A DNA stretch of 64,000 nt from Planctomycetota bacterium (GTDB lineage Bacteria; Planctomycetota; UBA1135; JACQFD01): contig JAEUHX010000042.1 of NCBI GenBank assembly GCA_016792805.1, forward strand, positions 132,046-196,045, in the 5' to 3' direction. The notes under the pieces were generated by a model that saw only the letters and a list, made by a program, of their open reading frames with translations, ran no database searches and was not told where the DNA came from. Positions within the stretch are counted from its first letter, which is position 1, and the number at the start of each line of letters is the position of its first letter. This document shows, piece after piece, positions 1 to 64,000 of this stretch. The translations under genes were made by a program, and so were the position numbers.

Positions 1-1
1 T

Positions 2-442
2 CTCGCGGCGCTCGTGGAGGTCTTCAAGCAGCTCGTCGAAAGCGCCGCGCCCCACCTGCGCGATCTTCAGTATCTCGTGGCGCTGCTTTTGTTGCGTCAC
101 CGCAAGCTCCGCCTCGTGCGCACCCAGAGCCAAGGGGCGCGCGATTTCCTCGTCGTCGCCTACCCGCGCCATCGCAACACGATGGACGTGGAAGTGAGCG
201 ACCTCCCGAAGGAGCGACTCGAGGTGCTTCGCGGGCAGCTCATGGCGCTCTTCGAAGGGGGCGACCTGTCGGCCGCGCCGCCGGAGGCGCCCGCCACCTC
301 GGACAGCACTGCCGAACCAGCACCGGCGTTGGAGAGCGAAGCCGCCGCCGCGCCGGACGGAGAAGGCGAAGCCGCGGTGCCCCACGATTTCCTCGCCGAG
401 ACCGAGCCGAGCGACTCCGCTGCGGCAGAAGCGCCCTCCTAG
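2..442 (+). CDS. hypothetical protein, 3' end (partial, continues upstream of window)
   Basis: The frame of track ORF 14..442 stays open back to nt 2 (LAAL-VEVFKQLVE...). GC3 bias is strong and the stop is TAG 440-442. The C-terminal tail is acidic and Ala/Pro-rich. No family recognised. Confidence 0.5.
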   Translation, partial: LAALVEVFKQLVESAAPHLRDLQYLVALLLLRHRKLRLVRTQSQGARDFLVVAYPRHRNTMDVEVSDLPKERLEVLRGQLMALFEGGDLSAAPPEAPATSDSTAEPAPALESEAAAAPDGEGEAAVPHDFLAETEPSDSAAAEAPS

Positions 443-498
443 CAGATTCCAGCGCCGACCGGTCGTTCTTCCTCTTCCGACCCCGAGGAACGGGCTAG

Positions 499-1726
499 TC
501 GTCCTGGGGCCGCGCGGCTTCCCGAGGCGCGCTTTTCCTCGACTTGCTCGAGACCGACTTCGCACCGCGGCTCGCCGCGGCGCCATCCCGGCTCGAGTCA
601 CTTATCGCAGAGAACCACGGCGAGCCGGTCATCCTCGATGAAGTGCAGCGTACTCCGGAGTTGCTGAATGGGGTGCACCGCCTGATCGAGCCGCGCAAGC
701 TGCGATTCGTGCTCACGTGCTCGACCGCGCGCTCTCTTCGCCGTTCTGGCCTGAATCTCCTCGCGGGACGCGCCCGGAGGACGTTTCAAGAGTCATCCGA
801 GCTGCGCGCGGGCCTCGTCTCCCATCGCTGCGTCGCCTCGTCCTCGTCGTAACTCCTTGGCTACGCCTGGGCATAGGCACCTTGCGCTGGACGACGATTC
901 CTCGAGCTCGCTTTGCGGAGCACTTTTGAGACGTCCTCCCCGCACCTGCGATCTTCAGCCGCTGATGGCGAGTGAACTCGGGAATGCGTTTGACTTGAGT
1001 CGCGCGCTGCGATTTGGCTGCCAACCGGAGGCAGGCACCGCGAGCGATCCCGCGGCTTTCCTGCGGAGCCATCTGACGACCGACCTCCGCGAGGAAGTGC
1101 AGCAGGAGGGGCTGACCCGCAATCTCGGGTCGTTCTCACGATTCCTCGAGGCCGCGTCGTTTTCTCAGGCGACCGTCCTGAATCTCTCCGAGGTCGCGCG
1201 CGAATGCAGCATGGAGTGCGAAGTCGTTGAGCCGTGGATCATCATTCTCGAGGACCTTCTCCTCGCCATTCGCCTTCCGGCGTCTCACAGGCGCGCGAAG
1301 CGTGACGTGGTCACTCACCCGAAACTCTTTTTGTTCGATACTGGCGTGAATCAGGCCGTTCGCCCCCGTGGACCGCTCGACGCGCCCGATGGGATCGCCG
1401 GGGCCGCCGCCGAAACGCGGGTGATTGCGCATCTGCGCGCCGCCAACGATTCCGGGAACGTCGGATAGGCGTTGCACAATTGGCCGACGCGTCGAGGGCT
1501 GGAAGTGGACTTCATCCTCTCGGGAGAGCGCGGGCTGCGCGCGTTCGAGGTGAAATCGGCTGGCTCGGTGCGCGACGCCGATCTGAAGGATCCCCGCGCA
1601 TTCCAAGAGGACTACCCGATGGCCACCGCAACTCTTGTCTACGGCGAGGAGCGGAGCTATCACGATGACGGGTTTGAGGTGATTCCGTTCGGGAGCGCGC
1701 TGAAGGAGCTCGATCGCCTTCTGTAA
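499..1726 (+). pseudogene. AAA+ ATPase with DUF4143 domain (COG1373-like), degraded
   Basis: Three track ORFs (544..852, 857..1468, 1472..1726) together read like one family member: VILDEVQRTPELL...FVLTCSTARSLRRSGLNLLAGRA / ELGNAFDLSRALRFG...LTRNLGSFSRFLEAAS...THPKLFLFDTG / NWPTRRGLEVDFIL. I see three lesions: the N-terminal Walker A part is missing (in-frame stop at 496-498), a 166-nt insertion sits at 775-940, and there is an in-frame TAG at 1466-1468. Confidence 0.75.
776..939. mobile_element. 164-bp miniature inverted-repeat element (copy A) inserted in the ATPase pseudogene
   Basis: Terminal inverted repeats are GGAGGACGTTTCAAGAGT (776-793) and ACTTTTGAGACGTCCTCC (922-939). The flanks carry CC/CC (774-775 and 940-941). 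Removing 775-940 rejoins ...LLAGRA|RTCDLQPLMASELG... in frame. About 80 percent similar to 53489-53652. Confidence 0.7.
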
Positions 1727-1929
1727 GAGTCCCGCGAGTTCACGAAAAAAATGTGAAGCGGCTCTTGCCATGAAAGTCATGCAGGCGTACAACGCGCCCA
1801 CGCGGTGGGGAAATCGCCCAAAAACGGCCAAATCCTGGCGAAAGCGTCCACGCCAGGGGGCGATGACCCAAACCGTGGGATGCGACCTCGTGCGGGGCAG
1901 GCAGCTTCCGCTCGGCATCCAAGGCTGTG

Positions 1930-2424
1930 ATGGGCGATATGGCGGCAACCGTTTTCACTGGGAGGCACGACTACACCCTCGACTCGAAGGGTCGCGTCGC
2001 CATACCCAAGCCGCTCCTCGAGCAACTGCGACGTATCAGCGGCGCCGAATCGCCCCGTCTGGCGCTCACGCTCGGCACCGAAGACTGCCTATTCCTAGTG
2101 CTCGCTGCGGAGCTGCACACCGTGCTCGAGGAGGGGCGCGCCGAGTTCTTCGACGAGGAGGAGCCCGAGGATTTCCGCCGCCTCTTCTACTCCACGGCGC
2201 TCGAGTCGACGCCCGATCCCCAGGGACGCATCGTCGTGTCGCCCGATCTGCGGACTTACGCGGGACTCGAGTCGGACGTTACTTTTCTCGGCACTGGCCG
2301 GCGCATCGAGGTCTGGAGCACGAAGCGCTGGAACGACCGCCAGCGTAAGCTCGTCGCCGATTTCACCCGCATGGCGCGCGCTGCGAAGAAGGCTTCCCAG
2401 TCGAAGCCCGGGGGCGGCGCATGA
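1930..2424 (+). CDS. mraZ: transcriptional regulator MraZ
   Basis: N-terminal FTGRHDYTLDSKGRVAIPKPL and a second half with DPQGRIVVSPDLR (duplicated MraZ/SpoVT-AbrB motif). It is the first gene of the dcw cluster. Alternative starts are GTG 1927 and ATG 1939. Confidence 0.85.
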   Translation: MGDMAATVFTGRHDYTLDSKGRVAIPKPLLEQLRRISGAESPRLALTLGTEDCLFLVLAAELHTVLEEGRAEFFDEEEPEDFRRLFYSTALESTPDPQGRIVVSPDLRTYAGLESDVTFLGTGRRIEVWSTKRWNDRQRKLVADFTRMARAAKKASQSKPGGGA

Positions 2425-3455
2425 GTGACTTCCACCCGCGCGCGCAGGTCGAGCTGGATGCCTTGACCTTCGAGGATCCGGCCTCCGCGCCGCCGCCGAG
2501 CGACCGGCTCGAGAGCGATTCGGTGCGCCGCGCGCCGCACATCCCCGTGATGTCGGAGGAGACCTTCACTCTCCTTGCGATCGGACCGGCCGCCGTCGTG
2601 ATCGACACGACGGTGGGCGCGGGCGGCCACGCGGCGCAGGCGCTCGCGAGGCTCGGCCCCTCGGGGCGCCTCTTCGGATTCGACCGCGACGAGCACGCTC
2701 TCGAGCTGGCGTCGGCGCGGCTTGGAGGCGATCCGCGCGTGGCGCTTTGCTGCGCGCGCTTCTCCGAGCTGGGCAAGGCTCTCGATGAGCGCGGCGTTCG
2801 TCAGGCCGATGGGTGGATGTTTGACCTTGGGGTGAGCTCGATGCAGCTCGACGAGGCCGACCGCGGGATGTCTTTCCTGCGCGACGGGCCCCTCGATCTG
2901 CGCATGGATCCGGCGCGCGGCGAGGAGACCGCGGCCGACCTTGTGAATCGCATGCGCGAGGAGCCGCTTGCGAATCTGATTTATGAGCTTGGCGAGGAGC
3001 GCGCCTCGCGGCGCATCGCGCGCGCGATCGTCGAGGCGCGTCGACGCCAGCGCATCACGCGCACGCTCCAGCTGGCGCAAATTGTGAAGTCGGCGGTGCC
3101 CTTCTCGAAGGCCGACGCAGGGCGCATCCATCCCGCCACGCGCACCTTTCAGGCGCTGCGGATCGCCGTGAACCACGAGCTGGAAGAGCTCGAAGCGGGG
3201 CTCGAGATCGCGCTCGCGCGCCTCGCCCCGGGCGGCCGCGTCGCCGTCCTTTCGTATCATTCTCTCGAGGACCGAATTGTGAAAGTGCGCTTTCGGCGCG
3301 CTGCGCAGGAGGGCTTCGAGATTCTTACAAAGCGCCCGCTTCAGGCGGGCGACGCTGAGATTGCACAAAATCCGCGGGCCCGCAGCGCCAAGCTGCGGGC
3401 ACTGCTTCACCCCGTTTCGCGCAACCCCCGAGGGCGCGAGGAGTCGGGTCGATGA
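2421..3455 (+). CDS. rsmH: 16S rRNA (cytosine1402-N4)-methyltransferase RsmH
   Basis: HIPVM...VIDTTVGAGGHA...FGFDRD...DLGVSSMQLD...RGMSFLRDGPLDLRMD...SYHSLEDRIVK. ATGA overlap with the mraZ stop. Confidence 0.93.
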   Translation: MSDFHPRAQVELDALTFEDPASAPPPSDRLESDSVRRAPHIPVMSEETFTLLAIGPAAVVIDTTVGAGGHAAQALARLGPSGRLFGFDRDEHALELASARLGGDPRVALCCARFSELGKALDERGVRQADGWMFDLGVSSMQLDEADRGMSFLRDGPLDLRMDPARGEETAADLVNRMREEPLANLIYELGEERASRRIARAIVEARRRQRITRTLQLAQIVKSAVPFSKADAGRIHPATRTFQALRIAVNHELEELEAGLEIALARLAPGGRVAVLSYHSLEDRIVKVRFRRAAQEGFEILTKRPLQAGDAEIAQNPRARSAKLRALLHPVSRNPRGREESGR

Positions 3456-3862
3456 GAATCGTGACGCTGGGGCTTGCGAGCAGCCTTCTTGTGCTCGCGC
3501 TTGCGACGGCCGCATGGCGCTCCGAGGCCAATGCCGTGGCCGCCCAGAATCAGCAGACCGAGAGCGAGATTAGCCGGCTCGCGCGTGTGCGCGACCGGGC
3601 AAAGGCGGAGGTCGAGTCGCTGAAGCAGCCGCTCGTCGTGCGCGCGCGCCGAGAGAGCATCGCCGGCGATGGGCTTCTGTTGGGCTCCCTCCCGAGCTCC
3701 CTTCGAGCCGAGCTGACGCCGCCAACGAAGCCGGCGCCGGCCGCGAAGAAGGCCGCGGGAAAGGCTGCGCCGAAGGCGGCGCCCGCTCGCACCGATTCGG
3801 CGAAGAGTAAGAACAACAGAAATAGCAAATCCGCGAAGACCACCGGCAAGGCGCGAACGTGA
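3452..3862 (+). CDS. ftsL: FtsL-like cell division protein with Lys/Ala-rich basic tail
   Basis: The position between rsmH and ftsI fits FtsL. It has an N-terminal TM helix (LGLASSLLVLALATAAW) followed by a coiled-coil-like stretch. The C-terminus is PAPAAKKAAGKAAPKAAPARTDSAKSK. Start and stop codons overlap both neighbours. Confidence 0.65.
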   Translation: MRIVTLGLASSLLVLALATAAWRSEANAVAAQNQQTESEISRLARVRDRAKAEVESLKQPLVVRARRESIAGDGLLLGSLPSSLRAELTPPTKPAPAAKKAAGKAAPKAAPARTDSAKSKNNRNSKSAKTTGKART

Positions 3863-5901
3863 GCCCTGGCCGTCTCTTCGCGAGCGCCCGGCTTCCCATG
3901 TGGGTGCTGGGGGTTCTCCTCCTGGTTCTGTGGGGACGCCTCGTGCAGGTGCAGGTCCTTCGTCGCGATCGTTACGACAACGAGGTCGACCGCGCCGTGC
4001 TGAAGTCGGTTGTCCATCCGGCCGAGCGGGGGCGCATCGTCGACCGCTCGGGGCGCGTGCTCGCGGACAACCGCGGCACCGTGCACCTCGTGGCCGACTG
4101 TAAGGAGCTCGAGGCCGCGGAAGGACGCAATATTTTCCGCTACAGAAAGCAGCAGGGGCTCGAGGGCGCTCCCGACGAAGCTTGGAAGGCCTCCGCGCGC
4201 GTGATGTTACGCACCGAGATGGTGGCCGACCTCGCGGCCGTGCTGCAGGGAACTGTGGGCGTGAACTCCGGTTCTGTGGCGGCCCGTGCCCGCGACCTCG
4301 CCGAGCGTCTCGGGCGCCTCCATAAGGACCGGGAGTCGGGGCGGCTCGAGCCCGCGCGTCGCGTCGTGTTGGCGCGGGACCTCACTCCGGACGAAGAGGT
4401 GGCCGTGACGGCGGCGCTGCGCAAGCACCGCGTGTCGGTTGCCTTCTCGCTCGAAAAGGACTTCGAGCGAATCTATCCCGCGGGCGCTTCTGTATCTTCT
4501 GTCCTCGGATTCGTGGGCGCGCGGCTCGAAGCCGGATCCAACAAATCGGAGCGGCCAACGGAGCCTGGACCCGAGCGCATCGGACGGGGCGGCATCGAAG
4601 GCAAGCTCGAGCCGTGGCTCCGCGGCGCGGAAGGCAAGGAGATCGTGCTGAGGGCGCCCACGGCCCGGGGCGGCGCGCTCGATCTCGGCGGCGCCAGCGA
4701 AGGCACCTCGGGAATTGATTGCACGCTCACCATTGACGCCACGCTGAACGCCATCCTCCACGAGCAGCTCCTTCGCGCGAACAGAGAGTTCCCGTGCGAG
4801 CACGGCATCACCGGAATTGTGCTGAGCGCAAAGACCGGTGAGGTGCTGGCGATGGACACCGTGCCGTCATTCGATCCCAACGCGCGGCCCGGAGAGAAGA
4901 ACCATCCGGTCACCAATAAAGCGCTCGTGAATCCCTACGAGCCCGGGTCGGCCATCAAGCCCTTCACCATTGCGGCGGCCCTCGAAGCAGGCGCGGTCCA
5001 TGTGAATGATACTTTTGCTCTGCACAACGGGGTTTGGTCGATCCCGGGGCGGCGCAAGCCCATCAAGGACTCCCACTTCGACTCCGCGCATAATGTGCAG
5101 TCGGTGGGGGAGATCCTCGCGCGGTCGAGCAACGTCGGCGCCGTGAAGATTGGGCATAGGGCGGGCTCGGAGGTGATCGAGGAGAGCTTCCGTCGCTATG
5201 GGTTCCACGATTCGTGCGGTATCGATCTTCCCGGCGAGGCGCGGCCGCGGCTGCCGCGGCGTGACCGCGGCAGGCCCTGGGATGTGCCGAATACACTTTC
5301 TTCTGTGTGTTTCGGCTACCAGATGATGCTGACGCCGATCCGCTTCGCGGCGGCCTATGCCATGCTGGCCAACGGCGGCCTTCGCGTGGAGCCGAGGCTC
5401 GTTCGTGCGATTCGCTTCTCCGACGGCCGCGAAGAAATTGTTGCAGCTCCGGAGCCCGTCCGCGTGATGCGTGAAGACGTGGCCAAGACGGTGCAGCGGC
5501 TCTGTCACGGCGTTGTGACCGAAGAGTACGGCACTGCGTACAAGCGCGCGGAGTCGCTGCGGCAAGCGGGGTATTTGGAAGTCGATACATTTGCGGGGAA
5601 GACGGGCTCGGCTGTCGTTCCGAGCAGGCCGGACCGGATCAACGGAACCTTCGCCTGCTTCGGGCCCATGCCCGATCCGGAGATCGTCGTCCTTTTTGTG
5701 GCCTTCGAGCCCAAGGGCGCGCGGTTCGGCGGCGATATTTGCGCACAACCCGCGTTGGAGACGTTGGCGCTTTGTCTCCGCGCGCTTGGACTCACCTCAC
5801 CCAGCCCGCGGCGCGTTCGCCTCGGCGACGATGGGAATCCGGTCATTGAGCCGGTCCCCATCGAGGCCGAAGGCAACAAACCGGAGGGCCTCCCCAACTG
5901 A
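3859..5901 (+). CDS. ftsI: class B penicillin-binding protein / peptidoglycan D,D-transpeptidase FtsI
   Basis: N-terminal TM helix. Transpeptidase motifs are SAIKP (SxxK), SSN (RSSNVG) and KTGS (KTG). The GTG start overlaps the ftsL stop (GTGA). Sits in dcw context. Confidence 0.9.
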   Translation: MSPGRLFASARLPMWVLGVLLLVLWGRLVQVQVLRRDRYDNEVDRAVLKSVVHPAERGRIVDRSGRVLADNRGTVHLVADCKELEAAEGRNIFRYRKQQGLEGAPDEAWKASARVMLRTEMVADLAAVLQGTVGVNSGSVAARARDLAERLGRLHKDRESGRLEPARRVVLARDLTPDEEVAVTAALRKHRVSVAFSLEKDFERIYPAGASVSSVLGFVGARLEAGSNKSERPTEPGPERIGRGGIEGKLEPWLRGAEGKEIVLRAPTARGGALDLGGASEGTSGIDCTLTIDATLNAILHEQLLRANREFPCEHGITGIVLSAKTGEVLAMDTVPSFDPNARPGEKNHPVTNKALVNPYEPGSAIKPFTIAAALEAGAVHVNDTFALHNGVWSIPGRRKPIKDSHFDSAHNVQSVGEILARSSNVGAVKIGHRAGSEVIEESFRRYGFHDSCGIDLPGEARPRLPRRDRGRPWDVPNTLSSVCFGYQMMLTPIRFAAAYAMLANGGLRVEPRLVRAIRFSDGREEIVAAPEPVRVMREDVAKTVQRLCHGVVTEEYGTAYKRAESLRQAGYLEVDTFAGKTGSAVVPSRPDRINGTFACFGPMPDPEIVVLFVAFEPKGARFGGDICAQPALETLALCLRALGLTSPSPRRVRLGDDGNPVIEPVPIEAEGNKPEGLPN

Positions 5902-5926
5902 CAGGTCATTGAATAACGCATTCCGG

Positions 5927-6036
5927 CGATTCTCGTCCCCTTTTCGCGATCTCATCGTCGAGCCGCGATCGACGTAACTCATTGGCTACGCCTCACGCGT
6001 CTCTCCTCGATCTCGCGAAAAATGAACTTCGAATCG
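5927..6036. repeat. imperfect palindromic element related to the 164-bp element (shared core GTAACTCaTTGGCTACGCCT)
   Basis: Arms are CGATTC..TTTTCGCGA..GAG (5927-5962) and CTCGATCTCGCGAAAAA..GAATCG (6006-6036). The central core at 5974-5993 matches 849-868 and 53563-53582 with 1-3 mismatches. It lies in the 193-bp ftsI-murE spacer. Confidence 0.5.
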
Positions 6037-6094
6037 CTCGAAAGCAGTTTTTCAACAACCTGCTAATACAAAAGGCGCTGGATGGCCACGCATC

Positions 6095-7576
6095 ATGAAG
6101 CTCTCGGACCTCTGCCCGCGCGTCTCCGCCGGGCGTGCTCGAGTCCTGGGATCGGGAGATCCCGAGATTCAGGGCATTCAAACCCATAGCAAGCGAGTTC
6201 GGACCGGCGATCTGTTTGTTGCGATCGCAGGAAGCCGCGACGACGGATCGCGCCACGTCGAGGAGGCGCGCACGCGCGGCGCCGTCGCCGTGATTGTCGA
6301 GCGCGAGATTCCCGGCCTCTCGCTCCCATCGTTGATTGTTCCGTCGGCGCGGACTGCGGCTGCACAAATCGCGGCGCTGCTGCTGCGCGATCCGCAGCGC
6401 TCAATGACGATGCTCGGGGTCACCGGCACGAACGGAAAGACCACTTCGGCTTCGCTCATGCGCTGGATTCTCGAACGCGACGGCCGCTCGTGCGGGCTGC
6501 TCAGCACGATCAGCTATTCGCTCGGCGCGCGCGAGCTGCCGTCGTCCCACACGACGCCCGACCCCGTCGCGCTTTTCGGGTATCTGCGCGAGCTGCTGAA
6601 TGCCGGCGTTGCGTACTGTGCGATGGAGGTCTCGTCCCACGCTCTCGACCAGGATCGAGTGCATGGGATTCCGTTCGCGGTGGCGGCGTTCACCAATCTC
6701 ACGGGGGACCACCTCGACTATCACAAAGATTTCGATTCCTACTTGCGCGCGAAGAAGCGCCTTTTCGACGGGCTTTCGCCGTCGGCGACCGCTGTCGCCA
6801 ATGCTCAGGATCCGTCGACGCCGCGCATGCTGGCGGACACCAAGGCGCGGCGTGTTCTATATGGAATCGACGGCGAGCGCCACCCGGCGGGCGCGCCGGA
6901 AGTGATGGCGAAGGTGCTTCGCACGGATCTCGACGGCGCCGAGTGGCTTCTGCGCGCTCCCGGCGTGGAGGCCCTCGTGCGCTCTCCGCTCCTGGGCGCG
7001 CACAATATTCAGAACGCCTTGGCAGCGGCCGCTTCGGCGCTCGCAATCGGCGTGGCACCCGAGTCGATCGTAGCGGGCATCGAGACGATCGGCATGGTGC
7101 CCGGCCGCCTCGAGCGCGTGGACGGCGGCAAGCCGTTTCGCGTTTTTGTGGACTACGCTCACACGGACGACGGGCTTGACCGGGTTCTATCCACGCTGCG
7201 TCCACTCACTCGCGGCCGCGTGATTGTGGTCTTTGGCTGCGGAGGCGACCGCGACCGCACGAAGCGTCCGCGCATGGGCTCGGTGGCCCATCGGCTTGCC
7301 GACCTCGTCATCGTGACCAGCGACAATCCGCGCTCGGAGCGCCCGGAAGCGATCGCCGAGGAAATTGTTGCGGGCATCCCGGCCGCCGCGCGGGGCAATA
7401 TCGTTGTGGAGCTCGACCGCCGCCGCGCGATTCGCCACGCGGTGTCGAAGGCCCGCGCAGGCGACGTCGTGCTGATCGCCGGCAAGGGACACGAGGATTA
7501 TCAAATCCTCGGCGCCGACCGCATCTCCTTCGACGATCGCCAAGTTGCGCGTGAGGCGCTGCGTGGAGCCCATTAA
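6095..7576 (+). CDS. murE: UDP-N-acetylmuramoyl-L-alanyl-D-glutamate--2,6-diaminopimelate ligase
   Basis: GVTGTNGKTT P-loop, a Mur ligase middle domain, and DNPR in VTSDNPRSE (typical of meso-DAP-adding MurE). Confidence 0.92.
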   Translation: MKLSDLCPRVSAGRARVLGSGDPEIQGIQTHSKRVRTGDLFVAIAGSRDDGSRHVEEARTRGAVAVIVEREIPGLSLPSLIVPSARTAAAQIAALLLRDPQRSMTMLGVTGTNGKTTSASLMRWILERDGRSCGLLSTISYSLGARELPSSHTTPDPVALFGYLRELLNAGVAYCAMEVSSHALDQDRVHGIPFAVAAFTNLTGDHLDYHKDFDSYLRAKKRLFDGLSPSATAVANAQDPSTPRMLADTKARRVLYGIDGERHPAGAPEVMAKVLRTDLDGAEWLLRAPGVEALVRSPLLGAHNIQNALAAAASALAIGVAPESIVAGIETIGMVPGRLERVDGGKPFRVFVDYAHTDDGLDRVLSTLRPLTRGRVIVVFGCGGDRDRTKRPRMGSVAHRLADLVIVTSDNPRSERPEAIAEEIVAGIPAAARGNIVVELDRRRAIRHAVSKARAGDVVLIAGKGHEDYQILGADRISFDDRQVAREALRGAH

Positions 7577-8957
7577 TCTGAACGATTTGTTGGCTTCGAC
7601 GGGGGCGCGGCTCGTCTCCGGGCCGCGCTCTGTCCGTTTCACTTCGGTGTCCACAGATACGCGCACCGTGTCGGACGGCGCGCTGTTTGTTGCACTGCAG
7701 GGGCCGCGCTTCGACGGCAACGCGTTCGCGGGGGAGGCGCTCACCCGCGGAGCCCGCGGCGTGCTGACCACACCCGGCCGCGCTCCGGAGGATCCACCGA
7801 AGGACCGCGTCTGCCTCGAGCACGCCGATCCGGGCCGAGCATTTCTCGATCTCGCCGGCTGGTATCGCCGGAGGTTTACAATTCCATTTGTTGGGATCGG
7901 CGGAGCTGCCGGCAAGACCACGACCAAAGAGATGGCCGGGCAGGTGCTGAGCCGATTCTTGCCCACGGTTTACTCCGAGAAGTCGTTCAATAATTCCGTT
8001 GGCGTCCCGGCGACGCTCCTGCGCGTCGACGGGAGCACGCGCGTTGCGGTGGTGGAGATCGGCACCAACGCGCGAGGCGAAGTGGCTCAGCTCGCGAAGG
8101 TCGTCGCTCCGACCGTCGGATTAGTGACTTGTATCGCCGAGGAGCACCTGGAAGGGCTCGGCTCTCTCGAGGGCGTTGCCGAGGAGGAAGGGGATCTTCC
8201 CGCGGCGCTCCCTGAGGACGGCGTCGCCATCCTCAACGCCGACGACCGCTTCTTCGCCGCGCTGCGCAGCCGTACGCGCTGCCGAGTTGTGACGTTCGGC
8301 CTCGAGTCCGACGCCGACTACCGCGCAACTGATGTGGTCTTTCACGTCGCGGGCTGCTCATTCCGGGTCCAGGGGAAGCCGGCGACCGTCCCGCTGCTTG
8401 GCACGCACAATGTTTATAATGCGGTCTCCGTCGTTGCGTTGGCCTCAGTGCTCGGGTTCGGGCTTGAGGAGTCCCTCGGAGCCCTCGCCGAGCTGCGCCC
8501 ACCGCAGCGGCGCATGGAGCGAAAGCGCTTCGGCGACGTCGAGGTGATCGACGATTGTTACAATGCCAATCCAGCTTCGGTGCGCGCCGCCGTGCGCGCA
8601 CTCGAAGGGCTTCGCGTCGGACGCCGCCGCGTCCTCGTGCTCGGAAAGATGCACGAGCTCGGCGAGGGATCGAAGGAGCTTCACCGCGACGTCGGGCGCG
8701 CCGTCGGCCAATCGCGAGTCGATCTTTTTATTGCAGTCGGCGCCGAAAGTGAGGCGCTGCTGCGCGGCGCCGTCGAAGGTGGGCTCTCGCCAGCGCGCAT
8801 GCTTGCTCTCCCGACCGCCGAGGAGGCCGTCTCCGCCGTTCCCGATCTCGTGAAGCCGGGCGACCTCGTTTTGGTGAAGGGCTCGCGCGCCGAGGGTCTG
8901 GAGCGCATCGTCGACGCGCTTGCGGCGCGCTACCAGCCGCGCGAGGCCGGCGAATGA
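7563..8957 (+). CDS. murF: UDP-N-acetylmuramoyl-tripeptide--D-alanyl-D-alanine ligase
   Basis: STDTR...ALFVALQGPRFDGNAF...GIGGAAGKTTTKEM...DDCYNANP. The GTG 7563 start gives N-terminal spacing like E. coli MurF. TTG 7545 (the track start) is an alternative. Confidence 0.88.
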   Translation: MEPINLNDLLASTGARLVSGPRSVRFTSVSTDTRTVSDGALFVALQGPRFDGNAFAGEALTRGARGVLTTPGRAPEDPPKDRVCLEHADPGRAFLDLAGWYRRRFTIPFVGIGGAAGKTTTKEMAGQVLSRFLPTVYSEKSFNNSVGVPATLLRVDGSTRVAVVEIGTNARGEVAQLAKVVAPTVGLVTCIAEEHLEGLGSLEGVAEEEGDLPAALPEDGVAILNADDRFFAALRSRTRCRVVTFGLESDADYRATDVVFHVAGCSFRVQGKPATVPLLGTHNVYNAVSVVALASVLGFGLEESLGALAELRPPQRRMERKRFGDVEVIDDCYNANPASVRAAVRALEGLRVGRRRVLVLGKMHELGEGSKELHRDVGRAVGQSRVDLFIAVGAESEALLRGAVEGGLSPARMLALPTAEEAVSAVPDLVKPGDLVLVKGSRAEGLERIVDALAARYQPREAGE

Positions 8958-10078
8958 TTCTCCTCCTGGCGCGGTGGCTGAGTGGCGTGCCCGGCGCCCG
9001 GCTCTTTACGTATATTACATTTCGCGCTGCGCTGGCCGCCATCATTGCCTTCTTTCTGTGCATGTGGCTCGGTCCCCGCGTCATTGCCAAGCTGCGCGAG
9101 CTTGGATTTCAGGATCGCGAGAAGGACGACGACGCGCGCCTCGCGCAGATCTGGCGTCAGACCGACAAGAAGAAGACTCCGACCATGGGAGGCGTGTTCC
9201 TCGTGCCGTCGATCATGGGCGCCGTGGTTTTGTGCGGAGACCTTACCAGCGTCTACGTCATGGTCGGGCTCGCGCTCGCACTCTGGTACATGGGGATCGG
9301 AGCCATCGATGACTGGGCCAAACTCCATCGCCGCAAGCAGGGCGGGCTCTCGCGGCGCGAGAAGCTGCTCTGGCAGACGGTCGGAGCGCTGGCTGCCGTG
9401 GCCGTTCTGTATTGGTACGCGACGTCGACGGGGCGCTCCTCGCTGCTTCGGATCTATGTGCCCTTCGTCAAGAATTTCGCCCTCGACTTGCCCGCCTGGG
9501 GGCTCGGCGGCGCCGTGGTCTACGCGGCCTTCCAGTGGTTCACGCTCGTCGGCACGGGCAATGCCGTGAACATTACCGATGGGATGGACGGCCTCGCCGC
9601 GGGATGCGCGCTTGTGGCGGGAATCTCTCTCGCAGTTCTGTGTTACGTCGCCGGTTCACCTCGCCTCGCCGACTACTTCATCGTTCCGACGATTCAAGGG
9701 GCGGCGGAGATGTCGATTCTGGCCGCAGCGTTGGTGGGAGGGTGCCTCGGTTTTTTGTGGTTCAATTGTTACCCAGCACAAGTTTTCATGGGAGACACCG
9801 GGTCGCTTCCCCTCGGCGCGATGCTCGGCTATCTGGCGCTCGTCTCCCGCCAAGAGCTCGTGCTCCCGGTGATCGCCGGCATCTTCGTCGTGGAGGCCGG
9901 CTCCTCCTATCTCCAGATCGTCTGGTTCAAGCGCACTGGCCGGCGGCTTTTCCCGATCGCGCCGTTGCATCACGTATTCCAGCTTCGACAGTACCCCGAG
10001 CCGAAAATTGTGATCCGCTTCTGGATCGCAGCGGCGCTTCTCTCCCTGGCTGGCGTCGCACTCCTCAAGATTCGATGA
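8954..10078 (+). CDS. mraY: phospho-N-acetylmuramoyl-pentapeptide transferase
   Basis: Polytopic membrane protein with KKKTPTMGG, NAVNITDGMDGLA, FMGDTGSLPLG and PLHHVF motifs. ATGA overlap with the murF stop. Confidence 0.93.
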   Translation: MILLLARWLSGVPGARLFTYITFRAALAAIIAFFLCMWLGPRVIAKLRELGFQDREKDDDARLAQIWRQTDKKKTPTMGGVFLVPSIMGAVVLCGDLTSVYVMVGLALALWYMGIGAIDDWAKLHRRKQGGLSRREKLLWQTVGALAAVAVLYWYATSTGRSSLLRIYVPFVKNFALDLPAWGLGGAVVYAAFQWFTLVGTGNAVNITDGMDGLAAGCALVAGISLAVLCYVAGSPRLADYFIVPTIQGAAEMSILAAALVGGCLGFLWFNCYPAQVFMGDTGSLPLGAMLGYLALVSRQELVLPVIAGIFVVEAGSSYLQIVWFKRTGRRLFPIAPLHHVFQLRQYPEPKIVIRFWIAAALLSLAGVALLKIR

Positions 10079-11229
10079 ATCAATCCACCACCACCTCTGC
10101 CCATGACCGGTCCATTGCGGCCCAGTCGGCCTGGCTCCTGCTCGGCTGCTGCCTCGGCCTGCTCGCTGTTGGAGTAATGACGGCGGCCTCGGTGGCGCCC
10201 CCCGGGGAGTTCGCGTCCAAGATGAAATCCCATGGCGCGAGCGTTGCGGTGGCGATGCTCGGATTCTTGGTGGCGCTGAAGACGCCGATCTCGCTCTGGC
10301 GACGGGCGGCGCCCTGGATTCTCGGTGCGGTGCTCGTCGCGCTCGCCGTGGTACTGGTGCCCGGGGTCGGACAGAAAGTGAAGGGTGGACGTCGGTGGCT
10401 TGAGCTGCTCGGCCAACGATTCCAGCCGAGCGAGTTTGCAAAAGTAGCGCTGATACTTTTTCTCGCGGACTTCATTGGGAAGGCACCCGAACGGCTCACC
10501 GATTTGTGGAGAGGTTACTGCTGTGCGGCAGGAGTCGTGCTTCTCACTGCGGGAGCCGTTTTTTTTGAGCCCGACCTTGGCACGACGCTCTATCTCGTCG
10601 CCATCGGCGGCGTGATGCTGGCCGTCGGCACGGCTCCGACGATGTATCTGATCGGCAGCGGCGTCGTAGCGATCCCGCTCGTGCTTGGGCTCGGCTATTT
10701 GAGGTATGATCACGCAAAGACCCGCAGTACGAATGACTACCAAGTCGTGCAGAGCCTGCGCGCGCTGGGAGAGGGAGGCCCCTTTGGTGTCGGGTACGGC
10801 GCGGGGCGCATGAAGCTCGGCCACGTTCCCGAGGGTCACAACGACTTTATCCTCGCGGCTGTAGGCGAAGAGTGGGGCCTGATCGGGACGACAGTCGTTT
10901 TATTACTTTTCGCGGGAATTGTCGTTGCGGGCGCCCGCGCTGTCTCGGCGGTGCGCGATCCGTTCGCGCGCCTCATCGTCTTCGCGGTTCCCTTCGCCAT
11001 CGTCTTTCAGGCCGCGGTCAATCTTTTTGTGGTGACCGGCCTCGTCTATCCGAAAGGTATCGCACTGCCATTTGTTTCCTCTGGCGGCTCGTGCCTACTC
11101 GCCTTCAGCGTCGCCGTCGGCCTCGCGGCCAACGTGCTGCGTGAACAAGCCCAGCGAAGCGCAGACGAGCGCTCGACGTTCGCCTCGCTCCTCTCGGCGT
11201 CGAGCGACCCGCAGGCTTCGCCCGCGTGA
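10075..11229 (+). CDS. ftsW: SEDS-family peptidoglycan glycosyltransferase FtsW
   Basis: The true start is ATG 10075 (ATGA overlap with mraY). The 9412-10074 part of the track ORF merely overlaps mraY. SEDS motifs: RWLELLGQRFQPSEFAK, EPDLGT, HNDFILAAVGEEWG, PFVSSGGS. Confidence 0.88.
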   Translation: MNQSTTTSAHDRSIAAQSAWLLLGCCLGLLAVGVMTAASVAPPGEFASKMKSHGASVAVAMLGFLVALKTPISLWRRAAPWILGAVLVALAVVLVPGVGQKVKGGRRWLELLGQRFQPSEFAKVALILFLADFIGKAPERLTDLWRGYCCAAGVVLLTAGAVFFEPDLGTTLYLVAIGGVMLAVGTAPTMYLIGSGVVAIPLVLGLGYLRYDHAKTRSTNDYQVVQSLRALGEGGPFGVGYGAGRMKLGHVPEGHNDFILAAVGEEWGLIGTTVVLLLFAGIVVAGARAVSAVRDPFARLIVFAVPFAIVFQAAVNLFVVTGLVYPKGIALPFVSSGGSCLLAFSVAVGLAANVLREQAQRSADERSTFASLLSASSDPQASPA

Positions 11230-11292
11230 GCTCACCACGAATCCAGATCGTCCACATACCCCATCCAAACTCTCTCATCTCGGAGGCCTCCC

Positions 11293-11838
11293 ATGGGCAA
11301 CCTCGAAAAGTATGGCGTCTTGGCTTTGATTTTTGTGATCGTTATTATTCTCGTCGTGGCGATCTTCCACGGTCCGACCGCTGATCCTCAGCCGGCCGCG
11401 GCCGGCGGTGCGCCGCAGACGGCGAATCTCCCGGCCGCCGATCCAGCCCTGGCGAATCGCCCGGCGCTCGCGGATTTCATCCGCAAGCAGCAGGAGGATC
11501 AGGCCGGGCAGCGCGCTCAGCAGGAGAACGTGACTCGCAATCCCGTCGTGGTGACGCCGACGACTCCGGCGGCAGGACTTGATCGCGCTTCGAAGACGCG
11601 CTCCTATGTCGTCGCGAAGAACGACACCCTCTCGACCATTGCCAAGAAAGAGCTCGGCTCCAAGAACCGTTGGAACGAGATCTTGAAGGTCAATGAAGGG
11701 CTGAACCCGAAGAAGCTCAAGATCGGTCAGACGATCCAGATCCCGGTCGTCGACGGCGCATCCACGGTCGCGGAGGACAACCCGGCCGGCAAGAAGAGCG
11801 ACAAGAAGCCGACTTCCGCCGGGATCGCTGCACGCTGA
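11293..11838 (+). CDS. membrane-anchored LysM domain protein
   Basis: GGAGG lies 7 nt upstream of ATG 11293. There is one TM helix (VLALIFVIVIILVVAIF). The LysM motif is YVVAKNDTLSTIAKKELGSKNRWNEILKVNEGLNPKKLKIGQTIQIP. Confidence 0.8.
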   Translation: MGNLEKYGVLALIFVIVIILVVAIFHGPTADPQPAAAGGAPQTANLPAADPALANRPALADFIRKQQEDQAGQRAQQENVTRNPVVVTPTTPAAGLDRASKTRSYVVAKNDTLSTIAKKELGSKNRWNEILKVNEGLNPKKLKIGQTIQIPVVDGASTVAEDNPAGKKSDKKPTSAGIAAR

Positions 11839-11944
11839 ATCGGGCCGAGCGGACCTGTAACCGATGCGGGTAGCGGGGCCCACGCCGTGTGAGGCATGGG
11901 CCCCGGCGCACTCTCCCGGGTCTCCTTCTGCGAAGATTCTCCCC

Positions 11945-13054
11945 ATGCGGCTAGTGCTCGCGGGCGGCGGCACAGGCGGGCACCTCGTGCCCGGGACCGC
12001 TCTTGCCCGTGCCGTGCTCGAGCGGGGAGGTTCTGTGCTTTTTGTGACTGCGGGCCGCCCGCTCGAGGCGCAGCTCGTCGGAGAGTTGCCTTTTGTGGTA
12101 TTGCCTTTGGAGGATGGCCGAGGGGCGCCGACGAAACGGCAGCTTCTGTGGCGAGTGCCCCGCTCGTGCGCGAAAGCACGGGGCATCCTCCGGGAGTTCG
12201 CCCCCGACGCCGTGCTCGGGCTTGGCGGGCTCGCATCGTTTCCCGTGGCGTTGGCGGCGCGATCGCTCGGGATTCCCGTCTCGCTGCTTGAGATCAACGC
12301 CGTCCCGGGGCGCGCCACGCGCTGCCTCGCTCCACTTGCCCAGCAGGTGCTGACGGCCGCCGACTCGGCGGCGCAAGCCATCGGCCGCAAGGCCGTTTGC
12401 TGCGGAGCGCCGCTGCGCCCGGGCTTTCGCAAGCTCCCACAAAAATCGGCGGCGAGAGCAGCGCTCGGGCTCGATCCCGGCCGGCTCACCTGCCTCGTTC
12501 TCGGTGGGAGCCAGGGCGCTTCTGCGGTCAACGAGGCCGTGGGGTTCGTCTTGCCGCAGCTTGCCGAGCGCGGAGCGCAGCTTCTGTGGATTGCCGGCCC
12601 CGGCAAGGAAGCTGCAGTTCGTGCTCGCTGCGAGGAGCATCCGGCGCTTGGGGCGTTGGTGCGCGGCTACCTCGACGACATGCCCACGGCGTTCGCGGCG
12701 TCCGATCTCGCGATCTGCCGGAGCGGCGCAGCGACCGTTTTCGAACTCGCCGCAGCCGCGCTGCCAAGCATCACAATTCCATATCCCCACCATGCAGATC
12801 GCCAACAGTTCCACAATGCGCGCCTGCTTGGCGAGGGAACGGTAATTCTCGAGGAGAAAGAGCTCGGCCGCGATCGGCTTGCTGCGGAACTGGGGGCGCT
12901 TCTCGACGATCCCGCGCGAAGGCAGCGGATGGCGGAGGCCTGCCGCCGGGCGGCTCGCCTCGACGCCGTGGAAAAGTCGCTGGAAGCGATGGAGCGCCTG
13001 CGGCAGCCTCGAACACGAGCGACTCCTCGAACTTTGCCCGCGGCTTCGGCATGA
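11945..13054 (+). CDS. murG: undecaprenyldiphospho-muramoylpentapeptide beta-N-acetylglucosaminyltransferase
   Basis: MRLVLAGGGTGGHLVPG at ATG 11945 (the track ORF starts earlier, at 11864), ...GGSQGA...ICRSGAATVFELAA. Confidence 0.9.
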   Translation: MRLVLAGGGTGGHLVPGTALARAVLERGGSVLFVTAGRPLEAQLVGELPFVVLPLEDGRGAPTKRQLLWRVPRSCAKARGILREFAPDAVLGLGGLASFPVALAARSLGIPVSLLEINAVPGRATRCLAPLAQQVLTAADSAAQAIGRKAVCCGAPLRPGFRKLPQKSAARAALGLDPGRLTCLVLGGSQGASAVNEAVGFVLPQLAERGAQLLWIAGPGKEAAVRARCEEHPALGALVRGYLDDMPTAFAASDLAICRSGAATVFELAAAALPSITIPYPHHADRQQFHNARLLGEGTVILEEKELGRDRLAAELGALLDDPARRQRMAEACRRAARLDAVEKSLEAMERLRQPRTRATPRTLPAASA

Positions 13055-14595
13055 CACCTTTCGACCCTGCGCCCCCCGGCTCGGCTTGCGCCCCTGCGGG
13101 CGCCTTCCCGCATCCACTCGAATCGGATCCCATCGGGATCGCGAGCATCCTCGCAACGACGCGAAGAGTGCATTTCATCGGAATCGGCGGAAGCGGCATG
13201 TCCGGGCTCGCCCGCGTGCTGAAGCGCCGTGGCTTTCAGGTCTCCGGCTCCGATGGAAAGGCCTCGCCGACGACCGCGCAGTTGGAGCGCGAAGGGGTTC
13301 GCATCACCATCGGGCACGATCCATCCGCGATCGATTTCGGCGACGGATTTGTGGTTCTCTCCGCGGCCGTGCCAGCGGAGAACCCTGAAGTAGCGGCCGC
13401 TGCCGCAAGGCGCCTCCCGATGGCAAAGTATGCAGCGGCTCTCGGCGGCGCGGTGGCGACTCGCCGAGTCGTGGCCATTGCGGGTTGCCATGGAAAGACG
13501 ACGACGACCGCGCTCACGACCTTTCTGCTCCGCCGCGCTGGGATCGATTGCGGATTTGTGATCGGGGGCCGCGTGCCGCAGCTCGACGGCAGCGCGGGCG
13601 AGGGCCGCGCCCGAGAGTTCGTCGTGGAAGCGTGTGAGTTTGACCGCTCGTTTCTTCACTTTTCCGCGGCTGCGGCGGCCATCACAAACCTCGACGCCGA
13701 TCACCTCGATTATTACGGAACGTTCGACGCGGTCGCCGATGCGTTCGCACAATTCGTTCTGCGGATGCGATCGGAGGGCATGCTCGTCACGACTCCGGAG
13801 GCGTGGAAGGTGCTCGCGCCGCGGCTCGAGGCGACTCCCGATTGGGCGGCGAAGCGCGTGCGTGTGCGCACCGTTGGGATCGGCGCAGCGGCGGACGACC
13901 GCATCGTGCCCGTGCGCGTCGATCCCGACCGGAACGACGGCACGCGCTCGGCGATGCGAATTGTTGCAGGCCACCACGACCTCGGTCTCTTCCATCTGCG
14001 CTTGGCGGGTAGTCATAATTTGTCGAACGCGGCAATGGCCGTCCTTCTGGCGCTTGAGATGGGGGCCGATCTGGAGGCGGTGCGGCGGGCGCTGGCCGAC
14101 TTCCATGGCGTTGACCGCCGCCTTACGGTGCACCACGCATCGCCGGATCTCACGGTGGTCGACGACTACGGCCATCACCCGGCGGAGATTCGGGCGACGC
14201 TCGCAGCGGCGCGTGAACAATTCTTGGCTTCGAGCGGCGACGACGGACGTGACGCCAGCCGTCGCCTGGTGCTAGTATTCCAGCCCCACCAATATTCGCG
14301 GACTCGGCTGCTTTTTGCGGACTTCGTCGAGGCGCTGCAGGGAGCCGATCGGGTGATCCTGCCGGAGATCTATGCGGCTCGCGACAACGACGAGGATCGA
14401 AAAGCGGTGTCGAGCGCCCATCTCGCTGAGGCCCTTCGAGCCAAGGGTGTCGATGCGGAATTCGCGCCGACGCTCGATGTGGCCGCGGAGCTGGCATGGA
14501 CCGGGCGCCGTCCGGGAGATGTGATCCTCACTTCTGGCGCAGGCGATGTCGATCGGGTGGCCGATGAGCTGGTTCGACGAGCCTCGGCTCGGTAG
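13051..14595 (+). CDS. murC: UDP-N-acetylmuramate--L-alanine ligase
   Basis: ATG 13051 overlaps the murG stop (ATGA). VHFIGIGGSGMSGLARVLKRRGFQVSGSD, IAGCHGKTTTTAL and DDYGHHPAEI are present. The 12397-13050 part of the track ORF is an artefact that overlaps murG. Confidence 0.92.
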   Translation: MTPFDPAPPGSACAPAGAFPHPLESDPIGIASILATTRRVHFIGIGGSGMSGLARVLKRRGFQVSGSDGKASPTTAQLEREGVRITIGHDPSAIDFGDGFVVLSAAVPAENPEVAAAAARRLPMAKYAAALGGAVATRRVVAIAGCHGKTTTTALTTFLLRRAGIDCGFVIGGRVPQLDGSAGEGRAREFVVEACEFDRSFLHFSAAAAAITNLDADHLDYYGTFDAVADAFAQFVLRMRSEGMLVTTPEAWKVLAPRLEATPDWAAKRVRVRTVGIGAAADDRIVPVRVDPDRNDGTRSAMRIVAGHHDLGLFHLRLAGSHNLSNAAMAVLLALEMGADLEAVRRALADFHGVDRRLTVHHASPDLTVVDDYGHHPAEIRATLAAAREQFLASSGDDGRDASRRLVLVFQPHQYSRTRLLFADFVEALQGADRVILPEIYAARDNDEDRKAVSSAHLAEALRAKGVDAEFAPTLDVAAELAWTGRRPGDVILTSGAGDVDRVADELVRRASAR

Positions 14596-15487
14596 CGTCC
14601 GCGCAGCAGGAACGGCCGCGCCAGCGCGGGCCTTCGGAGGCGCGCGAAGCGACGTGCCGATGTCTCAGCTCACCACATTTCAGGTTGGCGGACCGGCGCG
14701 TTTGCTCCTCGAGCCGCTCGACCCCGAAAGCGCCGCCGAGACCGTGCGGCGCGTCCGCCAACGCGGGCTGCCGGTTCGTGTGCTCGGCAACGGCAGCAAT
14801 CTCCTGGTCTCCGACGCCGGCGTCGAGGGAGCTGTGATCTTCACAGATCGCATGCGCCGGTGCATTCAGGACGAAGACCGAATCCGGGCTTGGGCGGGCA
14901 CCCATCTCGTCGGGCTTGTCAATTATGCGGCGAAGGTGGGGCTCTCGGGCGTCGAGGGGCTGATCGGCATCCCGGCCCAAGTCGGGGGCGCCGTGCGCAT
15001 GAATGCCGGCGGCCGCTGGGGCGAGATCTTCGACGTGCTCGAGTCGGTGACGGTCTGCGACCTCGAGACGGGAGAAGTGAGGACGCTCACGCGCTCCGAA
15101 TGCCAGCCGACCTACCGCAACAGCAACCTCGGAAATGTGATGGTCCTTGAGTGCGTCCTGCGGCTCAAGCCGGGCGACCGCAAGGCCATCGCCGAAGCCA
15201 CCAAGGAGCATCTGCTCGAGAAGAACGCCGTGCAGCCGGTCACGGAGCCCTCGGCGGGATGTATCTTCAAGAATCCCAAACCCGACAGCGCCGGAAAAGT
15301 GATCGAGAGCTGCGGCCTCAAAGGCACGCGCATCGGCGGCATCGAGGTCTCCCCGAAGCACGCCAACTATTTTGTGAACGTCGGCGGGGGCACCTGCGAC
15401 GATGCCCTCCGCCTCATCGAGCTCGTCCGCGACCGCGTGCGCCGCGAGCGCGGAATCGAGCTTCAGCTCGAAGTTCAGCTCTGGTAG
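14546..15487 (+). CDS. murB: UDP-N-acetylenolpyruvoylglucosamine reductase
   Basis: LTTFQVGGPARLL...RVLGNGSNLLVSD...YRNS...SAGCIFKNP...GGIEVSPKHANYFVN. The start is uncertain: ATG 14546 overlaps murC by 50 nt, and ATG 14564 is an alternative. Confidence 0.88.
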   Translation: MSIGWPMSWFDEPRLGSVRAAGTAAPARAFGGARSDVPMSQLTTFQVGGPARLLLEPLDPESAAETVRRVRQRGLPVRVLGNGSNLLVSDAGVEGAVIFTDRMRRCIQDEDRIRAWAGTHLVGLVNYAAKVGLSGVEGLIGIPAQVGGAVRMNAGGRWGEIFDVLESVTVCDLETGEVRTLTRSECQPTYRNSNLGNVMVLECVLRLKPGDRKAIAEATKEHLLEKNAVQPVTEPSAGCIFKNPKPDSAGKVIESCGLKGTRIGGIEVSPKHANYFVNVGGGTCDDALRLIELVRDRVRRERGIELQLEVQLW

Positions 15488-15493
15488 CGGATC

Positions 15494-16027
15494 TCAGCGC
15501 GGAAGATCGCGCACAAGATCCCAATCGGGTACTCCGAAATAGTAACGATAGAGGGCCAATCGCACGCGATTGCGCTCTCGCCGTTTTGTGACTTGCGAGA
15601 CGGCCTCCTCGATGGCATCGAGCCGTGCGCGGGCATCGGCTGCGTAGTCGACGGCGGCCGGGGCCGCAGCCGGCTCCGCGGCGGCGTCCCCCGTGCGCCT
15701 CGCCGACGCCTCGGCCGCCCGAGCGGCGTCGCGGCGCATCCTCTCTTCCGCCCGCTCGACGAGGTAGACCTCGGCACGCTTGCGCGACTCGTCCTCCTGC
15801 TTGGCGAGGTCGGCGGCATTCGGTCCTTTTGTGGTGTCCACCGAATCGACCAGCGCGGCCGGGAATCCCATCTCGCCGCCGGCGACCTTCAGCACCACAT
15901 AATCGGAGGTCTTGGACGTCACGACGCCTTCGAGCGTCTCGCCATTCTTGAGTTTCACGATATCCGCCGAGGCGGCGGAGGCGAGGAGCGCGGCGGCTCC
16001 TGCAATCCACAGAGCGCGGAGAAGCAC
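15494..16027 (-). CDS. secreted hypothetical protein
   Basis: GTG 16027 gives the signal peptide (V)LLRALWIAGAAALLASAASA|D (the track start 16069 is also GTG). The rest is a small beta region followed by a charged helical region. Convergent with murB. Confidence 0.6.
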   Translation of the reverse strand: MLLRALWIAGAAALLASAASADIVKLKNGETLEGVVTSKTSDYVVLKVAGGEMGFPAALVDSVDTTKGPNAADLAKQEDESRKRAEVYLVERAEERMRRDAARAAEASARRTGDAAAEPAAAPAAVDYAADARARLDAIEEAVSQVTKRRERNRVRLALYRYYFGVPDWDLVRDLPR

Positions 16028-16182
16028 GGTTGGTACCTGGGAGGGGAGTTTCGAATCGCCGCAGAGCACCCGTTCGGCGGAGCAATCCGCCGACGGAGAT
16101 TTCTCACCGGCGCCTCGAGGCTAACCCGCATTTCTCGGGACGGCCAAAAAGCGCACCCGGAAATCCTTTCCGGCGCAGCGCA

Positions 16183-18315
16183 CTATTTCCCTCCGCCGGT
16201 GACCGGGCCGCCCGTCGGAGTAGGCGGAGGCGCTGGTTTCTTGGGATCGGGCTCGGTTTTCTTCGGCGGTTTCGGCGGCCGCGCCTTCGGCGGCAGCGTC
16301 TTCGGGTTGCCTTGAGGCTGGGGCGGGGGAGGAGGCGGATCGAAGGGGATCACCTCCGTTGCTTCGGCGTCGCCGATCACAATTTCTTCCTCCGGCGTAT
16401 GCACGAGAGGGCGGAATCGGGCGCCGAGATTCTGCTGTGGAAATACACAAATGGCCGCCGACCACCACGACGCGTCGGGCTCCCACTCCTCGAATGCGAT
16501 CATCTCCTCGCCGTCGGTTCGCCGAAGGATGCCCTGGCGCGGCATCCGCACGTCTCCGAATTGGCTGCGGCCAGTAACAAATCCAGTCGGAGATCCCCAG
16601 CCCATCGCCGACGCCCGCCTCGGATCGAACGCAATTTTCCAGGGCTCTTCGGGAAGCTCTCTCTCCGTGAGCAGCGCGACGGAGCAGCCGCGGCCGGGCA
16701 CGTGCTCGACGACCGTGCCGTCCTCGGCAGTCCTCGTGATGAGCACGCCGCTGCCGCGCTTGATCGAGAATGCACTAAAACCGCCGGAAAGGAAGAAATC
16801 CTTCGGGCGCTCGAGCTGGCTGCGGCGCACCGCCGAGAGCGATCCGCTCCCGTCGAGCTCGATCCGTGCGAAGACCACCGCGGAGCGCAGATCGTCGGCG
16901 AGCCGGTAGAAGACGAGCATCACCGGTGCGAGGTCGCTCTCGCGACGCAACAAAAGCGCGTCGCTCCCACGTCGCGTCGGAGCGGGTGCCGGCTCGGCGC
17001 CCCGCGGACTCTTCGAGCGTGCCCGCGCGAATCCGCCGGGGCCGCGATAGAAGGCAAAGGGTCGATCGCTCAGATAATTGCCAGTGGCGCGCCCGAGCAC
17101 CCAACGAAGGGCGAGGCGCCCTGACGATTCAAACGTCGAGGCCGCAGCTTCGCCCTCCTCGGCGCGCTCGTCGGTTCCGGGAAGCACCCAGGCCTCGTAG
17201 CGCTGCCCAGTGTCCGGCGCTTCCAAGCGCCCGACGAACATCGCTCCGATCGCGCCGCGCGGCGACACCTTCGGCTTCGCAGGCTCCGGCGCATTCTTCG
17301 CGCCGCTCTCTCCGGTCTTCACGCCGTTCAAGGCTGCGAAAAGCTCGTACGCATATCCGACCACTTCCCCCTGGGAGGGCGATTCCCGCGGAGGCAGCGC
17401 GCGCCAGCGCCTCTCGGCGCGCAGCCCTGCCAAGACCTCCTCGGCGATGAGGTCGTGAATCCCACTTTTCCATTCCGACGCAGCGTTGAGAATGAGCTCC
17501 GGCGGAAATAGTAAAGGATCACCCGAGACGGGCCCGCGCGACATGAGTAAACTCTGCGCCAGGCTTTCGACGTGGAAGGCGAGCCGGAAGCGGATGTGCT
17601 CGCGCCGCTCGCCGTCGAGCCACTCGCCCCAGACAGGGGCCGGTTCGCCGGTCGCGAATCGCGCCGAACCGATGATCGGCGGGCCGTCGTCCTCGGTGCG
17701 CACGTCGACTGCGAGCAGACCCCAATTATCGCGGCGCGAGCCTTGGCGGAGTGTTCGTACTTTTCGTTCGGGAATGCTCCAGTCGATCAGGGTGCCTCGG
17801 ACGTTGTGCCGCAGGGATTCACCGTTGGATCCCGGGCGCCAGACGGGAAGCCAGCTAGGCCCCGAAGAAGTAGCAACCCACAAAACGGAGAAGGCGTTGC
17901 TTTCCAGCGGGAGATCGCAGGCGAACTCCGGGCCGTCGGCCTTCACTCCAAAAGCGTTGTTGCGCGCGTCGAACCGCAGCGCCACCGGTTCCACGCTTTT
18001 CGGCTGCCGCGTCGCGCCGTCCAGCACCACGCGGTAAGCCGCCGTCGTGGCGCCGCTGCGCGTGTCGTGGGCGATCACGATCTGCTCCGGGCGCCCCGAC
18101 TCGCCTCGAACGGCGTGGACCAGCAGGAAGTCGCGCTGGTTCGCTGGCTGCCCGAGTGGTCCCCGCTCCACGAGGTAGCCGAATGCTTCGCCCGGCCGCC
18201 ACCCCTGGGGTGAGGCTTTGCGGGCGTACGCCGCCCCGGGGAGGAGCGCTGCGGTCAACGGCGCCAGCGCCGCGGCGAGCGCGGCAGCCAGTAGTCGTCC
18301 CGCAGGGTAGTGCAT
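16183..18315 (-). CDS. large secreted hypothetical protein with Pro/Lys-rich C-terminus
   Basis: ATG 18315 gives the signal peptide MHYPAGRLLAAALAAALAPLTAALLPGAAYA. It reads as 711 aa with good GC3 bias. The C-terminus is PPPPPPQPQGNPKTLPPKARPPKPPKKTEPDPKKPAPPPTP. No family recognised. Confidence 0.65.
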   Translation of the reverse strand: MHYPAGRLLAAALAAALAPLTAALLPGAAYARKASPQGWRPGEAFGYLVERGPLGQPANQRDFLLVHAVRGESGRPEQIVIAHDTRSGATTAAYRVVLDGATRQPKSVEPVALRFDARNNAFGVKADGPEFACDLPLESNAFSVLWVATSSGPSWLPVWRPGSNGESLRHNVRGTLIDWSIPERKVRTLRQGSRRDNWGLLAVDVRTEDDGPPIIGSARFATGEPAPVWGEWLDGERREHIRFRLAFHVESLAQSLLMSRGPVSGDPLLFPPELILNAASEWKSGIHDLIAEEVLAGLRAERRWRALPPRESPSQGEVVGYAYELFAALNGVKTGESGAKNAPEPAKPKVSPRGAIGAMFVGRLEAPDTGQRYEAWVLPGTDERAEEGEAAASTFESSGRLALRWVLGRATGNYLSDRPFAFYRGPGGFARARSKSPRGAEPAPAPTRRGSDALLLRRESDLAPVMLVFYRLADDLRSAVVFARIELDGSGSLSAVRRSQLERPKDFFLSGGFSAFSIKRGSGVLITRTAEDGTVVEHVPGRGCSVALLTERELPEEPWKIAFDPRRASAMGWGSPTGFVTGRSQFGDVRMPRQGILRRTDGEEMIAFEEWEPDASWWSAAICVFPQQNLGARFRPLVHTPEEEIVIGDAEATEVIPFDPPPPPPQPQGNPKTLPPKARPPKPPKKTEPDPKKPAPPPTPTGGPVTGGGK

Positions 18316-18523
18316 GGATCGGGGGATCGCGCGCGAGCGCACAAGCAATCTATGCCGGCCAGCACGGGGCGCGACGGGAGGAGTTCCCAGATTTCGGGCT
18401 GAGGCGGAAGCGACGCGTTGGCGCTGCGGAAATGCGTGATGGGAGCGGCGCCCGGGCCACGCCGGAGGAGGCAAAGACCGAGTCGCCCCTTCGGCGACCG
18501 ATTCGAACCCTTCGGTGCCCTCC

Positions 18524-20074
18524 ATGGATCGTCCCCCGATGATGCTCCTCGCCCCTGCCCTGTTGGCGGCAGCGAGTCTTCTATCTCCGTTGGTTCCCGC
18601 CCAGGACCGGTTCGCCGCCATTGCAGACGGCGCCTCGGTCGTGCCGCCCACCGCGAGCCCTGCCACGGCGGAGATCGATTTCAGTCTCGATCCTGCGACG
18701 CAGCAGGCCTTCTACCGAATTGTGCACAATGTGCCTGGCGCCATCGGCGCCGAGGTGCGCCAGGCGTTTCCCGGCGCCAATGGCCCCGTCGCCATCGCAC
18801 TTGCTCCCGCCGGGCCCTTCGAATTTCGCGGCGTGACGCCGCCGATGAGCCCGGCCGACCGGCTGTTACTCTTTCAGGGCGGCTTTTATGTGAATATTCG
18901 GTCCGCAGCGGCTCCCGCGGGCGAGATCCGCGGCCAACTCGCGAAATATGTACATCGCGATTTCGCCTGCGATCTAAATCAAGCCAACGTCGTTCCTCCG
19001 TCGGGGAGCCCTGCCACCGGGGTTGCGCATTTCACTCTCCACGAACCCGAGAACCGGCTCACCTATCAAGTGCAGGTGTCCGGCCTCCTCTCTCCGCCGA
19101 CCGGCGCGCAGCTGCGCTTCGCGCCTCCGGGGGCCAACGGCCCCGTGGTGGTCGATCTCGGCGCGCCGCTCCCGGCCACGGCCGCCTGGGCCGGGTACAG
19201 TCCGGCCCTCACGCCGCCTCAGGTCGCAGCTCTCAAGGCCGGAAACTTTTATGTGAGTGTGGATTCGATCCTCTCGCCAGCGGGCGCGGTGCGCGGTCAG
19301 TTGACCGGCGCCAAGCAGTCGTTCTCGCTGCGAGCCAACGGCAGCCAGGTGGTGCCGCCGAACCTGAGCCCGAACCAGGGCAGAGGCGGTCTCATCTTCG
19401 ATCCCGCCACGGCGGAACTCGCCTACTCGATCGATTGGAACGGCATCAACGGGACGGGGGCCATCTTACAGATCGGCTACCCGGGTCAGCCCGGCGGCGT
19501 CCTGCTGCCTCTGGCAGGCCCGCCCAACGGCCCGTGGATCGGCAGCACCCCGCCGCTGGCCACGGCGACCGTCGATTTATTGTATCGCCAAGGCCTCAAT
19601 ATCGAGATCTTGAGCATGGCGGTCCCAACCGGCGAGCTTCGCGGTTCGGTCAGGTTGAATCATGATCATTACGGATACTCCGGAGCGACTCTTCCGGCGC
19701 CGATGGCCGGCGACCGGCGCCTCAAGATCTCGAGCGAAGGTATTCCTTCCCTCGGCGCCCCGTTCACGGTGGAGCTCTACGGGGGCATGCCCGGTGCTGC
19801 GGCGACTCTTGCTTATTGTGAGGACCTCATCGGCACTCCCCTCGACCTGCTCCCTTTCGGAGTGCCGAGCCATGTGCTTTGGGGGAACGCGCTCGGCGGC
19901 TATCCCGCGCCGCCTGTGAATCTCCACGGCGCCACGGAATTGAATTTCACCCTGCCCGTGATGGCCGCGCTGATCGGACAGGACTTCTACCTCCAGTGGT
20001 TCTCCGTGGAGCCTGGAGCGAACCCCTTGGGCCTTGTGACGAGTGATGCCATTGAGGTGGTCCTCGTCCCGTAG
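18524..20074 (+). CDS. secreted protein with three CHRD domains and a family-specific C-terminal domain
   Basis: Signal peptide MDRPPMMLLAPALLAAASLLSPLVPAQD. Three roughly 110-aa repeats end in FYVNIRSAAAPAGEIRGQL, FYVSVDSILSPAGAVRGQL and LNIEILSMAVPTGELRGSV (CHRD signature). The C-terminal ~140 aa is shared with the two FG-GAP proteins. Confidence 0.8.
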   Translation: MDRPPMMLLAPALLAAASLLSPLVPAQDRFAAIADGASVVPPTASPATAEIDFSLDPATQQAFYRIVHNVPGAIGAEVRQAFPGANGPVAIALAPAGPFEFRGVTPPMSPADRLLLFQGGFYVNIRSAAAPAGEIRGQLAKYVHRDFACDLNQANVVPPSGSPATGVAHFTLHEPENRLTYQVQVSGLLSPPTGAQLRFAPPGANGPVVVDLGAPLPATAAWAGYSPALTPPQVAALKAGNFYVSVDSILSPAGAVRGQLTGAKQSFSLRANGSQVVPPNLSPNQGRGGLIFDPATAELAYSIDWNGINGTGAILQIGYPGQPGGVLLPLAGPPNGPWIGSTPPLATATVDLLYRQGLNIEILSMAVPTGELRGSVRLNHDHYGYSGATLPAPMAGDRRLKISSEGIPSLGAPFTVELYGGMPGAAATLAYCEDLIGTPLDLLPFGVPSHVLWGNALGGYPAPPVNLHGATELNFTLPVMAALIGQDFYLQWFSVEPGANPLGLVTSDAIEVVLVP

Positions 20075-20096
20075 CCGAATCTCTTCGCCTGCACAC

Positions 20097-20147
20097 GGAG
20101 GCCGGCGCCGATGGGCTGACCCACTCGGTGCCGGCCTCCTTCTCTTG
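20097..20147 (+). terminator. putative rho-independent terminator
   Basis: A 10-bp GC stem, GGAGGCCGGC (20097-20106) with GCCGGCCTCC (20130-20139), is followed by TTCTCTTG. It lies 23 nt after the CHRD gene stop. Confidence 0.55.
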
Positions 20148-20200
20148 CCAACCCCTGGGGCGGCGGCCATTCTCCTCGGCCTTCCATTCCGGAAACCCCC

Positions 20201-21982
20201 ATGTCCGCCGAACAGGTTTCGTTCCTCGACCGCAAGCTGGCTGCAGGCCCCTATCCGCTCGACACCCTGCGCCACTCGACGGCCCACTTGATGGCCTCCG
20301 CCGTGCAGAAGCTGTGGCCGGGGACGCGGTTCGGCGTCGGTCCGTCGATCGAACATCGCTTCTATTACGACTTCGCGTTTCCCGAAGGAGTGCGCCTCAC
20401 CGACGAGGACCTGCCGCGCATCGAGCAGGAGATGCGCCGCATTGCCAACGAAAAGCGCCCCTTCAGCTGCACAACGGTGTCGCGCGACGAGGCGAAGCAG
20501 CGTCTCGCCGCCATGGGCCAACCTTACAAACTCGAGATTCTCTCGGGGATCCTCGAAGGGGAGCCCATTACTTTTTATTCTCACGGCGATTGGCAGGATT
20601 TGTGCGAAGGGCCCCACGTCGCGTCAACCGAACAGCTGAAGCACTTTAAGTTGCTTTCGGTGGCGGGCGCCTACTGGCGCGGCGATGAGAAGCGCGACCA
20701 ACTCACTCGCCTCTACGGCACCGCCTTCTGGTCGAAGGACGATCTCGACTCATACCTCGCTTATCTCGAGGAGTGCGAGAAGCGCGACCACCGGACGCTC
20801 GGCAGGTCGCTCGACCTTTTTTCGATCCATCCCGAAGTCGGGCCCGGATTCATTTTTTGGCATCCGAATCTTGCGATTCCGCGCCGCGCCATCGAGGAGT
20901 TCTGGTGGTCGGAGCACCAGCGCCGCGGCTACCAGCCGGTCTACACGCCCCATTTGGCTTCGGAAGAGCTCTTCAAGGTCTCCGGGCATCTTCAGAACTA
21001 CGGCGACCTGATGTACAGCCCCATGGATATCGATGGGCAGAACTATCGGGTGAAGCCGATGAACTGCCCGGGGCACATCAAGATTTTCCAGAGCCAGATC
21101 CGCTCGTATCGCGACCTGCCGATCCGCTACGCCGAGCTCGGCACCGTCTATCGGTATGAGCGCAGCGGTGTGCTCCATGGCATGCTGCGAGTGCGCGGAT
21201 TTACACAAGACGATTCTCACATTTTCTGCACACACGAGCAGCTCGAAGGCGAGCTCGTGGGCGTGCTGGAATTAGTGAAATTCCTCGTGCGGACTTTCGG
21301 ATATCAATTCCGCGCCTATCTGGCGACTCGGCCCGAGAAGTCGATCGGCGGCAACGAAGTGTGGGAGCACGCGACGCGCGCACTCGGCAACGCGGCCGAG
21401 CGGACGGGGATCTCCACGGAGGTCGACCCCGGCGGCGGCGCCTTCTACGGGCCGAAAATTGACTTCAAGCTGAAGGATGCGCTCGGCCGCGAATGGCAGG
21501 GGCCGACCGTTCAGTGCGATTTCAATCTTCCGGAGCGATTCGCCCTCGAATACGTCGGCAAGGACAACCTGCGCCACCGTCCGGTCATGGTGCACCGAGC
21601 CGTGCTCGGCTCCTTCGAGCGATTTGTGGGCGGCCTCGTCGAACATTTCAGCGGCCGCTTCCCGCTCTGGCTCTCGCCGGTGCAGATTGCACTCATCCCG
21701 ATCAAGGATGAGCAGGAGGAGTACTGCCGCTCGCTGCGGGAGACGCTGGTCTTCGAGGGTTTCCGCGCCCAGGTGTATGCCCAGGGCACGAACCTCAATC
21801 AACGCGTCAAGGCGGCCCAGCAGGACCAGGTTCCTTACATGGCCGTCTGCGGCGGGCGCGAGGTCGAGTCGAAGGCCGTTTCGCTGCGTCTTCGTACGGG
21901 CGAGAACCGGGGCGCGATGTCGTTCGAGAGCTTCGTGGCGATGCTCAAAGAGAAGCGCGCAGCCAAGGCGCTCGATTTGTAA
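20201..21982 (+). CDS. thrS: threonine--tRNA ligase (no N-terminal TGS domain)
   Basis: HSTAHLMASAVQKLWP (editing-domain His pair). Class II motifs are present: HRTLG, FIFWHPN, MNCPGH, YRYERSG, FTQDDSHIF. An anticodon-binding C-terminus is present. Only about 24 aa precede the editing domain. Confidence 0.92.
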   Translation: MSAEQVSFLDRKLAAGPYPLDTLRHSTAHLMASAVQKLWPGTRFGVGPSIEHRFYYDFAFPEGVRLTDEDLPRIEQEMRRIANEKRPFSCTTVSRDEAKQRLAAMGQPYKLEILSGILEGEPITFYSHGDWQDLCEGPHVASTEQLKHFKLLSVAGAYWRGDEKRDQLTRLYGTAFWSKDDLDSYLAYLEECEKRDHRTLGRSLDLFSIHPEVGPGFIFWHPNLAIPRRAIEEFWWSEHQRRGYQPVYTPHLASEELFKVSGHLQNYGDLMYSPMDIDGQNYRVKPMNCPGHIKIFQSQIRSYRDLPIRYAELGTVYRYERSGVLHGMLRVRGFTQDDSHIFCTHEQLEGELVGVLELVKFLVRTFGYQFRAYLATRPEKSIGGNEVWEHATRALGNAAERTGISTEVDPGGGAFYGPKIDFKLKDALGREWQGPTVQCDFNLPERFALEYVGKDNLRHRPVMVHRAVLGSFERFVGGLVEHFSGRFPLWLSPVQIALIPIKDEQEEYCRSLRETLVFEGFRAQVYAQGTNLNQRVKAAQQDQVPYMAVCGGREVESKAVSLRLRTGENRGAMSFESFVAMLKEKRAAKALDL

Positions 21983-22015
21983 TCGTTGCGTCTGTAATCG
22001 CGGCGCTCGATCGCT

Positions 22016-22035
22016 GCGGATCGTTACCGATCCGC
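22016..22035. terminator. hairpin between convergent thrS and pyruvate-kinase-like gene
   Basis: GCGGATCG-TTAC-CGATCCGC is a perfect 8-bp stem. The loop contains the TAA stop of the minus-strand gene. There is no clear U-tract. Confidence 0.35.
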
Positions 22036-23901
22036 GCCGTGGGCGAACAGCGATTCCGTGACTCGAAGACGCCGAAGCATCGGCGTCTTCTTGTCTTGAT
22101 GCTGGCGCATGCGCGTCAGGATGTCCGAAAGTGCGCGGACGGCTTCCGCCGCGTGTGGCCCTTTGTTGAGCATCACACATTCCGCGCGCTCGCCCATGGC
22201 GGCATCGGTGATTTCCGCGCGCGACGGCAGCCCCGTCTTCGCCAGGCTCTCAAGCACCTGCGTCGCCCAGATGGCGGGCACATGGGCCGCCTGGCATAGC
22301 CACAGAATCTCCTCTTGCACCTCTGCGAGCCGCTCGAACCCGCATTCCACGGCGAGGTCGCCGCGGGCGATCATGATGCCGACGGGGTAGGAGCGCAGCG
22401 CCGCCAGGAGAAGGCGCGGGAGCTGTGCGAAGGCCTCCTGGGTTTCAATTTTCAGCACGATCGCCACCCCGTTCGCGCCGCGCCGACTCAGCTCCTCCCG
22501 CAGAGAATCCACATCTTCGGGGGATTTCACAAAAGAGAGCCCGACGATGTCGGCACGGGCCGCGGCGAAATCGAGCGCCGCCAAGTCCTCGGGCTGCAGT
22601 CCCCGGATGGGGATCTTGGAGTCGGGGAGGTTAATACCTTTGGAGGCTCCGATCTTCCCGAGGGGTCCCGGCGTATGGGTGATTCTCAACCATGCGCCCT
22701 CGGGCGCCGGATGCTCGACGACGGCGCCGACCTTTCCATCATCGAAGAGCACGCGCTCGCCGGAATGGAGCGCCGCGACGACCGAGGGAATAGTGCAGGC
22801 GATCTCCGCCGGCGAGATGGCCTCGCCGCGATCATTGAACATGGGCAGGCGGCTCAGCTCGCGCCCGTGCAGCAGCACGCGGTCGCCTGCGCGCACGGGA
22901 ACCTCCTGCTCGAGGGCCGGCAGGGGACCGAGCGCTTCAACGGCCCTCTCGCTTCCGCAGCATGCCTTGAGCTCGGTGCCGGGGCCCACATAGGTCGTCT
23001 CGTCGCACGCTCCGAAAACGCGGTCGAGTTCACAATGGGTCACTGTGATCTCGCGCTTCTTGCCGCGGAGATCGCGCAGCGTGATGCGCGCGTCGGGTGC
23101 GAGCCGCGAGAGGAACCAGGGCGAGACGCGAAGCACGGCGTCGGCGCCCGCTTCGGTCAAGGGATCGGGGTCTCCGCTGCGCAGGCAGATCCGCGCTGGC
23201 GCGGTCACCGTACCCGTGGCGTCGCGCCTTGGCTTCCAGCGCACAACTTGGGGGCCCGGCTCCACGACGCCGGTGCGAAGTTTGGGGCCGGGGAGATCGA
23301 ACAGGATTCGGCAAGGGATCCCGGAGGTTTCGGCCGCGTCGCGGACATGCCGCGCCATCGATTCCCAGGCGGCGGGACCGTCGTGGGCGCCATTGATCCG
23401 CACGGCATTGGCTCCCTCGGCGAGAAGTCGACGCGCCAAGCTCGCGTCGGTCGCCGCCTCGCTCGGCAGCGTCACGAGAATGCGCACCTCTCGGTGCTCG
23501 GGTGCCGGACCGAGGAGTGCCGCCGTGTGGCGCTCGAGGAGACGCTGTGCCTCCCGGAGTGACACGGCGGCGGGGAACCGATCCCCGGCTGGCGCGTCGC
23601 CCGAGAGCTGTGCCAGAACATCGCAGACGGCCTCCAGGTTCGAGAGCACATGCGACTCCGCGCGCCCGAGCGAGGAGAGCCCCAGCTCGGCCAGCTCGAG
23701 CTGAAGATTGCGCAGGTCAACGTGCCGTAGAGCGAGGTAGTGCAGGAGGTTGCGTGCGCTAGCGCGGTTCTCCGGCACGGCGGCCGCAATGGCTGCGGCC
23801 TGCTCGGCCTCGAGGTCGAGGGCCGAGCTGCGCAGGCCGCTCAGGCTCCCGAGGAGCTGGCGAAGCCGATCAACGTGCCGTCGTGGAGAGGCCGGGACCA
23901 T
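22024..23901 (-). CDS. pyruvate kinase family protein, atypical architecture
   Basis: PK barrel motifs are present: INGAHD, LFDLPGPKLRTG, KGINLPDS, VGLSFVKSPEDV, IVLKIETQEAF, GIMIARGDLAVE, PAIWATQVLESL, PSRAEITDAA, MLNKGPH. It also has a ~130-aa N-terminal helical extension and an enlarged B-domain insert, and it lacks the C-terminal allosteric domain. Confidence 0.75.
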   Translation of the reverse strand: MVPASPRRHVDRLRQLLGSLSGLRSSALDLEAEQAAAIAAAVPENRASARNLLHYLALRHVDLRNLQLELAELGLSSLGRAESHVLSNLEAVCDVLAQLSGDAPAGDRFPAAVSLREAQRLLERHTAALLGPAPEHREVRILVTLPSEAATDASLARRLLAEGANAVRINGAHDGPAAWESMARHVRDAAETSGIPCRILFDLPGPKLRTGVVEPGPQVVRWKPRRDATGTVTAPARICLRSGDPDPLTEAGADAVLRVSPWFLSRLAPDARITLRDLRGKKREITVTHCELDRVFGACDETTYVGPGTELKACCGSERAVEALGPLPALEQEVPVRAGDRVLLHGRELSRLPMFNDRGEAISPAEIACTIPSVVAALHSGERVLFDDGKVGAVVEHPAPEGAWLRITHTPGPLGKIGASKGINLPDSKIPIRGLQPEDLAALDFAAARADIVGLSFVKSPEDVDSLREELSRRGANGVAIVLKIETQEAFAQLPRLLLAALRSYPVGIMIARGDLAVECGFERLAEVQEEILWLCQAAHVPAIWATQVLESLAKTGLPSRAEITDAAMGERAECVMLNKGPHAAEAVRALSDILTRMRQHQDKKTPMLRRLRVTESLFAHGADR

Positions 23902-23971
23902 GCCTCTTCACGAGACAACCGCGATGCCGAAGTGCTGTGAACTCGCCGCGAGGAGCGTGCGAGGCCGGCTC

Positions 23972-24364
23972 TCAGCGGGGCGCGCGGCGGCGCGTCGTGC
24001 GGGACGCGGCGTTCGAACGGGGCTCGAGCCCAGCGGACCAGAAATGGGGGAACGGCGCCTTCGCTTCGGGGAGGCGGCTAAGCTTCATTCCGACCTCGTC
24101 GCAAAGTTCACCAAAACGCCCCCAGATCTCCATGACGGCGGAATTGTGGTGTGCGCGCTCCGCGGCCGTCTCATCGGCCCATTCGAAGATCTCCATCACG
24201 ATGCGCGGATCGATCGTGCTGCGAAGGACCCAGGCGGGTCGCTGCGTGCGCAGCTTCTGTTGGAGAAGCACGCGGGCGTGGTCGGTGAGGAGCTTGCGGA
24301 TGCGTGCCGGTGTCGCCGTGCTCTTGAAGCGGTACACGGCGAGGACAGTTTGGGGCTTGGACAT
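23972..24364 (-). CDS. ABM (antibiotic biosynthesis monooxygenase)-like small protein
   Basis: ATG 24364 gives MSKPQTVLAVYRFKS...IVMEIFEWADETAAERAHHNSAVMEIWGRF, which resembles the ferredoxin-like ABM/Dabb fold pattern. The longer track ORF (to 24721) overlaps the NUDIX gene. Confidence 0.45.
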   Translation of the reverse strand: MSKPQTVLAVYRFKSTATPARIRKLLTDHARVLLQQKLRTQRPAWVLRSTIDPRIVMEIFEWADETAAERAHHNSAVMEIWGRFGELCDEVGMKLSRLPEAKAPFPHFWSAGLEPRSNAASRTTRRRAPR

Positions 24365-24479
24365 GGGAGGTTTGGTAAGGAGACCCCCAGCATACGAGGC
24401 GCGGGCGCGAGGTGACTGCGCGTCGCGGCGCCCCGGGGAATGGCCGCGCAAATCGCGGGCGGCTGCGTATTGTGACTCC

Positions 24480-25028
24480 ATGGCCGAGCACCCGCAGCCC
24501 TGGACCCACGCTGGCGACGACTCGACGGAGGACCACCACATCTTTCGGGTCCGCCGATTTCTGGCAGCCGACCCGCGCGACGGAAGCCGCCATCCGCGGG
24601 TGGTTCTCGAATGTAATGATTGGGTGAACATCATCCCAGTCACGGACGATGGCCGCGTGGTGCTGATCCGACAATTCCGGTTCGGCGTCTGGGCAAACAC
24701 CCTCGAGATTCCAGGGGGCATGTGCGAGCAGGGCGAGGATCCGGCGATCGCGGCGGCGCGCGAGCTGGAGGAAGAGACGGGCTATCGGCCCGCGCGCGTG
24801 GAGCCGCTCGGATTCTGCCACCCCAATCCCGCGATTCAGTGCAATCGTACTTTTTCCTATCTTGCGCACGGATGTGTGCCGGTGCATGGCGGGCGGCCGG
24901 ACCACGGAGAGGACATCCGTGTTGAGGTCGTCGACCGGGACGAGCTCATTCAGCTCGTTCGGGAAGGTCACATTACCCACGCGCTTGTATTGGTAGCGTT
25001 CTTGCTCGAGTCGTGGCGCGCCCGGTGA
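24480..25028 (+). CDS. NUDIX hydrolase (ADP-ribose pyrophosphatase-like)
   Basis: Nudix box GGMCEQGEDPAIAAARELEEETGY, with start ATG 24480 (MAEHPQPW). The upstream part of track ORF 23883..25028 is non-homologous. Confidence 0.85.
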   Translation: MAEHPQPWTHAGDDSTEDHHIFRVRRFLAADPRDGSRHPRVVLECNDWVNIIPVTDDGRVVLIRQFRFGVWANTLEIPGGMCEQGEDPAIAAARELEEETGYRPARVEPLGFCHPNPAIQCNRTFSYLAHGCVPVHGGRPDHGEDIRVEVVDRDELIQLVREGHITHALVLVAFLLESWRAR

Positions 25029-25329
25029 AGCGGCTGGCGGCCTCACGGGGCGGCAGCGCGATACCGGCTTCTCCGAGACCGACGGAGACGTGCACGCGCA
25101 ATGGAAGCTCTCGCAGCGCTGCTGGCTCGAGTCGGCTGCTCAGCATGTGGATCAGGACGACATCCCGCGCGCCGCGTTCATAAAAACGGCGCCGAGCTTT
25201 CACGGCACGTCGCCCGGGGCCCGACGCGGAGCGCGACCAGACTACGCTCTGGTGGAATCGTACACAACGGCGGACGGATCGCGTCCGCGACGCTGCTCGC
25301 TCTCAAAGAACGGGGGCCGACACTCAAGC

Positions 25330-26116
25330 GCTTGGAGCTTCATTCCAGGGAGCCTTCGCGCGCTTGTGCGAGCCTTCGAGGACCTGAATTTATTCGGCGG
25401 CGTCTCACAGGGGGTTTCGCGCGCCGACGATCGGCGATCTCACCGAGTCTCAAGAGATGAGCGTCGGCACCGTTCCGACGCCGAATCTCGGAGTGGAGAA
25501 ATATGTGCAGTTGAAGGCGGTCGCGAAGGCCCGGGGCGGCCGCTTCGACCTGCAGGCGTCCTACGGGTACACGCACGTCGACGGAGGAATTATGGTGACT
25601 CCCAAGGGAGAGCTTGGAGGCGGGCTCCCCGTCGTTACGAAGTCGGACTCGGGAGATGGATTTGTAAGTTCGGTCGACCTGTTGGGGCGCGTGAGCCTCG
25701 CCGATCCGGTGTCGTTCTTTGGAGCCGCTTCTTGGATGGAGGGATCTGTGGACGAGGTCGTGCTTCCGCAAGGCAATAAAGTGAGAAGTCCCATCACTCC
25801 ATCTACGCCGCCGTTTGCGCAACTTGGGCCGCGCGTCGAGCCGGGCCCCAAGGGGCTCCACCTGGAGGCGCAGGCGCGAGGAGCGCTGCGCCAGGACAAG
25901 CTCTCGCTGCGCGACAAGACCGACGTCTTCCGAATTCCGCCGCGCGGAACGCCCGGATACTTGGTATTCGATCTCCGCGCCGGTGCCGAAGTGCTCCGCG
26001 ACGCCGAGATCTCGCTCGCGCTTGAGAACCTTACCGATGAGACCTGCCGAATCCACGGCAGCGGCATCCATGAGCCGGGGTTCCATTTCGTCCTCGGGCT
26101 CCCCGTGCGGTTCTGA
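25330..26116 (+). pseudogene. TonB-dependent receptor remnant (C-terminal barrel only, frameshifted)
   Basis: The end is typical of a TBDR barrel: YLVFDLRAGAEV...ISLALENLTDETCRIHGSGIHEPGFHFVLGLPVRF. Upstream, LNLFGGVSQG (frame 1) continues as FRAPTIGDLT (frame 2), so a 1-nt frameshift near 25410 is needed. No plug or N-terminal barrel fits between 25029 and 25330. The 5' boundary is uncertain. Confidence 0.6.
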
Positions 26117-26269
26117 GCGACCAAGGGCCCGCCGCGGGGCGTCCGGGTTGGCCCGCAGGCTGGGAGCCGTTGTCCCGTGGCGAAGGACACCGCGGCGGAT
26201 GCGCACCTCCCTTCGCCCGCGCCTCCTCGATTGCGACTCACTACGCTGCCTCGTACGGTCCCGCCACCG

Positions 26270-26638
26270 ATGCTCCCCGGCCAGATCACGCTCCTCGAAG
26301 CCCACGGGTGCGAGCCTGCCGCGCTGCGCGCGCCCGCGTCGGCGCAGGCGCTCTTCGAAGAGATCGTGCGTCGACTCGACTTGCGGCCCGTCGCGCCTGC
26401 CGCATGGCATCGATTCCCCGAGCCCGGCGGATACACGGGGTTCCTGCTCCTGTCGGAGTCTCACCTTTCGATTCACACATTTCCGGAGCACGGCTACGCG
26501 GCCGTCGATTTGTACTGTTGCAAGGCGCGCTCCGCTCCCGATTGGCGCGGGCTTCTGGCTCGCCACCTCGGAGCGCGCGAGGTCTCGATCCGCCTCGTCG
26601 ATCGGGGCGTCCGCGCGGCTGCGGAGGAAATGCCGTGA
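26270..26638 (+). CDS. speH: S-adenosylmethionine decarboxylase proenzyme (class 1, SpeH/SpeD-like)
   Basis: Self-processing motif LLLSESHLSIHTFPEHGYAAVDLY. ATG 26270 gives a typical ~120-aa protein. The stop overlaps the GTG start of the next gene. Confidence 0.85.
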   Translation: MLPGQITLLEAHGCEPAALRAPASAQALFEEIVRRLDLRPVAPAAWHRFPEPGGYTGFLLLSESHLSIHTFPEHGYAAVDLYCCKARSAPDWRGLLARHLGAREVSIRLVDRGVRAAAEEMP

Positions 26639-28581
26639 CGGAGCGCGTCTCCCAATGCCCCGGGTGCGGCGCCGAGATCCGGTTCGCGAACGCGGCGACG
26701 CTTTTTGTGGTCTGCTCGTTCTGTAAGAGTGCGTCGCGCCGAGTCGGCCTCGATCTCGAGCGGATCGGGCGCGTCTCGGACATCGTGCCGATCCGCTCCG
26801 ACGTGCGCATTGGCACGACCGGCCGATTCGAAGACGTCCCTTTTGTGGTCGTCGGTCTTCTCCAGCTTGACCACGGCGCGGGGCCTTGGAATGAGTGGTG
26901 TTTGTCTTTCGGCGACGGCCGCTGGGCGTGGCTCGCGGAAGCGCAGGGCGAGCTTCTCGTGACGCGGAGCGTCGAGTCGGCGGCACCGGCCCACGGAGCG
27001 TTGTCGCTCGGGGACCGACTGCGAATCGCCGGCGCGGGCGAATTTGTGATCTCGGAGATCGGGAAGGGCCGCGTGGTTGCGGCGCTCGGCGAGATCCCGG
27101 TCGAAGCGCTGCCGGGCCGTGAGTTCCGCTACGCCGACCTGCGCGGCGAGGGCGGCGCCTTCGCCACCTTCGACTATGGCGAGATCACGGAAGAGGAGAG
27201 CCCCGAGTGCGAGGCCGTCTATTGCGGGAGAAAAGTTGCACTCGGCGATCTCCACTTGGATGCGGGCACCGTCCCGATGGACGAGCCGGCGCGCGCGGAG
27301 TCGCGGCGCATCGAGTGCCCGAACTGCGGTGCCTCCCACGATCTTAAGAATCCCGAACGCACCCGGCGGCTTGGGTGCGCGAGCTGTGGCGCCGTGCTCG
27401 ATCCCACCGGCGACGTCGTGGCTCTTCTGGAAGTCCAGGAGCAGCTCGCCGCAAAGCCCAAGATTCCCCTGGGTGCGCGCGGAACCATCGAGCGGCGCAG
27501 CTATGAAACGATCGCGTTCCTCGAGCGCTCCGTGCGATCGGAGGGTGTGCGCTACCCATGGACGGAGTATTTGTTACTCCGCGATGACGGCGAGTACCGA
27601 TGGCTCGTCTGCTCGTCGGGGCATTGGTCGTTCGTGGAGCCGGTCAATCCCGCCGAAGTGCAGCAAAGGGCCACCGCGCTCGGCTGGCGTGGACGAACCT
27701 ATAAGCATTTTGCCGGTGGGCGCGCGCGCACCGACCTTGTGCTCGGGGAGCTCTACTGGGAGGTTCAGGTGGGCGAAGAGGTACTGACGCAAGATTTCAT
27801 TGCACCACCCGACGCCCTCTCCCTCGAGCGATCGGAGGGCGAGGTTCATTATTCGCACGGCGTCTATCTGGAGCCTTCGGCCGTGCAGAAGGCATTCGGT
27901 CTGTCACGGCCGCTGCCGGCGCCGAGCGGCGTGGGGATGCAGCAGCCCAATCCTTACACCGCCTGGAGCCGGCCGTTCGTGAAGGCCTTCGGTCTCCTCG
28001 CCGCGCTGCTCCTCGTCGTGGTCGTGCTGCTCCAGGTGAGGGCCGAGCGAAAAGTGGTCTTTGAGACGACGCGCACCTATTCGCCGCCAGCGGCTTCCGC
28101 AGTTCCGGCCGTGCCTCAGGGAGAACCCCAGGGAGAGTCGCCCAAAGAAGTGATCTTCAGCGAAGAGTTCGACCTCGCCGACGGCAACGTCGAGGCCGCG
28201 CTCTCCGCTGGGCAGCTTGTGAATCAGTGGTTCGGCGTCGATGGCGCGCTGGTGAACGTCGAGACGGGAGTCGTGCATTCTTGGTATCTCGAGGCCGACT
28301 CCTGGAGCGGCGTCGAGGGCGGCGAATCGTGGCAAGAGGGCGACAGCTCGCCTTCTGTCTATCTCGGACCGATTGAGGCAGGGCGCTATGCCCTTCGCCT
28401 CGAGCCCTCGGCGGCGGCCGGCGTGCCGGAGATTCCCTACCGAGTTCGCGTGCGCTCCGGCGTTCCTTCGGCCGGCCGGCCGCTCCTCGTGGCGCTCGGC
28501 CTGCTGCTCGGCCCCGTTGTGGCACTCCTCGCGTCGGCCTTCTTCGAATCGGCGCGCTGGTCCCAGAGCGACCACGCGTAG
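26635..28581 (+). CDS. DUF4178-type membrane protein (two zinc-ribbon/DUF4178 modules plus TM and C-terminal domain)
   Basis: GTG 26635 (GTGA overlap with speH). CPGCGAEIRF...VCSFC and CPNCGASHDL...CASCGAV zinc ribbons are each followed by a DUF4178-like beta region (WNEWCLSFGDGRWAWL and WTEYLLLRDDGEYRWLV). TM helices are FGLLAALLLVVVVLL and LLVALGLLLGPVVALLASAFF. Confidence 0.7.
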   Translation: MTERVSQCPGCGAEIRFANAATLFVVCSFCKSASRRVGLDLERIGRVSDIVPIRSDVRIGTTGRFEDVPFVVVGLLQLDHGAGPWNEWCLSFGDGRWAWLAEAQGELLVTRSVESAAPAHGALSLGDRLRIAGAGEFVISEIGKGRVVAALGEIPVEALPGREFRYADLRGEGGAFATFDYGEITEEESPECEAVYCGRKVALGDLHLDAGTVPMDEPARAESRRIECPNCGASHDLKNPERTRRLGCASCGAVLDPTGDVVALLEVQEQLAAKPKIPLGARGTIERRSYETIAFLERSVRSEGVRYPWTEYLLLRDDGEYRWLVCSSGHWSFVEPVNPAEVQQRATALGWRGRTYKHFAGGRARTDLVLGELYWEVQVGEEVLTQDFIAPPDALSLERSEGEVHYSHGVYLEPSAVQKAFGLSRPLPAPSGVGMQQPNPYTAWSRPFVKAFGLLAALLLVVVVLLQVRAERKVVFETTRTYSPPAASAVPAVPQGEPQGESPKEVIFSEEFDLADGNVEAALSAGQLVNQWFGVDGALVNVETGVVHSWYLEADSWSGVEGGESWQEGDSSPSVYLGPIEAGRYALRLEPSAAAGVPEIPYRVRVRSGVPSAGRPLLVALGLLLGPVVALLASAFFESARWSQSDHA

Positions 28582-28631
28582 CCGCATCACCCCAATTCCA
28601 TGCACACAATTCCCGCCGCTGGATCCATCCG

Positions 28632-28820
28632 ATGAAGAAGCTGCTCATTTTCTACATTGTGTTCGGAATCACGGCCATCGCCGGCTACGCGATCGCCGAT
28701 TGGAAAGGTTACGAATTCAGCTCAGCCTCCCGCGAGCGCATCGATCCGAGCGTGCGCAAGTCGCCGGGCGGCTGGCGAAGCTACTCTTTCTGGCACTCGG
28801 GCACGCGAGGAGGCAAGTAA
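28632..28820 (+). CDS. small membrane protein
   Basis: MKKLLIFYIVFGITAIAGYAIA is a TM helix. It is 62 aa and sits between DUF4178 and DUF350 with a 1-nt gap to the next start. Confidence 0.5.
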   Translation: MKKLLIFYIVFGITAIAGYAIADWKGYEFSSASRERIDPSVRKSPGGWRSYSFWHSGTRGGK

Positions 28821-28821
28821 C

Positions 28822-29040
28822 GTGAACTGGGAACATTTGCAGTCGCAGGTCATCTCCACAGTCGTTTTTGGAACGATTGGTATCATTCTTTTCGCAGTGG
28901 CGTTCAAGGTCATCGAGCGGCTGCTGCCGTTCTCGCTCCACAAGGAGATCGAGCATGACCAAAACACGGCGCTCGCGATCGTGATGGGCTCGATTCTTCT
29001 GGGCCTCGCCATCATCGTGGCCGCCGCGATCCACGGTTGA
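28822..29040 (+). CDS. DUF350 domain membrane protein (YjfL-like)
   Basis: GTG 28822 gives a 72-aa protein with two TM helices: VISTVVFGTIGIILFAVAFKVIERLLPFSLHKEIEHDQNTALAIVMGSILLGLAIIVAAAI. Confidence 0.7.
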   Translation: MNWEHLQSQVISTVVFGTIGIILFAVAFKVIERLLPFSLHKEIEHDQNTALAIVMGSILLGLAIIVAAAIHG

Positions 29041-30533
29041 AGCTCCGGCTCGTATTTTTAACAGTGTTTGTGATCGCCGCCTGTGGGCTCGGGTACGAGC
29101 TCACGGCGGGGGCGCTCGCTTCCTACCTGCTCGGGGATTCGGTCACACAATTCTCGACTGCCATCGGACTGTATCTTTCGGCGCTCGGAGTCGGAAGCTA
29201 CCTCAGCAAGCACGTCGAGCGCCGCGTCGCCGAACGGTTCATCGAGATCGAATTGGCCGTGGCGCTTCTCGGAGGCACGCTGTCGGCGGCGCTCTTCGCG
29301 GCCTTCGGCGCGGGCGAGTGGTTTCGTCCCGTTTTGTATGGAGAGATCCTGGCCGTCGGAACGCTGGTCGGGCTCGAGATTCCGCTGCTGCTGCGCATCC
29401 TGAAAGATGAGCTCGAGTTCAAAGAACTGGTCGCCCAAGTGCTCACCGTCGACTACATCGGCGCCCTCGCCGTCTCGCTCGCATTCCCGATGCTTCTCGT
29501 GCCGAAGCTCGGCCTTGTGCGCGCGGCGCTCGCGCTCGGCCTCGCGAACGCCGCCGTGGCACTCTGGAGCACTTGGATTTTCGAGACGCGCCTCGCGCGG
29601 CCGGGGCGCCTTCGTATCAAATCGGCCGTCGTCCTGGCGCTGCTCGGCCTCGGCATCGTGATGTCCGACCGCATCACGTCACTTTCCGAGGCCTCGATCT
29701 ACGCCGACGAGGTGGTCTACGCGCGCAACACCCCATACCAGAGAATTGTGGTGACGCAGAGCCGCGCGGGGTTTCAACTTTTCCTAAACGGAGCGCTCCA
29801 ATTCTCGAGCGCCGACGAGTATCGCTATCACGAGGCCCTCGTGCACCCCGCCATGGGCTCGTGCCGCGAGCCTCGGCGCGTTGCCATTTTGGGAGGAGGC
29901 GACGGGCTCGCGCTGCGGGAGGTTCTGAAGGAGCCGCGGGTCGAGAGCGTCGTGCTCGTCGACATCGATCCCGCGATGGTGGAGCTGGCGAGAACCTTTG
30001 AGCCGCTGCGGCGTCTCAATCACGCAGCATTCGACGATCCGCGCGTCCGCGTCGTCCACGACGACGCCATGCGCTGGCTCGCGACGAAGCCGGGGATCTT
30101 TGATGTGGTCCTCGCCGACTTTCCCGACCCGAGCTCCTTCCAAGTCGGGAAGCTCTACACCACCACCTGCTACGAGCGGATCCTCGCCTGTCTGGCGCCC
30201 GACGGCGTGCTCGCCGTGCAGGCCACGTCGCCCCTGATGGCGCGCCGCTCGTTTTGGTGTATTTCGGCGACGCTCGAATCGTGCGGGCTCTACGTGCGCC
30301 CTTATCACGCGCTCGTCCCGTCTTTCGGCGAGTGGGGATTCATGCTGGCGGCGCGGCAGGTCCTCGATGTCCCGCGCTCCGTGCCGGAAGGGCTGCGATA
30401 TTTGAACAAGGATATTGTGGAGTCACTATTCCATCTTCCCGAGGATCTGGCGCCCATTCCTGCAGAAATCAATCGATTGAGTAACCAAGTGCTCGTTCAC
30501 TACTACGAGCAAGAGTGGCGTCGCTGGAACTAA
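29037..30533 (+). CDS. membrane-fused polyamine aminopropyltransferase (spermidine synthase-like)
   Basis: The first ~200 aa are polytopic. The spermidine synthase domain follows: YQRIVV, ALQFSSADEYRYHEALVHP, ILGGGDGLALREVLK, VDIDPAMVELAR, DVVLADFPDP. The TTG start overlaps the preceding stop (TTGA). Confidence 0.85.
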   Translation: MKLRLVFLTVFVIAACGLGYELTAGALASYLLGDSVTQFSTAIGLYLSALGVGSYLSKHVERRVAERFIEIELAVALLGGTLSAALFAAFGAGEWFRPVLYGEILAVGTLVGLEIPLLLRILKDELEFKELVAQVLTVDYIGALAVSLAFPMLLVPKLGLVRAALALGLANAAVALWSTWIFETRLARPGRLRIKSAVVLALLGLGIVMSDRITSLSEASIYADEVVYARNTPYQRIVVTQSRAGFQLFLNGALQFSSADEYRYHEALVHPAMGSCREPRRVAILGGGDGLALREVLKEPRVESVVLVDIDPAMVELARTFEPLRRLNHAAFDDPRVRVVHDDAMRWLATKPGIFDVVLADFPDPSSFQVGKLYTTTCYERILACLAPDGVLAVQATSPLMARRSFWCISATLESCGLYVRPYHALVPSFGEWGFMLAARQVLDVPRSVPEGLRYLNKDIVESLFHLPEDLAPIPAEINRLSNQVLVHYYEQEWRRWN

Positions 30534-32167
30534 GCAACCACCGAAACGAGCACCCGACGCGCCGTGAGGTGCTCCAGGGCGCGCTCTGCCTCGGAGTTGC
30601 AGCCGGGCTCTCCGGCTGTCGTGTGCCGGGCGCGCGTCGCGCGATCCAGGGATCGATTGTTGGAGCCCATGACGTGCGCGGGCATCGCGTTCGCGCCGAC
30701 TGGCCCAACGCGCCGGTGCTGAGCCGTGAGGAGCTGGAGGTGTTGATCGTCGGCGGGGGCGTCAGTGGCCTTGCCGCCGGATGGCGGCTTCAGGGGGCCG
30801 GATTGCAGGATTTCCAGATCCTCGAGCTTGAGGACTCGCTCGGCGGAACGGCGCAGTCGGGTGCATCGGAGATCTCACAATACCCCTGGGGCGCTCACTA
30901 TCTCCCCGTGCCCCGCGCCGACCAGCATTTGGTCGTGCGGCTGCTCAGGGAAATGGGACTCGTGACGGGCGTCGACGGTTTGGGCCGGATCCTGACTCCC
31001 GAGGAGGCACGGGTGCGCGCCCCGCAAGAGCGCCTGTTTCATCGCGGCCTTTGGACCGAGGGGCTCTATCTGCGCGACGGCGCAAGCGCGTCCGACCTCG
31101 GGCAGCTCGAACGATTCGAGTTTACCGTTCGCTGCATGGCCTCCGTGGCGGGCGTCGACGGCAGACGTTCCTTTACTCTTCCAATTGCCGATTGCTCGCG
31201 CGATCCCGCTGTCCGCGGCCTCGACAGGCTCTCGATGCGGCAGTGGCTCGATATGCATGGCTTCGATTCGCCGCGCCTTCGGTGGTACGTCGAGTACGCC
31301 TGCCGAGACGATTTTGGAGCGACGCTGGAGCACACCTCCGCCTGGGCCGGGCTTCATTACTATTGCTCCCGCCTCGACGCCGAGGGCGAGCCCGCTGAGT
31401 TTCTCACCTGGCCCGAAGGGAACTCTGCCCTTGCACAGGCGCTCGCGAGAGGCTTCGAGAATCGCGTGCGCACCGGCATGGTGGTGTTGTCGATTGAAGG
31501 CGATGGCGACTCGGCTCGCGTGGTCGCTATGGACGAGCGAGCCGGAGGGCTGCGCGAGGTGCGAGCGCGCCGTGTGATTTGTGCGATTCCGAGATATGTT
31601 GCTTCGCGTATCGTGCGCGGCGCCGATCCGCGTCCGGCAGCCGCGTTCCGGTACTCGCCTTGGTGCGTTGCGAACATTACGCTTCGCGGCCAGCCGCGCG
31701 AGACAGGATTCCCGCTGTGCTGGGACAACGTGCTCTTCGAGAGCAGCTCGCTTGGATATGTGGTTTCGACGCACCAGCTCGACCGGCTCGAAGGCGGATC
31801 GGTCTGGACTTGGTACCGGCCCCATGCCGAGGAGGATCCCGCCGTGGCGCGTGCCGCACTCCTGGCGCGTCCGTGGGAGGCGCACCGCGACGAGGTGCTT
31901 CGAGATCTCGGGCGCGCCCACCCCGGCTTCGCCGACGAGGTGGATCGGATCGATGTGTGGCGTTGGGGCCATGGCATGGTGCGGCCTGAGCCGGGATTCC
32001 TCTTCGGCCGGGCGCGCCAGCTCGCGGCAAGACCCTACAAAAATATCCACTTCGCCTCGGCCGACCTCTCCGGAATCCCCATTTTTGAAGAGGCGCAGTG
32101 GCAGGGCGCTCGGGCCGCCGAGGAGGTGCTGGCCGCACGCGGCCAAACGTTCACGTCTTGGCTTTGA
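30515..32167 (+). CDS. FAD-dependent oxidoreductase (flavin amine oxidase-like), Tat/lipoprotein signal
   Basis: TRREVLQGALCLGVAAGLSGC combines a twin-arginine motif with a lipobox. The dinucleotide-binding motif is VLIVGGGVSGLAAGWRL...ILELEDSLGG. The GTG start overlaps the upstream gene by 19 nt. Confidence 0.8.
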   Translation: MASLELSNHRNEHPTRREVLQGALCLGVAAGLSGCRVPGARRAIQGSIVGAHDVRGHRVRADWPNAPVLSREELEVLIVGGGVSGLAAGWRLQGAGLQDFQILELEDSLGGTAQSGASEISQYPWGAHYLPVPRADQHLVVRLLREMGLVTGVDGLGRILTPEEARVRAPQERLFHRGLWTEGLYLRDGASASDLGQLERFEFTVRCMASVAGVDGRRSFTLPIADCSRDPAVRGLDRLSMRQWLDMHGFDSPRLRWYVEYACRDDFGATLEHTSAWAGLHYYCSRLDAEGEPAEFLTWPEGNSALAQALARGFENRVRTGMVVLSIEGDGDSARVVAMDERAGGLREVRARRVICAIPRYVASRIVRGADPRPAAAFRYSPWCVANITLRGQPRETGFPLCWDNVLFESSSLGYVVSTHQLDRLEGGSVWTWYRPHAEEDPAVARAALLARPWEAHRDEVLRDLGRAHPGFADEVDRIDVWRWGHGMVRPEPGFLFGRARQLAARPYKNIHFASADLSGIPIFEEAQWQGARAAEEVLAARGQTFTSWL

Positions 32168-32179
32168 GTTGGCAGCGTT

Positions 32180-32941
32180 CTATCGCCTCAGGCCCGCCGG
32201 CCCGACCGCCTTCTCATAGACGTCGGCGGTGTCGGCGGGGTCAGGGCGGTCGAGAACGCTCTCGGCGGCGTGCGCAAAGAGGATCTCGCCGCCGCCGGAG
32301 ATCACAAACGTCGCGGGCCGTGCCGTGTCTCCGCCGCCCGGCTGCGCGCCGGGATGCAACAGATCGAAGGCGCGGATCACGCGCCGGTCGGCATCGGAGA
32401 AGAGTGCAATCGCCGGTCCGAGCTGCTCTCCGAAGGCCTTCAGATCCTCGGGGGCGTCCGGCGCGATGGCGAGGACCGCGGGTGCCGCAATGCCGCGGCC
32501 GGCCAGCTCGTCTCCAAGACCTTGGAGCTCCGCGCGGCAGATCATTCACCAAACCCCGCGGAAGAAGACTACAATTTTGGGTCTTCCGCCCAGAGCTTCG
32601 GCAAGTGTAAGCTTCTTGCCCGATGAACTCACCACCGCCAGCTCAAGAGGCGCCTGCGCCCCCGTTGGCGGAACACCCGGACTGTGGGGGACTCGGGCAA
32701 GGACCGTCGTGCCCAACAGGAAGAAAACCGCCGCGAACCCGAGCAAAGCTGCCGCCAGAAAGCTCCCGAGCTTGCGCCGTTGGAGCGCGTGAAGGAGAGC
32801 GATTGCGGCGCCTGCCACAGAAAATACCGCAAATAGCAGCGGCATCGACCGAGCCGTCGGATGACTGAGCATCGCGATATACAAGCCCGGCGCGCCGAAG
32901 ACGAGCGCCGCAGCCGGGACCAGCCAGAGAGGAGATTTCAT
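32180..32941 (-). CDS. candidate selenoprotein: membrane-anchored AhpC/TSA (redoxin) thioredoxin-fold protein with UxxC
   Basis: Track ORFs 32546..32941 and 32180..32545 are in the same frame, separated only by TGA (32546-32548). Read through, the sequence is ...KIVVFFRGVW-U-MICRAEL..., which puts the TGA at the first Cys of the family motif F(F/Y)RGxWCPxCxxEL. Three N-terminal TM helices are present, and a SECIS-like hairpin lies downstream. Confidence 0.65.
32492..32538 (-). promoter_or_regulatory. putative bacterial SECIS element
   Basis: The mRNA from +21 after the UGA reads CUCCA-AGGUCU-UGGAG (plus-strand 32512-32527). The apical loop AGGUCU is identical to the E. coli fdhF SECIS loop as I recall it. 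Flanking GC-rich segments (GCCGCG...CGCGGC) could form a lower stem. Confidence 0.55.
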
Positions 32942-32971
32942 GGAGAGATCCAGGGTCGAGCGGGGGACCTG

Positions 32972-33232
32972 CTACAGGCCGTAGGTCCGGCCCAGAGTGA
33001 AGACAACCACCGATGCGACCGCCGCGACGACCGCTCCGGCGTAGAACCCGGGCTTGTGAGTTTTGTGGCGAAAGAGAAACATTCCGGCCCAGAGTCCGGG
33101 AGCGCCACCGAAGAAGGCGGCGATCAGAAGCGCCCTCTCTGAGATCCGCGAGCGTCCGGTCGCGGCGAGCGCTTTGTCGATCCCCATCGCGAGAAAGACA
33201 GCGACGTTCCAGAGGAGGAGAAGCCGAATCAC
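32972..33232 (-). CDS. DUF1294 domain membrane protein
   Basis: Only the C-terminal 87 codons of track ORF 32972..33850 look real: (V)IRLLLLWNVAVFLAMGIDKALAATGRSRISERALLIAAFFGGAPGLWAGMFLFRHKTHKPGFY. Proposed start is GTG 33232. The rest of that ORF is antisense to trkA. Confidence 0.6.
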   Translation of the reverse strand: MIRLLLLWNVAVFLAMGIDKALAATGRSRISERALLIAAFFGGAPGLWAGMFLFRHKTHKPGFYAGAVVAAVASVVVFTLGRTYGL

Positions 33233-33313
33233 GGGCGGGAGGTCAGCATAGCTAGAAGGGGAACGCTCGGCTCCAGCGCTCGCGCTCGGCGGGGCGCCGC
33301 CGATACTGGGCCC

Positions 33314-33982
33314 ATGAAAGTCGCAGTGATCGGTCTCGGCCAGTTCGGCCGGGCGCTCGTCACGGAGCTCGCCCGCGCGGGGGCCGAGGTCTTCGCCGTC
33401 GATCGAATTCTCGAGGCCGTGGATGACGTGAAGGATGAGGCTGCGGTGGCCGTTCGCCTCGACGGCGCCGACGAGAAGGATCTGCGCGCCCAAGGGGTCC
33501 ACAAGGTGGATGTTCTCGTCGCAGCCATGGGGGAGTCGTTCGAAGCGACCGCGCTCACGGTTCTCACCGCCAAGCGCCTCGAGGTTCCGAAGGTGATCGC
33601 CCGCGCCGATAACAGCGACCACGCCCGCATCCTCACGGCCATCGGGGCCGACGTCGTCGTAGTTCCGCTGCGCGATGCTGCAGCCGACCTCGCCCAGCGC
33701 ATCCTGACCCCCGGCGCCAAGAACTCCTTCGAGCTGGCCGAAGGAGTGAGCGTCGTCGAGGTGGAGGCCCCCAAGCGCTTCCACCATGTGAAGGTCAAAG
33801 ATCTCGACCTCGCTAAGCGCCACCGCGTGAATCTCGTGGCCATTCGCCATCGCGGAGCCGCAGGAGGTCCCGAAGTCGTGAATCCGGTGCCACTGCCCGA
33901 CGAGAAGGTGTTGCCCGGCGACGTGCTGGTATTAGTGGGCTTCGACGCCGATGCCGAAGCGTTCGCGCGAAACGCCAGCTAG
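33314..33982 (+). CDS. trkA: Trk/Ktr potassium uptake system NAD-binding subunit
   Basis: MKVAVIGLGQFGRALVTELARAGAEVFAVD is a Rossmann GxGxxG motif, followed by a TrkA-C domain. Its stop shares the palindrome CTAG (33979-33982) with the trkH stop. Confidence 0.88.
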   Translation: MKVAVIGLGQFGRALVTELARAGAEVFAVDRILEAVDDVKDEAAVAVRLDGADEKDLRAQGVHKVDVLVAAMGESFEATALTVLTAKRLEVPKVIARADNSDHARILTAIGADVVVVPLRDAAADLAQRILTPGAKNSFELAEGVSVVEVEAPKRFHHVKVKDLDLAKRHRVNLVAIRHRGAAGGPEVVNPVPLPDEKVLPGDVLVLVGFDADAEAFARNAS

Positions 33983-35826
33983 CCGATCGAGACGGTTTCC
34001 TCGGGGTATTCGAAGCTTGCCGCCCTGGGTTTGCCCGAGAGCACTGCGGCGAGCGTGATGGGGCCGACGCGCCCCAGGAACATGGCCGCGCACAGAACCA
34101 GCTTGCCTCCGATGGAGAGGTTCGGCGTGATGCCATAGGAGAGGCCGACGGTGCTGAGCGCGGAGACCGCCTCAAACAGAACGTGCCGCACCGGCACCTG
34201 CGGATCGGTGAGGAGCAGCGCGAGGGTTGTCACAAAAACGCAACCTGCGTAGACCGTTGCGACGGCGACGGCGGCGGTCACCGTCGTGAAAGGAAGCCGG
34301 CGGCGACCGATCTCCACGCTTTCGCGACCGCGCAGGATGGCGAGCACCGACGCCAGGAGGAGCGCGAAGGTCACCGTCTTGATTCCGCCGGCCGTCGACC
34401 CCGGGCAACCGCCGATCGCCATCAGCGCAATCATGATCCAGCAGCTCGAGTCGTGGAACGCCTCGATCGGGACCACGGTGAATCCTGCCGTCCGCGGCGT
34501 GATGGAATGGAAGAGTGAGATCGTCGCCTGGCTCGACAGGGAGTAGCCGCGCAGGGCACCGCGCCCCTCAATGAGAAAGATTGCGAAAGCGCCCACGAGG
34601 ATGAGCGTGAGCGTCAGCGCGATTGCGAGCCGTGCCTGGAGTGTCAGCCGCGGCAGAGGCGGCGGCAATCCGCGGGCTTGGGTCACTCGGTGGAGCATCC
34701 GTACGAGCGTCGCTCGCAGGTAGCGCCCGCAGTCGACCAGCGTCGTGAATCCAAGCCCGCCCGCGACGATGAGCCCACCCATGACCGCCAGGTGAAGCGG
34801 CTGCGTATCGAAGGCCCCGAGGCTTGAGATCTCGAGGCCGAAGCCGGCATTACAGAAGGCATTCACCGCATGGAAAAGTGAGAACCATCCCGGGCTCCAA
34901 GGGCCGGGAGGCACCGGTGTGATGGCATACAACAGTGCGGCGCCGATGAGTTCGATCGTGAGAGTGACCGCGATGACGGAGTAGAGGATGGCGCGCGTTT
35001 CGCCGAGCCACCGTCCGCTCACGATCTCCCGCGCCGCGACGAGCTGCCGGAGGTTCAGCCCGCCGCGGCCGAAGGAGGTGAGCAGCAGGGCAAAGGTGAT
35101 AATTCCGACGCCGCCGATCTGTACGAGTCCGAGCAGCACCGCCTGACCGAATTGTGAGAGATCCTGTCCGACGTTGACCGTGGCGAGCCCCGTGACGCAG
35201 ACAGCGCTCGTCGCCTGAAATGTGGCATCGACGAATCCGATCGGGCGCGCTCCGCCGCGCGAAGCCGGCAGCATGAGCGCGAGCGCACCGAGGAGCACGA
35301 GGCCGCCGAAGGAGCCGAGGACCAGGGTGGGCACGCGCATGCCGAGCGCGCCGAGATCGGCCAGGCGGCGCGCCACCCTGGCGGCCGCTCCGATGCCGAG
35401 GGCGATGTCGCTCAGCGTCGCGGCGGCGGAAGCGAAAGCCCCGTCGCCGACGGTCGCGACGGCGACCAAGGCGAAGCCGGTCAGGCCATAGGTGGCAAAC
35501 TCGAGCAGCCTCGGGCGCACAAATGCCGTTCGGTCAGCCGCAAGCCATAGCCGAAGTAACAGATCAAACGCGAAGGCCCCAAGCCCGGCTTCGACGGCCG
35601 AGGCGAGGAGCGCCGCTTCCATCGGTTCATGTTCGAATCCCACATGGAATCCGAGCGCGAGGGCGCCCGACCAACCGAGGACGCGCAGCCCGAGCGCGAG
35701 CCAGCGCAGGCGCGCAGCGCCCTTCGAGCCGGGATCGGATCGCAGATCCGGGGGGGTAGCCCGCATGGAGGGTGGCGCACCATACCGTGACCCCCGGAGG
35801 AGGCTGTGGGCGTCGCTGCGACCCAT
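33979..35826 (-). CDS. trkH: TrkH/KtrB family potassium transporter
   Basis: Polytopic protein with the family's repeated pore-loop pattern (SAVCVTGLATV, NAFCNAGFGL, SITPRTAGFTV, SALSTVGLSYG). The start is uncertain: GTG 35835, ATG 35826 or ATG 35766. Confidence 0.85.
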   Translation of the reverse strand: MGRSDAHSLLRGSRYGAPPSMRATPPDLRSDPGSKGAARLRWLALGLRVLGWSGALALGFHVGFEHEPMEAALLASAVEAGLGAFAFDLLLRLWLAADRTAFVRPRLLEFATYGLTGFALVAVATVGDGAFASAAATLSDIALGIGAAARVARRLADLGALGMRVPTLVLGSFGGLVLLGALALMLPASRGGARPIGFVDATFQATSAVCVTGLATVNVGQDLSQFGQAVLLGLVQIGGVGIITFALLLTSFGRGGLNLRQLVAAREIVSGRWLGETRAILYSVIAVTLTIELIGAALLYAITPVPPGPWSPGWFSLFHAVNAFCNAGFGLEISSLGAFDTQPLHLAVMGGLIVAGGLGFTTLVDCGRYLRATLVRMLHRVTQARGLPPPLPRLTLQARLAIALTLTLILVGAFAIFLIEGRGALRGYSLSSQATISLFHSITPRTAGFTVVPIEAFHDSSCWIMIALMAIGGCPGSTAGGIKTVTFALLLASVLAILRGRESVEIGRRRLPFTTVTAAVAVATVYAGCVFVTTLALLLTDPQVPVRHVLFEAVSALSTVGLSYGITPNLSIGGKLVLCAAMFLGRVGPITLAAVLSGKPRAASFEYPEETVSIG

Positions 35827-36160
35827 GGGCGGCACCCTGCCTGGGGCGGGGCCCGCGACCTTCCACGACCGAGGTGGAGCCGACCGAGAGGGTCAGCATT
35901 CCAACGGCGCACTCCCCGGTGCCGGCTGTTTCGATGAGTGAAGTTTACTCATCGCGGAGGGGTGGCGGATCGCGCGAGCCATCGCGCCGCGGAAAAAAGT
36001 CTTCCAACAGCCTCTCCGCCCGGCGAGTACCTGGGTGTTGCGCTCGCGCCGTCGCGAGCGCGTTTCGATCTGGCCCAAGCTCCGGGGGCGCAATCCGCGC
36101 GGCGCATCGGGCGGCGAATGCCGCGCGATTCCGCGCGGGCCGCTCTCGATCGGAGGACAC

Positions 36161-37423
36161 GTGTCCGACTTCTTCCAGACCGGCGTCGCAACGACGCTTC
36201 ACTACCTGGCAGCGCACGACGGCGAGCGATTTGTGAGAGAACTCGCAGATCCCGGGGCGCGGCCCGTGCAGCTCGTGCTCCCATGCCTGCTCGACGATTT
36301 TCGGTCGCCAGCCATGGAAACGATCCTGGCTCAACTGCCGGGTGCACGATATCTGTATCGTACGATTCTCGTGCTCGGCGGCGCCGAGGAGCGCGATTAT
36401 TTGGATGCGCTCCGTCGCATCAACCGGGCGAGTCCCGGCCTGCACGACGTGCTATGGCTCGAGTCGCCGCGGATTCGTAAGATTCTCGCAGAGCTGGAGG
36501 AACTGGGGCTCGTGCTGATCAATTCGGGAAAGGGCCGCGCGGTATGGCTTGGACTCGGGCTCGCCAATGCCGATGACCGGGAATCGGCGATCGTGGCCCA
36601 TGATTGTGATATCAAGACGTACGAGCGTACGCTGCTGGATCGGCTCGCCTACCCCGTTGCGATTCCGCAGCTCGGCTATGATTACGCAAAAGGTTACTAT
36701 GCGCGCGTCGCCGGACGGCTCTACGGACGCGTGTCGCGGCTCTTCCTCACGCCGCTTCTGCGGTCTCTGATTCGGCTCGTGGGCCCGCACCCTTTCCTAA
36801 TTTTCATGGATTCGTTCCGGTATCCGCTCTCGGGAGAGTTCGCGATGCAGTCAAAGCTCGCACGGCTCGTCAGGATCCCAGGCGACTGGGGGCTCGAGGT
36901 CGGGATGCTCGCGGAAATGTATCGTCTCTGCGCGCCGAGCGGCGTCTGCGACGTCGAGGTGCTGCAGGGTCACTTCGATCACAAGCATCAGGCGCCGGGG
37001 GGGCCGTCCAGCTCCACAGGGCTGAAGCGGATGGCGGTCGAGATTGCACAGACGCTTTTCCGAACTCTCGCGGTCGAGTCGGTCTCTCTCGACGATGGGA
37101 CGCTGCGCACACTGCGGGTCGCTTATATGCGCCTCGCGCAAGATTACATTCGGCGCTACGCCGACGATTCGATCATGGATGGCCTCGAGTACGACCGGCA
37201 CGTCGAGGGGTCGCTCGTGGATTTGTTTACTCATGCGCTTGGGGAGGCGATCGCGCGCTTCCAGGCCGACCCTCTCGCGGCCGCCTATCTCCCCAACTGG
37301 AACCGTGTAATCTCCGCGACTCCCACGGTTCTCGACCAGCTCCGGGAGGCCGTAGACCAAGACGCGAAAGAAGCGCGCGAGAAGCTCTCGCGCCGGAGGC
37401 GCAAGCCCCGGCAGCCGGCGTAG
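36161..37423 (+). CDS. GT81-type glucosyl/mannosyl-3-phosphoglycerate synthase-like glycosyltransferase
   Basis: GGAGGA lies 3 nt upstream of GTG 36161. Recognisable stretches are LVLPCL, GKGRAVWLGLG, IVAHDCDIKTY, YAKGYYARV, GRVSRLFLTPLL, YPLSGEFAM and DWGLEVGML. A HAD phosphatase follows 3 nt downstream. Confidence 0.7.
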   Translation: MSDFFQTGVATTLHYLAAHDGERFVRELADPGARPVQLVLPCLLDDFRSPAMETILAQLPGARYLYRTILVLGGAEERDYLDALRRINRASPGLHDVLWLESPRIRKILAELEELGLVLINSGKGRAVWLGLGLANADDRESAIVAHDCDIKTYERTLLDRLAYPVAIPQLGYDYAKGYYARVAGRLYGRVSRLFLTPLLRSLIRLVGPHPFLIFMDSFRYPLSGEFAMQSKLARLVRIPGDWGLEVGMLAEMYRLCAPSGVCDVEVLQGHFDHKHQAPGGPSSSTGLKRMAVEIAQTLFRTLAVESVSLDDGTLRTLRVAYMRLAQDYIRRYADDSIMDGLEYDRHVEGSLVDLFTHALGEAIARFQADPLAAAYLPNWNRVISATPTVLDQLREAVDQDAKEAREKLSRRRRKPRQPA

Positions 37424-37425
37424 CC

Positions 37426-38241
37426 ATGGTGCGAGCCTTCCTCACGGACCTCGACGGCTGCGCCATCGATGCGGCGGACCCGAAGGGCATTCGCGCCGGG
37501 CAGGCGCTCGCGATGCTGCGAGCGCGCGGGTGGGCCGTTGGAATTGTGACCTCTCGGACGGCGGCGGAAGTAGCTCAATTATGGAGTTTGTGGGACCTTC
37601 GGCCGCCGGCCGTCGTCGAGTCCGGAGGGGCGTTGCTTCTCGGCGACTTGCCGGATGGAGCGCTCCGCTCCCGCGCGATGCCGACTGCCTTCGGCCCCGT
37701 CGTCCCGCTCGGTGCCGCTGCCGACGATTTGTGGGAATCGATGCGGGATGCCGTCGAGGCGCGGGCGGATGTGCGCCGCTTTCGGCAGCTTTCGGACGCC
37801 GAGCTCTCGGAGGTTCTCGGCCTTCCAACGGAGGACCTCGCGCGTGCGCGCGATCGCAGATGGAGCGAACCGCTCGTCGTCGGAGGGCCCCGCGAGTCGC
37901 GCACGTTGCTCGGGGCGGAGTTCGAGCGCCTCGGCCTCCATGCAGCCGACGGCGGTAAGCTCCTCCATGTGCTTCGCGGCTCGGACAAGGGACGCGGGGC
38001 GGCGGAATTGCTCACAGCGCTCGGCTCGGCGCCGGGCGCGGCGGGCTCCGTCGGAGTCGGCGACGCGCCCGGGGATGTCTCCTTCTTACAGATCGTCGCG
38101 TCGGCTTTTGTGATCCGCGCTGAAGGAAAGCCCCATTTCCCGGCGATGCTGGCCGCGCTTCCCCGAGCCCATCTCGTTGCCGAGCCCGGCAGCGCCGGCT
38201 GGCGACGCGTCGTCGCCGCATTGGCGGCTGCCGCCGATTGA
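37426..38241 (+). CDS. HAD-IIB phosphatase (mannosyl/glucosyl-3-phosphoglycerate phosphatase-like)
   Basis: The N-terminal FLTDLDGCAI is the HAD DxDG motif, followed by IVTSRT and later GSDKG...VGVGDAPGDVSF. Paired with the upstream GT81 gene. Confidence 0.7.
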   Translation: MVRAFLTDLDGCAIDAADPKGIRAGQALAMLRARGWAVGIVTSRTAAEVAQLWSLWDLRPPAVVESGGALLLGDLPDGALRSRAMPTAFGPVVPLGAAADDLWESMRDAVEARADVRRFRQLSDAELSEVLGLPTEDLARARDRRWSEPLVVGGPRESRTLLGAEFERLGLHAADGGKLLHVLRGSDKGRGAAELLTALGSAPGAAGSVGVGDAPGDVSFLQIVASAFVIRAEGKPHFPAMLAALPRAHLVAEPGSAGWRRVVAALAAAAD

Positions 38242-38248
38242 GGATTTG

Positions 38249-39517
38249 TTAGCGTCGCCGCCTTGCGATTCGGAAGCCCTGGGGCGCGAACGTCCCCTCA
38301 TGGGCCAGCACGCTTGAATCGAATTGTTTCACCGTGGTGGCCCATGGCGGCACGGGGATGCCGTCGGGGTAGATCCCGAGCGGAATCGAGTGCCGCAGAT
38401 GCCGCTGAATCGCCGACAGGTTCTCGAGCTCGTCATAGCTGACGAAGGTCGTCGCCTTGCCGCTTGCATCGGCGCGCGCCGTTCGGCCCACCCGGTGGAT
38501 GTAATCATCGGGCCGCAGCGGAGTGTCATAATTGACTACATGGGCAATCTGCTCCACGTCGAGGCCGCGTCCGGCGACGTCGGTGGCAATCAGAATTCGT
38601 GCCGACTCGTCCTGGAACATTTCAAGGGCCTTCATGCGCGCCGCCTGAGTGAGGTCTCCATGGAGCGCCGCCACGGGGAGCCCAGCCGCGCGCGTGGCGC
38701 GGTGCAGCTCCTCGGCCTTTACTTTTGTTGCCACAAAAACGAGGCAGGTTCCCGTTTCGGCCCGCAGCAACGCGATAAGCGCAGGGAGCTTCTGCTCGAT
38801 CGCGAGGTAGAGGACCGACTGCTCAGCGCGCTCCGCGACGCGCTGCGCGGCTCCGATCTCGATCGGAATCGGATTGCGCATATGTTGCTTCGCGAGGTTC
38901 GCGATGTCGGTCGGAATCGTCGCGGAGAAGAGGAGCGTCTGGCGCGACGCGGGGGTGACATTGAGAATCCGGTAGACCTGCGGCAGGAAGCCGAGGTCGA
39001 GCATTCGGTCGGCTTCGTCGAGGACGACGATCGCCGTGTGCGAGAGATCGACGGTGCGGTGCTCGATGTGGTCCAGCAGCCGGCCGGGCGTTGCCACGAC
39101 GATTTGCGGTCCGCGGCGTAGTGCCGTCACGTCGGAGCGCAGCGGCAGGCCGCCGACGAGCGCGACGGAGGAGAGGCCGACCGACTCGGCAAGCGGCTCG
39201 ATCACTCCGCGGATTTGGAGGGCGAGTTCGCGCGTTGGCGCCAAAACAACAATTCGGATCGCCCGTTTTGCTTCGGATCGGCCGCGCGAGAGCCTCTCGA
39301 GGGCGGGCACGGAGAAAGCGAGAGTCTTCCCGGTGCCCGTCGGCGCACGCGCCAACAGATCGCGGCCCGCGAGCGCTGCCGGGATCGCCTTTGCCTGAAT
39401 CGGCGTGGGGCGCTCGAAACCACCGGCCGTGAGCGCTCGAAGAAGCGCTTCTGACAGCGGGAATCGCCGGAAACCGGCGTCTTCCGTTTCGGTGGGGGTG
39501 CAGTCTCCTGAGGTCAC
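38249..39517 (-). CDS. DEAD-box ATP-dependent RNA helicase
   Basis: Motifs seen: Q motif (FERPTPIQ), APTGTGKT, PTRELA, VLDEADRMLD, SAT, HGDL, TDVAGRGLD, HRVGRTAR. GTG start at 39517. Confidence 0.92.
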   Translation of the reverse strand: MTSGDCTPTETEDAGFRRFPLSEALLRALTAGGFERPTPIQAKAIPAALAGRDLLARAPTGTGKTLAFSVPALERLSRGRSEAKRAIRIVVLAPTRELALQIRGVIEPLAESVGLSSVALVGGLPLRSDVTALRRGPQIVVATPGRLLDHIEHRTVDLSHTAIVVLDEADRMLDLGFLPQVYRILNVTPASRQTLLFSATIPTDIANLAKQHMRNPIPIEIGAAQRVAERAEQSVLYLAIEQKLPALIALLRAETGTCLVFVATKVKAEELHRATRAAGLPVAALHGDLTQAARMKALEMFQDESARILIATDVAGRGLDVEQIAHVVNYDTPLRPDDYIHRVGRTARADASGKATTFVSYDELENLSAIQRHLRHSIPLGIYPDGIPVPPWATTVKQFDSSVLAHEGTFAPQGFRIARRRR

Positions 39518-39606
39518 TTCGATGGGGAGGGTCTTGGCTTGGGGATCAGTGGCGTCGAAGAGGATACGGGGGCGAGTTCGCGGAAGATTGTCCTTCGGAA
39601 GCCCCC

Positions 39607-39642
39607 TGAAAACGAGCGCGCCGAGCTCGGGGCTCGGCGCGC
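39607..39642 (-). terminator. rho-independent terminator downstream of the RRM gene
   Basis: Minus strand reads GCGCGCCGAGC-CCCGA-GCTCGGCGCGC (11-bp stem) immediately followed by TCGTTTTC. Confidence 0.7.
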
Positions 39643-39702
39643 CAGCATGCTCTTCGGGGGGAGTAACCCCGAAGATGGGTCTCGAGGGTTTGAATCGGTC
39701 GC

Positions 39703-40074
39703 TTAGAACCGATCCCGACGGGGGCCGCCGCGGAATCCGCCGCCGCCACCGCCGCCAAAGCCGCCGCGATCGCCACCGCGGAAGCCACCGCCACCACCGC
39801 CGCCGAAGCCGCCGCCACGCGGCGGACGATCTTCCGCCTCGGTGACGCGGAGCGGACGACCGCCCATGTTCTGGCCGTTCTTGGTCTGCATCACGTCGGC
39901 GGCTTCCTCCGGCGTGCTCATGGTGACGAAGCCAAATCCACGGGACCGACCGGTCTCGCGGTCGGTCATGATCTTCACGTCGACGACGGTGCGGCCGCCC
40001 TCGCTGAAGAATCCACGGAGATCTGCTTCGGTCGTGCTAAAGGGCAAATTGCCCACGTAGAGTCTCGAACCCAT
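39703..40074 (-). CDS. RRM-type RNA-binding protein with RGG/Gly-rich tail
   Basis: ATG 40074 gives MGSRLYVGNLPF (RNP2) ...RGFGFVTM (RNP1), then GGGFGGGGGGGFRGGDRGGFGGGGGGGFRGG. Confidence 0.9.
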   Translation of the reverse strand: MGSRLYVGNLPFSTTEADLRGFFSEGGRTVVDVKIMTDRETGRSRGFGFVTMSTPEEAADVMQTKNGQNMGGRPLRVTEAEDRPPRGGGFGGGGGGGFRGGDRGGFGGGGGGGFRGGPRRDRF

Positions 40075-40445
40075 CGAAGTGTCCTTGTCCCGGCACGGAC
40101 GCAGGGTTGGCCGGGAACTCACGCGAGCCCCGGCCGATCTCTCGGGGCGAAAGTCGTAACGCGACGCGGCGATCGGGAGCCACGGGTGCCTTCATCCGTC
40201 GCCTCGACTTGCGACGCGGCTCGGGGAGCTGCGCCGCACCCGCACCCGAGGCTTCCCGATTGGGAGGCCCCACAGGCGGGCCGAACAAGACCCTTTTCCA
40301 GTGACGGGGAACCGCGGACGGCCCGATCGCCTTTGAGAGTGCTGATTCGGAGAGATACGAACCGGTGAGACGAGCGGGAGAATAGCCTTCAAGCGGCAGC
40401 CTGTGGAAGCAAAGAAAGTGGGGATTGCAGCGGTAGGGTGCTCCG

Positions 40446-40859
40446 ATGCCCGACGAGCTCTCTCCGTCTCCTGCGGCGCTTCAGCGCGTGCCGGCGATCC
40501 GCGTCGCCATGATGCCCAAGGACACCAATGCCCTGGGAAGCGTATTCGGCGGCGTGATTCTGTCCCATCTCGACGTCGCCGGCGCCGTGGAGGCCCGAAA
40601 GCACGGTCCGAACCGCATGTTCGTGACCGTGGCGATGAACCATGTGGTGTTCGATGCGCCGGTCTTCGTCGGCGATCTGGTTTCGTTCTATACGGAAACG
40701 AAGTCGGTGGGGCGCACCAGCGTAACAGTGCGCTGCGAGGTGGAGGCGGAGCGTCACAGAAACCCGGGTTTGCGTGTTCGCGTGATGGACGCAGAAATTG
40801 TGTACGTTGCGGTCGACGAGAGCCGCCGCCCGATTCCCGTCAAGGACCCCGTTGGGTGA
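40446..40859 (+). CDS. acyl-CoA thioesterase (hotdog fold, YciA-like)
   Basis: [26 protein letters not shown]...[22 protein letters not shown]...VGRTSVTV. Confidence 0.85.
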
Positions 40860-40870
40860 TCGATTGTTGC

Positions 40871-41752
40871 ATGGGAAACTCTCACACATGTGCGCTCGCG
40901 TTTCTTTTCGCGCTAAGCCTTGGATCCTGCGCAGCGCGTGAAAGATCTCAACCCCATCGCCCCGAGCGCTATGCGGATTCCTGGGGTCAGTTTTTCATCG
41001 ACACATATACGAATCCGCGGCAGGTCTCGATCCTTCGTCTCGGTGCCGGTGAGGCACGCGCCGCGGAATATTGGGTTTTTGAGTGGGCCGAGGGAGGCGA
41101 GCAGCTTCGGCCGCTCTACAAGTCGAGATTGCTCACGACTTGGGCACCGTGGAGCTGGCGCGCCGAGGGCGACGGCCGGTTTCTTGTGACCTTCGACGAC
41201 CGGTTCGAGCCCCAGGGATCGACCGACCACTGCGTCGTGATCTATGATTTCGTCCGCGGCGAATCCAAGGCCATGCGTGCCGACGATTTCGTTCCAGAAA
41301 AATGGCGCGGCAGCGAGGGCGTGCGACACCAGTGGGACGGCGGCCCCGCGTACGTGGACCCGCTCCTTCAGGTGATCTACACGACGACCCCCGCTCGCGC
41401 TCGGCAGGGGACGAATCCATTCGTCGTCATCGATCTCCCGAGCTTGAGCGTGCGCGCGGAGCCGCCGCCCGTCGCATTGCCAGCGCGCACTTATTGTGAG
41501 ACCAGCAATGGGCACGTGTGGGAATGGGCCTTCTCGATGGGCAGCGCGCCGGAGCCGAGCTGGCTCGCGCCCTTCGCTCTCCCCACATATCTGAAAGGTA
41601 GGCGCGTTCAGCCGCTCGAAGACCGCACAGCATTCGGTGCGGCGAGCGATGAAGTGTTCTTCCGGCTCGATCCTGCGCAAAGCGTCTATGTGCGCTGCGA
41701 CCGGGCGGAGTGGCGCGAGCCACCGTCGACGTGGGCGAAGCCACAGAAGTAG
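40871..41752 (+). CDS. hypothetical lipoprotein
   Basis: ATG 40871 gives MGNSHTCALAFLFALSLGSC (lipobox). The upstream part of track ORF 40403..41752 overlaps the thioesterase gene in another frame. Confidence 0.6.
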   Translation: MGNSHTCALAFLFALSLGSCAARERSQPHRPERYADSWGQFFIDTYTNPRQVSILRLGAGEARAAEYWVFEWAEGGEQLRPLYKSRLLTTWAPWSWRAEGDGRFLVTFDDRFEPQGSTDHCVVIYDFVRGESKAMRADDFVPEKWRGSEGVRHQWDGGPAYVDPLLQVIYTTTPARARQGTNPFVVIDLPSLSVRAEPPPVALPARTYCETSNGHVWEWAFSMGSAPEPSWLAPFALPTYLKGRRVQPLEDRTAFGAASDEVFFRLDPAQSVYVRCDRAEWREPPSTWAKPQK

Positions 41753-41778
41753 TGCGCTTTCGGATTCGAGCCGCGCGG

Positions 41779-42306
41779 ATGCGTCTCAACGCGTCGTTCC
41801 TCATCGCGATCTGTGTGCTTGGCGTTCCGTCCTGCGGACGTGTGGGCGGCGCTGCGAACTTCTGGGCCAGCTATCGAAGCGAACACATCGTCGCGAAGGA
41901 AAGCGACCAGGGTCCCTGGGGCGGCTGGCGTTGGATCCACTGGAAGGCGGACGGTGCCGGGACCTTCGAGGAGGCTTCCATTCGGGAATACGCCGAGCGC
42001 CGCGGTTGGAAGTTCGAGGAGCGGAGGGAGTTTGCCGCGCACTCGCTTCTGGATTGGGTGTCCGCAGATGGAAAGCCGGTGTTTCCGACAGAGCTCTCCA
42101 TGGACCTGAGACCGATCGATGATCAACGATCGGAGAGGTTCCCTCGGCAGATCTCCGCGGATTCCGTCGTTCTGCAATGGAATAGCGGCTGGATGCGCTC
42201 CGATCCTGGACTCGGCCCCGACACCAAGCTCGTCCCGGCCCCTGGTTGGATTCACCTCAGCAAGGACGGCCGCGAGATGGCCGTTTACCACATGTGGGGA
42301 GAATGA
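41779..42306 (+). CDS. hypothetical lipoprotein
   Basis: ATG 41779 gives MRLNASFLIAICVLGVPSCG (lipobox). The mature domain is Trp-rich and belongs to no family I recognise. Confidence 0.55.
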   Translation: MRLNASFLIAICVLGVPSCGRVGGAANFWASYRSEHIVAKESDQGPWGGWRWIHWKADGAGTFEEASIREYAERRGWKFEERREFAAHSLLDWVSADGKPVFPTELSMDLRPIDDQRSERFPRQISADSVVLQWNSGWMRSDPGLGPDTKLVPAPGWIHLSKDGREMAVYHMWGE

Positions 42307-42421
42307 CTGGCAGTGTTGTGAAGCCTGAGAGTGGACTTGCCGTAGGAGTTCCCGATAGGCCATCAGGCTGCCGTATCGCCGGACGACGACATCCCTTATT
42401 CTGCGCTTGGAGGTATTTCCG

Positions 42422-44002
42422 ATGCACCGTGGTCTCTGGGCCGTGCTGCTTCTTTGCGGCACCGGCCTCGCGCAAACGACTCTGCCGTTGCAGGGTGGCT
42501 ACTCCGCCAAGCCGATGCTCGACGTCGACGGCGACGGGCTCGCCGATTACGTCGTTGGAAATTACAACTCTGGAGAGATCCGGTCGGGCGCGACGGGTGC
42601 GTTGATTCGGTCCTTCGGGCCTTTCATGACCTTCCCGTTCTTCTGCGGCGGGGAAGCGGCTTCGGCGGAGATCGACGACGTCGATGGCGACGGGCTCAAT
42701 GATGTCGCGTTCAGTGTGCCCGCGGATTGTTGCAAGTACTCGGACCCGGGCAAAGTTTGGGCATTCTCCTCTGCAACGGGATTACTGCTTTGGACTCACA
42801 CCGGCCCGGGCTGCTCAAACTTCGGAAAAGTTCTGGAGACCGTGGGCGACCTGAATCAGGACGGCGCTCGTGATCTCATCGTGAGCAGCAGCAACTTCAC
42901 GCGAGTCATCTCAGGGGTCAACGGAACGCAGATCTATCAAATACCGTTGACGGGCCGAGCGCCCGCCGCCCTCGGCGATATTACTGGCGATGGGATTGCT
43001 GATCTTCTTCTTGGTGGACCTCATGTGAATAGCCAACAGGGCCAGCTGCTTGCACTCTCCGGAGCCGATGCCATAAGCGGCGTTCCTATAGATGGAGTCA
43101 CGCCCGGCGACATGCTCGGGTGGTCGGTCAGCGGTGCCGCAGATCTCAACGGAGACGGAGTACCCGACTACCTCGCCGGCGCGCCGGGCAGCGACGTCGG
43201 CGTCCCCGAAGGCGGGTGTATCTATGCATTCTCAGGCGCCACGGCCCAACTCATTCAACGTGTGAGCGGGGTTTGGCCCCAGGATCGGCTGGGCGCATCG
43301 TGTGCCGACGCGGGGGATGTGGACCAGGATGGGTATCGCGAGATCGCAGGCGGACGTCTCTTGTCAGCTCTCGGGCGCGGAGGATATGTGAGAGTTCAAT
43401 CCGTTGGAGCTGGCACCGTCGATCACCTGCTCCTCGGTGCTCCTGGCGCGCTCGCCATCGGCAACCGGCTGATCGCCATGGGCGATCTCAATCTCGACGG
43501 CAGGCCGGAGTTGGGAGTTTGCTTCTCCGAGAACCTGATACCGGGAGGGCTTACGCCGTCGATCTCTTTCATCAATATCGACACGGGATTGAGAAGCTAC
43601 GGGACCGGAACGGTCGGTTGCTTCGGCGGCCATCCCCTGGACAGCAATGGGCCGCCACAGGTGGGGAATCAGAATTTTGGGATCCTCACACATGGTGCGC
43701 TGAACGGCGGAATGAGCATGCTGCTGCTCAGCGATGTCCCGGATCTCGTCGGGACGGATCTCTTTCAAGTGGGGATCAAGATCCACCTGCAGATCACGGC
43801 CTCGGCTCAAGTGCATCCTTTTGCGGCGCAAGGCAATGGCTCAGTGTCGGCCCTGCTCCCCATTCCGAACGTGCCCGCACTCATCGGCGCGCGCTTCTAC
43901 GCCCAGGGTATTGTGTATTGGCTTCCCGATCAAACTCCCTGTACGCCATCGCCGCTCAGCCTCAGCTCCACGGCTGGATTGATGATGATCGTGCAGCCGT
44001 GA
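42422..44002 (+). CDS. secreted FG-GAP (integrin-alpha/VCBS-like) repeat protein with family-specific C-terminal domain
   Basis: GGAGG lies upstream of ATG 42422. Signal peptide MHRGLWAVLLLCGTGLAQT. Seven Ca-binding-type repeats are visible (DVDGDGLADYVVG, DVDGDGLNDVAF, DLNQDGARDLIV, DITGDGIADLLLG, DLNGDGVPDYLAGAP, DVDQDGYREIAGG, DLNLDGRPELGV). The C-terminus is ...LPIPNVPALIGARFYAQG...LSLSSTAGLMMIVQP. Confidence 0.85.
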   Translation: MHRGLWAVLLLCGTGLAQTTLPLQGGYSAKPMLDVDGDGLADYVVGNYNSGEIRSGATGALIRSFGPFMTFPFFCGGEAASAEIDDVDGDGLNDVAFSVPADCCKYSDPGKVWAFSSATGLLLWTHTGPGCSNFGKVLETVGDLNQDGARDLIVSSSNFTRVISGVNGTQIYQIPLTGRAPAALGDITGDGIADLLLGGPHVNSQQGQLLALSGADAISGVPIDGVTPGDMLGWSVSGAADLNGDGVPDYLAGAPGSDVGVPEGGCIYAFSGATAQLIQRVSGVWPQDRLGASCADAGDVDQDGYREIAGGRLLSALGRGGYVRVQSVGAGTVDHLLLGAPGALAIGNRLIAMGDLNLDGRPELGVCFSENLIPGGLTPSISFINIDTGLRSYGTGTVGCFGGHPLDSNGPPQVGNQNFGILTHGALNGGMSMLLLSDVPDLVGTDLFQVGIKIHLQITASAQVHPFAAQGNGSVSALLPIPNVPALIGARFYAQGIVYWLPDQTPCTPSPLSLSSTAGLMMIVQP

Positions 44003-44064
44003 AGGATCGCTGGGGACTCGCGAGCGCTCCATGGGAAGCTGGATCGGGCTCGCCAGGATCCCGA

Positions 44065-45306
44065 TCAGCGGAGAAGTGACTTCGCCCGAAGGCGGACACG
44101 CTGCGATTCATACCAGCGGTCGGCGACCGCGCGGGCCGCGACGAGGATCGCTTCACCCCCAGCGCGAAGCTCCGGCGGAAGCGGCTGCGCGAACTCGTCG
44201 GCTCCCGGAAGCGCCTCAAGAAACGCCGCGAGCACATCTCGGCGCGGCTCTTCGGCGAGCGCCTGGAATATGCTCACTTCCAATAATGGTGCGAGCCAGT
44301 CGGCTGCTTCGGAGCCGACCTGGTTGCGCAAGTACGCGCGCGTTCGAAGGCGCGCCGTATGTCCACTCTTCGAGAACACTTGCCGCACGCGCTCGGGGCG
44401 TTCCGGCGCGGCGAGCCCGCGAAGCTCGAGGACCACGCGCGCGCCCTCCACGGCATCTGCGTCGAGCTTCCCGGCGAGCCGGCTCAGGCGGATGTCGTCC
44501 TCCGGAACTCCGATCTCGCTCAGCAATTGTGCGTGGAAGCGGACGGTCGCGAGCGACTCCGCCGGATCGTCGAGCACAAGCCGCGCTCGCGCGCGGGCCG
44601 ACTCCACAGCTTTTGTTATTTCTTCAGCGGGAGCGACCGCCGCCGATGCAGACAGAAACTGGACCTCGCGATGCAGAAGCTCAAGGCTCGGAGAAGTAAT
44701 ATCTTCCGCGTGCGTCGGATAGCGAAGCGCGCGTGCGGGACCGAGAGTGACGACGCTCGGCGCTGCGGCGCCGGGCGGAGTCCACTCCAGCGTGAAGAGT
44801 GCCGTGAGCGCATGGGAAGTGGATGTGTAAGAACCTCTGTTCGCCCACCGCGGTTGCGCTTTTGCGGACGCAAAGGCTGCGCCTCGAAGCAGGAAGGTCG
44901 CCGCGACGCCGGGCGCGACCGTCCGGCGCTCAACGCTCCCTCCCGCGCCTGAAGTGAACTTTGCGATATCGATCGTCGCCTCTTTGCCATCGCAATGGAG
45001 ATGCATCTCGGCGCCTTCGGAGGTTGCGTTCCATGCACAAAAACGCGCCGAGACGGGAACGGAGATCTCGCTCGGCGTCTCCAGGGTGAACACAATCGCT
45101 TTCCCCTGGCGGCTCTCGTCGAGCCGCGCTCGAAGAGATTCTCGGGCCCAGGCGGCAGCCTGCTCGCGCAGTGCCGCATCGGTGGGAAACACCTGCGCCG
45201 ACGCGCTCTGTAGCGGGCTCCCCTGCGGCCCGCGGTAGGGTGCACCGCCGTGCAGAGCCGACACAGCTGTGAGGAGCCCAGCGACTCCGAGGAGATGAGG
45301 GACCAT
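44065..45306 (-). CDS. secreted hypothetical protein
   Basis: ATG 45306 gives MVPHLLGVAGLLTAVSALHG (signal-like). It reads as 413 aa with good GC3 bias, a beta-rich N-terminal half and a helical C-terminal half. No family recognised. Confidence 0.55.
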   Translation of the reverse strand: MVPHLLGVAGLLTAVSALHGGAPYRGPQGSPLQSASAQVFPTDAALREQAAAWARESLRARLDESRQGKAIVFTLETPSEISVPVSARFCAWNATSEGAEMHLHCDGKEATIDIAKFTSGAGGSVERRTVAPGVAATFLLRGAAFASAKAQPRWANRGSYTSTSHALTALFTLEWTPPGAAAPSVVTLGPARALRYPTHAEDITSPSLELLHREVQFLSASAAVAPAEEITKAVESARARARLVLDDPAESLATVRFHAQLLSEIGVPEDDIRLSRLAGKLDADAVEGARVVLELRGLAAPERPERVRQVFSKSGHTARLRTRAYLRNQVGSEAADWLAPLLEVSIFQALAEEPRRDVLAAFLEALPGADEFAQPLPPELRAGGEAILVAARAVADRWYESQRVRLRAKSLLR

Positions 45307-45358
45307 GGCTGCCACGCTAGCGGCCTCTGAGCACGCCGTCACCGTATGCTGGGCCGTC

Positions 45359-45808
45359 ATGTCGATTCCTGTTCCCGGCGACGCGCTTGCGCTCGCCTTC
45401 GATCACGTGGCCTTCGCGGTCCCCGATCTGGAGGCCGCGATCGCGGAGTATGGCAAGCACCTGCGGCTCGTGGTCGCCCACCGGGAGCGCATCGAGGAGC
45501 AGGGCGTGGAGGAGGCGCTTCTCGCGGTTGGCGGCAGCTTCGTTCAACTGTTATGTCCGCTCGGGCCGGAGACGCCCGTCGGCAAGTTTCTCACGAAGCG
45601 CGGGCCTGGGATTCACCATGTCGGGTACCGGGTCGCCAGCATCGAGCAGGCGCTTGCGGCGATGAAGGCGAGCGGCGCTCGCCTCATCGATGAGAAGCCG
45701 CGTCGCGGCTCGCGCGGCACGCGCATCGCATTTGTGCATCCGGCGGCTCTGGGCGGGCCGCTCGTGGAGCTGGTGGAGGAGCCGGCGGAGGGCTCGCACC
45801 ATGGGTGA
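45359..45808 (+). CDS. mce: methylmalonyl-CoA epimerase (VOC/glyoxalase fold)
   Basis: FDHVAFAVPDLEAAIAEY...VQLLCPLGPETPVGKFLTKRGPGIHHVGYRVASIEQALAAMKASGARLID...IAFVHPAALGGPLVELVE. Confidence 0.85.
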   Translation: MSIPVPGDALALAFDHVAFAVPDLEAAIAEYGKHLRLVVAHRERIEEQGVEEALLAVGGSFVQLLCPLGPETPVGKFLTKRGPGIHHVGYRVASIEQALAAMKASGARLIDEKPRRGSRGTRIAFVHPAALGGPLVELVEEPAEGSHHG

Positions 45809-46721
45809 GCGACGCAGGCGCCTTCGGCGCACCGAGCTCACCGTGCCCGGCCACTCGGCGGCGATGCTGGCGAAAGCCGCGGCGGGGGGCGCCGACGAGG
45901 TCATTTGTGATCTCGAGGACGCAGTCGCGTTCACACAGAAAGAAGCAGCTCGGTGTGAGGTCGCCAAAGCGCTCTCGGCGCTCTCGTGGGGCGAAAAAGT
46001 GCGAGCGCTCCGCGTGAACCCCATCGAGATGCCCTGGTTCCTCGAGGACGTTCTTACGGTGATCCCGCAGGCCGGCGCGGCGATCGACACCGTGATCCTT
46101 CCGAAAGTGAATAGCCCCGACGAGGTGAAATTTCTCTGTGCACTTTTGTCACAGCTCGAGCGCAAGCACGGCCTTGGCGTAGGACGGATGGGTCTCGAGG
46201 TGCTGATCGAGACCCCGTCTGCGGTGCAACAGATCGATGCGATCGCAGCGGCATCGCCACGCATGGAATCGTTGATCTTCGGCGTTGCCGACTACGCGGC
46301 GTCGATCGCCGCGCGGTTTGACCGCGATCAGTGGACTGAGTTTGCTTATGTCAAGCAACGTATTATTGCGGGGGCGAAGGCGGCCGGACTCGACGCGATC
46401 GACGCCGTCACCTTTCAGCACCGCGATTTGGAGCTTTGCCGCGAGGACGCGCGACGCGCGCGATCCGTGGGGTTCGACGGCAAATGGGTGATTCACCCGG
46501 CGCAGATCCCCGTGGTGCACGAGGCCTTCACTCCAACGGCCGAGGAGGCTGCGCGCGCCGCGCGGATCGTGGAGGCACACCGGCGCGCGGATCTCGAGGA
46601 GGGGCGTGGCGCCATCGTGGTGGACGGGGAGATGGTCGATCTCGCGAGCGTGCGCGTGCAGGAGCGCGTCTTGGAGCGCGCGTGCCGAGCTGGCTTGCTT
46701 GCGATCAAAGCGGAGCCCTAA
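45801..46721 (+). CDS. HpcH/HpaI aldolase / citrate lyase beta (CitE, malyl-CoA lyase-like) family protein
   Basis: RRTELTVPGHSAAMLAKAAAGGADEVICDLEDAV...ALRVNP...VILPKV...LEVLIETPSAV...LIFGVADYAAS...FDGKWVIHPAQI. Overlaps mce by 8 nt. Confidence 0.82.
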   Translation: MGERRRRLRRTELTVPGHSAAMLAKAAAGGADEVICDLEDAVAFTQKEAARCEVAKALSALSWGEKVRALRVNPIEMPWFLEDVLTVIPQAGAAIDTVILPKVNSPDEVKFLCALLSQLERKHGLGVGRMGLEVLIETPSAVQQIDAIAAASPRMESLIFGVADYAASIAARFDRDQWTEFAYVKQRIIAGAKAAGLDAIDAVTFQHRDLELCREDARRARSVGFDGKWVIHPAQIPVVHEAFTPTAEEAARAARIVEAHRRADLEEGRGAIVVDGEMVDLASVRVQERVLERACRAGLLAIKAEP

Positions 46722-46944
46722 CAAATCAAGCGGCGAAGCCGCTCGGCAAGCGTCTCGCAACCGAGTGAAGAAGTATCCGCTGGATACACCGTAAACAGCG
46801 GCCTCTCGGTGTCATGGGAGTTGCCGCTAGGTTCTTGCTCACGCTCTGAACCGTGCTGGAAATCCGGCCGCGAATACGCTGTAGAGATCACGGCGGCCGC
46901 GAGCCAGTCGGCGGCTCAGGTACCTCTTTTCTTGTGAGGGTGTC

Positions 46945-48021
46945 ATGATCTCGAAGCTCCCACATGCTTTGCGAAGCCAATTCTTGAGAGTCTCTCTTAG
47001 TGGAGCTGCAATTCTTGCAAGTGCAGGAAGTGTGGCCGCGCAAGCGCCCGCGGCCGGGCCGGCGAGGCCGGCGCCACCTCTCCGGCCACCCATAGGTGCT
47101 GGGGCTATCGTCAATTCGAATGGAGCGCCCGGCGCGGCCGGCGCGGCTGGAGCCGCTGCGGTGTTTGCGCAAGAGAAGGGGAAAGATGGCGTCGAAGGGC
47201 AGGAAGGGCAGTCAATTTTTGTGTACTGTCCTGTGGATAATGCCAATATTACCCTGGTGGCTGGCAAGGGCGGCAAGGGCGGCAACGGCGGCACAGGGGG
47301 CGTCGGTCTTTCCAACGGCGCAGTCCAAACGGGCGCTCCCGGTAACGGCGGCTGGGGTGGAAAGGGCGGCAAGGGAGGTGGCGTTAAATGTAGCCTTCAA
47401 GGAAAGAACCTTACCGTGAATGCCACTGCAGGAGACGGCGGAACGGGGGGAGACGGCGGCGTGGGTGGCTCCGGACTACGCCCTGCAAATCCGCTCGTGA
47501 ATCTCGACGGAGGCCAGGGTGGTATAGGAGGCTCCGGTGGCGAGCCAGGAATTGTTCATGTTTGGCTGGTGGGCGGTCAGTACGTGAATAGCGCCCTAAG
47601 CGTTACAGGTAAGGCCGGAGCCGGTGGAGGCGGCGGAAAGGGAGGAGCAGGCGGCGCTCCCCTATTGGCCGGTACTGGGGGAAAAGGAGGTGAGGGTGGA
47701 ATGGCACGGGGTGGCGGCGGGTGCGCCGGCATGATTTACAATTATAATCCTACACTGCACACTCTCTCTGCGACTGGTGGCAAGGGAGGCGATGGAGGCG
47801 ATGGAGGCGCAGGAGGCGCAGGCGGTCCCGGCGGTGTCAACGGAGAGCAAGGAAACGGCGGAGACGGCGGTCACGGCGGATCCGCGGGAATTTCCTCCTG
47901 CCCTGCGGCTGTGCTCATTCCTGGTGTTGCAGTTCCAGGCGGTGGCGGCGCGGGAGGCGTGGGAAAGGTGAATGGAATGAACAAGGGTCCTGGTGAATTG
48001 TATAACATGGGCTGCTTGTGA
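46945..48021 (+). CDS. secreted glycine-rich repeat protein (PGRS-like GGxGG runs alternating with short beta strands)
   Basis: Signal-like N-terminus (VSLSGAAILASAGSVAAQA). Periodic units are visible: NITLVAGKGGKGGNGGTGGVG, LTVNATAGDGGTGGDGGVGGSG, LSVTGKAGAGGGGGKGGAGG, LSATGGKGGDGGDGGAGGAGGPGG. Flanking DNA is visibly less GC-rich. Confidence 0.65.
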   Translation: MISKLPHALRSQFLRVSLSGAAILASAGSVAAQAPAAGPARPAPPLRPPIGAGAIVNSNGAPGAAGAAGAAAVFAQEKGKDGVEGQEGQSIFVYCPVDNANITLVAGKGGKGGNGGTGGVGLSNGAVQTGAPGNGGWGGKGGKGGGVKCSLQGKNLTVNATAGDGGTGGDGGVGGSGLRPANPLVNLDGGQGGIGGSGGEPGIVHVWLVGGQYVNSALSVTGKAGAGGGGGKGGAGGAPLLAGTGGKGGEGGMARGGGGCAGMIYNYNPTLHTLSATGGKGGDGGDGGAGGAGGPGGVNGEQGNGGDGGHGGSAGISSCPAAVLIPGVAVPGGGGAGGVGKVNGMNKGPGELYNMGCL

Positions 48022-48102
48022 TGCTCCGGCAGATCCATCTCCGCTGAGTCCCACAGCCGGCGCCGCTGGTTTCTTGATACCCATGAGATCATTCAAGTGA
48101 AC

Positions 48103-49605
48103 ATGACCCCCGAGGCTAGTTCTCATCGATCGCGGCGCCGGCAGCGCACGTCCACAATACTTGTGACGATCCTCGGGAGCCTCGCGCTGGGGCTCCTGGT
48201 TGCCTTCAGCGTTCGCGGCAGAATGGTGCGCGGCGAGGAGGGGCTGCTTCGGGCGCAGCCGACGGAAGTCGCAGCCCTTCAGCCGGCCAACCTAGGCACA
48301 AGTTCAGCGGGAGCCAGGAGCCCAGGGGATATTCGTACGAAGACACAGATTCTGGTTCGCGATCGAGTCAGCGCGATTCCCCTGACTGGAGTATCGCTGA
48401 CCGCACGCGGGGGAGCCGCAAACCTCGGCGGCTCTCCGACCGACTCGGCTGGTCTCTGGTGCGGTCCTCCGAACGCGCTCGCAGGAGTGGAGATGATGGA
48501 CTGCATCCTCCCGCCGGAGCTGGGAGGAATCACAGTTCCCATCGCGGTCCCGAAAGTTGCCGAGCCGGATGGGACCCTCATTCTTGACGTGCCCGCCCTT
48601 GCGCGGCTGCGAGTCGAGCTCAGCGCCACTCCGGATGTCCGCGGAATTGTAGAACTCCATGTATTTGATCTGCCGCCTGTTCCGCCTTCCGCTCCATTGA
48701 GCGACCGCGTTCGCGAGCACCTTGAGATCCAGCGAAACTCCACGCCAGAGTTGTATGTCAAACAGCTCGCGGAGCGGGGGCTGCGGGAGCGGCCTATGGA
48801 GCGGACCAAGAGCTTGGAGTTCTCCTCGTCTGAGGACTGCCGCCTCACACAGATTGATTTCGATGTCCCCTACGCTGGCGACATGGTCGCGGCCGCCGAC
48901 TCTCGCGGCTGCGTTCCTCTGCGCAAGCGGGTGGCGCTGCAGCGGGGAGAGATCACAACTGTTCCTTTGCTTTGCCGTCGGAAGCCCATCATCTCCGGCA
49001 TCGTTCGCGACGCCTTCGGCAAGCGGCTGCCGGGCATACAGGTTACCGCCGCTTCGAAGGGAAGCTTTGACGGCACGGAGGTGCTCCCTCACTCGCTCAA
49101 CGAGCCGGGCGGGCCCGCACTGATCCATGTGGTGGGTCTCGGAAAATCCGTTGGAGTTGCAGTCGTTCAATTATCGCGGCGTACCAATGAAGAAGGGCAG
49201 TACGAGATCGAGATGCCGTTCACGGGAGATGTGGCTGCTTGGTGCTCTCTGGAAGGCAGCGGCAGTGCGTATGCAGAGCGCATAGTTCCGTCACGCGATT
49301 CGGCTGTCCCAGATTTGGATCTTCGGCTTCCGCCTCGAATGGAGCCGCCCCTTCGGCTGCTTTTAGTTGCTCCGGACGGATACCCCTTGGCGCGTTCCAC
49401 AGTTCTCGTTTCGGAGACCGACCCAGCGAATCCCTTCTATCGGTCCTATCCGGAAGTCTGCACAGATGAGAGCGGGTGGCTCGACGCGACAATTCTTGAG
49501 CCCGGCCGCACTTATCAATTCTCCGCCCTGCAGGGAGCGCCGCTCGGAGGCGTCTGGAACGCAAGCAGCGGGTTGGTTGTCGAGCTTCGCTCCGGGCCCC
49601 CCTGA
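48103..49605 (+). CDS. single-pass membrane protein with carboxypeptidase-regulatory-like beta-sandwich repeats
   Basis: The cytoplasmic N-terminus is Arg-rich (SSHRSRRRQRTS), followed by a TM helix (ILVTILGSLALGLLVAF). CarboxypepD_reg-like strings follow: ISGIVRDAFGKRLPGIQVTA and TNEEGQYEIEMPF. GTG 48097 is an alternative start. Confidence 0.6.
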   Translation: MTPEASSHRSRRRQRTSTILVTILGSLALGLLVAFSVRGRMVRGEEGLLRAQPTEVAALQPANLGTSSAGARSPGDIRTKTQILVRDRVSAIPLTGVSLTARGGAANLGGSPTDSAGLWCGPPNALAGVEMMDCILPPELGGITVPIAVPKVAEPDGTLILDVPALARLRVELSATPDVRGIVELHVFDLPPVPPSAPLSDRVREHLEIQRNSTPELYVKQLAERGLRERPMERTKSLEFSSSEDCRLTQIDFDVPYAGDMVAAADSRGCVPLRKRVALQRGEITTVPLLCRRKPIISGIVRDAFGKRLPGIQVTAASKGSFDGTEVLPHSLNEPGGPALIHVVGLGKSVGVAVVQLSRRTNEEGQYEIEMPFTGDVAAWCSLEGSGSAYAERIVPSRDSAVPDLDLRLPPRMEPPLRLLLVAPDGYPLARSTVLVSETDPANPFYRSYPEVCTDESGWLDATILEPGRTYQFSALQGAPLGGVWNASSGLVVELRSGPP

Positions 49606-49838
49606 TTGCGTCTGCGCTCGCCGCGGGCGGCAGGCTGCGCTCGTGAGCGGAGCGTCGGGCTCGGGGATGCGCACGCCACGGGGAGTTCCGGCAGGCGAGG
49701 CACCGCGACCAGCCTGATCGCGAACGGGCCGGCGCAGCTCACGCCCGCGACGGAATGGGCTCGCCCGGCGGGGCTGGCGGAGCCGGACGGGCGAGAATCG
49801 CAGCCGCCCCTGTGGCATCCTACGAACGGAGCGAACCC

Positions 49839-50717
49839 ATGATCCCGCTACGCACGACCATCCTCGGCTTCGACTTCTCGAAAGGATCCAAGCATGCCCT
49901 CGCGCACGCAGTGGACTGGGTGGAGCGTTGCGGCGGAGAGCTCGTGCTGGCCCACGCGACGCCGGGGCCTGCCGGCGTGCTGGTGCCGCTCGCGGAGACG
50001 GCGCCCGTATTTGTGGATACGTCTGAGCTGGACGACGCCATGCGGGCGCGGCTTGAGCGCGTGGCGCACGGATTCGATGATCGAAAGTTCAAAGTTCGAG
50101 CGGAACTCCTCTTGGGAGCGCCCGGGTCGAGCCTGCTCGAGTGCATTGAGCGCGAGAAAGCCGACCTTACGATTGTCGGCGCCGACGAGAGCGGACTGCG
50201 CACGGCGCTGCTCGGGAGCGTCGCCGAGACGGTGGCGCGCGAGGCCGCGGGCCCGGTTCTCGTGGCGCGCGGCACGAAATGTGAGGTTGCAAACGGCGTC
50301 GTCGTGGGAGTCGACTTAAGCCCGCATTCGCGCGCGGCGCTGAAGATCGCCGCCGAGGTCGCCACGGCGTTCGGCGCGCCCCTCACGGTGGTTTATGTGA
50401 CACCGCCGATTCTGGAGTCGCGTTCCGCCAAGGACGACGGGAAGGCCGTGTGGCGGCAGGTGCGTGCCTCCGCCGAAAAGACGCTCGGCGAGTGGACCTC
50501 CGGGCTGCGGGCGAAAATTGAGATTCGCGAGGGCGATCCGGCGAAGGAACTGCTGTCGTGCATGAAGGAGCGCGAGGCAGGGCTGCTGGTCCTCGCTCGG
50601 CGCGGTCGCTCGTTGCTGGAGCGGCTCCTGATGGGCTCGGTCGTCTCGAAGGTTCTCCGCAAGGCTGGCTTCCCGGTGCTGGTCGTGCCTCGGGCACGGG
50701 CGAAGGCCGCGAAGTAA
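49839..50717 (+). CDS. tandem universal stress protein (UspA family)
   Basis: Two Usp domains are present: ILGFDFSKGSKHALAHAVDW...LIVGADESG...GSVAETVAREAAGPVLVAR and VVVGVDLSPHSRAAL...LLVLARRGRS...MGSVVSKVLRKAGFPVLVV. Confidence 0.85.
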   Translation: MIPLRTTILGFDFSKGSKHALAHAVDWVERCGGELVLAHATPGPAGVLVPLAETAPVFVDTSELDDAMRARLERVAHGFDDRKFKVRAELLLGAPGSSLLECIEREKADLTIVGADESGLRTALLGSVAETVAREAAGPVLVARGTKCEVANGVVVGVDLSPHSRAALKIAAEVATAFGAPLTVVYVTPPILESRSAKDDGKAVWRQVRASAEKTLGEWTSGLRAKIEIREGDPAKELLSCMKEREAGLLVLARRGRSLLERLLMGSVVSKVLRKAGFPVLVVPRARAKAAK

Positions 50718-50783
50718 CAGTCCGACCGTCGATCGCGGCTCGGTGACGCACTCAGTTCGGAGTGCGGGTGGGGTTCGTTCTGA

Positions 50784-51266
50784 GTGCCGAGGCCCGAACC
50801 CCGAAGGGATCTCGATGTCTCCGGCGCCTGCGTGTTCTTGCAGCAGGAGATTCGCTCCTTGGGGCGCAGGGCCGGCGAAAGAGGCGATTCACTCGCAGAT
50901 GCCGTCATTCTTCTGGGCGGAGACATTTGTGATAAATTAACACTACTGCGGTTGGTTCGGAGCGAGATGCCTCGATCGCTCGTATTGACCACAGATCTCG
51001 ATGCGCGCTACCTCGATCCCTCGGAGCGCCCGTTCACTCGGAACCTCGTGATCGTCTCCCACGAGTCGCTGGAGCCATCCGAGTTCGGGGAGGCTCGCTT
51101 CCGAGATGAGTACCAGCGGCGGGAGATCGAATCGGCCGATTGTGGTGAAGCAGACTCCAAGAGCTGGAGCGAGCTCATGTCCGAGGTGGACGGCGCGAGG
51201 AAAGGTGTCTTCGCGCCCATCCACGAGACACCGCTCAATCGCGCTGTGCTCATTCCGTGCAGCTAG
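50784..51266 (+). CDS. hypothetical protein or gene fragment
   Basis: The ORF has a moderately coding-like codon pattern but lower GC, no recognisable motif and no clear RBS. It may be a remnant. Confidence 0.3.
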   Translation: MPRPEPRRDLDVSGACVFLQQEIRSLGRRAGERGDSLADAVILLGGDICDKLTLLRLVRSEMPRSLVLTTDLDARYLDPSERPFTRNLVIVSHESLEPSEFGEARFRDEYQRREIESADCGEADSKSWSELMSEVDGARKGVFAPIHETPLNRAVLIPCS

Positions 51267-51401
51267 GGGTGCCCACATTGCTCTCGATGTTGGGTGTCCA
51301 ATTGTGATCCACGTCCATGCGGCAAGTGCTCAGGTGATGTCAGCCGGTCATGACAGCGCGATGCCAATGATTCGCTGTCGCGGACAGAACCCAACGGCTT
51401 G

Positions 51402-53123
51402 CTAGGGCTGAATGAGCAGGACCAACGCATTGCTGGCGCTCAGGCCGAGCGGCGCGGGCGTGCAGGGAGCACCCCAGGCGAAGATGGACTGCCCTGTGAA
51501 ACGCTGCCCGGCGAGCGTCGGCATTGGCGGGATCGGAAGCGGTGTGTGACCGATTCCGGCGGCGTCGGCAGGATGATCAAGCAGCACCAGGGTGTTCGAA
51601 GCGGCGAAATCAATATAGAGATTGAGGCCAACTCCGAAGGGGTCTGCGCCCGAGGCAAGAAGCCGGTCGGTCAGGACCACTATTCCAAGAGAGGAGGCTG
51701 GGGCACGATCTGTACGAATCTCAAAAGTGGCAGATCCTATGAATGGGACCCCGCTCCCCATGAGCCGGTGCGGGCCGTCGCAGCCGGGACTGCTGCGCCC
51801 GTAGAGCTTCAGCCCGAAGGGAACCAGAGAAGCGAGGGTCGCTCCCGGCGCGCCAGGTCCGGCGCTTCCTCCGACGAGCAGCTCGGAAACACCGTCGCCG
51901 TTGACATCGCCGGCCGCCAGAGCGGCGCCGAAGGAAAGACCCGACTGCGGGCCGTCGATGGAACCCAGAAGGAAAGTATTTGGATGAACAAATACGCGCG
52001 CCGACCCTGCTGCGGCGAACCCGCCCGAGGTGGCGAATGGCGCGCCTACGGCGAGATCTCGAGCACCGTCCACATCGATGTCCCCAAGATCCGCGAGGGC
52101 AGCCCCGAGAAGCTCACCCGCGCTTTGCCCAGCGACAGAAAGGATCTGGGCTCCCGTAGCCCCGGAGTACACCGACGCGCGGCCAGACTGAATCCCGGGA
52201 GCGTCTGCTCCGGGAGCTCCAATGAGGACATCGGGCACTCCGTCTCCGTTCGAGTCGCCCGCCGAAGCGAGCGCGAAGCCGAACGCATCGCCTTCGGCGG
52301 CGCCCGACCATGCTGCAAGGGCGCCTCCGCCCGCGCCGGAGACGATACGCACAGATCCTGCACCCGTTGGGGGGAAGAGAAATCCGCCGAACGACCCGTA
52401 GAATTGTATGATCGTGCCGGGAGACCCGATGGCGAGGTCGGGCACTCCGTCCAGGTTCATGTCGCCGACTCCCGCGACACTTGCGCCGAGGAAGCTCCCG
52501 TTCGCGACGCCCGGGACCGAGAGCAGATGCGCTCCTCCGATTCCCGAAAGCAGGAACACATCCCCATGAGTGATGTCGTAGAAGTAACTCGTCGGCGCCC
52601 CGGCGGCGCAATCATCGATGCCGTCGAGATTCACGTCCCCGAGATTCGCAACGCTCCATCCGAGCGCATTTGTGCCTGTGGCCGTGAAGATGACCGCACC
52701 GCTGGATCCGGAGTATGCAATCACCTTTCCGTTGAATGGGCAGTCGCACTCATGCATCGGCGCGCCGGCAAAGAGATCGGGCACGCCGTCGCCGTTCAAG
52801 TCGCCAGCGGGCGCGAGCGACTTTCCCAGCGTGTCGCCGAAACCGGTTCCCGAAGCACTCCACAGATCCGACCCGTTTGCGCTATTGTATGCTGTGATCC
52901 TGCCCCTTGGCGTCGCGGCTCCGCCGCCATACCAGTCAGACATAAACAAATCGCGGCGCCCATCACCGTTGAGATCACCTCCAATAGCGACTGCGGACCC
53001 GAATGCGACTGAGTCTCCAGGAGCGGAAACGTTTAGGAGTGGCGTTTGACTGGATGCCGAAGCACTGAGAAGTACGAGCGCGAGAGAGCACGAAACGCAA
53101 CGATCGAAGAGTGCGTGCTTCAT
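51402..53123 (-). CDS. secreted FG-GAP repeat protein with family-specific C-terminal domain
   Basis: ATG 53123 gives MKHALFDRCVSCSLALVLLSASASSQ (signal peptide). There are at least 8 FG-GAP/Ca-binding repeats (DLNGDGRRDLF, DLNGDGVPDLFAGAP, DVNLDGIDDCAAGAP, DMNLDGVPDLAIGSP, DSNGDGVPDVLIGAP, DIDVDGARDLAVGAP, DVNGDGVSELLVG). The C-terminus is ...LPIPPMPTLAGQRFTGQS...LGLSASNALVLLIQP. Confidence 0.85.
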   Translation of the reverse strand: MKHALFDRCVSCSLALVLLSASASSQTPLLNVSAPGDSVAFGSAVAIGGDLNGDGRRDLFMSDWYGGGAATPRGRITAYNSANGSDLWSASGTGFGDTLGKSLAPAGDLNGDGVPDLFAGAPMHECDCPFNGKVIAYSGSSGAVIFTATGTNALGWSVANLGDVNLDGIDDCAAGAPTSYFYDITHGDVFLLSGIGGAHLLSVPGVANGSFLGASVAGVGDMNLDGVPDLAIGSPGTIIQFYGSFGGFLFPPTGAGSVRIVSGAGGGALAAWSGAAEGDAFGFALASAGDSNGDGVPDVLIGAPGADAPGIQSGRASVYSGATGAQILSVAGQSAGELLGAALADLGDIDVDGARDLAVGAPFATSGGFAAAGSARVFVHPNTFLLGSIDGPQSGLSFGAALAAGDVNGDGVSELLVGGSAGPGAPGATLASLVPFGLKLYGRSSPGCDGPHRLMGSGVPFIGSATFEIRTDRAPASSLGIVVLTDRLLASGADPFGVGLNLYIDFAASNTLVLLDHPADAAGIGHTPLPIPPMPTLAGQRFTGQSIFAWGAPCTPAPLGLSASNALVLLIQP

Positions 53124-53488
53124 GCTCGCAGTTTGGCGATCGGCTCCAATCGGTGCGATCCCTGGCCGGGCTCGCCGCTTGACAATTGCTATTGTGTGTC
53201 CGTTTCGCGAGCGAGGGCCGTGCCGCACGGGTGGACCGAGCCGGCGGTCCGAAGGGCACCGGCGCGGAAATTCGACACCTCACTTCCAATGAGCTCGTCG
53301 GAAGTACCCGACTCGTCCGAGCAACGGACATGGCGAGCCGGCTTTCGTGCCGAAGAGTTGATCACTGCCAGCGGAGGGATTCGAGCCGCCATGGAGCGGG
53401 GATCGACTGCCGCAATGAGAGGCCCGGTGGCTGTTCCCACCCGGCGCAGCGGGTCGCAGCGTCTCCGAGCAGCACCGGGATTGGCCTC

Positions 53489-53652
53489 GGAGAACGTTGC
53501 GAAAGTCCTTCGAGCTGCGCGGGGACCTCGTCGCCCAACGCGGGGGCGCCTCGTCCTCGACGGAACTCCTTGGCTACGTCTGCGGGGAGGCTCCTGTCGC
53601 TGGACGACGATTCCTCGCGCTCGCATTCCGGAGCACTCTTGAAACGTCCTCC
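53489..53652. repeat. 164-bp miniature inverted-repeat element (copy B), intergenic
   Basis: About 80 percent identical to 776-939 and in the same orientation. Termini are GGAGAACGTTGCGAAAGT... and ...CACTCTTGAAACGTCCTCC. The central core is GGAACTCCTTGGCTACGTCT. Confidence 0.7.
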
Positions 53653-53677
53653 ACGCGCCCACCCCCTGTGCGGCAGG

Positions 53678-54835
53678 CTACCAGCGCGTCAGCGGTAGGT
53701 CCTCGCGCCCTTCCTGAATGCCGTCGACGGAGCCGACTTGATAGCTCCAGCCGATGCCCTCGGGGAAGGTCTGGTGGCGCGGCACGAGGATCGCCCCTTT
53801 GATGCACACCTGCTCGCAGAGCTTGCAGGAAACGCACTTTTTCTCGTCGACGACAGCCACGCGATTCACCGTGCCGTCGAAATCCTCGAGATGAATGCAA
53901 TCAAAAGGACACACATCGACGCAGAACTCGCACCCGGTGCAGAGCTCCTCGATCACCTGCGCCTTCGGCACTTCCTTCGGCTTCAAATACTGAATGATCT
54001 TGTCGTGCTGGCCGACGATCGCGTCGAAGGGGCAGTACGTTCCGCAAACCGAACAATTAATGCAGAGCTGCGGATCGATGTAGTGGCGCGCCTTGCTCTG
54101 CCCCGTGATGGCATTCGTGGGGCAGACGCGCTCACAGATCGTGCATCCAGTGCAGGCTTCTGTAATGAAGTGCGCTGTCCAGGTAAACGAATCGCGCACC
54201 TTGGCGTCGTGGAAGACTGCCACCTCGAGGACGCGATGCGCGTCGTAGTGGTGCTTCACGCCGACGACCGCGTCATCGAAGTCGACCTTCACAGTGAACC
54301 GGTCGGGGAACGCGGCCGACAGATTGCATAGAAGCCGAACCATCGGGTCGACCATCCAGGCGCGCACATAGAGCTGGCGCCCGCCAGCTACCACCTGCAT
54401 GGAGTAGTCCGGCATGTCGGCCGTGATGCCGTAGCGGTAGCGGTCGCGAACTTGCGGGACAACGGCCGGGAACTCGACCCGCACGACGGTATAGCCTTCC
54501 CGCTTCTCCACCGTGTACTTGCGCCCGTAGCGCCTTTCGCGCTCCTCGGGATCGTCGTAGATGGAGTCTTTTGCCGCGGCCCAGGCCGCCTCCCAGCCGG
54601 CCACCTCCTTCGGGGCGCCGCCATCGACGTCGTCCGGCGGCGGCAGCTCACCGCTCCAGAGGATCGCGTTCGTGGGGCAGATCTCGACGACCTTGCGGGC
54701 GTTGTACTTGTCCGTCGGATGCCCCGGCGTCGCGTGGGCCTTCGCATCGTCTCCCATGAAGAAGACGTCCGGGAAGTCCTTGCAGCACGCGTCGCACGCG
54801 ATGCACTTCACGGGGTCGACGGAGTATTCGGGCAT
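53678..54835 (-). CDS. multi-cluster 4Fe-4S ferredoxin-domain protein (five CxxCxxC...CP motifs) with a non-Fe-S central insert
   Basis: The N-terminus carries CIACDACC...CPTNA. The C-terminal half carries CTGCTICERVCP, CINCSVCGTYCP, CTGCEFCVDVCP and CVSCKLCEQVCI. Roughly aa 60-215 have no Cys motif. Confidence 0.8.
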   Translation of the reverse strand: MPEYSVDPVKCIACDACCKDFPDVFFMGDDAKAHATPGHPTDKYNARKVVEICPTNAILWSGELPPPDDVDGGAPKEVAGWEAAWAAAKDSIYDDPEERERRYGRKYTVEKREGYTVVRVEFPAVVPQVRDRYRYGITADMPDYSMQVVAGGRQLYVRAWMVDPMVRLLCNLSAAFPDRFTVKVDFDDAVVGVKHHYDAHRVLEVAVFHDAKVRDSFTWTAHFITEACTGCTICERVCPTNAITGQSKARHYIDPQLCINCSVCGTYCPFDAIVGQHDKIIQYLKPKEVPKAQVIEELCTGCEFCVDVCPFDCIHLEDFDGTVNRVAVVDEKKCVSCKLCEQVCIKGAILVPRHQTFPEGIGWSYQVGSVDGIQEGREDLPLTRW

Positions 54836-54972
54836 GGTGTTGAGAGTGCGGAAGTCGTGGCTTCGAGAAGAGTCGTCGCGCGGTGTTGGACCGGCGGGAA
54901 TTCGGCGGAAACTATCGGCTCACAGAGGGTTCCGATCAACCGAGGAGCGGACCTCGGGGGTTCCCGGCTCGC

Positions 54973-55305
54973 CTATTCCTCGATGCCGAGGCGCTGTTTC
55001 GCCGAGGTGGTCATCATCGACGGGTGCCACTGGGGCTGCCAGACGATCTCCACCTGCGTCTTGGAAACACCGGGAATCGATCCGACGCGCGACACCACAT
55101 CGCGCTGAATCATCTGCCCCATCGGACAGCCTTGCGACGTGAGCGTCATGCGAATCGTCACATCGGTCGGCTCCTCGGGAGCGATATCGATGTTGTAGAT
55201 GAGCCCCATTTCCCAGATGTCCACGGGCTTCCCATCCCGGTCCATCACTTCGGGGTCCGCCACGAGCTTGAGTTTCTCAATGACTTGATCGCGGGTCACG
55301 GTCAT
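54973..55305 (-). CDS. sufT: DUF59/MIP18-family Fe-S cluster assembly protein (SufT-like)
   Basis: VIEKLKLVADPEV...DIWEMGLIYNIDI...VTIRMTLTSQGCPMGQMIQRDV...VEIVWQPQWHPSMMT. Confidence 0.85.
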   Translation of the reverse strand: MTVTRDQVIEKLKLVADPEVMDRDGKPVDIWEMGLIYNIDIAPEEPTDVTIRMTLTSQGCPMGQMIQRDVVSRVGSIPGVSKTQVEIVWQPQWHPSMMTTSAKQRLGIEE

Positions 55306-55524
55306 GGGGGTACGGGAGTCTTGGTTCCTGGGGTTCGAAGAGGCGCAGAACTATCGCACCGCGCGCCACGGTTCGCATCCCGCGCGCAGGCAGCAGACCC
55401 CACGACGGCGCGGAGCGCAGGCCGCCGTTCCGGGGCGATTGCCGGCTCGACAGGAACGCAAGGGGGGAGGTAGCGTGCGGCCGAGCCGGGGATGCCCGGC
55501 CTTCCCGAACCTGGAGGATTCGTG

Positions 55525-56676
55525 ATGTTCACTCGTCTTCGTCTTCTGACACCGCTTACGTTCGCGCTTCTGGCGGCGCCCGCGCTGGCGACCAATTCGA
55601 ATCCCCTGAGCGGGACCCCGATCAACCTCAAAGTCGGAGAGTCCTTTCCGGTGAAGCTCACCAATGCGGCCGGATGCACTTTCGATTTCTCAGCATCGGC
55701 GATCGATGCAACGATTGCGGCGCCGTCGCGACTCTTTGGTACGAATCTCAAGGGAGCCACCATCTCCATCACTGGGAAATCCGTCGGCACGACGATGGTT
55801 ACGATCCAAAGCATGAATGGCACGTGCCCGCCTGCGACCCACACATTCCCGGTGACGGTGGCTGCCAACCCGGCTGCCATTCCCAAACAATACAGCACGC
55901 TTGTCAAGGCGCAGCTCAATACATTCAAGATTGGAGCGAAACTCGAGTACGGCCTCTTCAACTCAGCACTCAAGGACTTGGCGGGCGACTACGTCGCCGG
56001 ACAGATCACTGACAACGGCCTTCATGACGGCTTCCACGAAGCGGCGGATACTCTGCGTCGCGGGCTTTACTCCAGGGGTTGGGATGCCCACGAAGACGTC
56101 ATTATTGGGGGAACGCAGATGCTCGTGGCCAACGCACTCAATTTCGGAGAGGGACCGCTCACTCTTTTTGCCGGCGGCTGCGGGAGCTTCGATCAGTTCC
56201 AGGATTCGATCTGTGGAGAGTTCGCGAAGTTCCACACGATTTTCGACAAAGCATCAAAGAACGGAATCAAGGCATTCGAAAAGGCCGGCGCACCTCGCAT
56301 GGGACAATGGTGCACACTGCCTCCGCTTTTCTCCAACGGAGCGTTCTATCCGGCGCAGGTCTCACAGATTCAAATGCCGCAGCCGCTGCTCGGTCCGCTC
56401 ACCATTACGACGCTGCCGTCCGATGCCAATGATAATGGGAGGCTTCGGGTCAGCGGAATGGCGAGCACCATGTCCCCCACGCCGTTCCAGGTCATCCTCA
56501 CGCGGGATGAGATGGGCCAGCCGACGTTCACAGAAACCCAGAATCCGGTTCTAAACACTCAAGACTGGACGGCCACATTCTCCAACTTGAAGGTGGGCAC
56601 CTACTTCGTCCAGACGAAGTACGAGGGAGATTACTATTCCGTGCGCGTGCCGATCCAGATCAATCTGAGGTTCTGA
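55525..56676 (+). CDS. secreted hypothetical protein (N-terminal Ig-like domain)
   Basis: GGAGG lies upstream of ATG 55525. Signal peptide MFTRLRLLTPLTFALLAAPALA. A Big-like stretch reads ATISITGKSVGTTMVTIQS...HTFPVTV. GC is lower than in core genes. Confidence 0.6.
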   Translation: MFTRLRLLTPLTFALLAAPALATNSNPLSGTPINLKVGESFPVKLTNAAGCTFDFSASAIDATIAAPSRLFGTNLKGATISITGKSVGTTMVTIQSMNGTCPPATHTFPVTVAANPAAIPKQYSTLVKAQLNTFKIGAKLEYGLFNSALKDLAGDYVAGQITDNGLHDGFHEAADTLRRGLYSRGWDAHEDVIIGGTQMLVANALNFGEGPLTLFAGGCGSFDQFQDSICGEFAKFHTIFDKASKNGIKAFEKAGAPRMGQWCTLPPLFSNGAFYPAQVSQIQMPQPLLGPLTITTLPSDANDNGRLRVSGMASTMSPTPFQVILTRDEMGQPTFTETQNPVLNTQDWTATFSNLKVGTYFVQTKYEGDYYSVRVPIQINLRF

Positions 56677-56688
56677 GCGTTCGAAGCC

Positions 56689-58029
56689 TCATGCCCCGTC
56701 GCTCTGCTTCGCTGATCCGAGGATCGACCCGAGCCGTCGCTGCACGGCAGGCGCATTGAGCCCCGCGGCGAAGGAGACGACGAGAGCGCCCGCCTCCGAG
56801 AGGAGCAGCGCGCGGTCGAATTGAACGAGCCACAGTCCGGTCAGGACCGCCGAAGTGAACAAAACGCCGAGGACGGCCCCGATGATCGCATTGTGGATTC
56901 GCTCCCGTGTTGCGCGGGGCGGCTTCTTGGTGGTGCGCCGCAGCGCACCGCCGAGAAGCCCTCCGGCGATCGTAAAGGCCGACAACAGCTTGGGCCACAG
57001 AAGCGAGATGGTGAGCTTCGGGGCGACGAGACCGCCGGCCTCCGCCCAGAGCTGTACATCGCCGACTCCGAGCGAGCGAAAGATGGTGTCGTTCGCCGAC
57101 TCGCCCTTGGAAATCGTCAGGACGGCTGGGAATTCGCCGCGCTCGCCGTGGAGCGAAACGTTGAGATCTTCGGGGACAGGTGCCGCGCTCCCGTCGGCGT
57201 TGCGCAAGGAAACGGTGATCTCGGTGCTCTCGAGGCCGAGCCCATAGATGGAAGATTGGCGCGAGGTGAGGGAGAGGGTTCGGCCGCCGTCGCCCGCGAG
57301 AAGGTCGATCTGTTGTTTCCCGAGAGTGCTCTCCGCCTCGACGGCCACGTCGCCAGCCGAGGTCCGGCGCGCGACGCGCACCGAAACGGATCCGTCGAGC
57401 CCGAGCTTCTTCAGGCTGACTGTCGTCGGCTCGACCTCTCCGCCGTTGCCGCGTACGAAGAAGGCCACGGGAAGCGCCCTCGGGAGCGCCTCATCGACGC
57501 CGGAGGTCGGCTTCAGCCAAATGCGGAGATCGGTAACAAAACGCTTCTCGCCGCCGGACCACGGAAGCGGATCATTTTGTAATCTCATGCAAAGCATCGC
57601 CGAGACGACCTCTCCGGCGCTCGCGGCGTTCGTCGGAACGAACACAAGATTCGCCGCGGCGGCGGTCGTGCGGTCGCCGAGTTCCAGCCCGGACGGGGTG
57701 TCGCCCTTGGCGCGAACGACGGCGAGGTCGCCGCGCCCGAGCTTCAGCTCGCGCACTGCGCCGAGCGGAGTGGCCTTGTTGGAAGCCGGGCCGCGGGAAC
57801 GCTCCACCACAATCTCGAGGTCTTCCGCCTCTCGCGCGCTGAGCGTCATCGGCAGGATCGCTTCGTCGGCGGTCGCCTTCATCGAGCTCAACGAGAAGGT
57901 GTTCTTCAGGCGATCCGCGAGGTCGACTCGAAGCCCGGTGGGAGGCTTGGGCTTCTGCTGCGCGGCGGCGCTTCCCATGACCACAACGAGGCAGAACGTA
58001 CTCCGGATCCAGCGCATCATGAGGGGCAT
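56689..58029 (-). CDS. secreted/membrane protein with beta-sandwich repeats and C-terminal TM helices
   Basis: Signal peptide MPLMMRWIRSTFCLVVVMGSAAAQQ. Ig-like repeats follow (EITVSLRNADGSAAPVPEDLNVSL). The C-terminus has about 3 TM helices (LLSAFTIAGGLLGGAL, AIIGAVLGVLFTSAVLTGLWLV, AGALVVSFAAGL). Confidence 0.6.
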   Translation of the reverse strand: MPLMMRWIRSTFCLVVVMGSAAAQQKPKPPTGLRVDLADRLKNTFSLSSMKATADEAILPMTLSAREAEDLEIVVERSRGPASNKATPLGAVRELKLGRGDLAVVRAKGDTPSGLELGDRTTAAAANLVFVPTNAASAGEVVSAMLCMRLQNDPLPWSGGEKRFVTDLRIWLKPTSGVDEALPRALPVAFFVRGNGGEVEPTTVSLKKLGLDGSVSVRVARRTSAGDVAVEAESTLGKQQIDLLAGDGGRTLSLTSRQSSIYGLGLESTEITVSLRNADGSAAPVPEDLNVSLHGERGEFPAVLTISKGESANDTIFRSLGVGDVQLWAEAGGLVAPKLTISLLWPKLLSAFTIAGGLLGGALRRTTKKPPRATRERIHNAIIGAVLGVLFTSAVLTGLWLVQFDRALLLSEAGALVVSFAAGLNAPAVQRRLGSILGSAKQSDGA

Positions 58030-58223
58030 CGTGCCACAGAACGCCGGCCTCGCTGACCATCGAACCGATGGGGCGAGCGATCTCCCTCGAACTCTGTGGG
58101 GCGATGGGGGAGACGGCGGCGTTGGAGCTTCTCAGCATGCTCTGGCCGCGGCAGCAGTTCTGCGAGCTACGCGCTGGGGCCTCACGCCCGTTCGGCGGAG
58201 CATTCGGGAAACCACCTTTCGGT

Positions 58224-58436
58224 TCAGCCGTTCGAATTCCTCGCCGTCGCAGGGATCGTCGGCGGCGTCGGGCGCGATTGTGCGCCGGATGCGCTGGGCT
58301 CCGGCACTGGGGCTGGAGCGGCAAACGTGCGCGCCGGAGTGCGCGGGCCGCCGTAGCCAGTTGATTCGCAGCTCGTCAGGAGAAGCGGAAGCACAAGGAG
58401 TGCGCAGAGCGCCACGGAGGAGCGTCGAAGTTGCAT
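58224..58436 (-). CDS. small lipoprotein
   Basis: ATG 58436 gives MQLRRSSVALCALLVLPLLLTSC (lipobox), followed by a Pro-rich 45-aa tail. Confidence 0.5.
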   Translation of the reverse strand: MQLRRSSVALCALLVLPLLLTSCESTGYGGPRTPARTFAAPAPVPEPSASGAQSRPTPPTIPATARNSNG

Positions 58437-58489
58437 AGTCGTTTTTGTTGGGTTGCGGCCATGGGCCTGCGGCACAGGCCCCGGAACTG

Positions 58490-59410
58490 CTACTTATGCG
58501 AAGATTTTTCCCGCCCAAGGTGATGAACGGGGGACATGAGGAGATCGGCGCTGAGGTCGCGCACGATCTGTTCAATTGCCGTGTCGCACGTCTCAGCGAG
58601 CGCGTCGACGAGGCGGTCGGCACAGCCGGCTGCGCCGTCCGGTTCCACGGCGGACATCTCCGCCAGGAGCTGATCGGTGCCCGTGCGCTTCAGCGCGAAA
58701 ACGCGGTTCGTGGCGCCGCCGTCCTCATCGAGAAGGAGGGAGCGCAGTGCGCCGTCCAGCTCCTTCGCCTGGCGCTGGGCCACTAGCGGATCGGCGGAGA
58801 TTTGATACAGAAGATGGATGAGTAATAGTAACACCTGGGAGTTCCGCGCGATCCGCGCGCCGCGGGCCGGGCGCAGATCGAGGCAGTCGGGGTGGGGTTG
58901 CGGCACGAGAGCCGCGCCGATTCCCATGGACCCGCGCGTCGGGTCGGCAGGGAGCCCATACCACGCATGGAGTTCCGCGCAGAGCGATTCGGGTTGGCGC
59001 AGCTGCGTCCAGGCGTCGGAGAGAGCTTCGCGGCGAAGGGCCATTTCGCGGTAGCTCCGGCCGTCGATCCACACCGCCGAGGCGCGCTCGCGCGCATGGG
59101 CGTCGAGCCAAAGCGTGAGCGGCATCAGCTCCTTCAGGATCTGTATGGCCTTCGGCATGTCGTCGGCGAAACGACGCAACAGATCGCGCCGCTCGTCGAA
59201 CATGCGCACTGCAATCTCATCGCGCAGCTGGATCGATTCGTTCCACTCGTCGAGCTTCTTCCAGGCGAGCGTGGCGAGAGCCGAGAGGACAGTCAATAAA
59301 AGCGCGATGGCGGAGGCGAGGAGATTTTCCTGCACGCTGCGCCCACGCGACATGCGCACGAGCTCGACGACGGTCCCGGCGCCGGACGGGGGATGAGGTT
59401 CCGAGCTCAT
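58490..59410 (-). CDS. single-pass membrane protein, all-helical, unknown function
   Basis: The ATG 59410 start overlaps the stop of the upstream peptidase gene (ATGA). TM helix LLASAIALLLTVLSALATLAW. No family recognised. Confidence 0.6.
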   Translation of the reverse strand: MSSEPHPPSGAGTVVELVRMSRGRSVQENLLASAIALLLTVLSALATLAWKKLDEWNESIQLRDEIAVRMFDERRDLLRRFADDMPKAIQILKELMPLTLWLDAHARERASAVWIDGRSYREMALRREALSDAWTQLRQPESLCAELHAWYGLPADPTRGSMGIGAALVPQPHPDCLDLRPARGARIARNSQVLLLLIHLLYQISADPLVAQRQAKELDGALRSLLLDEDGGATNRVFALKRTGTDQLLAEMSAVEPDGAAGCADRLVDALAETCDTAIEQIVRDLSADLLMSPVHHLGREKSSHK

Positions 59411-60582
59411 CGGATGGCTCCGAGATCGATGCCGAACACCTTTCGCGAACGCTTTTTGTTGATCGTGGGCTTTTCGGATTTTGTGGGTTTCTCGGGTTTT
59501 GCAGGCTTTGCTTGCGCGACGGCCGGCGCCGTCGGCGGCACCAGGATGGTGCGCGCCAGCTCCTTCGAAACCAGGAACCGACCTTTCGCTTTCAGCTCCT
59601 CACCGCTCAGCGTACGGTTGCCACGGCCGGGGAAGGGATCCCACAAATCGACCGAGTGGATTCCGTAGTCGCCGTCGCCGGTGACGCCATCGACGCCTCG
59701 AACCGCGCCGTCGATACCGCCCGGTTCGCCGCCGCTCAGAAATCCCGTGATGTCGCGGGCGGTTTCCAGGGTGGCATTCCGGCGCACTCGGGAATAAGTG
59801 GCGCCAATCACGACGCAGGCGTGGCCGCCGCCCTCCTCCTCGAGTCCGACGAGCACCGGGTGACCCGCCGAGAGATCGGCCAGCATCCGATCTGTGGTCA
59901 TGTCGGCGAAGGTTACACCCACGTTCATCAGCGAATTCTTGAAGGTCGTCTTCTCGAGCTCGGGGTTGATGGCGCGGAGGATCGTTGTGAGATCGGCGGT
60001 TTGGTCCTCTTTTGTCCCGCGGAAGTAGCGGGCGAGCTCCGCCTGCTCGGCCTCCGTCGTGGCGGTGCGCGACCGCAGCAGCCGAAGTCCATAGTAGCGG
60101 TCGACGATTTGTGCACACGCAGCCCAGCACCACTGCAGATTCGCCTGCTCCGCGAGAAGCTTACGAATGGCCGTCAGCCGTACTGTGAATACTCCGGGCG
60201 ACGCCGTCGTGAGCGCGGCGCGCGGGGCGCTCACCGGTAGCGGTGCGGCAGCAAGGTTCAGCTCCTCGCCCTTCGCGGGCACCACCACCACCGGCATCAA
60301 CGTGATCCGCACCACCGGTGGCGCTTCGTCGCCGACCAGGCTCGCGAGTCCAGCCACTTCGCGTGTGTGCTCCTTCGGCGCCACATTCACGCGCACGCCG
60401 CCGGGCCCAAGGCCCACCTGCCCTTCGACTCCGGCCTTCTTGAGGATTTGTTGCGGCTCCTTTGGGATCACATCTGTGGGATCCAGAAATGGAGGCAGAG
60501 ACGGAGAGCTGATTTGCGCCAAGCTGGCCGGCACCAAGCCGACAGCAACGCCAAGACATACGATCGTTCGGGGGAACCACAT
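59407..60582 (-). CDS. secreted clan-CA papain-like cysteine peptidase (C39/C70-like)
   Basis: ATG 60582 gives signal peptide MWFPRTIVCLGVAVGLVPASLAQ. A Gln sits 6 residues before the Cys in EQANLQWCWAACAQIVDRYYG. The candidate His is GGGHACVVIGATY and the candidate Asp is SVDLWDP. The C-terminus has a basic KP-repeat tail (AKPAKPEKPTKSEKPT). The 60583-61218 part of the track ORF has no support. Confidence 0.65.
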   Translation of the reverse strand: MWFPRTIVCLGVAVGLVPASLAQISSPSLPPFLDPTDVIPKEPQQILKKAGVEGQVGLGPGGVRVNVAPKEHTREVAGLASLVGDEAPPVVRITLMPVVVVPAKGEELNLAAAPLPVSAPRAALTTASPGVFTVRLTAIRKLLAEQANLQWCWAACAQIVDRYYGLRLLRSRTATTEAEQAELARYFRGTKEDQTADLTTILRAINPELEKTTFKNSLMNVGVTFADMTTDRMLADLSAGHPVLVGLEEEGGGHACVVIGATYSRVRRNATLETARDITGFLSGGEPGGIDGAVRGVDGVTGDGDYGIHSVDLWDPFPGRGNRTLSGEELKAKGRFLVSKELARTILVPPTAPAVAQAKPAKPEKPTKSEKPTINKKRSRKVFGIDLGAIR

Positions 60583-60801
60583 GAGAAGGCTCGCTAGAGG
60601 GGACCTAGTCCGCAGCGGGCCGCGCGCAGGAACCGAACATCGGCGTCCTGACGGGCACGGATCGCGGTTCAGGGTCAGCGTGCTAGCATCCCGCGGTCCG
60701 TCGTGGAGCCTGCGACGGGAAGTTGGAAGCGAGATGACCGAGACTGCCGCAAGCCTCGAACCGACGCGCCGACCGAATCGGCGGCGGGGAGTTTCGTACC
60801 G

Positions 60802-63800
60802 ATGACCGGCAAAATTGTGACTTTCTACTCCTACAAGGGAGGCTCGGGGCGCACGTTCTTGCTGGCGAACGTCGGCTGGTGGCTCGCAATGCAGGGATTT
60901 CGGGTCCTCTGCGTCGACTGGGATCTCGAAGCGCCGGGGCTCGCGCGCTATTTCCCGGAGGAATGGGGAGGCCGGCGGAAGTCGGGACTCGTCGACCTTC
61001 TCAAGGCAGCTCACGAGAACCAACCGATCGCTTGGAAACAGGAGGTTCGTCCGATCAAGGTCGCGGATCGACAGGAGCTCGCGCTTCTCGACGCCGGAGG
61101 GCATTCGGGGGCCGACTACGCCAGGGCGCTGGCAGAGCTCCCCTGGTCGGAGATGGGGCGTGGAACTCCGGGCGCGTTTCGTGACCGACTCCAGGCAATG
61201 GTCAATGAGTGGCGCCAAGAGTATGATTTCGTGCTGGTGGATAGCCGCACCGGGTTCACCGATTGCGGAACGGTATGCACTTCACAAATCCCCGACGTGC
61301 TAGTGCTGGTGATCGCGCCGAACACTCAGGGGCTCGAGGGTGGTCTCGAGGTCGTGGAGCGAGTCCGCCGTCATCGACATGCGGAGAAGGCAGACGCAGC
61401 CCCGCTGAAGATCGTGCCAGTGCCTTCGCGCTGGGACAACAATTCGCCGGAGGATCCCAAGAAGTGGCTGGAGTTGTTCGAGGCGCGGCTGGATCCGGTC
61501 TACAGGGAGTGGTGCGACAAGGATACGGATGTCGGCAAGCTTCTGACACTGCTTCGAATTCCTTACATCTCGCGTTGGAGCTTCGGCGAGCCGCTGCCAG
61601 TTCGGGATGAGCCGGGAAACGACTCCGCATCCATCTCCTACGCCATGATTACTGTGGCGTCGCTTCTTGCGCGCGATTTTCAAAATACGGCGCAGCTGAC
61701 CGCGGAGCGAGAGAGCTATGTGCGAGAAGTGATCGAGAAGGGGCGGGGAGTCCTCGCTTCCGCGGAGGCTACGCCACAATTTCGTTTTGACCTCTTCCTC
61801 TCCTTCTCATCGCCCCAGCGTGATCTTGCTCGAGCCGTCGCCGCAGAGCTGAAGCTGCGTGGGAGAAATGTATTCTTCGACGAGCGAAGCCTCGTGGCGG
61901 GAAGCCCGTGGCCCGATGGGCTTGCCCAAGGCGTTCGTGAGGCTCGGGGAGTGGTGGCGCTGCTGGGCACCAGGATTTCAACGTGGCAGCGCGCGGAAGT
62001 GGAAGCGTTCATCGAGAAGGCCAATGAAGACAGTACTCGATTTGTGATTCCGGTTTGGCTGGAAGCGCTGCCGGATTGGCCTGAATTAGTATTTCAAGGA
62101 TTCGCCGGGAGGGGACAGAGTCCCGCAGAGCTTGCATCCAGTATCCATAATAAGCTTGAGCTGAGAGAGAGGCCGGAGCCTCCTGTCGCGGCTACCCCGG
62201 CGGTGCCCAGCTGGACTCCCGAATCGGCCCTCGAGAGCTATCGCGCCTGGGTGCAGGAGCAGCACGCGCGGCTGGTGCCGTATTTCGACGGGGCGTCCCA
62301 GAAGATGCTTGAGAACGTATGTATTGCTTTGGAATTCGAGCCGACGGTCGGCAAGCGCGAGGAGATGCTCGACCCGCAGGCGGCGGAGACGGCGCGAGCC
62401 AGCAACGGCAAGCCGGGGGCGCTCCAGGATTTATTGCTCTCCTCGGCGCAGCGGCGCTGGGTCATCGTCGGAGAGCCGGGAGCGGGAAAGACCACCACAC
62501 TTCGCGCGCTCGCAGTTTCCTTGGCGAAGGCGCAAGTGTGGATTCCCATCTTTCTTCCGCTGGCGCGCTTGGCGAAGCCGCCTCTCGATCCCATCGGCTT
62601 CGCGCTCCACGACATGCTGGGAGAGGAGCAGCACTCGGCACGGGGGCGCGCTCTGCGGGAGGCGCTCCTCGATGCGCAGCGTGGCGGGCGTCTTGTGATC
62701 CTGCTAGATGGTCTCGATGAATATCGGGGCGACGACATCGACAAGCTGCTGGAGGCGCTCGTGAGCTACGCGAGCGCGCCGGAGCGGTCGGCGCTCCCGA
62801 TCGCGCTCACCTCGCGACATGTGGCTTTTGAGCGACGGGAGACCCCTGCGGGTTTCCGCCGTGCCAAGGTGCTGGCGCTCAACGAGGAGCAACAGAAAAA
62901 CCTCGCCTCCAAGTTCCTCGGCCCCAGAGAAGCGGAGCGCATGCGGCGCCATCTGCAGGCGCGCCCGGCGCTCGCGGAGCTGGCCCGAAGCCCGCTCCTC
63001 CTCACGCTGCTCTGCGTGGTTGCTCGCGATACGTTGCTTTCCGAGTCGGCGCTGCCTGCTACGCGCGGCAAGCTTTACAAAACGGTCATCGACCTCCTTC
63101 TGCGGCGCGGCTTCGGTGTGGAGAAACGCGGAGTTGCAGACACCGTGCCCGCTCGAACGTTGCTGCAGAGACTGAGCTTCCGCCTCCACGATCTTGGCGG
63201 CGAGAGCTGGGAGTTCGAGGAGCTGTCGAGAGTGCTCGGCGAGCTTCGACAGGGAGACCCCAAAGTGAACTTTCTTGTGAAGGAAACCAAAGAGTGGGGA
63301 TCGAACGACGCGTTCCTGAAGGACATCGGCTACCACGCGGGCGTCCTTGGCCCCCACGACAGCGAGCATCTCCCTTGGCGCTATCTTCACCGATCGTTGC
63401 GCGAGTTTCTCGCCGCGGAAGAGCTTGCCACGCGCCCTCAAGAAGAGGTTCGCAAGCACCTGGCGGGATGGGTTGCAGAAGAGGCAGGCGCGAAGTCTCA
63501 GAAAGACACCAAGCGCTCCGACGCCAAGAGGCCCAAGCCCGAGCGTTGGGGAGAAGTGTATGCTCTCTTATGCGGGCTCGTCGACAACCCAACGACGATG
63601 GTAAAGGCCCTTCAGGAAGCGAGCCCCGAGATCTTCCTCCGATCGCTTCCGTCCATCGATGCGTTGGAGCCGCAAGCGGCCCTCGATCTGTTGCTGCCGC
63701 TCGATGGCTGGGACGCTGACGCGCTGCGCTTGCTCCTCGCTGCCTGGGCGCTGCCGGATCGAAAGGCCGTCGAGCTGCTGCAATTCCAGGTGAAGCCAGG

Positions 63801-64000
63801 CCGCTCGACCCACTCCCTCGGCGTTCTGTGGCATAGCCTGGAGTGTCTTGGGGCGCCGCCAGTGCGGGAGGAGTTCTTCCGACGCTGCGAGAGGCCGCTA
63901 GCGCCCAAGGATCTGTTGGGATGGGTCGAGATTCCTGCCGGAGAGTTCCAAATGGGCTCACCGAAGAGAGAGACTGGACGCTATAGGGACGAGGGGCCCC
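60802..64000 (+). CDS. NLR-type multidomain protein: ParA-like (KGGSGR) ATPase - TIR - NACHT NTPase - FGE-sulfatase domain (3' end beyond window)
   Basis: Not in the supplied track because no stop is reached. I read 1,066 uninterrupted codons from ATG 60802. Domain strings: MTGKIVTFYSYKGGSGRTFLLAN...DFVLVDSRTG (ParA/MinD-like); FDLFLSFSSPQRDLARAVAAELKLRGRNVFFDERSLVAGSPW...ISTWQRAEVEAF (TIR, 61780-62166); VIVGEPGAGKTTTL (62461-62502) and LVILLDGLDE (62692-62721) (NACHT); WVEIPAGEFQMGSPKRETGRYRDEGP (63922-end, FGE-sulfatase N-terminus). Confidence 0.85.
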   Translation, partial: MTGKIVTFYSYKGGSGRTFLLANVGWWLAMQGFRVLCVDWDLEAPGLARYFPEEWGGRRKSGLVDLLKAAHENQPIAWKQEVRPIKVADRQELALLDAGGHSGADYARALAELPWSEMGRGTPGAFRDRLQAMVNEWRQEYDFVLVDSRTGFTDCGTVCTSQIPDVLVLVIAPNTQGLEGGLEVVERVRRHRHAEKADAAPLKIVPVPSRWDNNSPEDPKKWLELFEARLDPVYREWCDKDTDVGKLLTLLRIPYISRWSFGEPLPVRDEPGNDSASISYAMITVASLLARDFQNTAQLTAERESYVREVIEKGRGVLASAEATPQFRFDLFLSFSSPQRDLARAVAAELKLRGRNVFFDERSLVAGSPWPDGLAQGVREARGVVALLGTRISTWQRAEVEAFIEKANEDSTRFVIPVWLEALPDWPELVFQGFAGRGQSPAELASSIHNKLELRERPEPPVAATPAVPSWTPESALESYRAWVQEQHARLVPYFDGASQKMLENVCIALEFEPTVGKREEMLDPQAAETARASNGKPGALQDLLLSSAQRRWVIVGEPGAGKTTTLRALAVSLAKAQVWIPIFLPLARLAKPPLDPIGFALHDMLGEEQHSARGRALREALLDAQRGGRLVILLDGLDEYRGDDIDKLLEALVSYASAPERSALPIALTSRHVAFERRETPAGFRRAKVLALNEEQQKNLASKFLGPREAERMRRHLQARPALAELARSPLLLTLLCVVARDTLLSESALPATRGKLYKTVIDLLLRRGFGVEKRGVADTVPARTLLQRLSFRLHDLGGESWEFEELSRVLGELRQGDPKVNFLVKETKEWGSNDAFLKDIGYHAGVLGPHDSEHLPWRYLHRSLREFLAAEELATRPQEEVRKHLAGWVAEEAGAKSQKDTKRSDAKRPKPERWGEVYALLCGLVDNPTTMVKALQEASPEIFLRSLPSIDALEPQAALDLLLPLDGWDADALRLLLAAWALPDRKAVELLQFQVKPGRSTHSLGVLWHSLECLGAPPVREEFFRRCERPLAPKDLLGWVEIPAGEFQMGSPKRETGRYRDEGP

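What the first reader, a model, noticed from the sequence alone, without database searches (positions are those of the whole stretch)
776..939. 164-bp miniature inverted-repeat element whose in-silico excision restores a disrupted ORF; second copy 52.7 kb away
Segments 776-939 and 53489-53652 are about 80 percent identical over 164 bp and lie in the same orientation. Each is bounded by ~18-nt terminal inverted repeats (GGAGGACGTTTCAAGAGT ... ACTTTTGAGACGTCCTCC) and is internally hairpin-prone.

Copy A sits inside the DUF4143 ATPase gene. Deleting 775-940 (164 nt plus a 2-nt CC duplication) joins ...LLAGRA to RTCDLQPLMASELG... in frame, with the spacing expected for this family. That is the signature of a transposition-type insertion with a 2-bp target duplication. 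No transposase is encoded, so it behaves like a MITE. I do not recognise the family.
Basis: seen in the sequence. Interest (0 to 1): 0.6.

Follow-up and report, generated by a model that had tools for sequence, protein, structure and literature searches.

The report
Hairpin-shaped miniature transposon family in a Planctomycetota genome
The 164-bp segment is a real small non-coding mobile DNA element (a MITE-type "jumping" hairpin), with at least five diverged copies in about 80 kb of an uncultured Planctomycetota genome; one copy is missing from the same spot in close relatives, which shows it moved, but it is an ordinary kind of element.

Summary
Copies A (777-938) and B (53490-53651) are 83% identical, lie in the same orientation, carry 17-22-nt terminal inverted repeats, and each folds into one long hairpin.

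I found three more family members. C lies at 5902-6062, between ftsI and murE. D and E lie about 9.5 kb beyond the window end in the same strain.

Mobility is shown directly. Six contigs from close relatives have an empty site at C: CCCCAA-CTAA-TACAAAAGG, against CTGA[161 nt]CTAA in the window. Removing 166 nt at A gives a gap-free alignment of the ATPase with seven homologues.

The ends are better read as 161-162-nt elements (SAGG...CCTS) with 4-bp target duplications, not 164 nt with 2 bp. A has CCCG/CCCG, B has CTCG/CACG, and C has CTGA/CTAA.

The ATPase is a pseudogene anyway. Its Walker A region is lost and it has an in-frame TAG.

No element copy encodes a conserved ORF, the window holds no transposase, and 379 kb of held sequence contains no parent IS.

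Best reading: a previously undescribed MITE family, moved in trans by a DDE transposase, possibly IS5-like. It is a new member of a known kind and of modest interest.

One feature remains unexplained. The whole hairpin is kept through 20 compensatory pair changes between subfamilies, and one strand folds better.

The parts
777..938 (.). Copy A of the element, 162 nt. The ends are GAGGACGTTTCAAGAGT...ACTTTTGAGACGTCCTC. It is inserted in the DUF4143 ATPase pseudogene, in the same orientation as B and C.
   Evidence: 173 bits
773..776 (.). Left copy of the 4-bp target duplication of A (CCCG)
   Evidence: A net insertion of 166 nt (162 + 4) is needed for the gap-free join.
939..942 (.). Right copy of the 4-bp target duplication of A (CCCG)
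   Evidence: A 4/4 match has a chance probability of 0.0056.
53490..53651 (.). Copy B, 162 nt and 83% identical to A. It starts 26 nt downstream of the stop codon of the minus-strand 4Fe-4S gene (53678-54835).
   Evidence: 165 bits
53486..53489 (.). Left flank of B (CTCG). It matches the right flank CACG at 3 of 4 positions.
53652..53655 (.). Right flank of B (CACG)
5902..6062 (.). Copy C, 161 nt, a divergent subfamily about 51% identical to A and B. It has the same length, the same long hairpin and the same apex, with ends CAGGTCATTGAATAAC...GTTTTTCAACAACCTG. It lies between the ftsI stop and the murE start and is absent from the same site in close relatives.
   Evidence: family D4; 150 bits
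5898..5901 (.). Left flank of C (CTGA). Its TGA now serves as the ftsI stop codon. The relatives have a single CTAA here.
6063..6066 (.). Right flank of C (CTAA), identical to the single CTAA of the empty site
851..865 (.). Apex motif AACTCCTTGGCTACG of copy A. It is also at 53564-53578 in B, and at 5976-5990 in C as AACTCATTGGCTACG. It is the best conserved part between the two subfamilies.
   Evidence: 3 matches against 0.07 expected; apex 79-86% identical, arms 38-50%
443..1726 (+). AAA_14/DUF4143 ATPase pseudogene that hosts copy A. Its Walker A segment is missing with a frame change near 470-520, it carries the element insertion, and it has an in-frame stop.
1466..1468 (+). In-frame TAG inside the ATPase reading frame, a second lesion independent of the element

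Best explanation
These are copies of a non-autonomous DNA transposon (MITE). Each is a 161-162-bp non-coding element with terminal inverted repeats (consensus ends SAGG...CCTS), and its two halves pair along their whole length. It is inserted by a transposase encoded elsewhere in the genome, which makes a staggered 4-bp cut that is repaired into a 4-bp target duplication.

Shown:
- The element is an insertion.
- It has several diverged dispersed copies.
- It encodes nothing.
- One copy is absent from the orthologous site of close relatives.

Inferred:
- The enzyme is a DDE transposase acting in trans, possibly IS5-like, because two targets are CTAA and CTAG.
- The 4-bp rather than 2-bp reading of the duplication.

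Consequences at the three sites in the window:
- A adds one lesion to an ATPase gene that is now a pseudogene.
- C lengthens the ftsI-murE spacer in the cell-division operon from 28 to 193 nt. It places a hairpin of about -55 kcal/mol in that transcript, and its duplicated target supplies the ftsI stop codon.
- B places a hairpin of about -86 kcal/mol in the 3' region of the 4Fe-4S gene transcript.

Any effect of these hairpins on RNA processing or stability is conjecture.
For: - Empty site. Six contigs from close relatives (three JGI metagenomes and three Logan runs; dcw region 92-93% identical in L013, L016 and L017) read CCCCAACTAATACAAAAGG. The window reads CCCCAA-CTGA-[161 nt]-CTAA-TACAAAAGG.
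- Excision at A. Removing 166 nt gives AGRA|RTCDLQPL, which aligns without a gap to AGRALTRxMHPL in seven homologues.
- Flanking repeats. A is CCCG/CCCG, B is CTCG/CACG and C is CTGA/CTAA. The joint chance probability is about 2e-5.
- Terminal inverted repeats are well above chance.
- Copy number. Three copies lie in the window, and D and E lie in the selD-selA spacer of the same strain (L034:5201-5356 and 5428-5586, at 52.6 and 49.5 bits). D is in the opposite orientation to the others.
- Short-read contigs of this strain break at the apex of A, B and C. At B the two contigs overlap by exactly 30 nt (k-1), as expected for a k-mer repeated elsewhere.
- No coding capacity and no known RNA family. 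The six-frame translations of C have stops in every frame. Rfam gives nothing.
- About 200 kb of relatives' loci hold no copy, so the family is specific to, or expanded in, this lineage.
- D and E have lost the single-hairpin fold. A differs from B at 28 positions with no compensatory pair. Both fit neutral decay after insertion.
- The targets of C (CTAA) and E (CTAG, kept in relatives) fit the YTAR 4-bp target of IS5 (PMC5009759).
Against: - No parent IS or transposase was found. The window has none, and 379 kb of held sequence has no other match to the terminal repeats. The rest of the genome could not be searched.
- Only five copies were seen, and only A has a perfect duplication. E matches at 2 of 4 positions, and D has none because its flanks are rearranged.
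- The targets of A and B (CCCG, CWCG) do not fit YTAR.
- Pairing along the whole 162 nt, kept between subfamilies by 20 double changes (7.8 +/- 2.1 in shuffles), goes beyond what binding of a transposase to terminal repeats requires.
- The same element strand folds better in all five copies.
- There is no DNA-level empty site for A or B, because those regions are deleted or rearranged in the relatives.
Confidence: 0.8

Rival explanations
1. A palindromic element moved as single-stranded DNA by a tyrosine or HUH transposase (REPIN/RAYT, or the TIR-associated 'TIRYT' type). In this reading the long hairpin and its apex are the recognition structure.
For: - The whole element is one hairpin, kept by 20 compensatory pairs between subfamilies.
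- The apex is conserved while the arms have diverged.
- One element strand folds better in 5 of 5 copies. G-U pairs on that strand outnumber those on the other by 16 to 4 (p = 0.012).
- RAYT-type genes flanked by long terminal repeats, with moderately abundant TIR repeat families, are described in PMC3733652.
Against: - Flanking 4-bp duplications are present, and the empty site has a single CTAA. HUH enzymes do not duplicate the target.
- There are no 20-40-nt REP units with GTAG or CGTC tags.
- The targets differ between copies.
- D and E do not keep the hairpin.
Confidence: 0.08
2. A structured RNA element, such as a regulatory hairpin, sRNA or RNase III site, whose copies are kept for their function in transcripts, with mobility secondary.
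For: - Strong folding z-scores, down to -7.3 for the 5902-6094 spacer that holds C, on the minus strand.
- Covariation between subfamilies and a strand asymmetry of wobble pairs.
- B and C both sit just after stop codons.
Against: - No Rfam family matches.
- A sits inside a coding sequence.
- C is transcribed with the dcw operon on the strand that folds worse (-55 against -82 kcal/mol).
- Close relatives lack C, D and E at the same sites, so nothing conserved depends on them.
- There is no compensatory change between A and B.
- No promoter-like site, and no terminator-like site within element C, was found at C.
Confidence: 0.05
3. Segmental duplication or a chance similarity of two GC-rich hairpin-prone stretches, with no mobility.
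For: A and B alone show only 83% identity, and B has an imperfect flank match.
Against: - The similarity ends sharply at the inverted repeats.
- Five copies sit in unrelated contexts.
- C has an empty site.
- The excision at A is exact.
Confidence: 0.01

Closest known systems
Bacterial MITEs that are palindromic along their whole length (ERIC/IRU of enterobacteria, Correia/NEMIS of Neisseria, RUP of Streptococcus, Nezha of cyanobacteria); comparison from my own knowledge
   Same: Size of 100-200 bp, no coding capacity, terminal inverted repeats, short target duplication, many diverged copies. Frequent location just after genes or inside operons, where they are co-transcribed as hairpins. Presence/absence differences between close strains.
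   Different: No sequence similarity to any of them was seen or tested directly. The duplication here is 4 bp, whereas Correia and IS630-derived MITEs duplicate TA. The host is an uncultured Planctomycetota lineage. Two subfamilies keep the full hairpin through compensatory changes.
IS5 (IS5 family, DDE transposase) as a possible source of the transposase
   Same: IS5 makes a 4-bp target duplication and prefers YTAR targets (PMC5009759). C inserted into CTAA and E next to CTAG. The ends begin GAGG or CAGG and carry a TTG.AA.AA-type motif that I recall from IS5-family inverted repeats (memory only).
   Different: A and B are flanked by CCCG and CWCG, which are not YTAR. No IS5-like transposase or full-length IS was seen. 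The similarity of the terminal repeats was not tested against ISfinder. Other families that make 4-bp duplications, such as IS701, are equally open.
REP/REPIN elements moved by RAYT transposases (PMC3733652)
   Same: Non-coding palindromic repeats that form long hairpins as single strands. They are found between genes, and REPINs are known for compensatory maintenance of pairing.
   Different: REPs are 20-40-nt units with GTAG or CGTC tags, arranged as inverted doublets, and they make no target duplication. Here there is one continuous 162-nt hairpin with 4-bp duplications and an insertion inside a gene.

Membership tests
MITE (non-autonomous DNA transposon of bacteria) | Small size (under about 500 bp) and no transposase or other conserved ORF | tested here: met
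   The elements are 161-162 nt. The six-frame translations are not conserved between subfamilies, and C has stops in every frame. A pseudo-protein search found nothing.
MITE (non-autonomous DNA transposon of bacteria) | Terminal inverted repeats | tested here: met
   The 18-mer GGAGGACGTTTCAAGAGT occurs at both ends of A and at the right end of B, against 0.02 matches expected. C has its own matching ends CAGGTCATTGAA / CAGGTTGTTGAA.
MITE (non-autonomous DNA transposon of bacteria) | Target-site duplication flanking each copy | tested here: met
   A matches at 4/4 positions (CCCG). B matches at 3/4. C matches at 3/4 and the empty site holds a single CTAA. The joint chance probability is about 2e-5. 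E matches at 2/4, and D shows none because its flanks are rearranged. A length of 4 bp is preferred over 2 bp but is not proven.
MITE (non-autonomous DNA transposon of bacteria) | Multiple dispersed copies in one genome | tested here: met
   Five copies lie in about 80 kb. Contig breaks at the apex imply further copies. The genome-wide count could not be made.
MITE (non-autonomous DNA transposon of bacteria) | Evidence of movement: filled versus empty orthologous sites | tested here: met
   Six relatives' contigs have an empty ftsI-murE site. At A the evidence is a gap-free protein alignment after excision.
MITE (non-autonomous DNA transposon of bacteria) | A related autonomous IS with matching ends that supplies the transposase | not testable with these tools
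   None in the window (Pfam) and none in 379 kb of held loci.
IS5-derived MITE | 4-bp duplication at YTAR targets | tested here: inconclusive
   C (CTAA) and E (CTAG) fit. A (CCCG) and B (CTCG/CACG) do not. The target rule is taken from PMC5009759.
REP/REPIN (RAYT-mobilised) | 20-40-nt REP stem-loops with a GTAG or CGTC tag, as inverted doublets, and no target duplication | tested here: not met
   The element is a single continuous 162-nt hairpin with flanking duplications. The family description is from PMC3733652.
IS200/IS605-derived palindrome-associated elements | No terminal inverted repeats, no duplication, and insertion 3' of a fixed tetra- or pentanucleotide | tested here: not met
   Terminal inverted repeats are present. 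The flanks are duplicated and differ between copies.
Any Rfam RNA family | Match to a covariance model at its gathering score | tested here: not met
   No match at gathering thresholds in the window. Only sub-threshold hairpin look-alikes appear at E-values of 0.18 to 6.5.

The most novel reading that the evidence does not exclude
The element is not a passive MITE. It is a hairpin element whose single-stranded form (DNA or RNA, on the strand that is minus in this window) is what is recognised or functional. On this reading the full-length pairing, the apex and the wobble-pair asymmetry are under selection in active copies, while insertion still leaves a 4-bp duplication. That would be a mobilisation mode, or a host-recruited hairpin function, not described for known MITE families.
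Probability: 0.07. Interest if true: 0.65.

Novelty: new member of a known kind. Interest (0 to 1): 0.3.

Why it matters
The finding documents an apparently undescribed MITE family in an uncultured Planctomycetota lineage, a phylum for which my one literature search turned up no description of small mobile elements. It comes with direct filled-versus-empty-site proof of recent movement.

It has practical consequences:
- The copies break short-read assemblies of this organism.
- They sit next to a 2.2-kb gene replacement.
- One copy adds a lesion to an ATPase gene that is now a pseudogene.
- One copy places a large hairpin in the middle of the essential cell-division (dcw) operon.

The family also offers a small test case for how long palindromic MITEs keep their two arms complementary while the sequence drifts. 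None of this changes current understanding of transposons.

Tried and rejected
- **Exact-pattern scans.** I scanned with the apex 20-mer GKAACTCMTTGGCTACGYCT against GTDB species genomes and JGI metagenomes, and with the 18-mer against viral contigs. All gave chance hits only, with no hairpin context.
- **Six-frame pseudo-protein search.** I looked for spurious ORFs called through other copies and found nothing.
- **Rfam.** Nothing at gathering thresholds, or at permissive thresholds around each copy.
- **BLASTN against plasmids.** The whole element and both types of end gave nothing meaningful.
- **Parent IS.** Fuzzy matching of the ends across 379 kb of held DNA found only the known copies. 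Pfam on 20 more window ORFs found no transposase.
- **Empty sites for A and B.**
  - Relatives have deleted almost the whole ATPase gene, leaving a 3' remnant.
  - The region downstream of the 4Fe-4S gene is rearranged.
  - The intact ATPase paralogue nearby is too distant for a DNA comparison.
- **Failed look-ups.** FtsI and MraZ failed because of different start-codon calls.
- **Weak covariance-model hits.** The hits at window 23683-23830, and inside selA of relatives (L038:5940-6096, L039:579-735), are hairpin-prone coding sequence conserved in both strains, not elements.
- **Rejected readings.**
  - REP/REPIN and IS200/605-type elements, because of the duplications and terminal repeats.
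  - An intrinsic terminator, because no T-run follows the hairpin.
  - A small ORF behind the AAGGAG in the apex, because no start codon lies in range.
  - A 2-bp duplication, because it makes the ends of C unequal and the three copies inconsistent.

Full report
**1. The observation**

The two segments are present as described.
- The repeat finder pairs 775-946 with 53488-53659 at 83% identity in direct orientation. BLASTN gives 82.7% over 162 nt.
- Similarity starts and stops sharply at the inverted repeats.
- The 18-mer GGAGGACGTTTCAAGAGT occurs at 776-793 (+), 922-939 (-) and 53635-53652 (-), against 0.02 matches expected by chance.
- Each copy folds into one long imperfect hairpin. The energies are -78.8 and -80.1 kcal/mol, with z = -5.1 and -3.7.

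**2. A third copy in the window**

The repeat search also linked 5949-5993 to the centre of A and B (family D4).
- The motif AACTC[C/A]TTGGCTACG occurs exactly three times in the window, against 0.07 expected.
- Around the third site, 5902-6062 is a 161-nt hairpin of the same length and layout but with different arms and ends.
- This copy C lies between the ftsI stop (5901) and the murE start (6095).
- A covariance model built from A, B and C scores them at 173, 165 and 150 bits. It finds nothing else convincing in the window.

**3. Organism and relatives**

- MurE of the window is MBL8694208.1, annotated 'MAG: Planctomycetes bacterium'.
- Its 90% cluster holds two variant proteins from JGI metagenomes and Logan assemblies. 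Their contigs are syntenic with the window and 92-93% identical in the dcw region.

**4. Proof of insertion**

- All six relatives' contigs read ...GGGCCTCCCCAACTAATACAAAAGG... at the ftsI-murE junction. The window reads ...CCCCAA CTGA [CAGG...161 nt...CCTG] CTAA TACAAAAGG.... That is a net insertion of 165 nt at a site that holds one CTAA when empty.
- At A, joining 774 to 941 (removing 166 nt) gives NLLAGRA|RTCDLQPLMASELG. This aligns without a gap to NLLAGRALTRxMHPLTAxELG in seven homologues of 55-59% identity. Intact family members therefore have nothing at this position.

**5. Ends and duplication**

Aligning C with A and B puts CAGG...CCTG opposite GAGG...CCTC. On that register:
- A is 777-938, flanked by CCCG and CCCG.
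- B is 53490-53651, flanked by CTCG and CACG.
- C is 5902-6062, flanked by CTGA and CTAA.
- The chance of matching at 4/4, at least 3/4 and at least 3/4 positions is about 2e-5.

However, it leaves C with two unpaired bases at one end and makes the three copies inconsistent. The extra G...C pair that made the repeat look like GGAGG/CCTCC comes from the duplication itself (CNCG). I therefore prefer a 4-bp duplication. What is firmly established is only the net insertion of 166 and 165 nt.

**6. The ATPase gene**

Pfam finds AAA_14 (profile positions 33-128 of 129) and DUF4143 in the reconstructed protein. The gene is not restored by excision, for three reasons:
- The alignment shows a 13-residue gap exactly where the homologues have the Walker A motif GxGKT.
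- The reading frame changes there.
- There is an in-frame TAG at 1466-1468.

Relatives have lost nearly the whole gene and keep only about 70-100 nt of its 3' end.

**7. More copies outside the window**

I walked along a Logan contig of the same strain (SRR12425356_2549). The model found two further full-length matches in the selD-selA spacer.
- D is L034:5201-5356 at 52.6 bits, in the opposite orientation to the others.
- E is L034:5428-5586 at 49.5 bits, in the same orientation as A, B and C.
- If the contig is collinear with the window, they lie about 9.5-9.9 kb beyond the window end.
- E is 79% identical to C. D is about 60% identical to A, B and C, with outer arms like A/B and inner arms like C/E.
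- E abuts the selA stop codon at a CTAG that relatives also have.
- In relatives the whole D-E block (403 nt) is replaced by 2,182 nt that carries a PD40/Tricorn-like gene.
- No copy was found in about 200 kb of relatives' loci.

**8. Indirect evidence for further copies**

Short-read contigs of this strain begin or end inside the elements.
- One contig runs from 849 to 5959, that is from the apex of A into C.
- One runs from 5994 to 53578, from the apex of C to the apex of B.
- One ends at 53549.
- The last two overlap by exactly 30 nt, which is k-1 for k = 31. This is the signature of a 30-mer that occurs in more than one context in the sample.

**9. What it is not**

- Rfam has no match.
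- The window has no transposase.
- No other match to the terminal repeats occurs in 379 kb of held DNA.
- Plasmid BLAST is empty.
- The REP/REPIN and IS200/605-type definitions fail on size, terminal repeats and duplication (for the REP description).

**10. Mechanism**

The anatomy is that of a MITE: terminal repeats, a short duplication, no coding capacity, dispersed diverged copies and strain-specific presence.
- The most likely mechanism is mobilisation in trans by a DDE transposase that makes a 4-bp staggered cut.
- IS5 makes 4-bp duplications at YTAR (PMC5009759). C (CTAA) and E (CTAG) fit this rule, but A and B do not. An IS5-like source is therefore a lead, not a finding.
- A preference for CTAR in a 65% G+C genome would by itself explain why C and E landed on stop codons.
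- D and E no longer fold as one hairpin, and A and B differ at 28 positions with no compensatory pair. Both are as expected for neutral decay after insertion.

**11. What remains odd**

- Between the A/B and C subfamilies the arms are only 38-50% identical, yet 20 of 58 pairs changed on both sides and stayed paired. Shuffles give 7.8 +/- 2.1, and slid controls give 1-7.
- The apex stays 79-86% identical between those intact copies.
- The same element strand folds better in all five copies, including the inverted copy D. For C the energies are -82 against -55 kcal/mol.
- G-U pairs on that strand outnumber those on the other by 16 to 4 (p = 0.012, or 12 to 4 with p = 0.08 if shared pairs are counted once).

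These features could reflect co-evolution of both ends with different transposases, together with arm-to-arm correction in a palindrome. They could also reflect a requirement for a single-stranded form. Five copies cannot decide between these.

**12. Verdict**

This is a real mobile element and a previously undescribed MITE family in a Planctomycetota MAG. It is a new member of a known kind and of modest interest.

Noticed in passing
window 443-1726: The DUF4143/AAA_14 ATPase hit by copy A carries two further lesions: loss of the Walker A segment with a frame change near 470-520, and an in-frame TAG at 1466-1468. Close relatives have deleted almost the whole gene and keep only about 70-100 nt of its 3' end. 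An intact but distant paralogue (392 aa, MBL8694258.1) lies just beyond the window end, next to polA.
   Followed up: yes
L034:5196-5598 versus L038:3426-5607 (about 9.5 kb beyond the window end): The block holding copies D and E (403 nt) takes the place of 2,182 nt in relatives that carries a 574-aa PD40/Tricorn_N-like gene. Homology stops within a few bases of the outer ends of D and E, which suggests an element-associated deletion or replacement. Next to D there is an extra fragment resembling an A-type end (GGAGCACTTTTG, L034:5356-5367).
   Followed up: partly
window 23683-23830: A 148-nt stretch folds into a long hairpin (-91.8 kcal/mol, z = -5.8). It lies inside the N-terminal, non-Pfam part of a 625-aa ORF whose C-terminal part is a pyruvate kinase barrel domain. 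It is only a weak covariance-model hit (18.6 bits, E = 0.037) and lacks the apex and end motifs. The protein has 624-aa members in its 90% cluster, so it is probably coding sequence and not an element.
   Followed up: partly
window 58029-58490 versus L019:4287-6681: Relatives carry an 89-aa ORF (70 aa in the JGI strain), a PepSY_TM gene and an ApbE/DUF2271 gene (about 2.3 kb) between the 305-aa and 443-aa genes. The window strain has only a 460-nt spacer there.
   Followed up: no
window 60652-64000 (runs off the end): A long plus-strand ORF encodes a roughly 1284-aa TIR-NACHT-type NTPase with a C-terminal FGE-sulfatase domain, which resembles a defence or signalling STAND protein. It is present in the JGI relative but absent from two Logan relatives, where polA directly follows the peptidase gene.
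   Followed up: no
L013:5553-5584, L016:4307-4338 (mraZ upstream in relatives): In place of the ATPase gene, relatives have about 200 nt that includes the near-perfect palindrome GGCAAATTTGGAGTCGGAAACTCCAAATTTGC. One strain also has a 13-nt tandem duplication (TTCGAGAGACACA). This is unrelated to the element family.
   Followed up: no
window 39724-39815: A run of 12-nt-period GCCGCCGCC-type repeats (five overlapping copies) sits upstream of the minus-strand DEAD-box helicase gene (38249-39517). It may encode a glycine-rich or RGG-type tail, or belong to a neighbouring RNA-binding protein gene, as in L023.
   Followed up: no
window 849, 5959/5994, 53549/53578: Logan short-read contigs from five to six sequencing runs all break at the centre of copies A, C and B. 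These elements therefore fragment assemblies of this organism.
   Followed up: partly
window 53190-53489: The spacer between copy B and the FG-GAP gene is about 100 nt longer than in the one relative that has the same gene order (L021), and it aligns poorly. The region downstream of the 4Fe-4S gene differs in gene content among all the relatives examined.
   Followed up: partly

What the first reader, a model, noticed from the sequence alone, without database searches (positions are those of the whole stretch)
32180..32941. Candidate selenoprotein: in-frame TGA at the first Cys of a redoxin CxxC motif, followed by an fdhF-like SECIS hairpin
Two adjacent same-frame track ORFs (32546..32941 and 32180..32545) are separated only by TGA at 32546-32548. 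Read through, the junction is KIVVFFRGVW-[TGA]-MICRAELQGL. That is the AhpC/TSA redoxin motif F-x-R-G-x-W-C-P-x-C-x-x-E-L with the stop codon exactly at the resolving or peroxidatic Cys position, giving UxxC.

Twenty-one nt downstream, the mRNA can form CUCCA-AGGUCU-UGGAG. Its apical loop AGGUCU matches the loop of the E. coli fdhF SECIS (from memory). GC-rich flanks could form a lower stem. UxxC thioredoxin-fold and Prx-like selenoproteins are an established class. The fusion to a three-helix N-terminal membrane anchor is less usual.
Basis: partly seen in the sequence, partly recalled or inferred. Interest (0 to 1): 0.75.

Follow-up and report, generated by a model that had tools for sequence, protein, structure and literature searches.

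The report
Membrane-anchored redoxin selenoprotein gene, mis-annotated
The in-frame TGA is very probably a real selenocysteine codon in a membrane-anchored thioredoxin-fold redox protein, a known kind of bacterial selenoprotein that public annotation cuts in two.

Summary
Minus-strand ORFs 32546..32941 and 32180..32545 are one 253-codon gene interrupted only by TGA at 32546-32548.

Read through, it has three N-terminal membrane helices followed by an AhpC/TSA-redoxin domain that spans the TGA. The TGA aligns with the first Cys of W-C-x-x-C in 16 of 18 full-length homologues.

- **The TGA is conserved.** It is identical in five independently assembled contigs of the same sequence. It is kept in an 82%-identical relative, with dN/dS 0.14 upstream and 0.16 downstream. 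It is present in 44 of the 45 other homologous loci read as DNA, from MAGs labelled as five lineages.
- **A hairpin follows it.** Eighteen nt after the UGA lies a 6-bp hairpin, CUCCAA-GGUC-UUGGAG (32512-32527). It is conserved across the family (97-99% of cells paired, some compensatory changes). It uses rare codons and carries the same AGGUCU apex as E. coli fdhF, 6 nt further from the UGA.
- **It is a known kind.** It falls in the established "Prx-like" UxxC class of selenoproteins, so it is a new member of that class.

- Sec sits at the Thr/Ser position of the peroxiredoxin T/SxxC motif, not at the peroxidatic Cys.
- No conserved lower stem exists.
- The three-helix anchor is the family norm.

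Sec machinery could not be checked in this genome.

The parts
32180..32941 (-). Complete selenoprotein gene: 253 codons (ATG 32941-32939, Sec-TGA as codon 132) plus the TAG stop at 32182-32180.
   Evidence: Searches give the sequence and frame. Pfam AhpC-TSA and Redoxin span the TGA. The orthologue in L001 has the same length and frame.
32546..32548 (-). In-frame TGA, predicted selenocysteine codon (U132), first position of the U-M-I-C redox motif.
   Evidence: It aligns with Cys in 16 of 18 full-length homologues and Ser in 2. TGA is at this column in L001-L009, in 14 of 14 genome loci and in 27 of 28 metagenome loci.
32537..32539 (-). TGC codon for Cys135, the second residue of UxxC. It is the equivalent of the peroxidatic Cys of BCP/PrxQ peroxiredoxins.
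   Evidence: The phmmer alignment to PDB 2cx3 pairs query WCMIC with chain FSPVC. Cys135 is invariant in the family alignment.
32512..32527 (-). SECIS-type hairpin: 5' arm CUCCAA (32527-32522), loop GGUC (32521-32518), 3' arm UUGGAG (32517-32512). It encodes L-Q-G-L-G.
   Evidence: 97.4% of cells are paired in 22 type-A sequences, with an A-U to G-C compensatory change. A type-B variant is 99.1% paired in 16 sequences. It is the only conserved helix found by RNAalifold. Its codon choice is improbable, p = 0.003. The AGGUCU apex is identical to fdhF.
32502..32548 (-). Block from the TGA to 3' of the hairpin that shows no substitution against the 82%-identical relative L001. The full run of 15 identical codons (47 nt) begins one codon earlier, at TGG 32551-32549, and is the longest in the gene.
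   Evidence: In the permutation test, P = 0.009 for such a run anywhere in the gene and 1e-4 at this exact place.
32687..32932 (-). N-terminal membrane region with three predicted transmembrane helices (residues about 4-26, 31-54 and 57-85). No Pfam family matches it.
   Evidence: Hydropathy and K/R distribution. No significant Pfam match. The AF2 model of Cys homologue P0155 shows three long helices before the redoxin domain.
32282..32656 (-). AhpC/TSA-redoxin (thioredoxin-fold) domain, residues 96-220, predicted to face outside the cytoplasm.
   Evidence: Pfam. Sequence matches to PDB BCP/PrxQ. Fold matches of the homologue model to Bcp4, BcpB, PrxQ, AhpE and ResA. Orientation comes from the positive-inside rule and is an inference.
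32975..33262 (-). Context: DUF1294 membrane-protein gene on the same strand, ending 30 nt before the selenoprotein start. It may be co-transcribed.
   Evidence: Pfam PF06961, E = 4.7e-21. Its C-terminal codons are conserved in L001. The start coordinate is approximate.

Best explanation
Window 32180-32941 (minus strand) is a single functional gene for a 253-residue selenoprotein.

**Translation.** The UGA at codon 132 is proposed to be decoded as selenocysteine. The mRNA hairpin 18 nt downstream (CUCCAA-GGUC-UUGGAG) is proposed to recruit SelB with Sec-tRNASec to the ribosome. This step is inferred from conservation.

**Protein architecture.** The N-terminus is predicted to be cytoplasmic. Three membrane helices follow, then an AhpC/TSA-redoxin domain on the outer (periplasmic) face. 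The orientation is inferred from the positive-inside rule.

**Chemistry.** The active site is W-U132-M-I-C135. By its sequence alignment with helix 146-157 of the modelled Cys homologue (CPFC 145-148; window residues not modelled), it sits at the start of the first helix of the fold. It is a thioredoxin-like UxxC built on a peroxiredoxin scaffold. The selenolate of U132 most likely attacks an oxidised substrate, either a disulfide or sulfenate on a periplasmic or membrane protein, or possibly a peroxide. It would then form a selenenylsulfide with C135 and be re-reduced by an unidentified partner.

I favour a thiol:disulfide oxidoreductase role (about 0.55) over a peroxidase role (about 0.3).

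It belongs to a large family spread across phyla, in which Sec forms are common and are routinely annotated as 101-121 aa 'peroxiredoxin' or 'redoxin' fragments.
For: **Shown**
- One Pfam domain spans the stop.
- The TGA column is Cys in 16 of 18 full-length homologues.
- TGA is identical in five independently assembled contigs read directly, out of eight that carry the C-terminal fragment.
- The orthologue L001 (82% nucleotide identity) keeps the TGA, with dN/dS 0.14 in the N-terminal half and 0.16 in the C-terminal half.
- The longest substitution-free run in the gene begins one codon before the TGA and covers the hairpin (P = 0.009 anywhere, 1e-4 at that site).
- TGA is at the same column in L007 and L008/L009, in 14 of 14 loci from MAGs labelled Planctomycetes/Planctomycetota, Verrucomicrobia/Verrucomicrobiales, Acidobacteriota, Holophagae and Deltaproteobacteria, and in 27 of 28 metagenome loci.
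- The hairpin is 97.4% paired (type A) and 99.1% paired (type B), against 2-56% for slid controls. It shows A-U to G-C compensatory changes.
- It is the only helix RNAalifold keeps.
- The hairpin codons CTC, CAA, CTT and GGA have joint probability 0.003 under this window's codon usage.
- The peptide ELQGL that encodes the hairpin occurs in 41 of 45 TGA loci but in only 2 of 47 Cys-type proteins. The constraint therefore follows the TGA and not the protein.
- The apical AGGUCU is identical to E. coli fdhF.
- TGA is a normal stop elsewhere in the window, for example the amine oxidase gene at 32165-32167.
- The AF2 model of Cys homologue P0155 (pLDDT 88.7) has three membrane helices plus a Prx/ResA-like fold.

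**From the literature**
- Prx-like PF00578 UxxC selenoproteins are an established class (PMC1088965; PMC2398784 Table 2; PMC13188914 table).
- Some Planctomycetes carry full Sec machinery (PMC4807772).
Against: - selA, selB, selD and tRNA-Sec were not found in the 64-kb window or in any fetched locus. The rest of the genome could not be searched.
- The window hairpin alone is thermodynamically unremarkable (z = 0). It competes with an alternative local pairing.
- The loop is 6 nt further from the UGA than in fdhF, and the stem lacks the fdhF bulged U.
- The third loop base varies (U, G or A) in the family, unlike the U needed by E. coli SelB.
- One relative (L024) has GGA at the column.
- No Rfam family matches.
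- The codon after the TGA is ATG in this subclade, so two separate products cannot be excluded from sequence alone.
- There is no experimental evidence for Se incorporation, topology, substrate or reductant.
Confidence: 0.88

Rival explanations
1. Pseudogene: a nonsense mutation (TGC/TGT to TGA) has inactivated an ordinary CxxC redoxin gene.
For: Public annotation treats it as broken. NCBI lists only a 121-aa 'redoxin domain-containing protein'. Cys-type full-length homologues exist. No Sec machinery was seen in the window.
Against: The same TGA is kept in an orthologue at dS 0.44-0.89, with dN/dS 0.14 upstream and 0.16 downstream of the stop. It is also kept in 44 of the 45 other homologous loci read as DNA, from MAGs labelled as five lineages. 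A conserved hairpin built from rare codons follows it. A dead gene would not keep the downstream half under purifying selection.
Confidence: 0.03
2. Two real genes: the 131-aa membrane protein ends at TGA, and a 121-aa protein starts at the adjacent ATG (TGA-ATG translational coupling). This would give a split redoxin.
For: In the window's subclade (window, L001, L007, L008, L012, L024) the codon after the TGA column is always ATG. Gene callers do call two genes.
Against: In most of the family the next codon is CCN (Pro), which is not a start codon, yet the TGA is still there. The split would fall inside the active-site motif, between strand and helix of one Pfam domain. The catalytic first residue would be removed. 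In L024 the column is GGA and the ORF is continuous for 250 aa, with Met as an internal residue. The Cys homologue P0105 also has Met after the first Cys (WCMLC).
Confidence: 0.03
3. UGA is read through as a standard amino acid (Trp, Cys or Gly) by near-cognate or reassigned decoding, not as Sec.
For: JGI pipelines translated the column as Trp in 8 family members. L024 has Gly (GGA) there. Sec machinery is unverified.
Against: TGA is an ordinary stop in this window: many confidently coding ORFs end in TGA. There is therefore no genome-wide reassignment. Trp or Gly at the nucleophile position of a CxxC motif would abolish the redox chemistry, whereas Sec preserves and enhances it. The conserved downstream hairpin with a GG-containing apical loop is what SelB-dependent decoding needs, and it has no role in simple read-through.
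Confidence: 0.04
4. Sequencing or assembly error created the TGA.
For: The window comes from a metagenome-assembled genome.
Against: TGA ATG ATC TGC is identical in the five contigs read (L002-L006), assembled from five different sequencing runs. It is also identical in the distinct relative L001.
Confidence: 0.005

Closest known systems
Prx-like thiol:disulfide oxidoreductase selenoproteins ('Prx-like 1', PF00578, UxxC; first listed by Kryukov & Gladyshev 2004, reference WP_010940744.1; PMC1088965, PMC2398784, PMC13188914). Also the listed 'Redoxin family protein' (PF08534, UxxC).
   Same: AhpC/TSA and Redoxin Pfam domains. Sec is the first residue of a thioredoxin-like UxxC that replaces the TxxC of true peroxiredoxins. 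Cys-containing homologues are abundant. Function is predicted only.
   Different: This clade carries a conserved three-helix N-terminal membrane region with no Pfam family. It is concentrated in MAGs labelled Planctomycetes/Planctomycetota, Verrucomicrobia, Acidobacteriota and Holophagae. I could not compare it directly with the reference sequence. No NCBIfam model reaches its cut-off. The papers I read do not mention a membrane anchor.
BCP/PrxQ and AhpE peroxiredoxins (PDB 2cx3, 3hjp, 5epf, 1xxu)
   Same: They are the closest solved structures by sequence (2cx3, E = 2.4e-12). They are also the closest by fold of the Cys-homologue model (TM-score 0.8-0.9 on the target). Cys135 aligns with the peroxidatic Cys.
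   Different: The Thr/Ser that activates the peroxidatic Cys is replaced by Sec. The Pro of PxxxT is replaced (FFRGVW). The family-conserved Arg (D-x-A-R-P-A) is offset by one residue from the Prx catalytic Arg in the alignment. These enzymes are soluble and cytoplasmic, whereas this protein is membrane-anchored.
ResA / TlpA / CcmG (DsbE) membrane-anchored periplasmic thiol:disulfide oxidoreductases
   Same: A membrane anchor followed by a CxxC thioredoxin-fold domain that is predicted (here) to face the periplasm. ResA structures are among the fold matches. ResA and DsbE models give weak NCBIfam hits.
   Different: Those proteins have one anchor helix, not three. They have Cys, not Sec, and they sit in cytochrome c maturation contexts. 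Scores are far below the family cut-offs. No conserved gene neighbourhood is seen here.
E. coli fdhF SECIS
   Same: The apical hexamer AGGUCU is identical, on a G/C-containing stem 3' of the UGA.
   Different: The loop starts at nt 27, not nt 21. The stem is a perfect 6-bp helix without the bulged U. There is no conserved lower stem. The U of GGU is not conserved in the family (GGU, GGG or GGA).
SelL-related redox protein (NCBIfam NF040769)
   Same: It is the best NCBIfam hit for the window protein (E = 1.7e-14), and both are Prx-like redox proteins.
   Different: The score is 53.8 bits against a cut-off of 120, and the match covers only profile positions 5-101 of 173. This protein is not a member.

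Membership tests
Bacterial selenoprotein gene (UGA-Sec with bacterial SECIS) | In-frame UGA that aligns with Cys in homologues | tested here: met
   Cys in 16 of 18 full-length homologues and Ser in 2. The motifs are listed.
Bacterial selenoprotein gene (UGA-Sec with bacterial SECIS) | UGA conserved in orthologues, with coding constraint on both sides | tested here: met
   L001 has dN/dS 0.14 upstream and 0.16 downstream. TGA is present in 44 of the 45 other loci read.
Bacterial selenoprotein gene (UGA-Sec with bacterial SECIS) | Stem-loop shortly 3' of the UGA with G in the apical loop, conserved beyond coding needs | tested here: met
   6-bp stem with GGNC loop at nt 22-37. Pairing is 97-99% against 2-56% for slid controls. 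Compensatory changes are present. Rare codons are used (p = 0.003). It is the RNAalifold consensus.
Bacterial selenoprotein gene (UGA-Sec with bacterial SECIS) | selA, selB, selD and tRNA-Sec present in the same genome | not testable with these tools
   None is in the 64-kb window or in the fetched loci. The rest of the MAG cannot be retrieved. Sec machinery is documented in some Planctomycetes (PMC4807772).
Bacterial selenoprotein gene (UGA-Sec with bacterial SECIS) | Selenium shown in the protein (75Se labelling or mass spectrometry) | not testable with these tools
   This needs an experiment.
AhpC/TSA - Redoxin thioredoxin-fold superfamily (PF00578 / PF08534) | Pfam match above the gathering score | tested here: met
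   57.6 bits against 26, and 34.6 bits against 26.6, with Sec written as Cys.
AhpC/TSA - Redoxin thioredoxin-fold superfamily (PF00578 / PF08534) | Thioredoxin-like fold with the redox motif at the N-terminus of the first helix | tested here: met
   This was tested on Cys homologue P0155, not on the window protein. pLDDT is 88.7, and CPFC 145-148 caps helix 146-157. Top PDB matches are Bcp4, BcpB, PrxQ, AhpE and ResA.
Prx-like thiol:disulfide oxidoreductase selenoprotein class (PF00578, UxxC) | PF00578 domain with a UxxC motif in place of the peroxiredoxin TxxC/TxxU | tested here: met
   U132-M-I-C135. U aligns to Ser of the 2cx3 SxxC and C135 to the peroxidatic Cys. The class definition is in PMC1088965 and PMC2398784 Table 2.
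Prx-like thiol:disulfide oxidoreductase selenoprotein class (PF00578, UxxC) | Close homology to the reference member WP_010940744.1 | not tested
True peroxiredoxin (PxxxT/SxxC plus catalytic Arg) | Conserved Pro and Thr/Ser preceding the peroxidatic Cys | tested here: not met
   FFRGVW-U-MI-C against FFPAAF-S-PV-C. The Pro is replaced and Sec occupies the Thr/Ser position.
True peroxiredoxin (PxxxT/SxxC plus catalytic Arg) | Catalytic Arg in the strand after the third helix | tested here: inconclusive
   The family has a nearly invariant Arg in D-x-A-R-P-A. It aligns one residue off the Prx Arg in the 2cx3 alignment.
SelL-related redox protein (NF040769) | Score at or above the curated cut-off (120 bits) | tested here: not met
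   53.8 bits for the window protein and 44-55 bits for four relatives.
ResA / TlpA / DsbE periplasmic thiol:disulfide oxidoreductases | Score at or above the curated cut-offs | tested here: not met
   Relatives score 39-68 bits against the ResA cut-off of 170 and 21-27 bits against the DsbE cut-off of 123. The window protein scores 12.9 and 22.1 bits respectively.
E. coli fdhF-type SECIS | Apical loop AGGUCU | tested here: met
   The hexamer is identical.
E. coli fdhF-type SECIS | Same spacing from the UGA and a bulged U in the upper stem | tested here: not met
   The loop is at nt 27-32 against nt 21-26 in fdhF. The 6-bp stem is perfect, with no bulge.

The most novel reading that the evidence does not exclude
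The window gene may represent a distinct, so far unnamed family. Its features would be:

- A periplasm-facing UxxC seleno-redoxin fused to its own conserved three-helix membrane module, which matches no Pfam or NCBIfam model.
- Wide distribution in soil and aquatic Planctomycetota, Verrucomicrobiota and Acidobacteriota.
- Sec forms outnumbering Cys forms among the closest relatives (86 against 31 of the top 120 hits).
- A SECIS hairpin that dictates the peptide motif E-L-Q-G-L.
- Near-universal mis-annotation as truncated 'peroxiredoxin' fragments.

The membrane module could be the electron-entry partner of the redox domain, rather than a passive anchor.
Probability: 0.3. Interest if true: 0.45.

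Novelty: new member of a known kind. Interest (0 to 1): 0.32.

Why it matters
**For this genome.** Two annotated or unannotated fragments (131 aa and 121 aa) should be merged into one 253-residue selenoprotein. The finding also implies that the organism decodes Sec.

**More broadly.** At least many hundreds of database entries of this family are truncated at the Sec codon or translated with Trp there. No NCBIfam model covers the family. A dedicated model would fix a systematic annotation gap. It would also raise selenoproteome counts for Planctomycetota, Verrucomicrobiota and Acidobacteriota.

**What it does not do.** It does not change the understanding of Sec decoding or of thioredoxin-fold chemistry.

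Tried and rejected
- **Full-length word search failed.** The first search with the full-length read-through protein found nothing, probably because the hydrophobic N-terminus swamped the word index. The domain alone worked.
- A 20-sequence alignment was too diverse for locus finding.
- **Rfam found nothing.** Gathering thresholds gave no match in the window. Permissive thresholds gave only a chance mir-42 hit on the region. No curated family covers this bacterial SECIS.
- **Single-sequence folding gave no signal.** The z-score was 0. I rejected energy as evidence and used comparative analysis instead.
- **No conserved lower stem.** RNAalifold on 66 nt found none.
- **No Sec machinery seen.** There are no tRNAs in the window or in 25 loci, apart from one tRNA-Met. 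Pfam on 20 further large window ORFs showed a dcw cluster, CHRD, HpcH, Usp, FG-GAP and Fer4 proteins, but no SelA, SelB or SelD.
- **No other candidate Sec genes pursued.** A screen for other in-frame TGA candidates in the window gave nothing I followed up.
- **No conserved neighbour.** An all-against-all comparison of flanking ORFs in 27 loci found no conserved neighbour across phyla.
- **No Pfam family for the membrane region**.
- **No paper on a membrane-anchored form.** A literature search for a membrane-anchored Prx-like selenoprotein found nothing relevant.
- **Rejected explanations.** Pseudogene, split gene, generic read-through and sequencing error are treated under the rival explanations.
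Full report
**1. The observation**

On the minus strand the sequence reads TTC TTC CGC GGG GTT TGG TGA ATG ATC TGC CGC GCG GAG CTC CAA GGT CTT GGA GAC. The ORFs 32546..32941 (131 aa) and 32180..32545 (121 aa) share one frame and are separated only by TGA at 32548-32546.

With the stop written as Cys, the 253-residue product matches Pfam AhpC-TSA over residues 96-220 (profile 4-121 of 124, E = 1.6e-15). It also matches Redoxin (E = 2e-8). A single domain therefore runs across the stop codon.

All stated coordinates and the junction peptide are correct.

**2. Is the TGA real and maintained?**

- The C-terminal fragment is an NCBI protein from a 'Planctomycetes bacterium' MAG. It also occurs on eight contigs assembled from independent sequencing runs. 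The five contigs I read all have TGA ATG ATC TGC. Sequencing error is therefore excluded.
- A second organism (L001, gene 82% identical in DNA, same neighbours: TrkH, TrkA, the gene, amine oxidase, spermine-synthase-like) has the same TGA.
- Between the two, dN/dS is 0.14 for the half upstream of the TGA and 0.16 for the half downstream. Both halves are translated and under purifying selection, which a nonsense mutation would not allow.
- The longest run of unchanged codons in the whole gene (15 codons, 47 nt) starts at TGG-TGA and covers the hairpin. Permutation gives P = 0.009 for such a run anywhere and 1e-4 at that place.

**3. The family**

An exhaustive HMMER search with the C-terminal fragment gave 279 hits. 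Most of the best are 110-120 aa proteins that begin exactly where the query begins, so their gene calls were cut at the same point.

The full-length hits (240-280 aa) have F-[FY]-R-G-x-W-C-x-x-C-x-x-E-L and the same N-terminal hydrophobic region of about 130 aa. A MAFFT alignment puts the TGA under Cys in 16 of 18 full-length homologues and under Ser in 2.

I then read the DNA of homologues:
- L007 and L008/L009 have FFRGxW-TGA-ATG-GTx-TGC.
- All 14 loci found in species-representative genomes have F[FY]RGxW-TGA-(CCN/ATG/CGC)-xxx-TG[CT]. Their records label them as Planctomycetes/Planctomycetota, Verrucomicrobia/Verrucomicrobiales, Acidobacteriota, Holophagae and Deltaproteobacteria MAGs.
- Of 28 metagenome loci, 27 have TGA and one (L024) has GGA.

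A profile search of the 5.8-billion-protein collection found 1976 relatives at E <= 1e-10. Among the top 120:
- 78 are 101-121 aa fragments that start just after the TGA column.
- 8 are JGI calls with Trp at that column (TGA translated as Trp).
- 31 have Cys.

The names given are only 'peroxiredoxin', 'peroxiredoxin Q/BCP' or 'redoxin domain-containing protein'.

**4. The RNA element**

Two registers of one hairpin occur.
- **Type A** (the window and 21 other distinct sequences): G-CUCCAA-GGNC-UUGGAG-C, encoding E-L-Q-G-L-G.
- **Type B** (16 sequences): CUGCA(A/G)-GGU-(U/C)UGCAG, encoding E-L-Q-G-L-Q.

Pair counts on a structure I specified:

| Type | Cells paired | Slid controls | Covariation |
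|---|---|---|---|
| A | 97.4% | 20-56% | one A-U to G-C double change, in L007 and L012 |
| B | 99.1% | 2-42% | closing pair A-U in 10 sequences, G-C in 6, never mixed |

The type-B covariation could partly reflect GC-dependent codon preference.

RNAalifold, run without my structure, returns exactly the 6-bp apical hairpin and nothing else over 66 nt.

In the window the stem is built from CTC, CAA, CTT and GGA. Their joint probability, given this window's codon usage, is 0.003.

The peptide ELQGL is present in 41 of 45 TGA-bearing loci but in only 2 of 47 Cys-type proteins. The constraint therefore travels with the TGA and not with protein function.

I fetched E. coli fdhF. Its UGA (codon 140) is followed by AGGUCU at nt 21-26, and the window has the same hexamer at nt 27-32.

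Weak points:
- The window hairpin alone is -7.0 kcal/mol.
- Single-sequence folding shows no excess stability (z = 0) and prefers an alternative pairing.
- The third loop base is U, G or A across the family.
- Rfam has nothing for it.

**5. What the protein is**

*Closest solved relatives.* By sequence, the closest are archaeal BCP/PrxQ peroxiredoxins (2cx3, E = 2.4e-12). In that alignment W-U-M-I-C lies over F-S-P-V-C. Sec therefore occupies the Thr/Ser position of the peroxiredoxin T/SxxC motif, and Cys135 is the counterpart of the peroxidatic Cys.

This is the thioredoxin-like UxxC arrangement that the literature describes for 'Prx-like' selenoproteins (PMC1088965).

*Structure model.* An AlphaFold2 model of a full-length Cys homologue (P0155, 35% identical to the window's redoxin domain by local BLASTP; pLDDT 88.7, pTM 0.81) shows three long helices. 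A thioredoxin-fold domain follows, whose CPFC caps the first helix. Its best PDB fold matches are Bcp4, BcpB, PrxQ, AhpE and ResA. The fold does not separate peroxidase from thiol:disulfide oxidoreductase.

*Topology.* Hydropathy gives three helices in the window protein. Lys and Arg cluster at the N-terminus and in the loop between helices 2 and 3 (QRRK). By the positive-inside rule this places the redoxin domain outside the cytoplasm. This is an inference. One family member (L020) has only a signal-peptide-like helix, which fits an extracytoplasmic domain.

*Membrane region.* It matches no Pfam family.

*Neighbours.* No gene neighbour is conserved across phyla, so context gives no partner or substrate.

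**6. Mechanism I commit to**

1. SelB-dependent insertion of Sec at UGA132, directed by the hairpin at 32512-32527. This is inferred from conservation.
2. A membrane-anchored, periplasm-facing protein. This is inferred.
3. U132 acts as the attacking nucleophile. C135 resolves it to a selenenylsulfide, and an unknown reductant recycles the pair. This is inferred from the chemistry of the CxxC/UxxC family.

I rate thiol:disulfide oxidoreductase at about 0.55, peroxidase at about 0.3 and other roles at about 0.15.

**7. What could not be tested**

The decisive genome-level check is selA, selB, selD and tRNA-Sec. The window has no tRNA gene, and 20 further large ORFs are unrelated to Sec biosynthesis.

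Full Sec machinery has been reported in several Planctomycetes (PMC4807772), so the trait is plausible in the phylum.

**8. Comparison with what is known**

Published selenoproteome surveys and a 2026 review list four related families (PMC2398784 Table 2; PMC1794560; PMC13188914):
- 'Prx-like thiol:disulfide oxidoreductase' (PF00578, UxxC/UxxU)
- 'Redoxin family protein' (PF08534, UxxC)
- 'Peroxiredoxin-like family protein' (cd02970, UxxS)

The window gene meets the defining features of the first class. No NCBIfam model reaches its cut-off for it or for four relatives. The best hit for the window protein, SelL-related NF040769, scores 53.8 against 120; for three of the four relatives BCP or ResA models score higher, still far below their cut-offs. 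This explains why NCBI's pipeline leaves it truncated.

I found no paper that describes the three-helix membrane form. I also could not compare it with the reference sequences.

**9. Verdict**

This is a genuine Sec codon in a functional gene (confidence about 0.88). It is a new member of a known kind.

Interest is moderate to low for a specialist. The useful outcome is correcting the annotation of this gene and recognising a large, systematically truncated family.

Noticed in passing
window 32975-33262 (minus strand): A DUF1294 membrane-protein gene (PF06961, E = 4.7e-21) ends 30 nt upstream of the selenoprotein start codon, on the same strand. The gene calls attached to the related contigs do not list it. 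It overlaps a longer spurious ORF (32972..33850).
   Followed up: partly
L024 1096-1848 (Ga0187892_10003129): This is the closest relative outside the species (40% identity; motif W-G-M-V-C). It has GGA (Gly) where all others have TGA. The ORF is continuous for 250 aa and the hairpin is still intact. It could be a recent Sec-to-Gly loss or a base-call error, and it rests on a single contig.
   Followed up: partly
proteins P0154, P0162, P0164-P0168, P0170: Eight JGI gene calls of this family carry Trp at the Sec column (FYRGYW-W-PFC). The TGA was apparently translated as Trp under an alternative genetic code chosen by the pipeline.
   Followed up: no
family-wide, window 32516-32530: The peptide E-L-Q-G-L right after the UxxC motif is almost diagnostic of the Sec forms. 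It occurs in 41 of 45 TGA loci and 2 of 47 Cys-type proteins. This is an example of an RNA structure dictating a protein motif.
   Followed up: yes
window 2421-15487 (plus strand): A cell-division/cell-wall (dcw) cluster: mraW, a PBP transpeptidase, two Mur ligases (murE/murF-like), mraY and murB. It also has a 732-aa ORF (12397-14595) whose Mur-ligase domains start only at residue 258, leaving about 250 N-terminal residues unassigned.
   Followed up: no
window 29037-32167 (plus strand) and L001 10379-16414: A cluster convergent with the selenoprotein gene and conserved in L001: amine oxidase, spermine-synthase-like protein, DUF350, DUF4178 and AdoMet decarboxylase. It looks like a polyamine-related cluster. 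The amine oxidase gene ends in TGA at 32165-32167, which shows that TGA is a normal stop here.
   Followed up: no
window 16183-18666, 44065-45360, 48097-49605, 55492-58029, 59407-61218: Several long ORFs with coding-like GC3 have no Pfam match at E <= 1e-5. Some may be wrong-strand shadows in this 65% GC sequence.
   Followed up: no
window 32483-32548 (minus strand): In the window and L001 only, the hairpin region can also pair as AGCUC...GAGCU, with UGCCGCG/CGCGGCA below it. This is the single-sequence minimum-energy fold. The alternative is not conserved in the family.
   Followed up: partly

Follow-up and report, generated by a model that had tools for sequence, protein, structure and literature searches.

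The closest described relatives of the protein reported here are the STAND proteins of NACHT-FGS (C-type lectin) architecture that are diversified by diversity-generating retroelements (DGRs) and have been termed 'antigen receptor-type' (Kaur et al. 2020 and 2021; Kibby et al. 2022 preprint; Dore et al. 2024, clade 5D targets). In the published accounts, the NACHT-FGS type is associated with TIR effectors, and its DGR components may be encoded at another place in the genome. Several paralogous targets can share one template, and targets in trans are documented. A wider circle of systems follows the same tripartite logic of effector, STAND NTPase and sensor; it comprises the experimentally characterised anti-phage STAND proteins (bNACHT and Avs) and the plant TIR-NLRs. 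The TIR of plant TNLs, and of some bNACHT proteins, is an NAD+-cleaving effector that is activated by oligomerisation. The domain legend of the experimentally tested proteins in the Kibby et al. 2022 bNACHT preprint does not include FGS.

We analysed a 64,000-nt stretch (the window) of the Planctomycetota contig JAEUHX010000042.1, at the end of which a large gene, hereafter the sensor gene, is cut by the window edge. Its product has the arrangement of the NACHT-FGS class: a TIR effector followed by NACHT and by one C-terminal FGS domain, whose variable region (VR) is at the extreme 3' end. Orthologues of the gene adjoin HRDC-bAvd-RT cassettes with adenine-specific template/VR pairs, as in that class. 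Unlike the class, the protein carries an extra KGGxGR MinD/ParA-like domain of about 300 aa ahead of the TIR, and its own lineage has neither a linked DGR nor a partner TIR. It differs from bNACHT, Avs and TIR-NLR proteins in that its sensor consists of one hypervariable lectin-fold domain and not of LRR, TPR or short C-terminal domains. The class is already known from computation, and the protein is a variant of it. The main texts of Kaur 2020/2021, Kibby 2022 and Dore 2024 do not mention a module of this type on NACHT proteins. No experiments on any member of the sensor architecture were found in the literature searched.

The reading frame was examined first. An earlier note on this DNA, made from the letters alone, had described an open frame-1 ORF on the plus strand, and translation confirmed 1,066 sense codons with zero stops between the ATG at 60802 and the end of the window (60802-64000). 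The closest in-frame stop upstream is at 60649, and the start agrees with the N-termini of homologues (MTGKIVTFYSYKGG...). The ORF is absent from the ORF listing solely because it runs past the window end. The in-window part (60802..64000, +) represents the first 1,066 of 1,284 codons and is 100% identical to GenBank MBL8694257.1, a protein of 1,284 aa from a Planctomycetes MAG. The same 1,284-aa protein is encoded on three independent Logan contigs from several samples. The overlapping sequence L001 matches the window base for base across 10,452 shared bases; it carries the full gene at 7254-11108, which places the gene end at window-equivalent position 64656. Extension past the window edge thereby yielded the full C-terminus with a complete FGE-sulfatase domain. 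A syntenic orthologue, P0002, is 88% identical, with a dS of about 0.46 between the two lineages, both of which keep the 1,284-codon frame unbroken. The omega values against P0002 were 0.12-0.20 in every domain, so that each is under purifying selection. A chance ORF or a pseudogene is therefore excluded by the identical public protein, the three Logan contigs and the omega values.

In the full-length protein, profile matches cover aa 332-428 (TIR), aa 552-706 (NACHT) and aa 1040-1279 (FGE-sulfatase). This is a tripartite STAND layout, with an N-terminal effector region, a central NACHT switch and a C-terminal sensor. All four modules that the earlier note had named, the three above and the ParA/MinD-type P-loop ahead of them, scored above curated thresholds. 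The TIR domain (aa 327-455; 61780..62166, +) matched TIR_2 with 64 bits (cutoff 28) and contains FDLFLSFS (aa 329-336), NVFFDERSL (aa 356-364) and STWQRAEVEAF (aa 393-403). Its top PDB match was the AbTIR NADase (7uwg/8g83, E 6e-6). Within W-Q-R-A-E, E399 (61996-61998, +) aligns with the Glu of AbTIR W-T-N-Y-E, the catalytic residue of that enzyme. This alignment makes E399 the candidate catalytic glutamate and is in line with the proposal, made before, of a catalytic Glu in this motif. The omega of the TIR against P0002 was 0.12.

The NACHT NTPase module (aa 552-706; 62455..62919, +) matched PF05729 with 41 bits (cutoff 26.7). Both of the predicted motifs were located, and they fit Walker A GxxGxGK[ST] (GEPGAGKT, aa 557-564; 62470-62493, +) and Walker B hhhhDGhDE (LVILLDGLDE, aa 631-640; 62692-62721, +). 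Its omega was 0.20. The helical region that follows (aa 707-1039; 62920..63918, +) returned zero matches to Pfam families but is conserved with the orthologues (omega 0.12); it is presumed to form the winged-helix and helical arm of the STAND module. Among the NCBIfam equivalogs, EruA (37 bits, cutoff 1000) and HyoA (16 bits, cutoff 1200) gave weak matches far below their cutoffs, which places the protein outside both named families.

The sensor domain starts at nt 63919-63922, as the earlier note had placed it, and the window holds its first 27 residues (63919..64000, +), with the remainder past the window end. The full-length protein matched PF03781 (FGE-sulfatase) with 172 bits at aa 1040-1279. 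GenBank annotates the protein as a SUMF1/EgtB/PvdO-family non-haem iron or formylglycine-generating enzyme, and the strong PF03781 match is accompanied by matches to PvdO and FGE structures. The domain matches the non-enzymatic DGR variable protein TvpA (2y3c, E 5.5e-14) equally well, however, and makes up only 19% of a TIR-NACHT protein. In the alignment to human FGE (1y1e), Cys336 lies in a 3-residue gap and Cys341 stands opposite an Ala, and the loop concerned is the hypervariable VR. We give the enzyme annotation hardly any credence. The domain lacks the FGE catalytic cysteines and is read here as a DGR-type variable lectin.

The VR (aa 1236-1275; L001 10959-11078, window-equivalent 64507-64626, outside the window) ends 9 codons 5' of the stop. 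Compared with P0002, its omega was 3.2 (dN 0.44, dS 0.14), and the split of nonsynonymous to synonymous changes was 29/4 in the VR and 182/326 in the remaining gene (Fisher p = 3e-9). About 14 scattered codons carried the changes, at their positions 1-2, and the intervening blocks were identical, synonymous sites included. With foreign templates as proxies for the cognate one, the VR differed from the L004 template at 16/22 adenines and at 16/92 other positions (p = 1e-6). The IMH-like sequence GGCTTCCGCCCCGCCAG at the 3' boundary of this VR recurs unchanged at L004 and L008, in VR and template alike. The VR of the sensor gene bears a DGR mutational signature. It appears to have been rewritten after the split of the two lineages, which would have required a working DGR at that time.

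In relatives, the pairing was found at the locus itself. At 5/6 distant loci of the same architecture, the 3' end of the sensor gene pairs with a local template repeat, and the mismatches lie at template adenines in 13/14, 18/19, 11/12, 17/18 and 16/17 cases. HRDC, bAvd and RT genes adjoin these distant orthologues in varied combinations. The VRs of the orthologues are rewritten by a DGR. A small, translationally coupled TIR gene lies 5' of the sensor gene in 6/6 distant loci.

Neither the DGR nor the small partner was found in the present lineage. Within the 64-kb window and the 10 kb that follow it, no template repeat, RT or Avd was detected (tblastn, including L001, and repeat search). Scans of sequence collections, which do not include the source genome, returned only non-cognate templates. 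A profile search for an RT of the same MAG gave ten Planctomycete RT candidates, every one with an accession from another assembly. The divergent intergenic region 5' of the sensor gene spans 218 bp (60584..60801), and a sigma-70-like promoter was looked for there and not found. With three small-TIR proteins as queries, tblastn found no small TIR partner in this region, the window or L001. A 212-aa ORF at 60167-60805, considered as this partner, holds no TIR. The sensor protein forms a single-member cluster and its VR is identical in all sampled copies; since the single cluster spans three contigs and several samples, there is no sign of ongoing diversification.

The missing small TIR gene, RT, Avd and template repeat, together with the identical VRs, might indicate a decaying remnant: an orphan of its DGR and partner TIR, non-functional and a future pseudogene. 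We consider this very unlikely. The frame of 1,284 codons has stayed intact in two lineages at the dS given above, every domain shows the low omega already described, the catalytic and nucleotide-binding motifs are all intact, and the rewriting of the VR appears to postdate the lineage split. Lacking its small TIR partner, the system of this lineage may have another mode of action or be less effective.

The surroundings of the gene were then compared. The earlier note had placed the locus in a lower-GC accessory block. The bulk GC of the in-window gene part is 0.630 against 0.652 for the window, and GC3 is 0.73 in the sensor gene and 0.70 in the next downstream gene against 0.78-0.84 in housekeeping neighbours. 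The dip itself therefore held; a broad low-GC block did not, as only two genes are concerned. Synteny of the locus with a related genome, together with the dip in GC3 of two genes, indicates an old two-gene islet. The divergent upstream operon, with and without which the earlier note proposed to express the gene, is not conserved with the sensor gene in other loci and so lies outside the system. We also considered a vWA-MoxR ternary conflict system of the VMAP or iSTAND type (Kaur 2020). A linked MoxR-like AAA+ ATPase and vWA component were absent within 7 kb upstream and 10 kb downstream, and within 10 kb on each side of the syntenic orthologue, and this candidate was rejected.

The sensor gene sits mostly among housekeeping genes and not in a rich defence island. 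Multicellular or aggregate-forming bacteria are enriched in DGR-diversified STAND and lectin proteins, which are discussed in the literature as apoptosis-like or signalling systems. The metagenome templates that share the scaffold come from microbial-mat samples. These observations would suit a role other than anti-phage defence with the same molecular logic, namely self/non-self recognition or regulated cell death or signalling in aggregates or biofilms (for example, kin discrimination or developmental control), in which the variable lectin tunes the signalling input. On the other hand, the adjoining gene matches the PADLOC defence candidate PDC-S01 with 269 bits, and the N-terminal module matches PDC-M28B (88 bits). 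The orthologous loci are, in the typical manner of defence islands, crowded with TIR, ThsB-like TIR, CHAT and paralogous TIR-NACHT-FGS genes, and the bacterial NACHT proteins that have been tested by experiment protect against phage. We therefore regard a non-defence role as unlikely, though with some real chance of being correct. The reading that we favour, and hold to be fairly probable, is that the gene encodes a single-chain NLR-like intracellular conflict or immunity sensor with a DGR-type VR and a MinD/ParA-like head. An NLR-type conflict sensor with FGS as the ligand sensor, as the earlier note had proposed, agrees with the published computational classifications.

The N-terminal module occupies aa 1-300 (60802..61701, +). 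It matched NCBIfam NF047398 (KGGVGR-motif variant AAA ATPase) at aa 4-188 with 143.4 bits (cutoff 90), in agreement with the ParA/MinD-type P-loop that had been called at aa 1 to about 290 from SYKGGSGRT and DFVLVDSRTG. The module was modelled as a full Soj/MinD fold (AF2 pLDDT 88), with Foldseek target TM-scores of 0.75-0.79 against Soj 1wcv, MinD 1g3q and ParA 8ray. The deviant Walker A is YKGGSGRT (aa 11-18; 60832..60855, +), in which the signature Lys K12 is retained and the canonical P-loop lysine of xKGGxxK[ST] is replaced by Arg17. The Switch I-like VDWDLEAPG (D39, D41; 60913..60939, +) aligns to the D-x-D motif of MinD and ParF. The Walker B/Switch II-like DFVLVDSRTG (D147, R149; aa 142-151; 61225..61254, +) aligns to YDYILVDSPAG of MinD. 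Like MinD, Soj and ParA, the module keeps a predicted complete fold, the signature Lys, both Asp of Switch I and the Asp of Walker B, and a nucleotide-sandwich dimer is therefore predicted for it. Unlike them, it has Arg invariantly in place of the P-loop Lys, D-S-R-T-G and not D-S-P-A-G in Switch II, an identity of only 16-19%, and fusion to immune domains with no MinE, ParB or MinC partner.

The earlier note knew of no characterised architecture with a second, ParA-like ATPase ahead of the TIR effector. The module is no unknown oddity: it is a named NCBIfam domain with more than 1,300 clusters (at least 1,320 at E <= 1e-30), in which it sits N-terminal nearly always. TIR is the commonest partner and is carried by 40/76 (53%) unbiased family members. 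Among the members of the NF047398 family are the KGGVGR-TIR-NB-ARC-TPR proteins known from actinobacterial FxSxx-COOH peptide systems, as well as the PADLOC candidate PDC-M28B. The sensor protein shares with it K-G-G-x-G-R-[ST], D-x-D, D-S-R-T-G, the N-terminal place and the direct fusion to TIR. Family members mostly go on into TPR/HEAT/WD40 repeats or NB-ARC, or end after the TIR, whereas the sensor protein continues into NACHT-FGS. This continuation is rare and lies outside the top 25 partner families among the 76 sampled members. The KGGxGR module would be tied functionally to the TIR and not to the sensor.

KGGxGR[ST] was present in 117/119 unbiased family representatives, with Arg in the position of the P-loop Lys; for this reason the module counts here as no more than a putative second NTPase. 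Across 71 family members, K12, G13, G14, G16 and R17, then D39, D41, A44, P45 and G46, and finally D147-S-R-T-G151 were invariant. No experimental characterisation of any family member was found in the literature searched. Kaur et al. (2020) predicted this domain, which they described as MinD/ParA-like, to be inactive and grouped it with cell-division-related effector domains. On this published suggestion, the domain could itself be an effector or decoy and not a regulator of the TIR: an inactive MinD/ParA-like protein that disturbs division or segregation, or a non-catalytic nucleic-acid or membrane receptor. Its extreme N-terminal place is the usual place of NLR effectors, and it also occurs without TIR, joined to TPR, HEAT, WD40, sigma-54 AAA and cyclase modules. 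Against this stand the predominance of TIR among its partners and the invariance, in very diverse members, of the signature Lys, the Arg that replaces the P-loop Lys, both Asp of Switch I and the Asp of Walker B, which indicates a conserved ligand pocket rather than a decayed site. We judge an effector or decoy function to be unlikely.

With the favoured sensor reading, the following sequence of events can be proposed. First, the variable lectin surface would bind a ligand of invader origin. Binding would free the NACHT module for nucleotide exchange and oligomerisation, and oligomerisation would gather the TIR domains, so that NAD+ could be cleaved via E399. The outcome would be growth arrest or abortive infection, or the production of a signal. 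The KGGxGR domain most likely acts here as a nucleotide- or other phospho-ligand-dependent dimerisation or licensing clamp on TIR assembly and not as a fast ATPase. Finally, the gene would be an orphan in this lineage, having lost the coupled small TIR partner and lacking a DGR in cis; any diversification would depend on a template and reverse transcriptase at another site in the genome, or would have occurred only in the past.

A bolder proposal is that KGGxGR is a dedicated, previously unrecognised regulator of TIR, a MinD-fold switch in which R17 and the invariant R149 bind a nucleotide or a TIR-derived ADP-ribose-type product and thereby drive or gate TIR pairing. We offer it as a speculation that is rather improbable at present. 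If it were true, more than 1,000 KGGxGR-TIR proteins would have a new activation principle in common, and the sensor gene would show this principle at work downstream of an adaptive NLR sensor that a retroelement diversifies.

Translation of the window from the ATG at 60802 (+) to position 64000 met no stop in 1,066 sense codons, and each motif that the earlier note had quoted for the sensor protein was found in its place. The ORF was missing from the ORF listing solely because it is open past the window end. The closest upstream in-frame stop is at 60649, and the N-terminus read from 60802, MTGKIVTFYSYKGG, agrees with that of the homologues. The complete protein is public (P0001; GenBank MBL8694257.1, 1,284 aa, from a Planctomycetes MAG). 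The Logan contig L001, which carries the P0001 gene at 7254-11108, shares 10,452 bases with the window, all of them identical, and runs 10 kb past the gene, whose end corresponds to window-equivalent 64656. Many long antisense ORFs lie over the gene, such as 63086-63961 (-, 291 aa); since these are expected in DNA of 63-65% GC, we considered them spurious.

Profile searches recovered every one of the four domains called in the earlier note. A KGGVGR-motif variant AAA ATPase was found at aa 4-188 (domain about 1-300; NCBIfam NF047398, 143 bits vs. a cutoff of 90), TIR_2 at aa 332-428 (64 bits vs. 28), NACHT at aa 552-706 (41 bits vs. 26.7) and, with the full-length protein searched, FGE-sulfatase at aa 1040-1279 (172 bits). 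Pfam AAA_31 and CbiA also exceeded their cutoffs in the N-terminal module. The AlphaFold model of aa 1-470 was confident (pLDDT 88, pTM 0.74), and its first ~300 residues superposed on the structures of Soj, MinD, ParA and FlhG with target TM-scores of 0.75-0.79. The best PDB match of the TIR domain was the Acinetobacter NADase AbTIR (E 6e-6). E399 of the W-Q-R-A-E motif aligned to the Glu of AbTIR W-T-N-Y-E, the catalytic residue of that enzyme. Comparison of P0001 with P0002, its 88%-identical orthologue at the syntenic locus of a related genome, revealed purifying selection in every domain (omega 0.12-0.20) at a gene-wide dS of 0.46. The dS was uneven, being 0.67-0.70 in the ATPase and FGE-sulfatase (FGS) domains, about 0.30 in TIR and NACHT, and 0.23-0.26 in the flanking genes, and the GC3 of the TIR segment was unusually low (0.58). 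Both features may reflect a mosaic origin or recombination with paralogues.

For the size of the N-terminal family, aa 1-300 alone served as the query of an exhaustive phmmer search. The number of representatives matched was 8,766 with an E-value cutoff of 1e-3, 5,890 with 1e-10 and 1,320 with 1e-30. In the 150 best matches (proteins of 320-2,146 aa), the module nearly always started within the first ~40 residues. TIR_2 was present in 40 of 76 randomly sampled representatives (53%), followed by the far rarer TPR, HEAT and WD40, and NACHT and FGE-sulfatase were outside the top 25 partner families. Therefore, the four-domain protein is a rare elaboration of KGGxGR-TIR, which is itself a common cassette. 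The motif KGGxGR[ST] occurred in 117 of 119 representatives, and the invariant residues include K12, G13, G14, G16, R17, D39, D41 and D147-S-R-T-G151. In MinD and ParA, the signature Lys reaches across the sandwich dimer. The KGGxGR module shares this Lys, the Switch I Asp residues and the Walker B Asp with MinD/ParA, but differs at the P-loop Lys position, which is invariantly Arg; an additional invariant Arg lies in Switch II. Such conservation speaks for a ligand pocket that is maintained, not one that has decayed. The KGGVGR family is already known as a named NCBIfam domain. A MinD/ParA-like domain is listed in these conflict systems and predicted to be inactive (Kaur et al. 2020), and literature searches for KGGVGR, FxSxx-COOH, and ParA-like with TIR and defence turned up no experimental paper on the module.

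The sole GenBank annotation of the protein, "SUMF1/EgtB/PvdO family nonheme iron enzyme", would make the C-terminal domain an FGE/SUMF1 enzyme. In the alignment with human FGE, a gap of three residues stands opposite the catalytic Cys336, and an Ala opposite Cys341. We rejected the enzyme reading because the catalytic cysteines are missing, and the name is misleading for P0001 and its relatives. The domain also matched TvpA, the variable protein of a Treponema diversity-generating retroelement (DGR).

The variable region (VR) of this lectin-fold domain covers aa 1236-1275 (L001 10959-11078), just beyond the window end. Over its 40 codons, P0001 and P0002 share 53% amino acid identity, with a dN of 0.44, a dS of 0.14 and an omega of 3.2. 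Nonsynonymous and synonymous differences numbered 29 and 4 in the VR vs. 182 and 326 elsewhere (Fisher p = 3e-9). About 14 scattered codons carry the differences, at positions 1-2, and the blocks between them, CGTGGCGGCTCCTTC, GCGCGCTCGGCGTACCGGGGC and TTCCGCCCCGCCAGGCTGGCTCCTCACTCC, are identical in the two genes even at synonymous sites. With the foreign template of the distant locus L004 as a proxy, the sensor VR was mismatched at 16 of 22 adenines vs. 16 of 92 other positions (p = 1e-6), and the P0002 VR at 18 of 22 vs. 12 of 92 (p = 1e-9).

We then examined the neighbourhoods of six distant proteins of the same four-domain architecture (35-48% identity). DGR genes, namely HRDC, bAvd and reverse transcriptase (RT) in various combinations, lay within about 3 kb in 5 of the 6 loci. 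In each of these five, a template repeat close to the DGR genes pairs with the final ~130 nt of the four-domain gene, and 13/14, 18/19, 11/12, 17/18 and 16/17 of the mismatches, respectively, were at template adenines. This concentration is the diagnostic DGR signature. One of the six loci, L008, is a multi-target DGR array: a single template (16705-16834) matches VRs in at least three or four TIR/NACHT/FGS target genes, at 11058-11187, 14355-14469, 17288-17402 (-) and 19049-19066 (-).

Searches for a DGR in cis at the sensor locus were all negative. No RT, Avd or HRDC gene was detected by tblastn in the window, the 10 kb downstream or the syntenic P0002 locus (L007), and the VR scaffold, searched by blastn and by fuzzy matching, revealed no template-like repeat in the window, L001 or L007. 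From the pattern of substitutions, we infer that DGR homing took place in one or both lineages after their split, from a template located elsewhere in the genome; for this class of DGR, targets in trans are documented. The cognate template is predicted to retain CGTGGCGGCTCCTTC ... GCGCGCTCGGCGTACCGGGGC ... TTCCGCCCCGCCAG and should carry adenines at the P0001/P0002 differences, in codons such as AAC, ACC and AGG. A strict two-anchor template pattern had no match in the genome and metagenome collections. The orthologue's own VR was likewise not returned, indicating that these collections do not contain the source genomes. A relaxed pattern matched three microbial-mat contigs, whose templates are non-cognate since they are only 73% identical to the sensor VR. 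When the RT of the source MAG was sought by RT profile search and accession look-up, none of ten Planctomycete candidates fell within the MBL869xxxx accession series; all ten belong to other assemblies. A hairpin 3' of the VR, considered as a marker of homing competence, was not consistent in confirmed DGR targets either. The gene was present on three contigs from several samples and its 90% protein cluster has a single member, providing no evidence of ongoing diversification of the VR.

A second feature of the relatives is a stand-alone TIR gene of ~200 aa, whose stop overlaps the ATG of the big gene by 4 bp in all six distant loci (L004 7378-8004; L005 7387-8004; L006 7417-8004; L008 6717-7343; L010 160-780; L011 7426-8004). 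The overlap suggests translational coupling, and the Glu of S-x-x-C-x-x-E is retained in the three small TIRs that were translated. The small TIR could be a recruited effector or a regulator. It is probably recruited through TIR-TIR contacts, to which the homotypic adaptor pairs of STAND-FGS systems (Kaur et al. 2021) would be analogous. The gene is absent from the lineage of the window, and tblastn with three small TIRs gave no match in the window. A 212-aa ORF at 60167-60805 (+) shares the ATGA overlap, but it is low-complexity and R/P/S/T-rich, and was rejected as a small-TIR remnant. In two Myxococcota loci, an extra divergent ThsB-type TIR gene (PF08937; L006 6828-7373 (-), L011 6838-7383 (-)) lies directly upstream of the small-TIR/four-domain pair, so that about 5 kb hold three TIR domains.

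Upstream of the sensor gene, a divergent operon comprises a signal-peptide-bearing papain-like gene (59407-60583 (-); weak Peptidase_C70/C39_2-like match) and two genes whose proteins have no Pfam match (58490-59410 and 56689-58029, both (-)). The operon is kept in the sister genome. It had no PADLOC match and is missing from all six distant loci, and was ruled out as part of the system. A ternary vWA-MoxR system was also rejected, because no vWA or MoxR neighbours lie within 7 kb upstream or 10 kb downstream at the sensor locus, or within 10 kb on either side at the syntenic orthologue locus. Downstream, a convergent AAA_14 and DUF4143 ATPase gene (L001 11280-12458 (-), window-equivalent 64828-66006) matched the PADLOC single-gene defence candidate PDC-S01 (269 bits), and polA, selA and other housekeeping genes follow. 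The GC3 was 0.73 in the sensor gene and 0.70 in the PDC-S01-like gene, vs. 0.78-0.84 in the housekeeping neighbours. The arrangement around the sensor gene is conserved in the related genome. The two genes are an old two-gene islet beside polA, not the broad lower-GC block proposed earlier. About 80 nt past the stop, both orthologous loci carry a GC-rich inverted repeat, CTCGCGGGCG ... CGCCCGCGAG, with a loop of 28-30 nt (L001 11190-11235, window-equivalent 64738-64783; L007 13934-13981), which may be a terminator or regulatory element common to both convergent genes. L007 has extra ApbE/DUF2271, PepSY_TM and 70-aa genes at 5302-7639, between the 446-aa and 305-aa genes, that are absent from the window at about 58030-58490; this is a small gene-content indel in otherwise kept synteny. 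The whole 64-kb window contained no tRNA gene and no Rfam match at gathering thresholds, and neither a promoter nor a terminator was found when 60400-60900 was scanned.

The domain order and intact motifs are compatible with the following scheme. An invader-derived ligand would be bound by the variable lectin surface, the NACHT module would oligomerise, and the clustered TIR domains would cleave NAD+ through E399. The KGGxGR domain could act as a ligand-dependent dimerisation or licensing clamp for the TIR. We lean modestly towards this scheme as a whole; the specific clamp role is much more tentative.

Proteins of the TIR-NACHT-FGS "antigen-receptor-type", whose DGR lies in cis or elsewhere in the genome, have been described as a class on the basis of computation, and the bNACHT preprint does not list FGS in its domain legend for the proteins that were tested experimentally. 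The sensor architecture would not greatly surprise a specialist. What sets the sensor gene apart is the KGGVGR module fused before TIR-NACHT-FGS, together with the lost partner TIR and the lost cis DGR. NACHT-FGS proteins are proposed bacterial analogues of adaptive antigen receptors, and the sensor gene is a compact instance of them, since a single polypeptide chain holds the effector, the switch and the hypervariable sensor. P0001 and P0002 form a natural allele pair whose difference lies almost entirely in the sensor tip, and are suited to asking whether ligand specificity depends on the variable residues. Knowledge of the ligand of the Arg-substituted P-loop would account for a module that recurs in over 1,000 predicted conflict proteins. 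The gene is a compact entry to two questions: whether FGS-type NLRs serve as adaptive sensors, and how the Arg-substituted MinD-like module serves TIR enzymes.
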